A stretch of DNA of 32,000 nt from Corynebacterium glutamicum ATCC 13032. GTDB lineage: Bacteria; Actinomycetota; Actinomycetes; Mycobacteriales; Mycobacteriaceae. The stretch covers positions 1,860,001 to 1,892,000 of the forward strand of contig NC_003450.3 of the NCBI RefSeq assembly GCF_000011325.1, given 5' to 3'. Below, one piece after another: positions 1-32,000 of the stretch (the stretch's first letter is position 1; each line of letters begins with the position of its first letter). The notes under the pieces are model-generated. The model was given only the letters and a program-made list of their open reading frames with translations, made no database searches and was not told the origin of the DNA. Position numbers and translations under genes: made by a program.

Positions 1-730
1 TGGTGTGGGTAAAACAGAAATGGCGCGTATTCTCTCTCGCGCCATTAATGGCGGCGATCCCATCATTATCAATGGTCCCGAATACATTAGTCCTGAGTCC
101 ATTACTGGCCTTATCGGATCATCCGATGGCTATATCGGCTCTAATTCTAAGCGTGCTAAACCACTCGACCCGCTGATTTCTAATCCGCGTCAGGTGATTG
201 TGCTCGATGAATTTGAGAAGTCTCACCCTCATTTCCAGCAATTGTTCATGGCAGCTCTTGATACAGGCACTATGGCGATGGCTAATGGCACGACATTGAA
301 TTTCTCTCAGGCCATTATCATTGCCACCACCAATGCAGCCCGCGACAAAATCGGTCGTGACAGCTTTGGATTCGATTCAGATAATTCAGGTGTCCTCGGT
401 TCTGCTCAAGCAGCAACTGATCCGCGTGCACAGGAACGCCTCAAGTCACTGATGTCCAAGGATTTCCCTGTTGAACTGCTCAACCGTTTCCAGAATATCT
501 TTGCCTTCAACCGCATTGATGCAGGCACCTACCGTGAGATTCTGGACAATCTCTACCAGCGTCGCCGTGACGCCGTGCTGCTTAGCCACCCGCATTACGC
601 AGCACAGATCCCTGCAGATATTGATTCAGACACTCTTGATCAGCTGGTGGAAACCACCTTTATCTCAGATTTTGGTGCACGTCCTGCTGCACGCACCATC
701 GAAGACCACATCGCATCCTTGCTGATGTGA
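1..730 (+). CDS. Clp/Hsp100-type AAA+ ATPase, C-terminal (D2-like) module; 5' end lies outside the window
   Basis: The frame is open from nt 2 and begins inside a Walker A (GVGKTE). It continues with QVIVLDEFEKSHP (Walker B), IIIATTN (sensor 1) and DFGARPAARTIE (cf. FGARPLKR of the ClpA/B small domain). Confidence 0.8.
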   Translation, partial: GVGKTEMARILSRAINGGDPIIINGPEYISPESITGLIGSSDGYIGSNSKRAKPLDPLISNPRQVIVLDEFEKSHPHFQQLFMAALDTGTMAMANGTTLNFSQAIIIATTNAARDKIGRDSFGFDSDNSGVLGSAQAATDPRAQERLKSLMSKDFPVELLNRFQNIFAFNRIDAGTYREILDNLYQRRRDAVLLSHPHYAAQIPADIDSDTLDQLVETTFISDFGARPAARTIEDHIASLLM

Positions 731-751
731 CCAACCTTTTAGGAGTACATC

Positions 752-1228
752 ATGATTGATACCACTGCTAACAGCACCTCAGGCACCCTACCTACACTCA
801 CTGCTGACCAAGCTGCGTTTATCACCGGTTTTTGCGAGGCTGCTATCTTCACAGCCACCGTCACAATAGATAACGAACCTATATTTCTTGATGAAGCGTT
901 CTTCTTAGGTCAAGAAACCTATACCGACATTCTCATGAATCAACTCCGCACCAATGAAGCCATTGTTAAAGACTGTCTCGACTTCTTCCTTGACAACTAC
1001 ACCACAATGAACAAGCTCATTGTTGATGGTCTATGCCCAGATTGGGAGCACCACGGCCATGATTTCCTACTCACCCGTGACCATCATGGTGCCGGATTCT
1101 GGGATCGTGGCTACGACGAATACGGTGCCCAACTCACCGACAATGCCGAAAAATATTCAGAAAACTGTCTCAATTTCTGGATTGAGCCTGATAGTGACCC
1201 TCTCATTATCAACTTCGAGTACCACTAA
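752..1228 (+). CDS. hypothetical protein (158 aa) with HGHDFLLTRDHHGAGFWDRG motif
   Basis: An AGGAG lies 7 nt upstream of the ATG, 21 nt after the preceding stop. I can assign no domain. Confidence 0.6.
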   Translation: MIDTTANSTSGTLPTLTADQAAFITGFCEAAIFTATVTIDNEPIFLDEAFFLGQETYTDILMNQLRTNEAIVKDCLDFFLDNYTTMNKLIVDGLCPDWEHHGHDFLLTRDHHGAGFWDRGYDEYGAQLTDNAEKYSENCLNFWIEPDSDPLIINFEYH

Positions 1229-1319
1229 CACCCCTTGACCTTATTTTTCTTTGGTTAAGGGGTGTTAGCCACCCCACCTACTCACTGTTATTTCCCACGA
1301 CCAAAGAAAACTCACCCAC

Positions 1320-1478
1320 ATGTACGATTTTCAAACTATCCCGCAGCCACCTCGTGACGGCTACGACAACCCCTCACTTGATCCACGCAACCCTGGTTAC
1401 CGCGAGCAAGAGTACGAGGATTACCTCAACGCCGTGCTCATGACAGGTAATTCAACGCGTTACCCTGCTGCAGCATAA
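1320..1478 (+). CDS. possible small ORF (52 aa, MYDFQTIPQPPRDGYDNPSLDPRNPGYREQEYEDYLNAVLMTGNSTRYPAAA)
   Basis: This is the only open frame in the 300-nt gap before the helicase. It has no clear SD and is below the ORF-track cutoff. Confidence 0.25.
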   Translation: MYDFQTIPQPPRDGYDNPSLDPRNPGYREQEYEDYLNAVLMTGNSTRYPAAA

Positions 1479-1534
1479 AAGAACCTGCCTCAACACACCT
1501 CCACTTTTTCTACTTTTAAGAAAGCCACATTCTC

Positions 1535-4500
1535 ATGCCAATTATCATTGATAACCTCAATTCTGACGACGACTCCACCATCGGCACTGCCACCGAATAC
1601 AACCCTGACACTGACGCCGATTTACTTGATGCTATTAACGCTGATGCTGACCTTGATGGCGACGCCACCATCAGCACTAACGCGACAGAAGAAGGTGTAG
1701 ACGCAGCAGCTGAAAAACCTAAGAAAAAGCGTAAAGCCCCTGCTCTGAAGCCTAAAGGACTCACGGCAAAGTTCTTCCACCGTGATCTTACTGGCGTAGG
1801 TGGTAGGACCGGTCGCCTCAACAAGAACGTACACCCGACCAACCCAGATCTGTCCTACCAGCCAGTCTCTGATGTCTACACCCCACAATCAGCAGATCAC
1901 AAGGGTATTAAGACCCGCTACATCCTTACCCATCCAACCCCCGCTGTTGTTCTCAGTGAGTCCATCAGCAACGCGTTTCATGTCTCTACCCTGCGTCGCA
2001 ACAATAATGTCAACAACTCTGATTCGGAATTGGCTGCCTGGCCGTACCTCTACCAACTCGATATTCCGCAGCTGGACCAGATGATTAATGTCGCTGACAT
2101 CTGTGATTACCATTTCCACGGATATAACCTGTGGGTGGATTTTACCCCGCAGACTATCGCTCTACGATCCGGTAAGACGGTACTCGATGACGGTACCACC
2201 GCCTCTGATAACACCACTCATGTCTATTACCGCGTCACCGTTCACGTTATTGCCGGTCAAGATCATGGATCTACTCTGCTTGATGACCAGGGCAACCAGG
2301 TGCTTGATAGGGATGATAATCCTATTTCTACCCCAAGTATCAAGCGTATTGGCGCTGTCACTGATCTTTTCGATCACAATCCTTTTGGCTTCGCTAGTGT
2401 AAACTCTTTCGCATTTGTCGATTTCTCATGGGACCCAGCCACCACCTTGGTCGATATGCTCAACAACCTTGATTCATATCTCTCTAATCACATCAATATT
2501 GCCAGCTCCCCAACCCCCATTGCCCTCGATATGGTTGTGCTCAATGAATGGTCTGAAAAGTCCTATCAGCTGTGCGAACGCGTTGTTGCACAGGCAAAGC
2601 TCATCAACAGCAACAAGATCACCGCACATGTGAGTGATGTCATCAAGCAAAATGCCCACAATATCTTGTGGTTTACCGAACAGATGAACCCTGGCACCAC
2701 CAACCTCAGCGAGGTACCTATCTCCAAGAAGTCTATGCTGCCGATGTCTCGCCAGCTACGTATTTTGGAGCACTACGATGTACCACTGACCGCGTACTCT
2801 GCTCTTTTCTGGACTGTCAGCGCCATTAAGAATGAATCTATGGTGCAGTACCTTGTGCGACAGAATATGCAGCTCACCTTGAGCTCAAATCTGGATGCAC
2901 TCAACTCCATTGTCTCCCAGCTCCCTGTACCAGATAAGGACGTTGTGGCTGCTTCTGGCTACCAGATTCAGCCACACTTCTCCACGCAGCAGCGTGAAGC
3001 AATCACCACTGATAATCCTCTCGCGATTATTCAGGCCGGTGCTGGTACCGGTAAATCCACCGTGATTCTGGAACGCATTGAGTACTTGTGCGCTGCAGGC
3101 ACCAACCCTGAAGAGATTGCTGTGCTGTCTTTTACTAATGCTGCCGCCGATAACATCACAGCAAAAAATGACAAGGTGACCTCTATGACCATCTCCAAGA
3201 TGGTTCATGAGATTTACGCACACAATTTCCCTGATCATGAGATCTCCACCATCGACACCATTATCAATACGCTTGATATTGAATACGGCGATCAAATGGT
3301 GACCTCCGATTACATGATTCAGCTCCGTGACCTGCTCTATAAGGTCATGACGCAGGGTGGCAACGCCAACCTGACAGCGTTGAGCATCTTCATGGAATCC
3401 CATATCGAGGCGTTCATCTCGGTGTTGGATCAGATCAAGCAGACTTCTCTTGAGCTGGAAATCATCATCTGCTACCTGCTCTTGGATAAGCTGATCGAGC
3501 CTCATGCATCGCCGAAGTACCTCATTATTGATGAGGTGCAGGACAACTCGGTCTTCGAGTTCGTCTTTGCACTTCGTTTTGCGGCAAAGCACAATACGAG
3601 TCTGTACTTGGTGGGTGACTCGTCACAGACCTTGTATGAGTTCCGTTCTGCTAACCCTAAGGCTCTGAACTCCCTGGAAGCATCTGGTGTTTTCGGTACC
3701 TACCGTTTGACCACCAATTACCGTTCCAACCAGGAAATTCTTGACTTCGCTAATATCCACCTCTCGGATATTGAAGCTAACCAGTTCGCAGGTATTCAGC
3801 TCTACGCCAACTCTTTTGATGCACCTACTGCGGACAGCTTCAAAGAAAAGGTTGAACTGGACATGCACCATGTGTCTAAGCAGTCTGAGTTTACCGACAG
3901 CATTCCTTATTTCATGGAGTCCAATAAAGCTCGCTTTGATGCTGCGATCTTGAACAATGAGCAAACCATTGTGCTTGCTCATTCTGGTCGTGAAATTCGT
4001 GCAGCGCAGCAAGCGCTAGCCGAGATGTACCCCAGCATCACGGTGCGTAACTTGCAGTCCGATAAGGGTTTCAACAACACGGTATTTTCGACCTTTATTA
4101 AGGATTTCTGGTTTGAGGTCACCGCTGTAGACCCAGCTCATGCCGCATTTACCTTTACCAGCCAAGTCACCGCTCATCTAGATAAGTTGGTACGCGGAAA
4201 GCGTGAGCAGATGGAGGATCGCGTTATCCGGTCTATGGCTGCATGGTGGCGTGAAAATGAGCGTGACATCCAGGGTTGGGTGCAGCAAACTCAGTCCGGT
4301 GCGATCACCAACGAAGAGTTCTTCTACCGTCTTCGTCAGTGCATTCTTGACTATGAAATCAGGAATAACCGAGCACGTCAGTCCATGCTCAATGCGCGCA
4401 ACAACGCTAACAAGGAGGCTGTCGCACAGGAGAAACCACTGCTCATGGTCTCCACCATTCACAGTGCAAAGGGTCTGGAATTCGATAATGTCATCGTGCT

Positions 4501-5302
4501 TCAAAAACCAAGCTCCGATGCAGAGATGACCGAAGAAGGTAAGCGCGCAACCTATGTGGCGCTGACCCGTGCAAAAAAGCGTGAACTCATTATTGCTGGT
4601 TCTACTCGCGCATACCCACGCATCGTCACCGATTATGAGCAAATCGTTGATCTTCTTGAAAAGCGCGATGAGGAGCGCAAAATTAAGGAGGAAGAGGCTG
4701 CAGCACTCGCCACCCTTGAAGCTGAACAGGAGACGCGCGCCCTTGCTGCTGCTGAGGCGCAGGCTCAGGCGTTGTTGCTTGAGCACAACCCGTGGTTGCG
4801 TGATCTCAGCGATGAAGAAGTCACTGCTCTAACTGAGCAAGAGATCATCAACAATGTTGAGGCAGCCCTACAGATTGAAGAAGAGGAGGAAGAGGCTCGT
4901 GCACTCGCTGCAGCAGAGCCAGCAATTCAGCAGTACTTGTCTCAGTTTGCTTTCGATGAGTTCCCGGACGACGACAATGTAGCCAACACTGTCGTACATG
5001 TAGCACCACAGCCTATTCTCCACCAGGCAGTGCCTGCAGATGTGACTGTACAATCAAGCACCGCCCCCGTAACACCTGTTGTTGCGGATCTTGAGGTAAC
5101 CACTGTTGCAGCTGATCCAGTCGAACCGACTATCGTTGCTGCACAGCCTGAGGTGGACGACAACCTTGTCTACAGCACGTCCACCCCTAATAGTCACAGT
5201 GACGTTATTGCAGTGAACTCTGATACCTCAGAAAACGCTGCTGTTAATCCAGTTCTGTCCGATATTGAGGCACTCCGAGCAATTTTCAACAACCAGGACT
5301 AA
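1535..5302 (+). CDS. UvrD/Rep/PcrA-like superfamily-1 DNA helicase with long unknown N-terminal (~480 aa) and acidic/coiled C-terminal (~250 aa) extensions
   Basis: SF1 motifs appear in order: AGAGTGKST (I), YLIIDEVQDNS (II), LVGDSSQTLYEFRSANP (III), TTNYRSNQEIL (IV), VSTIHSAKGLEFDNVIVL (V), ATYVALTRAKKREL (VI). Confidence 0.9.
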   Translation: MPIIIDNLNSDDDSTIGTATEYNPDTDADLLDAINADADLDGDATISTNATEEGVDAAAEKPKKKRKAPALKPKGLTAKFFHRDLTGVGGRTGRLNKNVHPTNPDLSYQPVSDVYTPQSADHKGIKTRYILTHPTPAVVLSESISNAFHVSTLRRNNNVNNSDSELAAWPYLYQLDIPQLDQMINVADICDYHFHGYNLWVDFTPQTIALRSGKTVLDDGTTASDNTTHVYYRVTVHVIAGQDHGSTLLDDQGNQVLDRDDNPISTPSIKRIGAVTDLFDHNPFGFASVNSFAFVDFSWDPATTLVDMLNNLDSYLSNHINIASSPTPIALDMVVLNEWSEKSYQLCERVVAQAKLINSNKITAHVSDVIKQNAHNILWFTEQMNPGTTNLSEVPISKKSMLPMSRQLRILEHYDVPLTAYSALFWTVSAIKNESMVQYLVRQNMQLTLSSNLDALNSIVSQLPVPDKDVVAASGYQIQPHFSTQQREAITTDNPLAIIQAGAGTGKSTVILERIEYLCAAGTNPEEIAVLSFTNAAADNITAKNDKVTSMTISKMVHEIYAHNFPDHEISTIDTIINTLDIEYGDQMVTSDYMIQLRDLLYKVMTQGGNANLTALSIFMESHIEAFISVLDQIKQTSLELEIIICYLLLDKLIEPHASPKYLIIDEVQDNSVFEFVFALRFAAKHNTSLYLVGDSSQTLYEFRSANPKALNSLEASGVFGTYRLTTNYRSNQEILDFANIHLSDIEANQFAGIQLYANSFDAPTADSFKEKVELDMHHVSKQSEFTDSIPYFMESNKARFDAAILNNEQTIVLAHSGREIRAAQQALAEMYPSITVRNLQSDKGFNNTVFSTFIKDFWFEVTAVDPAHAAFTFTSQVTAHLDKLVRGKREQMEDRVIRSMAAWWRENERDIQGWVQQTQSGAITNEEFFYRLRQCILDYEIRNNRARQSMLNARNNANKEAVAQEKPLLMVSTIHSAKGLEFDNVIVLQKPSSDAEMTEEGKRATYVALTRAKKRELIIAGSTRAYPRIVTDYEQIVDLLEKRDEERKIKEEEAAALATLEAEQETRALAAAEAQAQALLLEHNPWLRDLSDEEVTALTEQEIINNVEAALQIEEEEEEARALAAAEPAIQQYLSQFAFDEFPDDDNVANTVVHVAPQPILHQAVPADVTVQSSTAPVTPVVADLEVTTVAADPVEPTIVAAQPEVDDNLVYSTSTPNSHSDVIAVNSDTSENAAVNPVLSDIEALRAIFNNQD

Positions 5303-5342
5303 AACACCTGCTGCTGTTGAGCGCTTCTCACACATCATCCTC

Positions 5343-5407
5343 ACAACCCCGTTGCAGCACCAGCATAAATCTATATTCGCTGTGACGGGGTTGTTGGGGC
5401 GCGCCCC
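5343..5407 (+). terminator. possible terminator/structured spacer after the helicase
   Basis: ACAACCCCGT (5343-5352) pairs with ACGGGGTTGT (5385-5394). The palindrome GGGGCGCGCCCC (5396-5407) follows, then CTCTTTTT. The geometry is not canonical. Confidence 0.3.
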
Positions 5408-5447
5408 ACATTCACTCTTTTTCCCGATTGGTTTCTACTACACACCC

Positions 5448-5825
5448 ATGACCTCTATTACTACTACCGATACCCCGCTATATACAGCACTGCCCCATAC
5501 CCGTATCTCTGATGCGGAATTGTTGACACCAACAACAACTGTGCACGAGATTCTCGTTTACGGACCGGCTGAGTGCCCAGGGTGTACAGCAACGCTTGAC
5601 TTCTTTGCACGCAAAAACATGCCGGCCACCAAAGTCACTGTAGCTGCCGGTGATGTAGCACATACCTACATCACCCAAGACTTAGGTTATCTCCAAGCAC
5701 CGATTGTCACTGTCCGTATCAGTTCCTCTGCTTCTAACCACGACAACGAACACAACACCCAGATCCTGCACTGGTCCGGCGTTAATCGCTACCTCATGCA
5801 GGCACTCTCCCGTACTCATTTCTAG
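5448..5825 (+). CDS. NrdH/glutaredoxin-like small redoxin (CPGC active site)
   Basis: ILVYGPAECPGCTATLDFF ... LQAPIVTV ... WSGVN follows the NrdH/Grx thioredoxin-fold pattern. The start is uncertain: ATG 5448 has no SD, and the ORF-track start at 5265 lies inside the helicase 3' end. Confidence 0.65.
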   Translation: MTSITTTDTPLYTALPHTRISDAELLTPTTTVHEILVYGPAECPGCTATLDFFARKNMPATKVTVAAGDVAHTYITQDLGYLQAPIVTVRISSSASNHDNEHNTQILHWSGVNRYLMQALSRTHF

Positions 5826-5841
5826 AAAGGTTTTTCCCGTC

Positions 5842-6222
5842 ATGTCTGAATCTACTTCTTCTGCTAACTCCACCACCATCCTCAACGACACCTTCAACCC
5901 GAAGCCTGGCGTACCTTATGCACGCGTCGATAATCTCGAATTTGCCACACGTGACGAATTCCGCGCTTGGGCTACCGCAGAGATGGAGGCCGGTAACGTT
6001 ATCTCTGCAACCATCGCCAATGCCCCACGCGAAGACCGCATCAAGTCTTTTGTCATGGATCTTGTTCGAGACGGTATTGACGACGCTGCTGAGGAAATCG
6101 TCTCACGCATTGATAGCGGTGACTTCACTATGAAGGAAGCTCTCACCGCGATCGCGGCATCAATCAACGACCTCGATGCTGACGATGTAGTCAGCGACAT
6201 CGTTGAAAACCACTTCAACTAG
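5842..6222 (+). CDS. hypothetical acidic protein (126 aa)
   Basis: ATG at 5842 with AGAAAGG 11 nt upstream. A strong terminator follows the ORF. Confidence 0.55.
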   Translation: MSESTSSANSTTILNDTFNPKPGVPYARVDNLEFATRDEFRAWATAEMEAGNVISATIANAPREDRIKSFVMDLVRDGIDDAAEEIVSRIDSGDFTMKEALTAIAASINDLDADDVVSDIVENHFN

Positions 6223-6243
6223 TCAACACACCAGCCCTCCACA

Positions 6244-6282
6244 AGAGCGTCGAAGCAATCTACGCTTCGACGCTCTTTTTTT
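6244..6282 (+). terminator. rho-independent terminator
   Basis: A 13-bp stem, AGAGCGTCGAAGC/GCTTCGACGCTCT, has a 7-nt loop and is followed by T6 (6277-6282). Confidence 0.85.
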
Positions 6283-6327
6283 CACTACCTACTCATCCCC
6301 CACATAAGAAAAAAAGACGACACCACC

Positions 6328-6795
6328 ATGATTGACCATAAACTGTGGTTTAACACAGTAACCAACAACGCCTCTGTCCGAGAAGCTGCAGGAAAATGCG
6401 ACATACCCATCAGAACGCTCAACGAGCAGCTTAACCGTCGAATACTCCCTGAAAAGACCGTCATCGCTCTAGCACGCGCTTATGATCTCTCACCTGTTGA
6501 TGCGCTCGTTCGCACCGGACACCTCACCGAAGAAGAGGCTGGTAGTCGTGAAGAAGATGCCAGCCCAGATTCAGCTGACGACTACCCTACCTGGGCACTG
6601 AACTCGCACCTTGACTATGGCATTCTCGGAGCTTTTGGCGACATCGCTGAAGAAGTAAACAGCGAAAGAGTTAACCGCGACAACGCCATAGAGCAAATTC
6701 GCGCATGGCTCGACGAGCTTCCAGGCAGCCTATTCAACAACCTCCGCAGCACTAAAACAGGCTACATCGAACTATTCGAGACCTATCTCGATTAA
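6328..6795 (+). CDS. putative helix-turn-helix DNA-binding protein (155 aa)
   Basis: The N-terminus SVREAAGKCDIPIRTLNEQLNR...VIALARAY fits an HTH pattern. The remainder is acidic and unknown. Confidence 0.5.
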   Translation: MIDHKLWFNTVTNNASVREAAGKCDIPIRTLNEQLNRRILPEKTVIALARAYDLSPVDALVRTGHLTEEEAGSREEDASPDSADDYPTWALNSHLDYGILGAFGDIAEEVNSERVNRDNAIEQIRAWLDELPGSLFNNLRSTKTGYIELFETYLD

Positions 6796-6831
6796 ACCCA
6801 ACCAGCACAACAATAAGGAGAACCCTCACCA

Positions 6832-7098
6832 ATGTCCTTTAAGCACCTCTACGACAAGACACCAGAAATGATCGTCCATGTGTACTGTTCCGGGCCACTG
6901 TGTGATGCAGAATTAGAGCATGACCGTGATGGGTGGACATGCCCTGAATGTGGCACTTTTTGGGTTGACCCCAGCGGCAAAGGCGAACGCGCCCAGGTTG
7001 ATACACCCGATGATGAACTAGAGGGGTTACCTGTCTATAACCTCTCAGGTGAACACCTCTACAACCATCATGAGCATCCAGAAAGCGCGGAAATATAA
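6832..7098 (+). CDS. small zinc-ribbon protein (88 aa)
   Basis: AAGGAG lies 9 nt upstream. There are two Cys pairs, CSGPLC and CPEC. The stop overlaps the next start (TAATG). Confidence 0.6.
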   Translation: MSFKHLYDKTPEMIVHVYCSGPLCDAELEHDRDGWTCPECGTFWVDPSGKGERAQVDTPDDELEGLPVYNLSGEHLYNHHEHPESAEI

Positions 7099-7877
7099 TG
7101 ACCACACCTCACTCCCACCGCGCACCACGTCTGGCATCCACGGTCATTATTGCCCGCGAGTCTGCTGACTCAGGTACCTTAGAATTCTTTATCCAGCAGC
7201 GACAATCCACTATGGCTTATGCAGCAAACGCTGTTGTTTTCCCAGGCGGCGGTGTTGAGGACAGCGATTATCCCTTTATGCTCCCCCACCGCGATCAGCA
7301 CATGTCGCCTGAACACATCAAGCATCATGCCAGCCGACTCCACATGGACTCAGAAACTATGGCAGCTCATATTTCCGCTGCACGCCGGGAAGTATGGGAA
7401 GAAACAGGCGTTGATCTCGGTAATTACAACCATGAACTCATCCCGATCGACCGCTGGATCACACCTGATATTCCTGCTTTTAGGCGCCGTTACGACACCG
7501 CCACCTTTGTACTTATTCTAAGCAAAGACAGCACTAACGCAGCTCTGCAGCACCAGCATCAAACCACCGAGGCCACCCATTCTTATTGGGCAACTGCAGA
7601 AGAACTGCTCACTCAATGGTCAACAGGTCATCTCAACCTGTTGTTACCAACGTGGTGGCATATCAACCAGCTCAATCACCTCCACACGCTAAACCAGCTG
7701 TATAGCTTTGCCCAGCGTACCCATAATCCGCAGCACACTCCACCCACAGTGTTTGCTAACTGGACTGCACCGGCTGATGAGGCCGCCATGCAGCACTATG
7801 GGTTCCCTGATCCCGATGCGTACTTTGACCATGCCACTATCGCAGGAAAACACCACACACTCATCACAAGAAAGTAG
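7098..7877 (+). CDS. NUDIX-family hydrolase with an insertion inside the Nudix box
   Basis: FPGGGVEDSDY is separated by about 45 aa from AARREVWEETGVDL (the REx2EExGU half of the Nudix box). The gene is translationally coupled to the upstream ORF. Confidence 0.75.
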   Translation: MTTPHSHRAPRLASTVIIARESADSGTLEFFIQQRQSTMAYAANAVVFPGGGVEDSDYPFMLPHRDQHMSPEHIKHHASRLHMDSETMAAHISAARREVWEETGVDLGNYNHELIPIDRWITPDIPAFRRRYDTATFVLILSKDSTNAALQHQHQTTEATHSYWATAEELLTQWSTGHLNLLLPTWWHINQLNHLHTLNQLYSFAQRTHNPQHTPPTVFANWTAPADEAAMQHYGFPDPDAYFDHATIAGKHHTLITRK

Positions 7878-7885
7878 GTCTCACC

Positions 7886-8590
7886 ATGACTTTTGCAGAA
7901 CTTAGCTCACCGCGTACCATCATCGCTTTTAATGGCCGTGCCGAATCTGGCAAAGATACTGCAGCACAGTATCTCACCCATATGCACAGTTTTCACCGCA
8001 TCGCCTTTGCCGATGGTGTCCGTGACGCACTCTATGCGCTTAACCCACTGGTCTGTGTGGAGCAGGCTATCACCACACATGGTGCCATTTATGACCGCGT
8101 GGCCACTGTTGTGGACACACTTGGTTGGGATACCGCAAAGCAAATCCCCGACATCCGCGCACTTATGCAGCGTATTGGTACCGAAGCTGGTTGGCGCATC
8201 CACGGCGAGCATCTGTGGGTCAATCTTGCTATCAAAAAGATCAATGAACTGCCCGCTGACCACGCCATTGTCATCACTGATTTGCGATTCCCCAATGAGA
8301 TTGAGTGGTTGAACAGCCTCAAAGCCAACCCGATGAACACCATTCAGACCGTCAAAGTCATCCGACCAGATCATGAATCGACCTTGACTGCAGGATCATT
8401 CGGTACTACCTCACATATTTCCGAAAGCTTTAATCTCACTACCGACACTGTGCTCCGCAACGATGGCACCATTGACGATTTGCACTCAAAGCTGGCTGAT
8501 TTTTTGAGCACTTCCCCGCAGCCCGTGCTCTCTCGTAACGCCCCTGTACCAAAACACAACGCACCGGCACCAACCACTGATGCCATGTAA
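7886..8590 (+). CDS. P-loop kinase resembling phage T4 gp1-type deoxynucleoside-monophosphate kinase
   Basis: IIAFNGRAESGKDT (P-loop) and VITDLRFPNEIEWL (DxRFxNE) match the dNMP-kinase family pattern. Confidence 0.65.
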   Translation: MTFAELSSPRTIIAFNGRAESGKDTAAQYLTHMHSFHRIAFADGVRDALYALNPLVCVEQAITTHGAIYDRVATVVDTLGWDTAKQIPDIRALMQRIGTEAGWRIHGEHLWVNLAIKKINELPADHAIVITDLRFPNEIEWLNSLKANPMNTIQTVKVIRPDHESTLTAGSFGTTSHISESFNLTTDTVLRNDGTIDDLHSKLADFLSTSPQPVLSRNAPVPKHNAPAPTTDAM

Positions 8591-8650
8591 ATAACCCCCG
8601 TATCAAGATCACTGCCACACAGCAGCTCTTGATACGGGGGTTATTTTTTT
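8591..8650 (+). terminator. rho-independent terminator
   Basis: A 16-bp stem, AACCCCCGTATCAAGA (8593-8608) / TCTTGATACGGGGGTT (8627-8642), is followed by T7 (8644-8650). It also closes the convergent minus-strand operon. Confidence 0.8.
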
Positions 8651-8667
8651 GCTCAACAGCTCATACC

Positions 8668-8895
8668 TTAACCAAAGCTAAAGCCATCATTTTGCTGCTG
8701 AACTTGGGTTTCTTCCTGGATAACAGGTCGCTCTTCTTGGTTCATTGCCTGATAACGCTGACGCATCCGAAGCTGCTGGTCCACAGAGTTGAGCACACCG
8801 TTCGCGTCCATACCACCCTCTCCAAGTCGTACCTGCGTCTTAGGTACGCCCATAAGCTCTTGGGTGTCGCGGTTTGTCGGATCTGGGGTCGTCAT
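8668..8895 (-). CDS. small hypothetical protein (75 aa), last gene of the polymerase operon
   Basis: The start lies 28 nt after the 722-aa ORF stop, with GAAAGAAG upstream. No domain recognised. Confidence 0.4.
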   Translation of the reverse strand: MTTPDPTNRDTQELMGVPKTQVRLGEGGMDANGVLNSVDQQLRMRQRYQAMNQEERPVIQEETQVQQQNDGFSFG

Positions 8896-8923
8896 AATAA
8901 ATTCTTCTTTCTATCATTTTCTA

Positions 8924-11092
8924 TTAATAACCGTACTGCGGATCATTGGTTTTCGCTTCAGTCTCACGAACATACGCTTCATAAGGATTCGCGGGTCGTT
9001 CCTCTGGCAGATTCGATTCACGGAAATCATGAACATTCATATCCAGCTGTGCTGCCTGATTGATTTGCGCTGCTTGTACACGACGACGAGCTGCCAGTTC
9101 TCGACCTGATCCACGATTTTCTTGAGGTCGAACCATAGCATCAGTGTACTCGCTGCTCGTGTCTTTTTCCATAGTTATGGATTTAACAAAAGCGTCCGCA
9201 TCCTGCCCAAATGTCTGCCCATGTTTGCGCACAAACTTATCCAGAATCGCTGGATGATCACGCTGCATCACCTTCTCAGCCTGATCCATCGCCCATACCT
9301 GAACCTCCTTGACCTGCTCAGTCGTCATCGCGGTCTGATTACCATCATCCTGCAACACCTTGATCGCTGCCTGTGTGCGCTGTGCCATAGCAATCTGGCG
9401 CACCCGAGAAGCACTGCGACCACGTGTATCAAAGTCAGGTAACAGTTTCTTCGCAGAGGCGAGGCCACTTTCTGAGACATCAGTCGCTGTCATGAAGCCG
9501 GCAACTACATCACGAACGCCATCGGAACCGTACTGCTCACCAGCTACCCGCATTTCTGTCGCCAAAGTCGCAGCCAGGTTGTCAGCGAAGTTCTGCGCAT
9601 TACCCATCGGCTCACGAACACTAAACCAGCCGGCGTTTTTACTCAAACCTGCACCATCAGGGAATTGCCATGTCGGGGTCTTTGAAATCACCATGCCACG
9701 TCGTTGTTCACCCAGGCGCACGGTGCCAAAAGCCGTCTCATTAAACCGGGCAGCATAGCCTGGATCGCGCTCCATGCGACGACCCACAATATCGCGGGCA
9801 GCGCCATAAATATCCTTCGACTTCAGGCCATGCTCTTCACCCTGCTTGACCACCATGTCAATATCTTCTGCCACCTGTGCAGAGACATCCTTCGCATCCA
9901 CTATCGCTTGACCATCCGTATCTACTTCACGCATCGCCTCATACGCTTGATCAGACAACCGAACCACGGTCTGCGCGGCAGAAGCAACACTCATGGGGAT
10001 TCGTTCACGGTTGCTGATGATCGCTGTTTTCTGCTGCATGAACGCATCAGAGAGCGACTTCGCTTCCTTCTCCGTCTTATCGCGCGTCAGCTTTGACTTC
10101 CAAAAATCTTTGGACACATACTTCGACAACTTAGTGTCTTTAGCCTGTTCCAGATCCTTGTTAAACTTGCGCTTCATATCCACGTTCACACCGGTCATAC
10201 GTGGGCTCATGCACCACATCACCGCAGCAGTCGTACACGCGGCCATCACCGTTTGAGTGTTGACCCCTTTGCGCAGTGGTCCCATCGCAGCCTGTGCCAT
10301 CTCTTGGGCAAAATTATCATGAGCTGCATTGATCTTCCGCTTACGAGCAGCTGCATCTTTGGCATCCCGTGCTAGGTACGGATTATCACTTTTTGGTGGC
10401 TTGGCATACTTCTTTTCCGCTGCTTTGCGTTCCTTTTTGGCAACGTCAATAGGGTCAAAACTCTGTGCATGGACTTCACGCATGTGCAGCTGCTCATCCA
10501 CACCAGAAAGATTAGCCTCATTATCAGCTACATCTTGTGCGCCACTACGCGGTACACCAGCCTCATCAGCGAGTCGATCATCATCACTACGATCATCTTG
10601 TCCAGCACGCACCCAATGACTGGTATCAAATTCTTCGACATCACTGAGGTCATCAAAATCAGACGGAGCTGATTCACCAAAAATGCTGCGCTGTTCACCA
10701 TCAGCAACCTCATAACTCGGTGTTATCTCAGATGGGTGAAGCTTTCGCCGAGGCAACACATCACGCAGTGTTTCTGGTTCCTCAGACTCACCATAAGCAA
10801 CAGGCTGTTGCTCTACACCAATAATAGAAGCCAAGTCGCTGCTACTCATGACATTTTTCCTTGGGTCATGCAGCTGCCCCAACGTCTTAGGCTGGGTTAA
10901 TGACTGGACAGAAGATACCTCGACACTAACCTCTTCTACCTGTTCATTTACATCAGGCGCCTCTGCTTGTTCACGCACCTGCTCACTTGCTTGTGCAGCA
11001 AGACTAATCTCCGCCTCTACGACTGCCTGGGCACGCCGAGCCACCCGCTCTTCTCGTATCTTATTCTTCTCATTCCCAGCCACTGTCACCAC
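8924..11092 (-). CDS. large hypothetical protein (~720 aa), acidic N-terminal third
   Basis: A long uninterrupted ORF. AAGGAG overlaps the upstream stop. Three GTG candidates lie within 12 nt, so the start is uncertain by a few codons. I see no recognisable catalytic motif. Confidence 0.75.
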   Translation of the reverse strand: MVTVAGNEKNKIREERVARRAQAVVEAEISLAAQASEQVREQAEAPDVNEQVEEVSVEVSSVQSLTQPKTLGQLHDPRKNVMSSSDLASIIGVEQQPVAYGESEEPETLRDVLPRRKLHPSEITPSYEVADGEQRSIFGESAPSDFDDLSDVEEFDTSHWVRAGQDDRSDDDRLADEAGVPRSGAQDVADNEANLSGVDEQLHMREVHAQSFDPIDVAKKERKAAEKKYAKPPKSDNPYLARDAKDAAARKRKINAAHDNFAQEMAQAAMGPLRKGVNTQTVMAACTTAAVMWCMSPRMTGVNVDMKRKFNKDLEQAKDTKLSKYVSKDFWKSKLTRDKTEKEAKSLSDAFMQQKTAIISNRERIPMSVASAAQTVVRLSDQAYEAMREVDTDGQAIVDAKDVSAQVAEDIDMVVKQGEEHGLKSKDIYGAARDIVGRRMERDPGYAARFNETAFGTVRLGEQRRGMVISKTPTWQFPDGAGLSKNAGWFSVREPMGNAQNFADNLAATLATEMRVAGEQYGSDGVRDVVAGFMTATDVSESGLASAKKLLPDFDTRGRSASRVRQIAMAQRTQAAIKVLQDDGNQTAMTTEQVKEVQVWAMDQAEKVMQRDHPAILDKFVRKHGQTFGQDADAFVKSITMEKDTSSEYTDAMVRPQENRGSGRELAARRRVQAAQINQAAQLDMNVHDFRESNLPEERPANPYEAYVRETEAKTNDPQYGY

Positions 11093-11097
11093 ACTCC

Positions 11098-11373
11098 TTA
11101 AAAGTCCATATCGTCAAACTGATTATTCTGAGCTGCTGCACCTGTGCGTTCAAAACGACGCAACAATTCTGCGGCACCCAACCGTGCTGTTCGCACATGC
11201 GCCGGCACAACAGCCGCTAATTCTTTATCTGTTAAAGGTGACACAGGCTGCGCTGCAACCTCTACCACGGGGTCAGAGGCAACCACCTCACGTGCAACAG
11301 ATCGACTCTGCTGTCGTGGTGTAGCTCTCATGCTCTGACCCCGCGTTCCTTTTCTGCTGAAATCTACTGCCAT
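11098..11373 (-). CDS. small hypothetical protein (91 aa) coupled to the polymerase gene
   Basis: Its ATG lies 3 nt after the polymerase stop (TAA ATA ATG). Confidence 0.55.
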   Translation of the reverse strand: MAVDFSRKGTRGQSMRATPRQQSRSVAREVVASDPVVEVAAQPVSPLTDKELAAVVPAHVRTARLGAAELLRRFERTGAAAQNNQFDDMDF

Positions 11374-11376
11374 TAT

Positions 11377-14300
11377 TTAGAGCTCAAACCCGCCATCCTG
11401 TCGTTGTGGTGGTTCCTGTTGGTTGTAACGGCTTGTATCAAATCGACCCATAAACTGATTGTTCGCACCACCATGAGTAAACGGGTTTCCTGTACCTGGC
11501 TTCGGCACAACCGGAGTAGGCGGAACAGAATTCTGTGGTACCGGATTATGCACAGGCGGAATATTCTGCTGCTGAGGCACAACTGGCTGTTGCGCCCCCA
11601 TTGCAGGTCCCTGATGTCCATAATTCCCGATTTTTCCGCCCTGGTCGAGTGGCTGACCAACGCCCCGGAAGTCCGTCTGAGCAGGCGAAACAGGTTGCTG
11701 TGCCGGAGGTGTGACAGGCATAACTGGCGGGGTCGCAGGCACCTGCTGCTGAACATAATTCCCCTGTACACCTGCATCAGGTAACGGTGCTGGTGCAGCA
11801 ATCCCTGTACCTACTTCTGCCGGCACACGACGCTCAATACGGAAACCAGAACGTTGTGGGACTCGCTCAAAGCTCGCCAATGACTGCTGTGCAGAAATCG
11901 ACTGAATCTCCACATCAGGGATACCAAAACGCGCTGCATCCTCCATTGCCTTCATATTGGCGCGCACCACACGAGGGGCAAAGTCATAAGCATCACCGTC
12001 GTAGATGTTGACCTGCTGCTTTGCCATCTCGCACAACAAATCAAAGCGGTTCTTCTTATCGCCATAGGCAAGCTGATCAAGTGCTAGTGGCTTAATCTCA
12101 GTGGGTAGCTCATCATGGCTAAGCACACGCATATAACCCTGCTCATCAGAGAATTCTTCCGCGATCTTCTCCACCTGGTCAACGCCAACCGAGACACCCA
12201 TACCCTTGTCATCGGCGTACATCTCCATGTACTGCTGTACCCATTCATCCTTGGTGGCCTGGATAGGCTGGTGGTTCTCGTCCCTAACGACTTCCCACTC
12301 ATAGCGACCTTGCTCATTCTCACCACGACGCATCTTGCGACCTTGGTAGAGATCACCTACTGGTCCCATAAGAGTTTCTGCACGATAGAGCGCGTCAATC
12401 GGGTCGTGCTTCGCCTGCAGAATCGACTGCTGTGCCGGTGCTGATGCAGCCATAGCTTCCTTGGTCAGACCAAGATTGCGGCACAATGCCACCATTTCCT
12501 GCTCTTTTTTACCAGCCACACCGGTAAAGAGCACCTTAATTGCAGTCGCCTTCTGCGAACCCTCATAGTGGCTACGCAGCGCTTCTGGCGTTGGTTGACC
12601 TACGTCTTTAAAACCCTGCGCCGGATCAGCGCCGATATAGGTGGCATATTCCTTCAGCTTGCCAGGCGAACCTTTCGCACCCGTCTCGAAGCACTGCGCA
12701 ACAGAAGCCATATGGTTTTCCATACCGTCAAAACGCAAGGTCACCAAACCATCGCGGTTGGCAAAAGCCTGTGCATAGTGCTCATTGAGATCATCCATGT
12801 GTGCACGGTTGACCTCTAGCAATTCTTCGCGGCTAATCTCGCCGGCCTCGTATTCACGCTGGTAGCGGTTAAGCTCAGAGACAATAACCTTCATGTTCTC
12901 GGCCATTGCCGGATCATGGTGCTGCGCTACCTGTACATCGAGGCTGTCATGCAGAGTTAGCCCATAAAACATAGTGCCGTCCTCCATACGCTTACCATCA
13001 CCAAGATCAAGCATGTTTGCCTCAACTGTGAGCCTGGACAATGCCTCCTCATGCGCCTTTTTCGGCAGATTGCCGACCAGACCTACAGAGTCACCATCGA
13101 AGTCACCGTCAAAGCTCTTCACCGACACAGGGTTGACTGCCACACCGTGCAGATCATCATTAATAACCACACGCAAATAGCGCACACCACCATCGCGGAT
13201 CACCGGATCACGCCACACCATTGCATAACCGTTATCGAGAACGCCGAGTTCACGTGCCATCGAAGAGTTCATGGCTACTTCATCAACTGACAGGCGTGGA
13301 TCACCTGTCCACACAGCAGTAGCGGAGTGTGACTGTCGCGCCGACATAAAGCCGTCCTTGAACACATTGTTCTTGGTCTCGATCCGGCTGGCGACAATAT
13401 CATTAGCAATTCCATCAAAGCTTGCCTGCACCTTTTTCTGTGCTTGATCAACAAACTTCTGTGACTCGCTCAGTCGCTTTTCCGCAGCACGAGGCAACGT
13501 GCCGTGCTGCGCTTCCTCCTGGCGCAATGCGTCAATCTTGGCTTGCTCTTCTGCCAGCTTGTAGCACGTATCAAAAATAGCCATATACCGCGTGGTGTAC
13601 TCATGTCGAGAGGTACTACCGTCCGCTAAATCCTCATCACTGCGCAAATGCGGGCTCAGTAGTGGCAACTGATACATGTCTGGATTATTAGGTGACTCTT
13701 CTAGCTGTGCACCATTGCGCAACTGTAACTGGAAAGGAATCTCCATAACACCACCAGCGCGACTGATCTGCTCAACAAAAGCTTCGCGCACCTGTGCACG
13801 ATTAACACGATTATTCAGCTCACCGTTCTCATCGTAAATGCTTGGCATCTCGATGATATTGCGCTGCTCATTGGACTCGCTGAACCCCTCGCGCAACTCA
13901 CCATACGGGGTGACATCAAGCCCCGTGACGCGAAGATATTCCTGGAAGTTAGCCAATGCAGAGACGTTGTTGCCATAAAAGTGCTCCATAATCTCATGAC
14001 ATTCCTGGGCTTGGAGCACCCACGCCAGCTGAGAAGACGCTTTACGTCCTTGGCCCTCACGAACAGCTTCTTCATCATAGACATTGGTTTTCGCATCAAC
14101 AGCCATATGCGTGACGATGAAGTTGAGATCACCAGAGGCACCTGGTTGAACACGAGTAGAACCATCATTATTCCTGAACACCACATCCTGCGGGTTGTTC
14201 ATGAGCTCACGTGCCGTGCCACCATTAAAACGAGAAATGGCAGAAAACGGACTCATGACAACCTCTAGATCAGGGTTGTCTCGGAAAAACGCCACCTCTG

Positions 14301-17300
14301 ATTCCAGCCCTGCTGCACGTGCATCAGCATCACTCATCGCTGGATCAACAACAAGAGCGATCACACCCTTATTACCGTGAAAATCAGACAGCTTATCGCC
14401 GGCAACCAAGGGGCGCATCTCATCTTCCGTATCGCGAATAACATGGGTATTCGCAAAATCGGCAGAGACAATAATGCCATCTTCAAAGTTCCAACCGCCC
14501 AGCTGTATCATCGCAGTGCGTGCACCACCAGTCACAGCGCTAGCCTGCATGATGTTCGAGAAAGTCATGTTCTGACGGTCATGTGGGTCAAAGCCCATCG
14601 CCCATGATTCTGGATGCGCTGCAACAGGTACTCGATCAGCCGGATCACCAGGGGTAATCATGCCATCAGCGCCCACCTTCGCAGAAGGCAACAAATAGCG
14701 AACAGAACCCTGGTTCGCCGCCATACCAGTCATCATGGGATCAAAGAAACCTTTACCCGCATCAACATCAAGTACAGAAATGTTACGCCCACCGGTAAGC
14801 ACCAGCGCATCACGGGAGTTATCATTACGCGCATCAAAACCACGCTGCTGTGCTCGAATATCCTCCATCACATTCGCACCATCACGAATAGAGTTGTCGT
14901 AGCGCACACGCAAACTCGCAGTCTCAAGCAACGCAGCACGCCACTCATCGCTCAAACCTTCTTCGGCGCTGCGCTCGAAGAAGTCCACAGGGAAGCGATT
15001 GTCATACAGTCGCTTATATGCACTGTTGATGCTGGTTGTAGCACCCACTCGGGATCGCTCAGTGAACATCAAATCTTCTCGCACACGGTACACCAACGCC
15101 TCTGACATCACCTGCTCATAGCCTTTGAGCTTGGTACGCTCTTCTAAACTCTTTGTCTCACCAGGCTTTTGTGGTACCACAGACGCGGTGTAGCCAGGGG
15201 CAAACATATAGTTCTCGCCACCATTAAATTTGGTGACAATTTCACCATGCTCACCGCGAGTAAAAATCTGACCTATCTCACCCTGCACATGACGGGTGCG
15301 TTCACCGCGAACCTGCCCCTTACTATCTACTGCACGACTATCCTTCGCACCAACACGTCGCTGTGCGGTCCACCGCACCACACCGTTATCGTCAACAGCA
15401 ATATCGACCACATCAGCACCATTGCGGGAAATAGTCTCGGCAATGACAGTGCCAAATCGAGCCAACTGCGGGTCAAGATCAGGGTTATTAACCATTTTCT
15501 GCGCGGTCTCAGGATTAAATTTGAGCAACTGTTGATTAATAACATCGTTATAGAATTCGTCACCGCGCAGTTCATCGCCAGTAATCGAAGTCGCTCGCAA
15601 CGCGGCAATAATATCGTCATGGTTTGACCACAGGGATTTAGCACTCGGCATGTGCTGAGCAACTGTCACCGGATTAAAACGCAAGCCGGTAACAGGATCA
15701 GGCTCCACCGTGCCGACATAATCATCAAGAACAAGGGCCGCGTGCTGACGCACACGATCCTCCACGGTCACAGCATTCATTGCTGAGGTCATCGCAGCAA
15801 TCTGCTCATGATCACCATCGCGGATAGCAGCCATATAATCATCGCGGTTAACCCCAGGGTTAAGCAGATCGGTTTCCTCACCTCGCAGCATCGCCCAATA
15901 GTCCTGCTTTATCGCCATGAGCTCATCCTCACCAGCAAAAGCCGGCATGAAGTCAGGATCATCGGCGTACTGTGCAGAAAGCGCAATCAGTTCTTCAACG
16001 CCGAGCTCTTCGGCCACACGCGCACGAGTAAGGGCGATATTGTTACCAAGCCACTCCGATGCTTTCGCTTCATTATCAAACCACTTTCCAGGACCAGCAC
16101 TTCGATCACGTGCATCCTGAACGATCGAGAGCCCTTCACGCACCATGAATGCGGAACGATTCTTAGTGAAATATGCATCCTGTGCCTGCTCTAAAGCACG
16201 TGGGTGTCGAGCATTAGGCACACCAACAAGACCTTTGCCATCCTGTCGCTCAACCTCTCGACCGAGAGCAAATTTCACGAGATCGACAACTTCAGTTGGG
16301 CTTGGTTCATAATCAGTAGCCGGTGTCCACGTTCCATCACCGTTCTCCATGCGCTCACGAGCTCGTAGACGTTCTTCCGCTGTTTGTTCGGCGGAATACT
16401 TAATCACAGTGCCAGAATCATAGACACGACCCACCCACTGTTCATTGGCGCGAGTATCAGTGAGACGAATATCAATACGGGTGCCCTCAATACGCACTTT
16501 AAGCTGTCCCGGCTCACGATCTGGCTCGATCCTAAAATCCACACCCTCATCCGACAGATACGTCAAAATAGCTTCCGAGCGCGCGATACCCTCATCAGAC
16601 ATGACCTTGTTGGGGTCAATTTTCTGACTCGCAACATCTGCGGTATCAATGAGTCCAGCACGCAGCCATGACGCTGCGGCACGGTATTCTTTAGCCGTCA
16701 TAAACTGACCAATATTGGGCAGTCGCATCTGGTCATTCTCGGTGATAGTGCGCCAGGCAATAGCTTCACCATTGACCCATTGAGTCAACGGTCGCACACC
16801 GCCTTTAGTGTCGTCTTCTCGATGAGTGCCCTCGTAAACATCATTATCTTGTAGGTGGATCGTTGCTAGATCAAGGTCCCTGATCATGCCAACACTCTCT
16901 TCGGACAGTGATAGCAGCTTGGTACCGTGCACACGGACTACTTCGCGGTCTGACCAGCGTGGATCATAAGGCGAAATAGGTAAACGACGACCACCCAGAT
17001 CAGGTCCCTCAGGCAAACCATTAGGTCCAATTGCAGTGCCGACCATCTTGTCGAAACGGTGACGCAGCGCCTGGTACCCCTTTGAACCCTCACCCTCGCG
17101 AGCAATCGCACTAAACATGGGTGCTGCGTGAGGTGCCACCTCAGCAAAGGCAGCATTGACAGAGGCGAAGAATGCCTGAGTACTCCCCCGCTGCTCTACT
17201 GGTTCATAGGTTGCGAGATGCTCATCAACAAGCGCTCGGATCGCACGGCCATCAGAGGTGCTAAACTGCGACACACCAGCATCAACGTGCGTACCCCAGG

Positions 17301-17886
17301 TACCAAACATCTCGACACCTTCATAGAAGGCGTACTCCCGGAAATAGCTCTCCATCGGATCAATGACAGGTAAACCCACACCCTCTGATTGGCGAACGGA
17401 CTCTTGCGCGAGCGTTTGTTCAGCCTGGAATGTTGCTTGATCACGTGCCTGGAAAATAGCTGCCTGCTCTTGCTCATAAGCAGCTTGCTGTAGCGCTTGT
17501 GCCTGCTGCTGTTGGGCCACGAGATCCTGCTGCACCAGCGCGTCATAAGATGACTTAATCGCCGTGTATTGCGGTGAATTAAGAATATTTCGCCTAGTTA
17601 CCTTCGCGAACTGTGGTCGGTGTACACAGCCATGAGCTTCGGCATCAGCGGCGAAGGCATCATCGAAAGACGCAAACATGATGGCGCCATAGGTCGCTTC
17701 ATCATTGAGGTCTAAGCCCTTATTGTTTGCTGCGCGCTGTTTCATCAAGGCTTCTGCTTGCCTATAGATACGCACAGCATCGTGATCACCCAGTGGAGCT
17801 TTGCCCCAGTGATCTTTTTGACCCCACTCTGAGCGCGCCATCTCAAGCGACCGTTCAAAAGCGTGTCGAAATAAAGTTTTGGACAT
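11377..17886 (-). CDS. single-chain beta-beta' fusion, multisubunit-type (two double-psi beta-barrel) RNA polymerase homologue, 2169 aa
   Basis: AAGGGAGGA RBS. RpoB-type motifs: FDPMMTGMAANQG, HDRQNMTFSNIMQASAV, GGWNFEDGIIVS, GDKLSDFHGNKGV, VVMSPFSAISRFNGG, GQGRKASSQLAWVLQAQE. RpoC-type motifs follow: VWTGDPRLSVDEVAMNSSMAREL, VWRDPVIRDGGVRYLRV, SFDGDFDGDSVGLV, ETGAKGSPG. Confidence 0.88.
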   Translation of the reverse strand: MSKTLFRHAFERSLEMARSEWGQKDHWGKAPLGDHDAVRIYRQAEALMKQRAANNKGLDLNDEATYGAIMFASFDDAFAADAEAHGCVHRPQFAKVTRRNILNSPQYTAIKSSYDALVQQDLVAQQQQAQALQQAAYEQEQAAIFQARDQATFQAEQTLAQESVRQSEGVGLPVIDPMESYFREYAFYEGVEMFGTWGTHVDAGVSQFSTSDGRAIRALVDEHLATYEPVEQRGSTQAFFASVNAAFAEVAPHAAPMFSAIAREGEGSKGYQALRHRFDKMVGTAIGPNGLPEGPDLGGRRLPISPYDPRWSDREVVRVHGTKLLSLSEESVGMIRDLDLATIHLQDNDVYEGTHREDDTKGGVRPLTQWVNGEAIAWRTITENDQMRLPNIGQFMTAKEYRAAASWLRAGLIDTADVASQKIDPNKVMSDEGIARSEAILTYLSDEGVDFRIEPDREPGQLKVRIEGTRIDIRLTDTRANEQWVGRVYDSGTVIKYSAEQTAEERLRARERMENGDGTWTPATDYEPSPTEVVDLVKFALGREVERQDGKGLVGVPNARHPRALEQAQDAYFTKNRSAFMVREGLSIVQDARDRSAGPGKWFDNEAKASEWLGNNIALTRARVAEELGVEELIALSAQYADDPDFMPAFAGEDELMAIKQDYWAMLRGEETDLLNPGVNRDDYMAAIRDGDHEQIAAMTSAMNAVTVEDRVRQHAALVLDDYVGTVEPDPVTGLRFNPVTVAQHMPSAKSLWSNHDDIIAALRATSITGDELRGDEFYNDVINQQLLKFNPETAQKMVNNPDLDPQLARFGTVIAETISRNGADVVDIAVDDNGVVRWTAQRRVGAKDSRAVDSKGQVRGERTRHVQGEIGQIFTRGEHGEIVTKFNGGENYMFAPGYTASVVPQKPGETKSLEERTKLKGYEQVMSEALVYRVREDLMFTERSRVGATTSINSAYKRLYDNRFPVDFFERSAEEGLSDEWRAALLETASLRVRYDNSIRDGANVMEDIRAQQRGFDARNDNSRDALVLTGGRNISVLDVDAGKGFFDPMMTGMAANQGSVRYLLPSAKVGADGMITPGDPADRVPVAAHPESWAMGFDPHDRQNMTFSNIMQASAVTGGARTAMIQLGGWNFEDGIIVSADFANTHVIRDTEDEMRPLVAGDKLSDFHGNKGVIALVVDPAMSDADARAAGLESEVAFFRDNPDLEVVMSPFSAISRFNGGTARELMNNPQDVVFRNNDGSTRVQPGASGDLNFIVTHMAVDAKTNVYDEEAVREGQGRKASSQLAWVLQAQECHEIMEHFYGNNVSALANFQEYLRVTGLDVTPYGELREGFSESNEQRNIIEMPSIYDENGELNNRVNRAQVREAFVEQISRAGGVMEIPFQLQLRNGAQLEESPNNPDMYQLPLLSPHLRSDEDLADGSTSRHEYTTRYMAIFDTCYKLAEEQAKIDALRQEEAQHGTLPRAAEKRLSESQKFVDQAQKKVQASFDGIANDIVASRIETKNNVFKDGFMSARQSHSATAVWTGDPRLSVDEVAMNSSMARELGVLDNGYAMVWRDPVIRDGGVRYLRVVINDDLHGVAVNPVSVKSFDGDFDGDSVGLVGNLPKKAHEEALSRLTVEANMLDLGDGKRMEDGTMFYGLTLHDSLDVQVAQHHDPAMAENMKVIVSELNRYQREYEAGEISREELLEVNRAHMDDLNEHYAQAFANRDGLVTLRFDGMENHMASVAQCFETGAKGSPGKLKEYATYIGADPAQGFKDVGQPTPEALRSHYEGSQKATAIKVLFTGVAGKKEQEMVALCRNLGLTKEAMAASAPAQQSILQAKHDPIDALYRAETLMGPVGDLYQGRKMRRGENEQGRYEWEVVRDENHQPIQATKDEWVQQYMEMYADDKGMGVSVGVDQVEKIAEEFSDEQGYMRVLSHDELPTEIKPLALDQLAYGDKKNRFDLLCEMAKQQVNIYDGDAYDFAPRVVRANMKAMEDAARFGIPDVEIQSISAQQSLASFERVPQRSGFRIERRVPAEVGTGIAAPAPLPDAGVQGNYVQQQVPATPPVMPVTPPAQQPVSPAQTDFRGVGQPLDQGGKIGNYGHQGPAMGAQQPVVPQQQNIPPVHNPVPQNSVPPTPVVPKPGTGNPFTHGGANNQFMGRFDTSRYNQQEPPQRQDGGFEL
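11380..11829 (-). other. P/Q-rich low-complexity C-terminal tail of the polymerase (aa ~2020-2169)
   Basis: The sequence includes PAPLPDAGVQGNYVQQQVPATPPVMPVTPPAQQPVSPAQ...PVVPQQQNIPPVHNPVPQNSVPPTPVVPKP. Confidence 0.8.
12457..13344 (-). other. beta'-subunit-like catalytic module (aa ~1515-1810) including the Mg-binding DFDGD loop
   Basis: DFDGD is encoded at 13090-13104 (gacttcgatggtgac on the minus strand). An SGAKGS-like element and a bridge-helix-like segment lie downstream. Confidence 0.8.
13987..14769 (-). other. beta-subunit-like catalytic module of the fused polymerase (aa ~1040-1300)
   Basis: GDKLSDFHGNKGV is encoded at 14362-14400 (checked by back-translation). The flanking RpoB-like blocks are listed under the parent CDS. 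Confidence 0.8.
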
Positions 17887-17961
17887 ACTAAAGTCCTCCC
17901 TTTTCTTTATTCTTTTGTCATATCACTAATGGACATGCGGATGTGTGTAGTTACATCCATA

Positions 17962-17990
17962 ATCATACTCTAAAACTTAATCGTTTTTAA
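17962..17990 (-). promoter_or_regulatory. candidate sigma-A-type promoter for the polymerase operon
   Basis: On the minus strand: TTAAAA (17985-17990), a 17-nt spacer, then TATGAT (17962-17967). The hairpin GGATGT-N8-ACATCC lies just downstream. Judged by eye only. Confidence 0.3.
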
Positions 17991-18311
17991 AGTACTTTTA
18001 GAACTAGAAATGAAAGTTAAAAAACTTAGGTCTTTAGAGCACCGACAACCCCTCATCCGAGCTCAAAAATTTGTACTCGGCTGCCCTTGCGCATTAGGAT
18101 TCTCTCAACTAAGACATGTTCACCACGGCACCAAAAAGACACCATTTTATGCCGCACATTTGTTCACTACATTCACTGAAAAATCTTGTTGACCACTGAC
18201 AACTAGCAAGAAGCGGCAAATATGTGCGGCTTGGCATAAACTGTGTCCATCGGTACCTGTGTAATAGACACACGGTAAACACGCACAAGATAAAACATTG
18301 CGAGATTTTTC

Positions 18312-19403
18312 ATGAGTACAAAACCCACTATTGTGTCCACATTTTCTGGTTGCGGTGGCCTCGATCTTGGCCTCCAAGAGGTCGGATTCGACCCCATTTG
18401 GGCCAACGACTTCTCAGAAGAAGCAGTCCAAACCTATAAGCACAACATCGGTGACCACATTGTTCACGGCGACATCACTGAAATTGATCCGTTTACTGAT
18501 GACACCATCCCTGACGGCGATCTCGTCACCGGCGGCTTCCCGTGCCAGGACTTCTCCATGATCTGGAAGCGTCCTGGACTCGACGGCAAGCGTGGCACCC
18601 TGTACCAAAACTTCCGTGACTTTGTTGCAGCAAAGAAGCCTAAAGCCTTTATCGCAGAAAACGTGAAGGGCCTACTCACTGCTAACCAGCACAAGGCTAT
18701 TAAGACCATCATTGAAGACCTCGAAGCTGTTGAGCCTGGCTACATCGTCAAGCCTCGCCTGTACAACTTCGCTGAATACGGTGTCCCACAATTCCGCGAA
18801 CGTGTGCTCATTGTTGGCATTCGCCGTGACACCGGCTTTGATTTCAAGCACCCAGCTCCTACCCATGGCCCTCGCGGTGACATGCCGTATAAGACTGCCG
18901 GCGAAGCGCTCAAAGGCGTGAAGGATGTCCCCACAAACAACAACCACATGAAGATCATGCCTCGCACCGTTGAAGTGCTTAAGCGCATCCCTGAGGGCGA
19001 AAACTTCACCGCGATCCCCAAAGATGACCCCTACTACGTCAAGGGCATGATTAGTCACGTTTACCGTCGCTTGCACCGTGATGAGCCATCCAAAACCCTT
19101 ATCGCCGGTGGCGGCGGGGGTACATGGGGATACCATTATGAAGAAAATCGAGCATTGACCAACCGCGAGCGGGCTAGAATTCAATCGTTCCCCGATGACT
19201 TTGAGTTTTTGGGATCAAACACCGAAGTCCGCCGCCAAATCGGTAATGCTGTTCCTCCTGTAGGTATGCACGCTGTGGGTGAGCGACTGATGAACCTGTA
19301 CACCGGGAATTACACTCCCGTCGATCTAGAGGAACAGCACGCGTACCTGCAGACGCTCTCCATTAAGGAACGTCTCGCGCTGGCTGATCAGGAAGCTGAT
19401 TAA
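18312..19403 (+). CDS. cglIM: DNA (cytosine-5) methyltransferase, M.CglI-type
   Basis: C5-MTase motifs: FSGCGGLDLG (I), GGFPCQDFS (IV), FIAENVKGL (VI), QIGNAVPP (X). It is the first gene of an M-R-N trio. Confidence 0.93.
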   Translation: MSTKPTIVSTFSGCGGLDLGLQEVGFDPIWANDFSEEAVQTYKHNIGDHIVHGDITEIDPFTDDTIPDGDLVTGGFPCQDFSMIWKRPGLDGKRGTLYQNFRDFVAAKKPKAFIAENVKGLLTANQHKAIKTIIEDLEAVEPGYIVKPRLYNFAEYGVPQFRERVLIVGIRRDTGFDFKHPAPTHGPRGDMPYKTAGEALKGVKDVPTNNNHMKIMPRTVEVLKRIPEGENFTAIPKDDPYYVKGMISHVYRRLHRDEPSKTLIAGGGGGTWGYHYEENRALTNRERARIQSFPDDFEFLGSNTEVRRQIGNAVPPVGMHAVGERLMNLYTGNYTPVDLEEQHAYLQTLSIKERLALADQEAD

Positions 19404-19411
19404 GTAGATAT

Positions 19412-20488
19412 ATGAAGCCCACCGTTAATGTTGTGTTCAATGCGCATCACCCCAAAGATACGCAGCCGTTGGATAAGTTCTTCGATAAAGAACTTAAAGA
19501 CACACATCATCTCGATATAACGGTGGGTTATATCAGTGAGAAATCACTACAATATTTGCTTCTTATTGCAGGCACTCACCCCGACCTCACCATCACACTC
19601 ACCTGTGGAATGCACGCTCGTGAAGGCATGACTGCTGCCCAACTGCATCATGCGCGAGTGCTCCATGACTACTTAAGCGACCATGATCGAGGCGGGGTGT
19701 TCGTTATTCCCCGATTGCGTTATCACGGCAAAATCTATCTTTTCCACAAGAACCAGCACACAGATCCTATTGCTTATATCGGTAGCGCTAACCTCTCAGC
19801 CATCGTTCCTGGGTACACCTCTACATTCGAGACCGGCGTCATCTTAGACCCCGCACCTGAAGATCTCGTGCTTCATCTCAACCGTGATGTCGTACCCCTA
19901 TGTGTCCCCATTGACACCGCGCATGTCCCCATCATTAAAGATCAAGAATCCCCGATGAAGCACGTCGCTGAAGCAACAGCTGTGTCCACCTCTGATGTTG
20001 TTGCCATCATGTCCAGCCCATTTACTTATAGTTTTGACCTTAAACTCAAAGCCACTGCCAGCAGCAACCTCAATGCTCATAACTCAGGCGGTGGCGCGCG
20101 CAAACAGAAAAACGGTAGCTTCCTTGCACGCAATTGGTATGAGGGCGAAATCATTGTCGGTGTCGAGACAACAAGACTCCCAGGTTACCCACAAAACAAA
20201 TCCGAATTCACTGCGGTCACTGATGACGGCTGGTCATTTGTTTGCAAAATCAGCGGAGGAAACGGAAAGAACCTACGCAGCAAAGGTGACCTGTCCATCC
20301 TCGGTACGTGGTTAAAGTCTCGATTCATTGAACAAGGTGCCCTGGAATACGGCGAGGATGCCACCCAAGAAAACATCGACCGTTTTGGGAGAACACATAT
20401 GACCATGCGCTATCACCCAGATTTCGATGTGTGGTCATTCGATCTCAGCCAAACCCCGAAGCCTTCGACACAGATTGGGCAGGATTAA
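19412..20488 (+). CDS. cglIR: restriction endonuclease R-protein: PLD-family (HxK) nuclease domain plus C-terminal B3-like DNA-binding region, R.CglI/R.NgoAVII type
   Basis: HKD motif HGKIYLF...YIGSANLS. The gene sits 8 nt after the MTase stop. The architecture is as described for CglI/NgoAVII. Confidence 0.85.
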   Translation: MKPTVNVVFNAHHPKDTQPLDKFFDKELKDTHHLDITVGYISEKSLQYLLLIAGTHPDLTITLTCGMHAREGMTAAQLHHARVLHDYLSDHDRGGVFVIPRLRYHGKIYLFHKNQHTDPIAYIGSANLSAIVPGYTSTFETGVILDPAPEDLVLHLNRDVVPLCVPIDTAHVPIIKDQESPMKHVAEATAVSTSDVVAIMSSPFTYSFDLKLKATASSNLNAHNSGGGARKQKNGSFLARNWYEGEIIVGVETTRLPGYPQNKSEFTAVTDDGWSFVCKISGGNGKNLRSKGDLSILGTWLKSRFIEQGALEYGEDATQENIDRFGRTHMTMRYHPDFDVWSFDLSQTPKPSTQIGQD

Positions 20489-20489
20489 T

Positions 20490-22388
20490 TTGTCACACCA
20501 CACTCACCTCAATAACTACATCACGAGCTTGAGTGATAACGCTGATCTCCGTGAAAAAGTCACCGCAACCGTAGACGCTTTCCGCCATACCGTCATGGAT
20601 GACTTCGACTACATCAGTGATCAACAAGTCCTGCTTTATGGCGATGTCCAAAGCGGTAAAACCTCACACATGCTGGGAATTATCGCAGATTGCCTCGACA
20701 GTACGTTTCACACCATTGTTATTCTGACCTCGCCTAACACACGGCTCGTGCAACAAACATACGACCGTGTTGCCCAAGCATTTCCAGATACTTTGGTGTG
20801 CGACCGTGACGGATACAATGATTTCCGTGCGAATCAAAAGAGCCTCACCCCGCGAAAATCTATCGTAGTCGTCGGAAAAATACCTGCAGTTCTTGGTAAT
20901 TGGTTACGCGTCTTTAACGACAGTGGCGCACTTTCTGGACACCCTGTACTCATTATTGATGACGAAGCAGATGCGACAAGTCTCAACACCAAAGTAAATC
21001 AGTCTGATGTTTCGACCATTAACCACCAGCTCACTAGCATAAGAGACCTTGCCACAGGATGCATCTACCTTCAGGTCACAGGTACACCTCAAGCGGTGCT
21101 TCTTCAAAGCGACGATAGCAACTGGGCAGCGGAACATGTGCTTCACTTCGCACCTGGTGAGAGCTACATCGGTGGTCAACTTTTCTTTTCTGAGCTCAAC
21201 AACCCTTATCTACGACTTTTCGCTAATACCCAATTTGACGAGGATTCTCGCTTCAGCGACGCCATTTACACCTATCTCTTAACCGCAGCACTGTTCAAAC
21301 TTCGCGGTGAAAGCTTGTGTACCATGCTCATTCACCCCAGCCACACTGCATCCAGTCATAGAGACTTCGCGCAAGAAGCCCGCCTCCAACTCACTTTCGC
21401 CTTCGAGCGATTCTATGAACCAATGATTCAGCACAATTTCCAACGTGCTTATGAACAGCTCGCACAAACTGACAGCAACCTGCCACCCTTGAGAAAAATT
21501 CTTAACATTCTTGGTGGCATGGAAGATGACTTCTCCATCCACATCGTCAATAGCGACAACCCGACTGTTGAGGAAGATTGGGCTGATGGTTATAACATTA
21601 TTGTCGGTGGCAACTCGCTTGGGCGCGGTTTAACATTCAACAACTTGCAAACCGTTTTCTACGTGCGCGAATCCAAGCGACCACAAGCAGACACCCTGTG
21701 GCAGCACGCCCGCATGTTTGGCTACAAACGCCACAAAGACACCATGCGTGTGTTCATGCCGGCCACTATTGCTCAAACCTTCCAAGAGGTCTATCTCGGC
21801 AACGAAGCTATTAAAAATCAGCTCGATCATGGCACGCATATCAACGACATTCGGGTCATTTTAGGTGATGGCGTCGCACCTACTCGTGCCAATGTTCTCG
21901 ACAAACGCAAAGTTGGAAACCTCAGCGGTGGCGTCAACTACTTTGCCGCTGATCCTAGAATCAAGAATGTCGAAGCACTCGACAAAAAACTCTTGGCCTA
22001 CTTAGACAAGCACGGTGAGGACTCCACCATCGGTATGCGCGCGATAATCACCATTCTCAACGCCTTTACTGTAGACCCCAACGATCTCGACCTCGCGACC
22101 TTCAAGGCTGCGCTCCTTGACTTTGAACGCAACCAACCTCATCTCACAGCACGTATGGTGCTGCGAACAAACCGCAAAGTCAATCAGGGTACAGGCGCCC
22201 TGCTCTCCCCTACTGATCAAGCTCTCAGCCGTGCAGAAGTCGCACACCCATTATTGATCCTATACCGCATTGAAGGTGTTAACGATGCTGCTGCGCAACG
22301 AGGTGAACCTACGTGGTCAAGCGACCCTATCTGGGTGCCTAATATTAAACTCCCTGGTCAACGTCAATTCTGGTGCGTAGACGGCTAA
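20490..22388 (+). CDS. cglIIR: NTPase N-protein of the CglI/NgoAVII-type system (P-loop + Z1 domain)
   Basis: Walker A YGDVQSGKTS and DEAD-like LIIDDEADATS. Z1-like VGGNSLGRGLTFNNLQTVFYVR...LWQHARMFGYKR. I prefer TTG 20490, directly after the cglIR stop and with GCAGGA upstream, over ATG 20427 inside cglIR. Confidence 0.82.
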   Translation: MSHHTHLNNYITSLSDNADLREKVTATVDAFRHTVMDDFDYISDQQVLLYGDVQSGKTSHMLGIIADCLDSTFHTIVILTSPNTRLVQQTYDRVAQAFPDTLVCDRDGYNDFRANQKSLTPRKSIVVVGKIPAVLGNWLRVFNDSGALSGHPVLIIDDEADATSLNTKVNQSDVSTINHQLTSIRDLATGCIYLQVTGTPQAVLLQSDDSNWAAEHVLHFAPGESYIGGQLFFSELNNPYLRLFANTQFDEDSRFSDAIYTYLLTAALFKLRGESLCTMLIHPSHTASSHRDFAQEARLQLTFAFERFYEPMIQHNFQRAYEQLAQTDSNLPPLRKILNILGGMEDDFSIHIVNSDNPTVEEDWADGYNIIVGGNSLGRGLTFNNLQTVFYVRESKRPQADTLWQHARMFGYKRHKDTMRVFMPATIAQTFQEVYLGNEAIKNQLDHGTHINDIRVILGDGVAPTRANVLDKRKVGNLSGGVNYFAADPRIKNVEALDKKLLAYLDKHGEDSTIGMRAIITILNAFTVDPNDLDLATFKAALLDFERNQPHLTARMVLRTNRKVNQGTGALLSPTDQALSRAEVAHPLLILYRIEGVNDAAAQRGEPTWSSDPIWVPNIKLPGQRQFWCVDG

Positions 22389-22414
22389 ACCTCGCCACCA
22401 CCAAAAAACATACA

Positions 22415-22452
22415 AACACCGCTGTTGATTACGTTCAACAGCGGTGTTTTTT
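22415..22452. terminator. bidirectional rho-independent terminator between convergent genes
   Basis: A 14-bp stem, AACACCGCTGTTGA/TCAACAGCGGTGTT, with T6 on the plus side and TTGTATGTTTTTT on the minus side. Confidence 0.85.
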
Positions 22453-22466
22453 ATCGCTCACGACAC

Positions 22467-23990
22467 TTAAGCATCTTCAATACGCCTAAAGGCTCGCGCG
22501 ACTTCTTTATCAAAGTGACCCTGGGCGAGATCACGCCAATGCGGAAGCTCCACCAGCATGATGCGGAATGCTCGGGTGGTCTTATATTTACCCATAGCAG
22601 ACAGCGGATCATCCTCTGTGCCAGATAGAGCTTCTTCACCCTCAGAGTAGACACGCGACTGCTCCACTCCTGCTTGCGCGCGCATAAGTGCAATATCTTC
22701 CTGCGACAACGCCTCAATCAACACAGTGCCATCGACAGCATTAACCAAGCCGTTGTTAGCAGTCACCCGGAAATTCGGATCTTGAGCAAAAGCGTGCAGG
22801 CTCTCATCATAGGCTGCAGTGAGCTCATCTTCGAGTGAGTCCTGCAGGATGTGGCCGAATTGATCAGCCAGCATATCTCGTGACACCTTGCCTTCGGCAT
22901 AACGCTTCAACCGCATGTCAGCGAGCTTATGTTCTGCATTCTCCTGATCGTGAATGAATTCATCATTGACCTCTGCTTCTTCAGACAGAGATTTCTTTTT
23001 CACCTTCGTACCAGTAGCCACGGGGAAGCCCTGAGCACTGTCTTCGAACTCATCATCAAAAACGTCATATTCAGACTCCATGAAATCACGAGCATTCATG
23101 ACAGACTCATCCCCCTCGTCATAATCCGGCGTGTCATCGTACTCATCTTTCGCGATCATCGTGTCCACGATGTCCATGATTTCTGCTGAATACACATCCA
23201 TATCCAGGCGTGCAATATCAGAGTCATCGAGCCCAGTCGCCTTTTTATAAATATCGACGGCACGCTGAGTACGAATCGACTGCGCCATGCGCTTTTCCAG
23301 CATCGCCATAAAGTCCGGTGCATTTTGATTCACATCGAATTCATTAGCGCTCGACAGTGTTGGAATAGTCTGCAACGAGTATTCGCGACCCGGTTGGATA
23401 ATCTGGTTAGCAAACAACATGAACGACATCGGCCAAATCGTTTCATTGCGTGACCACACCGGATACTGACCCGCACGGAAGACGATGGCGTTCTGCGATG
23501 GCAGAGTATTTAGGTCATTATAAGACACCACCGGCTCTTTTTCAGTTGCAGACGTGTACGACACTTTACCCTCGGTGCGCATAACTAACTGTGCCAAGTC
23601 ACGGGTTACGGTCTTTGAATTTCTGCGTACAACATGTCGCTCACCTGACCAATCCACCAACGTCTTAATCATTGTTTCGTCTGTGGATTTCAAGAAGATA
23701 ATGTTGGACGTGTTGTGGGTCGGGATCATATCGTCAGTGATGTAGAGATGGTCACGGTCGGCAATGCTGATGCATTGCACGGTATCGCGGCGGGAGAATT
23801 CTACAGAGACGATTTCATTGTCTGCTGCGGGCACGTCGAGACGTGCCCGATCTGCTGGATCGAAGTTGTCGAGGATCTCTGGCGCCCGCGCTGCGACACC
23901 AGGCAGAAACACCTTATCCCCTCGTGCCAGCATCGCTTTAAGCTCTGCCGTGGTGACGATTCTGCGCTCGCCAGCAAGTGTTTGCGTCAT
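22467..23990 (-). CDS. C-terminal intein fragment (93 aa) fused to the C-terminal extein of a TraG/VirD4-type coupling ATPase (414 aa, acidic tail)
   Basis: Own RBS: GAAGGGG 9 nt upstream of the ATG. Intein blocks F/G: DTVQCISIADRDHLYITDDMIPTHN|T. The extein TSNIIFLKSTDETMIKTLVDWSGERHVV...NAIVFRAGQYPVWSRNETIWP matches the T4CP region after the Qx2QLx3YG motif. Confidence 0.85.
   Translation of the reverse strand: MTQTLAGERRIVTTAELKAMLARGDKVFLPGVAARAPEILDNFDPADRARLDVPAADNEIVSVEFSRRDTVQCISIADRDHLYITDDMIPTHNTSNIIFLKSTDETMIKTLVDWSGERHVVRRNSKTVTRDLAQLVMRTEGKVSYTSATEKEPVVSYNDLNTLPSQNAIVFRAGQYPVWSRNETIWPMSFMLFANQIIQPGREYSLQTIPTLSSANEFDVNQNAPDFMAMLEKRMAQSIRTQRAVDIYKKATGLDDSDIARLDMDVYSAEIMDIVDTMIAKDEYDDTPDYDEGDESVMNARDFMESEYDVFDDEFEDSAQGFPVATGTKVKKKSLSEEAEVNDEFIHDQENAEHKLADMRLKRYAEGKVSRDMLADQFGHILQDSLEDELTAAYDESLHAFAQDPNFRVTANNGLVNAVDGTVLIEALSQEDIALMRAQAGVEQSRVYSEGEEALSGTEDDPLSAMGKYKTTRAFRIMLVELPHWRDLAQGHFDKEVARAFRRIEDA
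23712..23990 (-). other. Int-C half of a split class-3-like intein
   Basis: Cys73 (codon 23772-23774) sits at the block F Asp position. T91-H92-N93 are followed by Thr+1 (23709-23711). ERRIVTTAELKAMLARGDKVFLP is a typical mid-intein segment. Confidence 0.75.
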
Positions 23991-24111
23991 ACTATAAACC
24001 CCTTCAATTAAATCAAGTAATTAATATACTAACTTAATTGAGTTTATTTTTACGGTTTAATTTACTCTAAGCGAAGACGCCCGGAATCACCATAAGCACC
24101 GTTTCCAGACG

Positions 24112-24160
24112 CAGAAACTAATTGAGCATATTGTAAAATATAGCTATGCTGACAATGATT
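24112..24160 (+). promoter_or_regulatory. repeat copy 1: leaderless-type promoter module (TAAAAT -10) driving a 24-codon ORF that runs antisense into 24217-24936
   Basis: 41 of 49 nt are identical to 25196-25244. The -10 box 24134-24139 ends 6 nt before ATG 24146. The mini-ORF 24146-24220 overlaps the stop of the convergent gene. Confidence 0.45.
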
Positions 24161-24216
24161 CCGCCACGACCATCTACACAGCTGACAGATAGAAGCGTTG
24201 AGAAGTGTTTTAAGTG

Positions 24217-24936
24217 TTAGCGATTAAAGCGCCCACAAATATAACCAACAGCAAATCCAGCAAGAGCACTTGTTGTTGCGCTCTCGACAGGACGGGTGGC
24301 TATATCCTCGGCAGGACTATCGGGGCTATCAGCATTATCTTCGTCATAAAAATCAGTGAGTATGCCATCAATAAAGTCATCCATGATTGATGTGATGAAA
24401 CTGGCGACTGCAATGAGCAGCAGCGATACGCACATAATCCATGCAGGTGCATCACTAAACGTATTAGGTGTGCTTGGGACGATGAATCCAAATGTAACAG
24501 AGTAGACAAGTCCGGGAATTAGTAGCGCATAAATAGCAATTAATACTACATAAGCAATAACAACACTGAACCTAGAAGAAGTCTTGTTGACGTAAAGCGC
24601 CATGCGACGTGCGATATGCGCGAACTCATGGCGACCGTGCACTACTCTATACATTGTTATCGCCATGTAGATCGCCAGGATTACTACGGATACAATCATT
24701 GCAGTCGAAGTTAGCCCTTCGACCAATGGAGTTGGCGCAATCATCAAAACCAGCAGCAGCGCTCTAATCTTGCGGACGAATAATGTGCGCAACATACTTC
24801 CTGCAATTTGCATATTGCTAGGATCGTCTGTGCCCCTGCCACGTCCGCCCTTGAGGTAGTGGTCTTCAATTCTATTGGTATTAGTCACTGGACTTTTTTC
24901 TCCTTGTGTAAATGTTCCTGAAAATAGTAGACTCAT
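24217..24936 (-). CDS. polytopic membrane protein with an HExxH motif (HEFAH, aa 103-107)
   Basis: At least four hydrophobic helices, for example ALLLVLMIAPTPLV, AMIVSVVILAIYMAITMY, FSVVIAYVVLIAIYALLIPGLVY and WIMCVSLLLIAVASFITSI. The start is uncertain: a GTG after AAGGAG lies downstream of ATG 24936. Confidence 0.6.
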   Translation of the reverse strand: MSLLFSGTFTQGEKSPVTNTNRIEDHYLKGGRGRGTDDPSNMQIAGSMLRTLFVRKIRALLLVLMIAPTPLVEGLTSTAMIVSVVILAIYMAITMYRVVHGRHEFAHIARRMALYVNKTSSRFSVVIAYVVLIAIYALLIPGLVYSVTFGFIVPSTPNTFSDAPAWIMCVSLLLIAVASFITSIMDDFIDGILTDFYDEDNADSPDSPAEDIATRPVESATTSALAGFAVGYICGRFNR

Positions 24937-25195
24937 TCGACTTTTAGGAATGGCAATTAACTCTGTCGATGAAACTGTGAAGTAAAAGCAGTTTCAGTAA
25001 AAGCACATCTATACGTGCTCTCACTATCACTGTGCGCGCATCATAAAAACGCGCAAGCACTATATAAATATCAACAGTTTCTGCACAATAATCAGAAAAC
25101 AATAAATAAGCTGGTCACCACAGCAACTCACCCCACCCGGTCCCCCTTTTTTCCTCACTGACACCGGAGCCGCCTCAAGCACCACGCTGCAATCA

Positions 25196-25244
25196 CAGAA
25201 GCTAGTTGAGCATATTGTAGAATATAACTATGCCAACACTGCTT
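25196..25244 (+). promoter_or_regulatory. repeat copy 2: leaderless-type promoter of the 606-aa nuclease gene
   Basis: TAGAAT (25218-25223) ends 6 nt before ATG 25230, and there is no SD. Weaker similarity to copy 1 extends about 30 nt further upstream. Confidence 0.5.
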
Positions 25245-27050
25245 ATTGACACCCATCCGCATCTTGCAGCGCAACTTCTTGACCCTGGTTTAGGTGAACT
25301 TCTTACAGCCGGTTCCAACAAAAAAGTGCAGTGGCAGTGCCCTAAGCACTCCAATCACATCTGGACGGCCTCGGTTAATAACCGCACCAATGCAAAGAAC
25401 CCGCGCTGCCCCTATTGTGCCGGAACACGAGTGTTGGCAGGTTTTAATGATCTCGCCACCACTCACCCGCATCTTGCTGTACAGCTGGTTGACCAAGATA
25501 TTGCCGTCACCATTTCCGCTGGTTCTGGCAAAAGACAACTGTGGCAGTGTGTAGTAAACCCAAAACACCAGTGGTTGGCTACGCCAAATAATCGCACGAG
25601 TACTAAATCTGCGAGTTCTGGTTGCCCCTACTGTGCCAACCGAGCGGTATTAGTCGGTGACAATGACTTTGCAACAACCTACCCCGAACTTGCAGCGCAA
25701 TTAGTAGATCAATCTGCAGCGACAACCTTTACAGCCGGCCACAACAAGCCTGTTGAGTGGATCTGTTGCAAGCATGAACCACCATTTATCTGGAAAACCT
25801 CACCAATTTTGCGTGTACGACAGAACACCCAGTGCCCTGTGTGCTCAGAGCGAACTGTGGCGCCGGCGCTTAATGATCTTGCAACCACTCACCCTAAACT
25901 TGCCGAGCAAATTGCAGATCCTCAACCAAGTGGTGTGAGCGCCGCGGCCATTATCCCCACCATTAGCAGGGGTTCCCATACGCAATTAACATGGCAATGT
26001 TCTAAAAATCATGACCACCAATGGGTCGCCACAGTAAAGGATCGTGTTCGCGGAACAGACTGCCCCACCTGCGCAAATACAGGAACTTCACGCAAAGAGG
26101 CTGAACTTATTGAGGTCATCCGTGCATTATTCCCAAACACTGATGTCCAGCAAGGTGCGCTCATTAATGGACGTACCGGTAATCAAGGTGCATCGCCGTC
26201 AACCGATGTACTCATACCGTCCAAAAATCTCGCTATCGAGTTCAACGGCCTGTACTGGCACTCTGAGCTTTTCATCAAAGATAAGCATTATCATGCGAAC
26301 AAATCAGCTCTCGCAGAACAAGCCGGTGTGCAGCTCATTCATGTGTGGGAGGACGACTGGAATCTTCGCCGCGACATTGTGATCCGCATGATCGCACACA
26401 AGCTTCATGCAACCCATAACCTCAGTGCTGTTTTGCCTACCGAAACTACTGACTCACGTGTGGCAACCACCGCTTTCGCCCGTACACTCACACTGTCGGT
26501 GGTCTCTGGTTCACGCGCTGCTGCATTCTTGAACAGCAACCATATTCAGGGTGCTGTCTCGGCCACTAAGCACTTTGCCCTGTGCGACAACAACGACGAT
26601 ATTCGAGCACTCCTGTCGGTGCGCTCACCAAAAAACAATGCCCGCATGTATCGCAAAAAAGGCACATGGGAAATCCAGCGCTATGCGACACTCGGTAACG
26701 TCCCTGGCGGTTTTACTAGGCTGCTGAAGTTTGCCGAGCACACACTCAACGAACACAGCACAGTACTCAAGCAATGGATCTCATTTTCTGCTGCTGATGT
26801 CTCTGACGGCAGCCTGTATCGAACTGCCGGTTTTACCGCCGAGCAACAGCTTGCACCGGATTATCGCTATGTCGGTGGCGCAACAGGTTGGCGCCGAACA
26901 CCCAAAGAAAGCTTCCAGCGCAAACGCTTTAGAGACGACCCAGCGTTGCTATGGAACGAATCTTGGACAGAGCACGAAGCAGCGCTCAACAACGAGCTCT
27001 ACAGAATCTACGATGCCGGCAAAACCCGGTGGGTTAAAAATGTTGCTTGA
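25230..27050 (+). CDS. free-standing homing-endonuclease-like protein: four tandem treble-clef zinc-ribbon repeats + PD-(D/E)xK (Vsr-like) nuclease core + unknown C-terminal domain
   Basis: The ~70-aa repeats begin at aa 8, 79, 151 and 221. Each has the form HP.LA.QL.D...W.C...H.W......R.....CP.C. Nuclease core: STDVLIPSKNLAIEFNGLYWHSE...HANK...GVQLIHVWEDDW. Confidence 0.8.
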   Translation: MPTLLIDTHPHLAAQLLDPGLGELLTAGSNKKVQWQCPKHSNHIWTASVNNRTNAKNPRCPYCAGTRVLAGFNDLATTHPHLAVQLVDQDIAVTISAGSGKRQLWQCVVNPKHQWLATPNNRTSTKSASSGCPYCANRAVLVGDNDFATTYPELAAQLVDQSAATTFTAGHNKPVEWICCKHEPPFIWKTSPILRVRQNTQCPVCSERTVAPALNDLATTHPKLAEQIADPQPSGVSAAAIIPTISRGSHTQLTWQCSKNHDHQWVATVKDRVRGTDCPTCANTGTSRKEAELIEVIRALFPNTDVQQGALINGRTGNQGASPSTDVLIPSKNLAIEFNGLYWHSELFIKDKHYHANKSALAEQAGVQLIHVWEDDWNLRRDIVIRMIAHKLHATHNLSAVLPTETTDSRVATTAFARTLTLSVVSGSRAAAFLNSNHIQGAVSATKHFALCDNNDDIRALLSVRSPKNNARMYRKKGTWEIQRYATLGNVPGGFTRLLKFAEHTLNEHSTVLKQWISFSAADVSDGSLYRTAGFTAEQQLAPDYRYVGGATGWRRTPKESFQRKRFRDDPALLWNESWTEHEAALNNELYRIYDAGKTRWVKNVA

Positions 27051-27213
27051 TTCTGCAGATTAGTTACTGAAACTGAATTAATGTAGGCTGCGTATGGCCT
27101 ATTTTTGCTGGTTGTACAGTGTTTTTCCGCATTCGTAAGGGATGAGTGACCTGTCAGGTTGCCACTTCTAACCAAATAATAAGTAATCAATTTTAAAGGA
27201 AAAGAATTAAAGC

Positions 27214-27593
27214 ATGTCTAAAAATACAAATATTTCGCCATTGCTCTCCTAGCACCCATCCTCGGCTTAGTCGCTGCAGGTTGCTCCACTACAGCTGAAG
27301 AGCCAGCTGCAACTCAGGTAGAAGAAACAACAGTCGCCCGAGTTGAACACGATACTTACGACACTATTGCTAACCAGCTACAAGATGCCGGTGTCTATGA
27401 CGATGTGGCCTTTGCCGAAGGCTACTACCAGGAAATGGCTGAGGTTGTATGTGAAGCACGCGAAGAGGGTATCACCCACGAGGACACCCTGCATATGCTC
27501 AATGACATGATGGCAATGAAACGATCTGGCGAAGTACTCAATACGCTCGCTGATGTTCTCTATGCAAATGAATGCCCTGAATATCGAATCTAA
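27214..27593 (+). pseudogene. small lipoprotein gene interrupted by a frameshift at an A5 run
   Basis: AAAGGA RBS and ATG 27214 give MSKNTNISPLLS*. The frame displaced by one nt reads KYFAIALLAPILGLVAAGCSTT... (lipobox LVAAGC) through to stop 27593. Adding one A at 27220-27224 restores MSKKYKYFAIALLAPILGLVAAGC. Confidence 0.6.
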
Positions 27594-27630
27594 ATTGTTG
27601 GTTCACTCTGCATAGACACAACACCACACA

Positions 27631-27678
27631 ACAAAAAACAACCCCCTAAGGATAATCCTCAGGGGGTTGTTCTGTTTC
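27631..27678. terminator. bidirectional terminator between the lipoprotein gene and the Int-N gene
   Basis: Stem AACAACCCCCT (27637-27647) / AGGGGGTTGTT (27661-27671) with inner AGGA/TCCT pairs. T6 lies on the minus-strand side and TTCTGTTT on the plus side. Confidence 0.8.
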
Positions 27679-27684
27679 GACTCA

Positions 27685-28038
27685 TTATGCTGCGCTTGCT
27701 GCATCCTGCTCGGCAGGAACCACAATCACTTCCCACAAATGCTCATCACAAGCCTCTGTGGTTGAGCCATCTTTACGTGTCACAGTAAATACATCTCGCT
27801 CACCCTGTGGGAACACACCGTCAATCTCGCTGACTGTCCCCTTTGGGGTAAGCACCTTCATACCTGCTTCTGCTTCGCCCATCGTGACCCATCCATCAGG
27901 TGTTGCGATCTTCGCCGTCAACGGCTGCGCATTACCTTGGAGAATCTTGTCTGAGGCTTCGCCATACACCTGAGTCAACTGCTGCAGTGTCTGCAGAATC
28001 AATGATGTCAATAGGTAACGCTTTGATCTTATCTCCAC
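27685..28038 (-). CDS. coupling-ATPase exon 2 (about 25 codons, LILQTLQQLTQVYGEASDKILQGN) fused to the N-terminal intein fragment; the 5' ~28 nt of the ORF are probably intron
   Basis: LILQTLQQLTQVYG is the T4CP Qx2QLx3YG block. It is followed by the Hint-type sequence AQPLTAKIATPDGWVTMGEAEAGMKVLTPKG...CDEHLW, then a stop and a terminator. Confidence 0.8.
   Translation of the reverse strand: MEIRSKRYLLTSLILQTLQQLTQVYGEASDKILQGNAQPLTAKIATPDGWVTMGEAEAGMKVLTPKGTVSEIDGVFPQGERDVFTVTRKDGSTTEACDEHLWEVIVVPAEQDAASAA
27688..27930 (-). other. Int-N half (81 aa) of a split class-3-like intein
   Basis: Ala1 (codon 27928-27930) follows extein Asn. Block A: AQPLTAKIATPDGW. Block B: CDEHLW, with His100 and Trp102. 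Confidence 0.75.
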
Positions 28039-28053
28039 GTTTTCCCCTGACCC

Positions 28054-28089
28054 ACACCGTACGTGCGACTTTCACCGCATACGGCGCTC
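28054..28089 (-). ncRNA. group II intron domain V
   Basis: GAGCGCCGUAUGCGGUGAAAGUCGCACGUACGGUGU has a 9-bp lower helix, a 2-nt AC bulge, a 5-bp upper helix and a GAAA loop. It is almost identical to the classical yeast ai5gamma D5 (GAGCCGUAUGCGAUGAAAGUCGCACGUACGGUUC, from memory). The triad reads CGC. Confidence 0.85.
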
Positions 28090-28227
28090 CATCACTAGAG
28101 TTCTTATCCCTCCGGTGACTTGTGACCATTACTCCTGCTCTCATTACAAGAGCTATCAACGCTTCGATCACTACTTTTCAACACTCGTTCGACTGCTTAT
28201 TATTCTTCGTCAGTCTACGCAAAACCG

Positions 28228-29445
28228 CTATCCAAAAACTTCTTCCTGAAACGGACCACTTACTAATAACTCGCCAATTGATTCTGCTGTTCTCGCCGTA
28301 TATGGGATCTCCAAAAGTGTTAGCTCTCGGACTACAGTAAACGCTCGTTTTCGTCTGTCGTGCTCTTGTTGGATCGCGAAACGACTCTCTCCACCGAAAT
28401 ACTCAACTGGTCTAAAATGCTGCTCACCTTGGCACTCAATCAACAACCAGGGCTCGGTATCCTTGAAAACCAAAAAATCATAACTCAGTGGTCCTCCACC
28501 AACCCCCACCAAACCATCGAAAGTCTTTTGAGATTCAAACTGAAAATCATTCTTTAAAAGAAAGTCCCTGACATGTGACTCTTGGATTGATCCGTGCAAA
28601 CAACCACACGATTGGCTAATACCCTGCCTCAACATAATCCCAGCAACAGCATTTTCGGAGCCGCACATACATCGGCACAACCACATTTGAGACCGCCCAC
28701 CACCAGGGTAAAACCTGTCATCCGTACGAGACAGCACAGTCCACTGGTTAAATACCTTGCCAGTCAAATCTTCAAAAACAGCAGTTTCTCGTCGCTGTTC
28801 TATGCGATAGCACCCGCACGATATTGACCGACCCCGCAACAAAGACTGTTCCAATACGTCCCTTGTCGCTCCACACTCGCACTCGCAAAACCACGCCTTA
28901 GATAAGCGACCCCACTGCAGCACGTCCTCACCACGTCGAACAACAGACCATCGACCAAATGTGGAACCAACTAAATCCCTATTCTTTGAAAGCGACTCGA
29001 TTTTTAGACAACCACACGATTTCGAATCACCATTCTTCAGTGACCCCGCAGCAAGATCTTTCTCAACACCGCAAGTACATCTGCAATGCCACATGGTGGT
29101 TTTCCTTCCTGTGGAGGAAACCCTACTTTCCGCTCGATCTATGACAGTCCATCGCCCAAACACCTGACCTATGAGATCCTGTAAGTTCTTACCCTGCATC
29201 CTTTTACGAACAGTCTCATAACGACGACAACCGCACGATGCGGTTTCATCAGCGTTCTTAAATCTAGAGGCCGGTGCATCATACTCCCTGCCACAATCAC
29301 AAAGACATTGATACCGAACCTCAATCTTGCCACTTTTGTTTACACGATCGTTAGTGCGATAAAGAACTTTTATATGCCCGAAAGTTTTACCGGATAAATC
29401 ATTAAACTTTCGTCGCCGATGTTGTTGCGGTGCTCGTATTGTCAT
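28228..29445 (-). CDS. intron-encoded protein: four tandem CxCxCG...SCGC zinc-ribbon repeats + PD-(D/E)xK nuclease core (405 aa); no reverse-transcriptase/maturase motifs
   Basis: The repeats begin at aa 17, 90, 157 and 226. Each has the form L.G..FG.W.V......W.C.C.CG.......L..G...SCGC. Nuclease core: SYDFLVFKDTEPWLLIECQGEQHF...DRRKRA...LLEIPY. Confidence 0.8.
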   Translation of the reverse strand: MTIRAPQQHRRRKFNDLSGKTFGHIKVLYRTNDRVNKSGKIEVRYQCLCDCGREYDAPASRFKNADETASCGCRRYETVRKRMQGKNLQDLIGQVFGRWTVIDRAESRVSSTGRKTTMWHCRCTCGVEKDLAAGSLKNGDSKSCGCLKIESLSKNRDLVGSTFGRWSVVRRGEDVLQWGRLSKAWFCECECGATRDVLEQSLLRGRSISCGCYRIEQRRETAVFEDLTGKVFNQWTVLSRTDDRFYPGGGRSQMWLCRCMCGSENAVAGIMLRQGISQSCGCLHGSIQESHVRDFLLKNDFQFESQKTFDGLVGVGGGPLSYDFLVFKDTEPWLLIECQGEQHFRPVEYFGGESRFAIQQEHDRRKRAFTVVRELTLLEIPYTARTAESIGELLVSGPFQEEVFG

Positions 29446-30024
29446 CTCAAACTACTTTCAAATATATACCTTTATTTGTATATATTACCCCTTTTAATTA
29501 ATTAAACAAGCTTTCAGCCTTGATAACAAGTGGTCCATTTCACTATAAAGTTATTAAATATTGGCAGCTATTTCACGCCGAATATCTTTCCCAGTTCCGT
29601 TTCACCTATCCGTTACATGCTGCCCTTAGGTGCTCACTCTGACCCTGCTCGCCTCGGATGTGCCTGTAACACATCAGGGAGGTTCATAAATTCAAGTCTT
29701 ACTTGTCCCCTACGAGCACTAACGCATTTCTACGCCGAACAATTCAAGAGCCGTACATTCGCAAGTTCGTCAGTTATCTCACTCGATAACATTCTCACCC
29801 TAGGCAGTTTCTGGACACCCGGCATATCAGCGGCACATCAGATCACTCTGACGCTTTCGTAGCTACTGTGATCAAATCCCAGCACCTTTACGACCGACCT
29901 TCTGCCGACTCTAACGGGCTTTATACAGTTCTATTTTGTTCAAACCGCATACCGTAGCTTGGTGTGCACATTTCAGGGCGTTACTCCGTCATTCTGTGTA
30001 TCAATGAAACAGTTTCTTGCAACT

Positions 30025-31707
30025 TTAAGCTGCAAGAGCGTAGTTTTTCGCTACGCAACTGGTCGCACTAAATTGTTGTTCTTGTCCCAGACCGATCGAG
30101 AGCATGGTTTCAAATCCCGCAATACCATGACCCTCACTCTGAAGGTTTCCCAACTCGTCCAACATGAAACGAGTCTTATAATCCGGCTTCTGATTCTCAC
30201 GCGTCATATACGAGGAATCGAAGTTCAGATCCACAAGCTGTTTGATGAGAATCAAAATCAACTTCGCATATTTCATAAGATGCGGAGGCGTTACGAAGAA
30301 CACTGCCTTAGGCTTCTCCGAATACCGCACATTCAGAGCCGACACCGCATCAACCATCGCATCAACCTGCTTGATCATGTCATGACCCGGCATATTGATC
30401 TGTTCCTGCGTGAGTTGGTCAAGATTCAGTTTCTTCGTCTTAAACTGCACATGACCTGGAACAAAGTCACCAGCATCGTTTTTCACCAGCTCGATCAGCA
30501 GACCATTCTTAATGATCTTCTCATCGGTCACCGGATCAGTAATAAACGCACGGCCTTTAAGGTTCGTTTGGTAGCCCTTGGTGAACTTGAAGTACAGAGT
30601 CTTGATCAACGTGCCAGAAGTACCATTGAGAATCCGCAAACGCAGGTACGCAGTATTACTCGGGAACGAGTCTTTAATATAGAACCGCGCCCAACCCTCA
30701 ACCGACAGCGTGTCATCATGAACAAAATTCTTACCCAACGGCTTGGTGAACTTGGCGTCACTATACGCATCCCATTTCACCTGTGATCCAACCAGGTTGT
30801 AGCGCTTCACATAGGGGGCCGCAAAACGAACACCCATGCGCCGTGGAAACGACAATCCGGCCAAGTCAACGTTCTGACTTAGTGTGCCTGAGGTTAACGT
30901 TGAAATTGTGGGGTCTGTAAAGAAGGACATCGCTGTAATCGCGATACCGTAGACCGACGCCATCATTTTTTCAGCGCCACCCATTGCTTTCAGGGCCTTA
31001 TCTGCGTTGCCCACCAGAGTACGAACACTGGACTTTGGCAGACCGTCTGTGGCACTAAAGAACAAGGTGAGCATGTCTTTTTCTTTCTCACCCTCCCACA
31101 GAAACATTTCGTTCTCTTCGGCCTCTGTCACAGCATCCTGGAACATCATGGCTGCATTTTCATCAGTCTCTAAGTTACCGAATTCACCGGCACGTGCACG
31201 TTCATTGAGTCGCTCAACGGGATTCTTCAGCTTCTTTGCCGAAAGCTGCACAAAGAGCTGGTAGCAGTTGTAGAGCGTGACCTTACCCCACATCTGATCA
31301 ATACGTGTATCAAGCACCTTGGCATCCCAATTCTCAGCTGCAGCCTGCTTGCGCATCTCGCGCTCCTCTTCCAAATAGAAGTCGATAAGACCATAGGCTG
31401 CACGCTTGAAGGCATTGTTGGCCGCATTCGGCCATACCGGATCATCGGCACCGTCCACCGGAAAGAACACCTCTGCGATATTTTCCACATAGGTTGCGCA
31501 CTTCATCCCGTTACCTTCGCGAGCTGCTTCGGCTGCTAATCCCAACGGGTTATAAATATCAGTTTTCAGGTTGTTAATCAGGTTAAACTGAACAACCTGA
31601 AAACCGCGCTTAGACATCCGAACATAATTTTTCTTCAGCAACTCGCCTTTAGGGTCGTTGATACACATATTGTTCGGTCGAGTTTCCCTCGTCCACATGT
31701 CGATCAT
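30025..31707 (-). CDS. coupling-ATPase (TraG/VirD4/TraD-type) central exon; the last 14 codons (SATSCVAKNYALAA*) are intron read-through, and the frame is open upstream to 31734
   Basis: INDPKGEL (the DPKGE block following the P-loop). KTRFMLDELGNLQSEGHGIAGFETMLSIGLGQEQQF (Walker B region). There is no Walker A, so the N-terminal exon must lie upstream. Confidence 0.75.
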   Translation of the reverse strand: MIDMWTRETRPNNMCINDPKGELLKKNYVRMSKRGFQVVQFNLINNLKTDIYNPLGLAAEAAREGNGMKCATYVENIAEVFFPVDGADDPVWPNAANNAFKRAAYGLIDFYLEEEREMRKQAAAENWDAKVLDTRIDQMWGKVTLYNCYQLFVQLSAKKLKNPVERLNERARAGEFGNLETDENAAMMFQDAVTEAEENEMFLWEGEKEKDMLTLFFSATDGLPKSSVRTLVGNADKALKAMGGAEKMMASVYGIAITAMSFFTDPTISTLTSGTLSQNVDLAGLSFPRRMGVRFAAPYVKRYNLVGSQVKWDAYSDAKFTKPLGKNFVHDDTLSVEGWARFYIKDSFPSNTAYLRLRILNGTSGTLIKTLYFKFTKGYQTNLKGRAFITDPVTDEKIIKNGLLIELVKNDAGDFVPGHVQFKTKKLNLDQLTQEQINMPGHDMIKQVDAMVDAVSALNVRYSEKPKAVFFVTPPHLMKYAKLILILIKQLVDLNFDSSYMTRENQKPDYKTRFMLDELGNLQSEGHGIAGFETMLSIGLGQEQQFSATSCVAKNYALAA

Positions 31708-31736
31708 TGGCTCAATGTAGGTCTGACATGATCTTC

Positions 31737-31793
31737 AGGACTGTTCGCAACACAATCCTCGGGGGCGAACCCCTGCTCACGCTTTCACGTGAG
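31737..31793 (-). other. three consecutive RNA hairpins (GAAA- and UUCG-capped): candidate 3' part of another intervening sequence (group I-like?)
   Basis: On the minus strand: CUCACGU-GAAA-GCGUGAG (31776-31793), GGGG-UUCG-CCCC (31762-31773), and AGGAUUG-N9-CAGUCCU (31737-31759). They lie immediately upstream of the point where the ATPase frame opens. Confidence 0.4.
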
Positions 31794-31828
31794 ATGAGAT
31801 TATATGTTCATCTTAAGTGCTTAATAAC

Positions 31829-32000
31829 TTAATAAGTTTGTCGAGAATCCCAATCAATTGAATCTAAACAACCACCATCAAACCACGCTCGCGCATCACT
31901 TAATCGAGGATGTCTTCCCTCACCATCAATAGAACTGCTGCCATCCCAAAAAACCAAATAATTCAACTTATTGATTCTTGCGGCCTCGCGCTTAGCCACA
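31829..32000 (-). CDS. 3' end of a third PD-(D/E)xK homing-endonuclease-like ORF (5' part outside window)
   Basis: ...AKREAARINKLNYLVFWDGSSSIDGEGRHPRLSDARAWFDGGCLDSIDWDSRQTY*. The Kx3Ax3-hydrophobic-W segment parallels HANKSALAEQAGVQLIHVWEDDW in the 606-aa protein and DRRKRAFTVVRELTLLEIPY in the 405-aa protein. Confidence 0.45.
   Translation of the reverse strand, partial: VAKREAARINKLNYLVFWDGSSSIDGEGRHPRLSDARAWFDGGCLDSIDWDSRQTY

Follow-up and report, generated by a model that had tools for sequence, protein, structure and literature searches.

The conjugation-type DNA-transfer ATPase encoded in the CGP3 island of Corynebacterium glutamicum (a VirD4/TraG-type T4CP) is likely made as two polypeptides that are joined post-translationally by a naturally split class-3 intein, as judged from sequence comparison and structure modelling. 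CGP3 has been described as a cryptic prophage island (PMC8002715); a typical phage gene was rejected as the host, which is a T4CP of conjugation type and gave no match in a search of the phage collection. The positions, strand and sequences of both intein halves given in the original prediction were re-derived from the window (the whole stretch of DNA analysed, 32,000 nt), and the features of the locus are collected in Table 1. The arrangement is kept, and selected for, in many related elements, which makes it most likely that the halves join the two ATPase pieces once these have been translated.

Table 1. Features of the split T4CP locus (positions in the window).
Feature	Position	Strand	Remarks
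Further intervening element, 3' end	31726..32000	minus	interrupts T4CP just after Walker A, GKG/QTYIEP
T4CP exon QTYIEP...GLGQEQQF plus first base of Thr codon	30069..31725	minus	Walker B and central ATPase domain
Group II intron, 5' GUGCG ... 3' AU	28005..30068	minus	Rfam RF02004 133 bits, RF00029 62 bits; domains I-IV 30017-29808, domains V-VI 28089-28005
405-aa ORF in intron domain IV	28228..29445	minus	zinc-ribbon repeats and nuclease-like C-terminus (IECQGEQHF...EHDRRK)
Short T4CP exon, (T)LILQTLQQLTQVYGEASDKILQGN	27931..28004	minus	N-extein residues directly before intein
Int-N, 81 aa	27930..27688	minus	Ala1 27930-27928; His64 (B:10) 27741-27739; Trp66 (B:12) 27735-27733; stop codon 27687-27685
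Intrinsic-terminator-like hairpin	27673-27635	minus	18-bp stem then T run; directly 3' of Int-N stop
Lipoprotein gene, lipobox LVAAGC	27214..27593	plus	1-nt deletion after codon 4
Free-standing homing-endonuclease-like gene, 606 aa	25230..27050	plus	DUF4379 and PHROG matches
49-nt direct repeat, copy 1	25196..25244	.	promoter-like on minus strand
Membrane protein ORF, 239 aa, HEFAH motif	24217..24936	minus	passenger gene
49-nt direct repeat, copy 2	24112..24160	.	about 120 nt upstream of Int-C start
Int-C, 93 aa	23990..23712	minus	own SD and ATG; Cys73 (F:4) 23774-23772; Thr91-His92-Asn93 (G:5-7) ending at 23712
C-extein, T4CP C-terminal part, Thr+1 TSNIIFLKSTDE...	22467..23711	minus	414 aa plus stop

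Int-N reads AQPLTAKIATPDGW...ACDEHLWEVIVVPAEQDAASAA, carries block B as CDEHLW and adjoins the N-extein end ...ILQGN. The original prediction had this extein end right and left unmentioned that the adjoining N-extein piece is only a 25-codon exon with a group II intron upstream. The SD of Int-C (GAAGGGG) lies 8 nt upstream of its ATG; the half reads ...VQCISIADRDHLYITDDMIPTHN, with VQCISIA in the block F region and PTHN at its end, and continues into Thr+1 of TSNIIFLK. The whole 507-aa ORF of Int-C and C-extein is identical to BAB99172.1. Excision of both halves restored the uninterrupted Rhodococcus T4CP motif residue for residue (WP_032373195), yielding the conserved QGN-TSNIIFLK.

The fused halves matched solved class-3 inteins in a PDB sequence search (6bs8, E=2.4e-6), and both halves were aligned in the matches 6bs8, 6rix and 6riy, with Trp (B:12), Cys (F:4) and Thr (G:5) in aligned positions. 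At E<=1e-3, 7336 representative proteins matched, which together with the exact extein restoration and the PDB class-3 matches places the intein signal far beyond chance. Nine columns were invariant among 42 aligned family sequences (P3, G13, H64, W66, C154, Y164, T172, H173 and N174), all of them present in the C. glutamicum halves, and the pair carries the catalytic set of Ala1, His B:10, Trp B:12, Cys F:4, Thr G:5, His-Asn and Thr+1. An AlphaFold2 model of the fused halves had a pLDDT of 91.9 and a pTM of 0.87, with low confidence limited to residues 71-90 around the 81/82 junction loop, and its top Foldseek matches were class-3 inteins (E about 4e-9, TM 0.84); the fused halves are predicted to form one HINT domain closest to class-3 structures. 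Among general intein HMMs, Pfam gave no match for the halves and NCBIfam intein_Cterm scored below cut-off (E=0.11). The sequence matches, the aligned triplet and the fold sustained the class-3 reading of the original prediction, which had proposed aligning the pair to class-3 inteins. The split (81+93 aa) comes after block B and before the strand that follows it. The endonuclease-insertion site, where known split inteins are broken, lies about 35 residues further downstream; that the break lies away from this site had been claimed beforehand and was borne out by the family alignment. A 12-nt similarity between the halves, put forward as 9/12 and as a possible mark of the ancestral break point, was counted as 8/12 in the register given, was at chance level and was one of two short off-register diagonals, and is therefore no such mark.

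The longer upstream exon showed 72% identity to residues 432-977 of the Rhodococcus fascians pGS01 T4CP and matched Pfam T4SS-DNA_transf (3.5e-8), the short exon was aligned to Rhodococcus residues 977-1001 (...DKIVQGN), and the C-extein showed 39% identity to residues 1001-1405 of the Rhodococcus T4CP, with Pfam TraG-D_C at positions 56-125. Removal of the group II intron, for which both Rfam scores were above gathering, restored QQF-T-LILQ exactly; the C. suranareeae T4CP gene is without this intron. The intron ORF was rejected as a reverse transcriptase and is of zinc-ribbon and nuclease-like character, and one of the introns of the gene is without a maturase; the ORF had no Pfam match and was matched to PHROGs 374/559 ('HNH endonuclease'), 9084 ('homing endonuclease') and 7140 ('intron encoded nuclease'). 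The element after Walker A, which extends mostly beyond the window, holds the C-terminal end of a nuclease-like ORF (402 aa, DUF7487), had no Rfam match and is absent from C. suranareeae. In the identical contig L010 the N-part ends ...TRAGKGN and a stop codon, and a 1.66-kb insert follows before QTYIEP.

The 3694-nt gap between the halves contains the HEFAH membrane protein ORF, the opposite-strand endonuclease-like gene and the frameshifted lipoprotein gene that the original prediction had listed. In the 606-aa ORF a nuclease core (LAIEFNGLYWHS...HVWEDDW) is combined with four zinc-finger modules of the treble-clef type; the ORF was matched to Pfam DUF4379 (1.1e-40), PHROG 559 (9e-71) and PHROG 3339 ('homing endonuclease', 7e-68), and on the catalytic motif it weakly resembled I-Bth0305I (3r3p, E=0.8); its family also occurs in the gap of L006, L007, L011, L020, L021 and L171. 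A free-standing endonuclease gene between the halves is the 'fractured gene' layout. The lipoprotein gene, whose deletion was judged against the intact 127-aa ORF of L004 and which is absent from C. suranareeae, is probably a pseudogene and passenger. The membrane-protein cassette is bracketed by the two repeat copies, and the copy 2 region is a candidate promoter for the Int-C/C-extein gene; L004 was judged to be without the cassette because copy 1 there runs directly into copy 2. The membrane protein ORF had no family match, and its C. suranareeae counterpart is a 232-aa ORF.

About 20 loci are split at this loop in the same way, among them that of C. suranareeae, which shares the layout of the C. 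glutamicum locus, and all catalytic residues are kept in these diverged loci in both high-GC and low-GC hosts. At least seven further Int-N ORFs stop soon after HLW, six of them with 3-13 residues more and that of L020 with a long tail; at least 17 Int-C ORFs begin just before (E)RR(I/V)VTT at 44-65% identity, and L003 has an analogous hairpin 3' of its Int-N stop. A contiguous version of the intein, which the original prediction had suggested seeking in relatives, was found as a mini-intein at the same T4CP site (P0011), where LAGLIDADG-containing inteins also occur (P0043, P0038, P0044). Relative to C. suranareeae, pN/pS was 0.024 for Int-N, 0.19 for Int-C, 0.10 for the C-extein and 0.09 for the endonuclease gene, and the block F/G residues of Int-C were all unchanged. 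By these comparisons of sequence the split arrangement is conserved and under purifying selection.

In the trans-splicing model, the N-precursor would consist of the T4CP N-part and the 81-aa Int-N, its gene ending at the stop codon and terminator, and the C-precursor of the 93-aa Int-C and the 414-aa C-extein, with its own ribosome-binding site and start codon. Int-N and Int-C would associate, a branched thioester at block F would arise from attack of Cys73 of Int-C on the Asn-Ala1 peptide bond, the N-extein would be transferred to Thr+1, and cyclisation of Asn93 followed by an O-to-N shift would give the mature T4CP with the junction peptide ILQGNTSNIIFLK. We infer that the pair is active in splicing; two class-3 inteins, AceL NrdHF (PMC7891396) and the artificially split DnaBi1 (PMC10559147), have been shown to splice in trans. 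As to origin, a free-standing zinc-finger/Vsr-like homing-endonuclease gene may have entered the DNA of a contiguous mini-intein at the loop after block B, creating the Int-N stop and the new Int-C start. The C. glutamicum N-part mRNA would also have to shed two insertions, the group II intron and the element after Walker A. Counted against the splicing model were the cryptic island, the frameshifted lipoprotein neighbour, the two RNA-level excisions, the maturase-less intron, the failure of general intein HMMs to detect the pair and the Int-C lesions of L025 and L026.

It is unlikely that the halves are inactive remnants of a contiguous intein broken by a mobile cassette, within a non-functional and slowly decaying T4CP of a cryptic island. 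Decay would agree with the description of CGP3 as cryptic (PMC8002715), the frameshifted lipoprotein gene in the gap, the two more intervening elements in the T4CP gene and the stop and frameshift in Int-C of the metagenomic loci L025 and L026, but the pN/pS values between the two Corynebacterium species (0.02-0.19 for both halves, about 0.03-0.10 for the exteins) and the retention of catalytic residues in about 20 split loci down to 44% identity argue against it, as do the long-contig members listed of the 90% cluster, all full length (507 aa), and the indels of L010, which are confined to homopolymer runs. Association without splicing, as a high-affinity dimerisation module for a two-chain T4CP, or cleavage only, is improbable. 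The strict conservation of Ala1/Cys F:4/Thr G:5/His-Asn and Thr+1 is unexplained by docking, and the intein would stay wedged in the conserved QGN-T(S/A)N motif of the ATPase fold, although the present data fit tight association as well as covalent ligation and tight binding is a known property of split intein halves (PMC7891396).

That the 3.7-kb gap is removed as a large RNA intron, leaving the intein contiguous in the mature mRNA, is hardly credible. The same gene does hold a genuine group II intron as well as a second intervening element, but no intron family was matched in the gap, even at E<=1, its genes lie on both strands, a terminator stands directly 3' of the Int-N stop and the SD and start codon of Int-C are conserved. 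Across the split loci the Int-N tails range from 3 to >70 residues and the gaps from 2.2 to 9.3 kb with differing content, which fits free termini, not splice sites.

The original prediction had also held that no natural split class-3 intein was known, which is outdated and therefore no argument for novelty, since AceL NrdHF was published in 2020 as the first reported example (Hoffmann et al. 2020, PMC7891396). Like the C. glutamicum pair, AceL NrdHF has Ala1, an internal block-F cysteine, two genes and a mobile-element context, with a free-standing homing-endonuclease gene between the halves (fractured gene). It differs in its atypical MCT triplet (canonical WCT in C. glutamicum), in being without the F:13 and G:6 histidines (His-Asn is kept in C. 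glutamicum), in its split of 98+48 aa, which is placed at the canonical site of endonuclease insertion (81+93 aa and the loop following block B in C. glutamicum), in its host gene, a ribonucleotide reductase, and in its GIY-YIG endonuclease (zinc-finger/Vsr-like), and it is known from a metagenome only, whereas the split T4CP intein occurs in cultured Corynebacterium. The fractured genes of Dassa et al. 2009 are reportedly conserved enzyme genes interrupted by a split intein whose halves flank a free-standing endonuclease gene; half of these loci are said to carry a Vsr-like endonuclease family, in a mobile-element context, and their inteins to be class-1, in phage DNA-metabolism genes and broken at the endonuclease-insertion site. 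The C. glutamicum intein differs from them in its class (3), its conjugation ATPase host and its loop, and the split-T4CP gaps are larger and contain cargo genes. Type IVB systems have IcmO/DotL as their coupling ATPase. The Bvi IcmO mini-intein, in a plasmid-borne IcmO gene whose function was called unestablished (PMC5222942), is likewise of class 3 but is contiguous, with Cys+1 and another insertion site (...SLGF/C...). The atypical natural split inteins AceL-TerL, GOS-TerL and VidaL (PMC11766414) share a break away from the canonical site but are class 1, with an Int-N of about 25-30 aa and the break near block A, whereas the C. glutamicum Int-N holds blocks A and B and is broken off mid-domain. 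The best sequence and fold matches, the mycobacterial DnaB class-3 mini-inteins (Msm DnaBi1, 6bs8; Mch DnaB-1, 6rix/6riy), are contiguous, cis-splicing and located at the DnaB P-loop, DnaBi1 having been split only artificially, at the canonical loop (PMC10559147); H65/W67/C118/N139 of Msm DnaBi1 align with H64/W66/C154/N174 of the C. glutamicum pair, with Ser or Thr at +1. New here are the canonical WCT triplet in a split class-3 intein, a split site not described before and the occurrence in a cultured model organism.

Re-reading of the open reading frames on the minus strand confirmed the coordinates and motifs of both intein halves given in the original prediction. The N-terminal half (Int-N, 81 residues) and the C-terminal half (Int-C, 93 residues; numbered 1-174 when fused) are encoded by two genes, each containing a part of the host protein (extein) and a part of the intein with its own stop or start. 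The Int-N-bearing ORF is separated by 3694 nt from the downstream Int-C ORF, which has its own ATG with GAAGGGG (SD) upstream, and stop or start signals of their own mark at least 8 Int-N loci and at least 17 Int-C loci.

Features of the intein-bearing region and of related contigs (window positions unless a contig is named; slashes mark junctions)
Feature	Position	Strand	Description
Restriction-modification system, three genes	18312-22388	plus	C5 methylase, NgoFVII-type endonuclease, Z1/DEAD ATPase; directly adjoins the C-fragment of the coupling protein (T4CP)
Int-C + C-extein ORF, 507 codons	23990..22467	minus	93 residues ending ...VQCISIADRDHLYITDDMIPTHN, then TSNIIFLKSTDE...
49-nt direct repeats	24112-24160 and 25196-25244		84% identical, promoter-like; bracket a 1084-bp cassette with the HEFAH membrane-protein gene
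Endonuclease-like ORF, 606 aa	25230..27050	plus	four DUF4379 treble-clef zinc-finger modules (Pfam 1e-40)
Lipoprotein gene	27214-27593	plus	lipobox LVAAGC; 1-nt deletion after codon 4 relative to the intact 127-aa ORF of related locus L004
Hairpin	27673-27635	minus	18-bp stem + T run directly 3' of the Int-N stop; terminator
Int-N-bearing ORF, 117 codons	28038..27685	minus	...LILQTLQQLTQVYGEASDKILQGN, then 81 residues AQPLTAKIATPDGW...ACDEHLWEVIVVPAEQDAASAA, stop
Group II intron	30068..28005	minus	Rfam RF02004, domains I-IV, 133 bits; RF00029, domains V-VI, 62 bits
ORF in intron domain IV	28228-29445	minus	zinc-ribbon + nuclease-like; homing-endonuclease PHROG matches
Third intervening element, ~1.66 kb	31726-32000; related contig L010, 609-2265		interrupts T4CP right after Walker A, TRAGKG/QTYIEP
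Accumulibacter intein (L005)	JAIRPF010000164 (MAG), 145-1965		same intein family, AQPL...STADHLW / ECQCIRIA...DDMIPTHN/T, in another host gene

At the sequence level all class-3 hallmarks are present, and the original reading of Ala1, Trp B:12, Cys F:4, Thr G:5 and Thr+1 was borne out, for Trp, Cys and Thr G:5 also by alignment with the Mycobacterium smegmatis intein Msm DnaBi1 (PDB ID: 6bs8). Block A opens directly after ...ILQGN with Ala1 (A:1) in place of Cys, Ser or Thr, and this Ala is at least 90% conserved in the family alignment. Block B reads CDEH64LW66, placing Trp B:12 two residues past His B:10, Cys154 (Int-C Cys73) occupies F:4, and block G (P-T172-H173-N174) provides Thr G:5 followed by the His-Asn C-terminus, in which Asn174 is Asn93 of Int-C. 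The +1 residue is Thr (TSNIIFLK), within the class-3 rule of Ser/Thr or rarely Cys, and T(S/A/G)N occurs in all split relatives. In an alignment of 42 sequences the columns P3, G13, H64, W66, C154, Y164, T172, H173 and N174 were invariant.

General intein and Hint HMMs, proposed earlier as a check, proved uninformative for the fused and the separate halves alike, with zero matches in Pfam and only intein_Cterm at E=0.11 in NCBIfam. The proposed alignment to class-3 inteins succeeded: a phmmer search of all PDB sequences with the fused halves returned the class-3 DnaB inteins 6bs8 (E=2.4e-6) and 6rix/6riy (M. chimaera), plus gp41-1. The 6bs8 alignment covers both halves and sets HLW opposite HQW, VQC154ISI opposite VRC118VEV and VQCISIADRDHLYITD-DMIPTHN opposite VRCVEVDNPEHLYLAGPGMVPTHN, the corresponding residues of Msm DnaBi1 being His65 (B:10), Trp67 (B:12), Cys118 (F:4) and Asn139 (G:7) (PMC5222942). 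Searched exhaustively with the fused halves, 1.84 billion representative proteins gave 7336 matches at E<=1e-3, the best of which form a large family with an AQPL start and a (V/P)THN/T end, mostly inserted after the P-loop GK. The fused halves are predicted to adopt the HINT fold: an AlphaFold2 model computed from a 36-sequence alignment of full-length database proteins reached a pLDDT of 91.9 and a pTM of 0.87, with lower confidence only at residues 71-90, around the artificial fusion point between residues 81 and 82. In a Foldseek comparison of this model with the PDB, class-3 intein crystal structures ranked first (E ~4e-9, target TM 0.84), followed by gp41-1 and then class-1 inteins. A single-sequence AlphaFold model (pLDDT 53.8) was discarded.

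The flanks of both halves belong to a VirD4/TraG-type coupling ATPase (type IV coupling protein, T4CP). The upstream ORF 31707..30025 matches Pfam T4SS-DNA_transf (PF02534, 3.5e-8), and each of the two intein-bearing ORFs overlaps part of Pfam TraG-D_C (profile positions 30-59 and 56-125), the profile continuing over the junction; taken singly, each T4CP fragment scores under the cut-off for PF12696. Full-length T4CPs were found by tblastn on Rhodococcus, Gordonia and Streptomyces plasmids, and the pieces are 72%, 62% and 39% identical to an uninterrupted 1412-aa protein of Rhodococcus fascians pGS01, the homology reaching across the ATPase core, with Walker B and the TraG-D_C region included. 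At the intein site the Rhodococcus protein reads ...GLGQEQQFTLILQTLQQLRDVYGESVDKIVQGN-AANLVFLKSTDD (window-aligned stretch QGNAANLVFLKSTDD); removal of both intein parts from the window yields ...ILQGN-TSNIIFLKSTDE, so that QGN/TSNIIFLKSTDE has gained or lost zero residues. By this exact restoration and the continuity of TraG-D_C, the exteins make up a single conserved host protein. The C-fragment ORF, which is identical to BAB99172.1 (Corynebacterium glutamicum ATCC 13032), is present on 305 contigs and had zero matches in the phage collection searched. In a separate megablast against plasmids, only the group II intron domain V was matched. The methylase, NgoFVII-type endonuclease and Z1/DEAD genes next to the T4CP agree with the three-gene architecture of CglI, a system situated within CGP3, an inducible cryptic island (PMC8002715, PMC4267653). 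A 2169-aa ORF (11377..17886, minus) is also carried by the related contigs L010 and L171. Together, the restriction-modification system, this ORF and the plasmid-like T4CP suggest that the 'prophage' CGP3 may in part go back to a conjugative element of actinobacteria.

Elsewhere the same T4CP site (QGN/.../TSNI) holds a contiguous 166-aa mini-intein, 52% identical (database protein P0011), the kind of unbroken version for which a survey had been proposed, as well as the full-length LAGLIDADG inteins P0043 (Streptomyces), P0038 and P0044. P0011 reads CDEHLWDVIVVSQDASPAAAEGVRQVVSTMELAELI... where the window reads CDEHLWEVIVVPAEQDAASAA-stop / MTQTLAGERRIVTTAELKAML..., which puts the break in a loop, with the block-B strand (E65-71 in the model) before it and the following strand (E89-94) after it. 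The LAGLIDADG domain of P0043, P0038 and other members is inserted behind ...V(F/Y)LP..., at about fused residue 115 and ~35 residues past the break; the earlier statement that the break lies away from the endonuclease-insertion position, a site typical of known split members and not strictly defining, therefore holds. Known natural split inteins are broken at the endonuclease site or near the N-terminus with an Int-N of 25-30 aa (PMC11766414, PMC10559147), and the 81+93 division is neither. The suggestion that a 12-nt similarity marks the ancestral break point was not upheld: 8 of 12 positions match, and two different registers occur. In the contiguous P0011 the counterparts of the Int-N tail and of the Int-C head follow one another within the loop and are not duplicates.

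In the gap, the 606-aa ORF has matches at ~1e-70 to PHROG families with the annotation homing or HNH endonuclease, and its motif LAIEFNGLYWHS aligns weakly (E=0.8) to the catalytic core of I-Bth0305I, a Vsr-like intron endonuclease. Four tandem-like repeats of 210-216 nt (25250-25920) correspond to its four zinc-finger modules. This putative free-standing homing-endonuclease gene between the halves, as in fractured-gene loci, is syntenic in 7 other loci. In the related loci L006, L011, L020, L021 and L171 family members sit on the opposite strand between the two halves; they adjoin the Int-C ORF in L007, lie downstream of Int-N in L004 and were not found in L013, L022 or L023; the gap contains two tandem copies in L020 (3006-8781) and in L021 (447-10019). 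The other gap genes, the membrane ORF and the lipoprotein gene, look like passengers. L004 runs straight from one 49-nt repeat copy into the other, and the lipoprotein gene, rightly described as frameshifted in the original prediction, is entirely missing in C. suranareeae. Rfam searches at a permissive threshold found no intron-type RNA in the gap.

In C. suranareeae (AP017369) the genes are arranged in the same way, with a single 1072-aa ORF for the N-terminal T4CP part and Int-N, a gap containing the 606-aa endonuclease-like gene on the other strand and the membrane ORF, and a 507-aa Int-C and C-extein ORF. When the two species were compared by the Nei-Gojobori procedure, Int-N had 13 synonymous and 1 non-synonymous difference (pN/pS 0.024) and Int-C a pN/pS of 0.19; the values were 0.03 in the T4CP exon, 0.10 in the C-extein and 0.09 in the endonuclease gene. 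Metagenome and read-assembly loci contribute at least 7 more Int-N ORFs that end soon after HLW, six of them within 3-13 residues, and that of L020 has a C-terminal tail of >70 residues past block B. At least 17 Int-C ORFs, 44-65% identical and from high-GC and low-GC hosts, begin just ahead of (E)RR(I/V)VTT. Gaps range from 2.2 to 9.3 kb, and AQPL, xxxHLW, VQCI, THN and T+1 are retained in all split loci; two copies, L025 and L026, contain a stop or frameshift. The L010 contig is 99.98% identical to the window, differing only by three single-base deletions which, all lying in homopolymer runs of a read-assembly, were taken as assembly errors and dismissed as a sign of decay. Judged from these relatives, the split state is maintained.

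This conservation and the purifying selection argue that the halves probably form a functional trans-splicing class-3 pair. By homology to characterised class-3 inteins, the two halves would associate, Cys73 of Int-C would attack and give a block-F branched thioester, transfer to Thr+1 would follow and Asn93 would cyclise, leaving a ligated T4CP with the junction peptide ILQGNTSNIIFLK. That the halves are instead decaying is unlikely in view of the pN/pS values. Docking of the two parts without ligation would not account for the conserved catalytic residues and is likewise unlikely, and joining at the RNA level across the gap is most improbable, as the content of the gap, the termination and initiation signals and the variable fragment ends all speak against it.

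We give about even chances to a broader reading of the trans-splicing pair, in which these loci represent a widespread clade, so far unrecognised, of class-3 inteins that have the canonical WCT and are naturally split mid-domain, between block B and the next strand. This would add a third kind of natural split site to the canonical and short-Int-N types, the break having been created and maybe maintained by a free-standing zinc-finger/Vsr-like homing endonuclease. If so, the T4CP in C. glutamicum would have to be spliced once at the protein level and twice at the RNA level, and assembly of the ATPase could become conditional on CGP3 induction or redox state.

The group II intron in the T4CP gene begins with 5' GUGCG, and its excision exactly restores QQF-T-LILQ; no reverse transcriptase domain was found in its domain IV ORF. 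The third element, further upstream, carries a 402-aa DUF7487 ORF with an IELNGDRSH nuclease-like motif and had zero Rfam matches, permissive threshold included; it may be a group I intron or of another type. The C. suranareeae T4CP is without both elements and documents the intron-less state; L004, considered as an intron-less allele, was dismissed, since it begins with a SMART cDNA oligo and may be spliced RNA. A further structured insert was seen in the T4CP just before ELGNLQ, in the Walker B region, in L003 (3560-4510) and L004 (24-200), and L003 also matches group II domains V-VI at yet another site (2706-2799). In the window, three different selfish elements have settled in one conjugation ATPase, and each brings an endonuclease-like gene of its own.

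In the literature, of which coverage was incomplete, no full-text paper tying inteins to CGP3 was found, none mentioned split inteins and coupling proteins together, and none on inteins and conjugative coupling proteins was on topic by title or abstract; for the same reason, a prior description may exist elsewhere. The original statement that natural split class-3 inteins are unknown is out of date: AceL NrdHF, reported in 2020, was the first, following an nr survey with 0 split among 1701 class-3 inteins, and has a fractured-gene layout with a GIY-YIG gene (PMC7891396). It is the only one described so far; split halves annotated 'hypothetical protein' were missed by that survey. Coming from a genetically tractable bacterium with industrial uses, a canonical WCT pair would offer a directly testable natural class-3 trans-splicing system, with a new split position (~80+90 aa) and the nucleophile on the C-fragment. 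The pair is also a candidate additional tool, whose fragments differ in size from those available and which has just two cysteines and Thr+1 at the junction.

A scan of genome contigs returned only the Accumulibacter locus, in which the intein is split at the canonical endonuclease site (103+48 aa) around a 1-kb gap with a SocA/Panacea antitoxin-like gene on the opposite strand (Pfam 7e-24). Its frame apparently shifts ~5 codons past THN, which may reflect assembly error or decay; the same intein family was probably split there independently. The fractured-gene layout, reportedly first described for class-1 split inteins, is common to these, to AceL NrdHF and to the T4CP split loci. However, whereas AceL NrdHF is sequence-atypical and known from metagenome only, the T4CP-site inteins have the canonical WCT and His-Asn, occur in cultured hosts and differ from it in split site, host protein and endonuclease.

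Follow-up and report, generated by a model that had tools for sequence, protein, structure and literature searches.

Merk, Jones and Eddy (NAR 2025) described endonuclease-encoding IIB introns in four phages, AR9, PBS1, MarsHill and S6. Their open reading frames (ORFs) specify 3–5 zinc-finger-like domains of ~60 aa followed by an EDxHD/Vsr-like nuclease, and endonuclease-based DNA homing was proposed for these introns (PMC12350094). A DNA homing endonuclease likewise replaces the reverse transcriptase (RT)/maturase ORF in the LAGLIDADG-encoding group II introns of fungal mitochondrial rRNA genes and of Thiomargarita (PMC13190283), where DNA-based mobility and maturase-independent splicing are expected. 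Such introns, as Mullineux (2010) is cited, self-splice without protein. Modular phage homing endonucleases also occur in group I introns, as illustrated by I-Bth0305I of Bacillus phage 0305phi8-36 (EDxHD family, PDB 3R3P), in which a small PD-(D/E)xK-like catalytic domain is tethered to extended DNA-binding modules. Other IIB introns, such as one of Virgibacillus (L007) and the DNA polymerase intron of LPJP1, encode RT/maturases (RVT_1 proteins) and rely on retrohoming.

The window analysed here, a 32,000-nucleotide stretch that matches the Corynebacterium glutamicum ATCC 13032 chromosome at 100% identity, covers part of the CGP3 prophage region, which is regarded as cryptic. A T4CP/VirD4-like ATPase gene in this region contains an insert that, by its sequence, is a genuine group II intron of the IIB type (Table 1). 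The predicted ribozyme carries all sequence and structure hallmarks of group II introns. The original prediction had recognized it as such and proposed an Rfam search as a check; both models gave full-length matches above their gathering scores. RF02004 (group-II-D1D4-5) scores 133.1 bits (E 2.7e-29, full model 1–201, gathering score 34.5), and RF00029 (DV/DVI) scores 62 bits (gathering score 40), with an alignment that stops exactly at 28005. Several features read earlier from the sequence are also recovered, including the GUGCG start on the minus strand where the ATPase frame breaks and the hairpins GCGUAG-N7-CUACGC (30056–30038), which covaries in relatives, and CUUGCA-N9-UGCAAG (30036–30016). 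The same holds for domain V with its CGC triad, GAAA loop and bulge, and for a domain VI-like helix with a bulged A, both within the RF00029 match. This A (28012) lies 8 nt from the 3′ splice site and is a putative branch point. Domain V is near-identical among the window intron, AR9, MarsHill and relatives at the T4CP site.

Table 1. Features of the intron and its host gene (window coordinates)
Feature	Position	Strand	Basis
Upstream exon, T4CP-like ATPase	30069..31725	-	PF02534 match, tblastn
IBS2, GAACAA, exon -13..-8	30076..30081	-	Pairs with EBS2
IBS1, AAUUUA, exon -6..-1	30069..30074	-	Pairs with EBS1
Complete group II intron, 2064 nt, IIB-type (Rfam D1D4-5), GUGCG...AU	28005..30068	-	Rfam, allele L003, 27 homologues
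Domain I–IV core	29808..30017	-	RF02004 match
EBS2, UUGUUC, intron nt 327–332	29737..29742	-	Homology and position; pairs with IBS2
EBS1, UGAAUU, intron nt 375–380	29689..29694	-	Homology; pairs with IBS1
405-aa homing-endonuclease-like ORF, domain IV (DIV) position	28228..29445	-	PHROG, AF2 model
Four ~62-aa zinc modules (FGxW-TV ... W-C-x-C-x-C-G ... S-C-G-C), presumed DNA-binding	28591..29406	-	Motif positions
C-terminal nuclease domain: E289, D323, E337-x-Q339, H343, D363, K366	28231..28590	-	Conservation, BLASTP, fold
Domain V: CGC triad, bulge, GAAA loop	28054..28087	-	RF00029 alignment
Domain VI and 3′ end	28005..28050	-	RF00029 alignment
Downstream exon: bases 2 and 3 of the Thr codon followed by LILQTLQQLTQVYGEASDKILQGN, to the intein junction	27931..28004	-	

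The intron interrupts the conserved motif GLGQEQQF/TLILQ (the slash marks the insertion). The upstream exon begins immediately downstream of the P-loop and ends with ...GLGQEQQF and base 1 of the Thr codon; its start (L176 7721) was located by tblastn with the uninterrupted L004 protein as query. An allele, L003, is 97–99% identical (97.4% over the upstream exon) and lacks exactly these 2064 nt. L003 is colinear with the 30069/28004 junction alone, with 62/73 identities, against 39/73 for each of the junctions implied by 28011 and 28002. Across the junction, all 27 uninterrupted homologues read GLGQ(E/D)QQF-T(or F/H)-(L/I/M)ILQTLQQL. The 3′ end of the intron thus reads ...UUGACAU/CAUUG. Since the intron runs from 30068 to 28005, the 3′ boundaries originally considered (28011 or 28002) were misplaced, and the restored peptide is QQF-T-LILQ, as in the homologues, instead of QQF-M-TSLILQ. 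The ligated exon junction predicted from the 28005 boundary is ...CAACAATTTA/CATTGATTCTG; the cleavage substrate once proposed was wrong in detail, as were the 3′ splice site and EBS1. Among the 68 exon differences between the window allele and L003, 61 are synonymous. Both alleles are therefore under protein-level selection, and the intron must be removed.

The predicted exon-binding sites covary with the exons. In nine related introns, EBS1/IBS1 is paired in 54 of 54 cells, with double changes at all six pairs; for EBS2/IBS2, 81% of cells are paired in related introns, with double changes at three pairs. The underlying alignment (A4) was built manually on MAFFT output, and one intron in it had its register shifted by 1 nt. 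In L004, the EBS1 loop and the exon (F to Y codon) have changed in concert. The EBS1-homologous loop also complements the 5′ exon (7/7) in two related introns at other sites, with only Watson–Crick pairs in L007a and with one G-U pair in L174a. EBS1 had been placed at intron nt 323–330; the 8-nt complementarity exists there, but by homology and position this loop is EBS2, and the true EBS1 is the loop at nt 375–380.

The ORF matches PHROG 374/559/9084/7140, whose annotations name homing or intron-encoded nucleases, has 937 relatives and yields an AF2 model with a pLDDT of 91. As anticipated, it has no RT motifs: Pfam gives no match to an RT or maturase, nor to LAGLIDADG, and the ∼55 kb of C. 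glutamicum sequence examined contain no RT gene or remnant; an RT/maturase acting in trans could lie elsewhere in the genome. The four CxCxCG...SCGC repeats seen earlier are present; their Cys residues are invariant in 45 homologues (39–63% identity), and BFVD structural matches include treble-clef/zinc-ribbon homing endonucleases. No Pfam match of these modules to CapR, DUF4379 or DUF723 was found. In the same homologues, the nuclease-domain residues are invariant or near-invariant and the acidic ones invariant, with Gln where the (D/E)xK motif canonically has Lys. Top Foldseek matches of the nuclease-domain model (pLDDT 95.8) are BstEII, TnsA, R2 RLE, I-Bth0305I and 3hrl, with E-values for solved structures that are weak (0.01–0.3). 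The highest-probability match is I-Bth0305I (prob 0.99, TM 0.62 normalized to the target, E-value only 0.03). PDB sequence searches with the whole-protein profile or the nuclease domain alone returned no nuclease, only two chance-level unrelated matches (E > 1). BLASTP aligns the domain with that of AR9 g147 (27% over 137 aa, E 2e-7), and both are weak DUF2726 matches. The structural model and this homology support a C-terminal nuclease of PD-(D/E)xK-type fold, in line with the zinc-module array and nuclease read from the ORF at the outset.

The architecture is not undescribed, as first believed, because Merk, Jones and Eddy have published it (PMC12350094). The AR9/PBS1, MarsHill and S6 introns share with the window intron the D1D4-5 ribozyme type, the CGC triad, the ...AU 3′ end, nearly identical DV/DVI and an ORF in DIV that combines zinc modules with a C-terminal Vsr/EDxHD-like nuclease. 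Differences concern the host gene (T4CP-like ATPase versus virion RNAP β′ in AR9/PBS1), the host element (actinobacterial prophage versus Bacillota jumbo phage), the length (2064 versus 1474–1917 nt) and the zinc modules, which do not align with those of AR9 by BLASTP. The LAGLIDADG-encoding group II introns are comparable in expected mobility and splicing, but their nuclease family is unrelated and they reside in organellar or rRNA genes, whereas the window intron occupies a protein-coding prophage gene. I-Bth0305I resembles the ORF in modular design, yet its DNA-binding modules differ, its carrier is a group I intron and its sequence has no detectable similarity to the window nuclease. The RT/maturase-encoding IIB introns have the same D1D4-5 core, almost the same DV/DVI and EBS1 in the homologous loop, unlike the window intron in their RT.

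ORF relatives of at least 50% identity whose loci were fetched all lie in an intron of this type, inserted at this T4CP site. Virgibacillus, a Lachnospiraceae MAG and metagenomic contigs (150–290 kb) are among them. The site is also occupied in Bacillota elements. All seven introns fetched at the QQF/T site carry the ORF, none being ORF-less. Elsewhere, L174a is an ORF-less sister intron of the same type, and a D1D4-5 intron of Virgibacillus sp. AGTR (L007 1448–4218, also given as 2198–4075) encodes an RT within the same T4CP gene.

The most probable reading, at roughly three in four, is that the window holds a IIB intron with a modular homing endonuclease in DIV that moves by DNA-based homing and belongs to the AR9-type class described in 2025. 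The ribozyme would remove the intron at the RNA level; as the intron encodes no maturase, it would do so by self-splicing or with help from a host or trans-acting factor. The four zinc modules would read a long DNA site, the Vsr-like PD-(D/E)xK nuclease would cut intron-less alleles, and double-strand-break repair from the intron-bearing copy would transfer the intron with adjacent exon sequence. Mobility would resemble that of group I introns and not retrohoming. Relative to L003, the 3′ exon has 12 synonymous differences within its first 60 nt. Mismatch densities reach 27% and 13% in its first two 30-nt bins, and the final 30 nt of the 5′ exon have 6.7%, compared with 0.7–3.3% in the other bins, >30 nt from the junction; these differences are all synonymous. 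Such bunching beside the site is what DNA-based homing would leave; it could also stem from recombination in which a divergent allele took part and homing did not.

Other histories of the intron deserve consideration. The intron could be a fixed, immobile relic, late in its homing cycle and lodged in a cryptic prophage, with an inactive or targetless endonuclease and a ribozyme that still splices because the ATPase must be made. The 100% identity of the intron among the three copies examined on chromosomes or contigs (among them C. glutamicum CP025533.1 and CP115148.1), the Gln in the catalytic motif and the reputed crypticity of CGP3 agree with this rather unlikely scenario. Against it, the ORF is intact, with Cys ligands and acidic residues invariant across homologues at 39–63% identity, which argues for continuing selection on the protein, and L003 is a natural intron-less allele in public data, so that targets are present in the population. 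Somewhat less probable still is that the endonuclease gene is a secondary invader whose target is the DIV loop in ORF-less copies of the intron and not the intron-less gene. The intron itself would then have spread, or would still spread, by classical retrohoming, a sister intron providing the RT/maturase in trans. In favour are the Virgibacillus RT-encoding intron and ORF-less sisters such as L174a; the same site in AR9-like phages is ORF-less in Internexus and endonuclease-bearing in AR9 (PMC12350094), and intact EBS1 and EBS2 would serve retrohoming equally. However, C. glutamicum shows no trace of an RT in the sequence examined, the QQF/T site has yielded only ORF-bearing copies, and the synonymous excess in the adjacent exon is consistent with a break on or close to the exon junction.

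As to splicing, the endonuclease might double as a maturase, a role that some LAGLIDADG proteins play in group I introns. Purifying selection acts on the host gene although no maturase is encoded, and the ORF is kept in every intron at the QQF/T site. Yet this role is improbable: ORF-less introns of the same type (L174a; Internexus, LPJP1) evidently manage without an internal ORF, and the self-splicing cited for LAGLIDADG-type group II introns points the same way. A non-functional intron, with RNA matches that are mere remnants in an ATPase gene decayed to a fragmented pseudogene, might be suggested by a gene in several pieces in a cryptic prophage. This is highly implausible in view of two full-length Rfam matches well above gathering scores, compensatory changes in the EBS/IBS pairs and 90% synonymous exon differences between alleles; moreover, each break in the gene coincides with a recognizable self-splicing element.

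Group II introns with an endonuclease in place of an RT are rare and were first reported in giant phages in 2025. What the present locus adds to the AR9-type class is the CGP3 location, the T4CP-like ATPase as host gene, the occupancy of the same site in Bacillota and the synonymous cluster in the 3′ exon, which DNA-based homing would explain. As this case sits in the industrial bacterium C. glutamicum, it brings such introns into a readily testable organism.

The T4CP/VirD4-like ATPase gene of the CGP3 prophage region (PF02534, minus strand) contains a precise intervening sequence: removal restores the conserved frame, and an intron-less allele exists. The reading frame is broken at 30069/30068, where GUGCGAC begins, and exactly two Rfam matches at curated thresholds occur in the 32-kb window, both scoring above the gathering scores of the respective group II models (see table). 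The ends, GUGCG at 30068-30064 and ...CAU running to 28005, agree with the group II rule GUGYG / AY. In the RF00029 alignment, domain V shows a CGC triad, a bulge and a GAAA loop, and domain VI has a bulged A at 28012, where group II introns are expected to carry one 7-8 nt before the 3' splice site. Frame break, domain V, bulged A and the two hairpins behind the 5' end are all as the original prediction described them.

The boundaries are fixed by comparison. After rebuilding the ATPase across the junction, a search returned 27 uninterrupted homologues (40-62% identity), all of which read GLGQ(E/D)QQF-T(or F/H)-(L/I/M)ILQTLQQL over it. A near-identical allele on a 9.9-kb metagenomic contig (L003), which has no Rfam match, shows 97.4% identity upstream (1762 nt) and 93.3% downstream (284 nt) and is without exactly 30068..28005. 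The junction 30069/28004 gives 62/73 identities with this allele, against 39/73 for 28011 or 28002. Since only this junction is colinear with L003, the intron measures 2064 nt; its 3' end coincides with that of the Rfam alignment. The homologues and the colinearity rule out 3' ends at 28011, originally preferred and six bases off, and at 28002, its alternative; the cleavage substrate proposed at the time was wrong because the 3' end was misplaced. The codon restored by intron removal is A/CA (Thr), the predicted ligated exon junction is GGGACAAGAACAACAATTTA/CATTGATTCTGCAGACACTGCAG, and the L003-type intron-less site is ...GGACAGGAACAACAATTCA/CACTAATTCTCCAGACACTTCAACAAC....

Coordinates of the intron, of the other breaks in the ATPase gene and of neighbouring features (window positions unless a locus is named; a slash marks a junction)
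Feature	Position	Strand	Remarks
RF02004 (group-II-D1D4-5) match	30017-29808	-	133 bits, E 2.7e-29, full model 1-201; gathering score 34.5
405-aa ORF	29445-28228	-	between the RF02004 and RF00029 matches
RF00029 (DV/DVI) match	28089-28005	-	62 bits, full model; gathering score 40
P-loop break, probable group I intron	31726-32000, on past the window (6059-7720 of L176, a longer C. glutamicum sequence)	-	...LAMTRAGKGN* / (Q)TYIEPMIDMW
DUF7487 endonuclease gene, last 56 codons	31829-31999	-	rest outside window
Candidate intein, N part	27685-27930	-	AQPLTAK...HLW...; end of exon-2 ORF
Candidate intein, C part	23712-23990	-	...VQCISI...PTHN/TSNIIFLKS; start of separate 507-aa ORF
Endonuclease gene, four DUF4379 repeats	25230-27050	+	opposite strand, between intein halves
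49-nt direct repeat	24112-24160 and 25196-25244		84% identical, with TACAATATGCTCAA
239-aa multi-pass membrane ORF	24217-24936		between intein halves
Restriction-modification cluster	18312-22388	+	
2169-aa ORF	11377-17886	-	
P-loop interruption in L003	3775-4166		~390 nt, ORF-less
Endonuclease relative in L089 (IMG/VR contig)	2992-4481		40% identical
Further introns of the ATPase gene	L007 1448-4218; L174 1489-2183; L009 about 1680; L171, L173 upstream of 2616/903		related elements, same ribozyme type

Domain I of nine introns of D1D4-5 type was aligned with MAFFT; seven, from other genomes, share the ATPase insertion site, and two, one RT-encoding and one ORF-less, lie at different sites. In the latter two, the best complement (7/7) of the last seven exon bases is a loop situated ~50 nt further downstream; the RT-encoding intron forms Watson-Crick pairs throughout, and the ORF-less one has a single G-U pair. 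The window's EBS1 is UGAAUU (intron nt 375-380), with AAUUUA as its exon partner, and in the Bacillota relative L004 the exon codon UUU has become UAU and the loop UGAAUU has become UGUACU in step. EBS1/IBS1 is paired in 54/54 cells, with double changes at 6/6 pairs, and EBS2/IBS2 (nt 327-332 with exon -13..-8) in 81% of cells, with 3 doubly changed pairs, against 18-33% of cells and 1-3 pairs when partners are slid by 1-3 columns; 0/500 shuffles attain the observed values. These counts rest on a mini-alignment put together manually out of the MAFFT one, in which the register of one intron was shifted by 1 nt. Pairing counts, slid controls and shuffles identify as EBS2 the loop at intron nt 323-330, whose 8-nt complementarity to the exon end is present in the sequence as first described, but which had been taken for EBS1. 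That this loop also seems to match the end of the exon is partly due to an internal CAR-CAR repeat there, which also explains why the earlier register is sequence-compatible in several relatives; that register is rejected on homology.

The ORF carries no match to RT (RVT_1), maturase (X/GIIM) or LAGLIDADG families in Pfam at E <= 0.1, and tblastn with the RT of a sister intron detects no RT remnant in the intron, which bears out its description as an ORF without reverse transcriptase or maturase. It strongly matches PHROG families whose annotation is homing or intron-encoded nuclease; Pfam, NCBIfam and PADLOC give no meaningful family, and matches to MauE and sactipeptide models are Cys-rich low-score noise. 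The four CxCxCG...SCGC repeats noted at the outset are zinc modules of ~62 aa (FGxW-TV...W-C-x-C-x-C-G...S-C-G-C), with cysteines invariant in 45 homologues and without Pfam match to CapR, DUF4379 or DUF723. A search of predicted viral structures (BFVD) gives 211 hits with E <= 1e-3, treble-clef and zinc-ribbon endonucleases among them; a large number go under homing endonuclease, DUF2726 or treble-clef zinc finger, and a single one under group I intron protein. The C-terminal domain conserves E289, D323, E337-x-Q339, H343, D363 and K366. Its AlphaFold model (pLDDT 95.8, and 91 for the whole protein) has the topology H287-298, E302-313, E319-328, E331-338, H352-372, E376-380, which fits the alpha-beta-beta-beta-alpha-beta core of PD-(D/E)xK nucleases, with D323 on strand 2 and E337-x-Q339 on strand 3, Gln replacing the canonical Lys of (D/E)xK. 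Whole-protein Foldseek searches of the PDB are swamped by inter-domain geometry, and the nuclease-domain model was used instead. Its best matches are all PD-(D/E)xK enzymes (BstEII, TnsA, R2 endonuclease, I-Bth0305I and a DUF559-like protein; E 0.01-0.3); that to I-Bth0305I (3r3p_B) has a probability of 0.99, TM 0.51/0.62 and rmsd 4.5, yet E 0.029. Neither the whole protein nor the alignment profile nor the nuclease domain retrieves a nuclease in PDB sequence searches, and weak DUF2726 matches occur in 16/45 homologues.

This architecture, first thought undescribed, is already published and not new. Four phage IIB introns, in AR9, PBS1, MarsHill and S6, encode endonucleases with 3-5 zinc-finger-like domains of ~60 aa (CapR, DUF4379 or DUF723-related) and an EDxHD/Vsr-like nuclease, and endonuclease-based homing was proposed for them (Merk et al. 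2025, PMC12350094). Like the window intron, they are IIB ribozymes (D1D4-5/-7 type) whose domain IV carries an ORF that does not encode an RT. The AR9 and PBS1 introns, listed as subtype B, D1D4-5, with CGC triad and ...AT end (Table S1, PMC12350094), share Rfam type, triad and 3' end with it, and domains V/VI are nearly one sequence in the window, AR9 and MarsHill. The AR9 g147 nuclease is 27% identical to the ORF over 137 aa (BLASTP, E 2e-7), sharing P-L-x-(Y/F)-D-F...IE-x-x-G-x-Q-H-F, and the MarsHill endonuclease matches more weakly (E 0.046). Canonical mobile group II introns, in contrast, encode an RT/maturase, and those of LAGLIDADG type carry LAGLIDADG motifs.

All ORF relatives of at least 50% identity with a fetched locus reside in the same intron type, at the QQF/T site of the same ATPase gene, in Virgibacillus sp. 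AGTR, a Lachnospiraceae MAG and metagenomic contigs of 150-290 kb. More distant relatives are mostly free-standing, and a survey of 160 relative loci contradicts a tie of the whole endonuclease family to group II introns: a domain V directly follows the ORF only in the pair L009/L010 (52% identical), that of L089 belonging to a separate upstream intron. Rfam searches of 37 relative loci returned one group I match and this upstream domain V. The L089 endonuclease relative lies about ten codons 3' of the QQF/T site in the ATPase gene, and its ORF is not flanked by any group I or group II match. The fecal 'Bacteriophage sp.' scaffolds MT836027 and MT837963 share the domain V sequence but are missing both ATPase and endonuclease. 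Megablast against phage and plasmid collections, run with 24 kb of the window, gave no match, and in the literature library searched no paper connects a group II intron with C. glutamicum or CGP3.

The ATPase gene is a favoured site of self-splicing elements. Related elements have further group II introns at other positions of the gene; of these, one has an RT gene, another lacks an ORF, and others adjoin DUF723/DUF7487 endonuclease genes. In C. glutamicum the gene is broken twice more, with an endonuclease gene of its own at each break. The interruption of the P-loop, 1.66 kb long with a DUF7487 endonuclease gene, is probably a group I intron; the ORF-less copy in L003 gives a sub-threshold match to RF00028 (23 bits, E 9e-4), the ORF-bearing copy has no group I match, and no placement of the splice sites combines the exon-U with the terminal-G rule. 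The third break, after QGN/TSN, looks like a naturally split class-3-type intein, with an Ala start and the class 3 signature Trp/Cys/Thr; its database support consists of hits to intein-bearing proteins in PHROG and a TIGR01443 hit below threshold. Two halves with an intervening endonuclease match the 'fractured gene' layout that Dassa and colleagues reportedly described in 2009. Naturally split class 3 inteins are already known (PMC7891396).

The 49-nt repeats flank the membrane-protein ORF between the putative intein halves, and in L003 that slot is filled differently, by an Abi_2 protein and a 272-aa ORF, which points to an interchangeable cassette or to a promoter that is repeated. The 2169-aa ORF has just faint RNA polymerase beta/Rpb2 domain matches; as the Bacillota relatives L004, L007 and L174 also have a giant ORF of this kind downstream of the ATPase gene, ATPase and polymerase-like gene form a conserved module. 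The restriction-modification cluster encodes a C5 cytosine methylase, an NgoFVII-type endonuclease and a Z1/DEAD helicase-like protein that matches PADLOC 'Helicase_II'; these correspond to cglIM/cglIR/cglIIR of prophage CGP3.

Most likely, the intron combines ribozyme splicing of RNA with endonuclease-driven homing of DNA: the ribozyme would excise the intron from the transcript, and the endonuclease would drive its spread at the DNA level. In its first 30 nt the 3' exon differs from the intron-less allele at 27% of positions and in the next 30 nt at 13%, all of these changes being synonymous; the final 30 nt of the 5' exon differ at 6.7%, and the other bins, over 30 nt away from the junction, at 0.7-3.3%. 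Such a cluster beside the site may reflect co-conversion or target-site immunity after break-repair homing. The window is 100% identical, whole intron included, to CP025533.1 (C. glutamicum ATCC 13032; 18.5 kb overlap) and CP115148.1 (15.3 kb). That the element is a fixed relic seems unlikely; an allele without the intron exists in L003. Quite unlikely is a secondary invasion of ORF-less introns by the endonuclease, with the intron itself moving by RT-dependent retrohoming. ORF-less sister introns exist among the fetched loci and in Table S1 of Merk et al. (PMC12350094), and an RT-encoding sister sits in the same ATPase gene of Virgibacillus; a search of ~55 kb from C. glutamicum brought up no RT.

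Improbable, too, is an endonuclease that doubles as maturase; some sister introns have no ORF at all. A bolder form of this reading, in which the zinc-module endonuclease is a splicing cofactor and founds a new class of non-RT group II maturases, while the ATPase is made only after removal of three self-splicing elements (probable group I intron, group II intron and split class-3-type intein, each with its own endonuclease), is likewise a long shot; if true, a prophage function would be gated by the activity of its own parasites. Decay of the thrice-broken ATPase gene into a pseudogene is scarcely credible, since 61/68 exon differences between the alleles are synonymous, showing the spliced protein to be under selection in both.

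Group II introns with a DNA homing endonuclease instead of an RT are known from few, computational examples, and in the phage class neither maturase-free splicing nor DNA-based homing has been demonstrated (PMC12350094). The present intron takes the class beyond the jumbo phages of Bacillota into an actinobacterial prophage and adds a second host gene, in which a single insertion site is filled across phyla and which has gathered three different self-splicing elements. Its chromosomal copy resides in a genetically tractable model organism. Public RNA-seq data for C. glutamicum are abundant, CGP3 can be induced, and derivatives free of the prophage are available. The natural intron-less allele presumably represents the target sequence and, together with the tractable host, makes maturase-free splicing and DNA homing directly testable.
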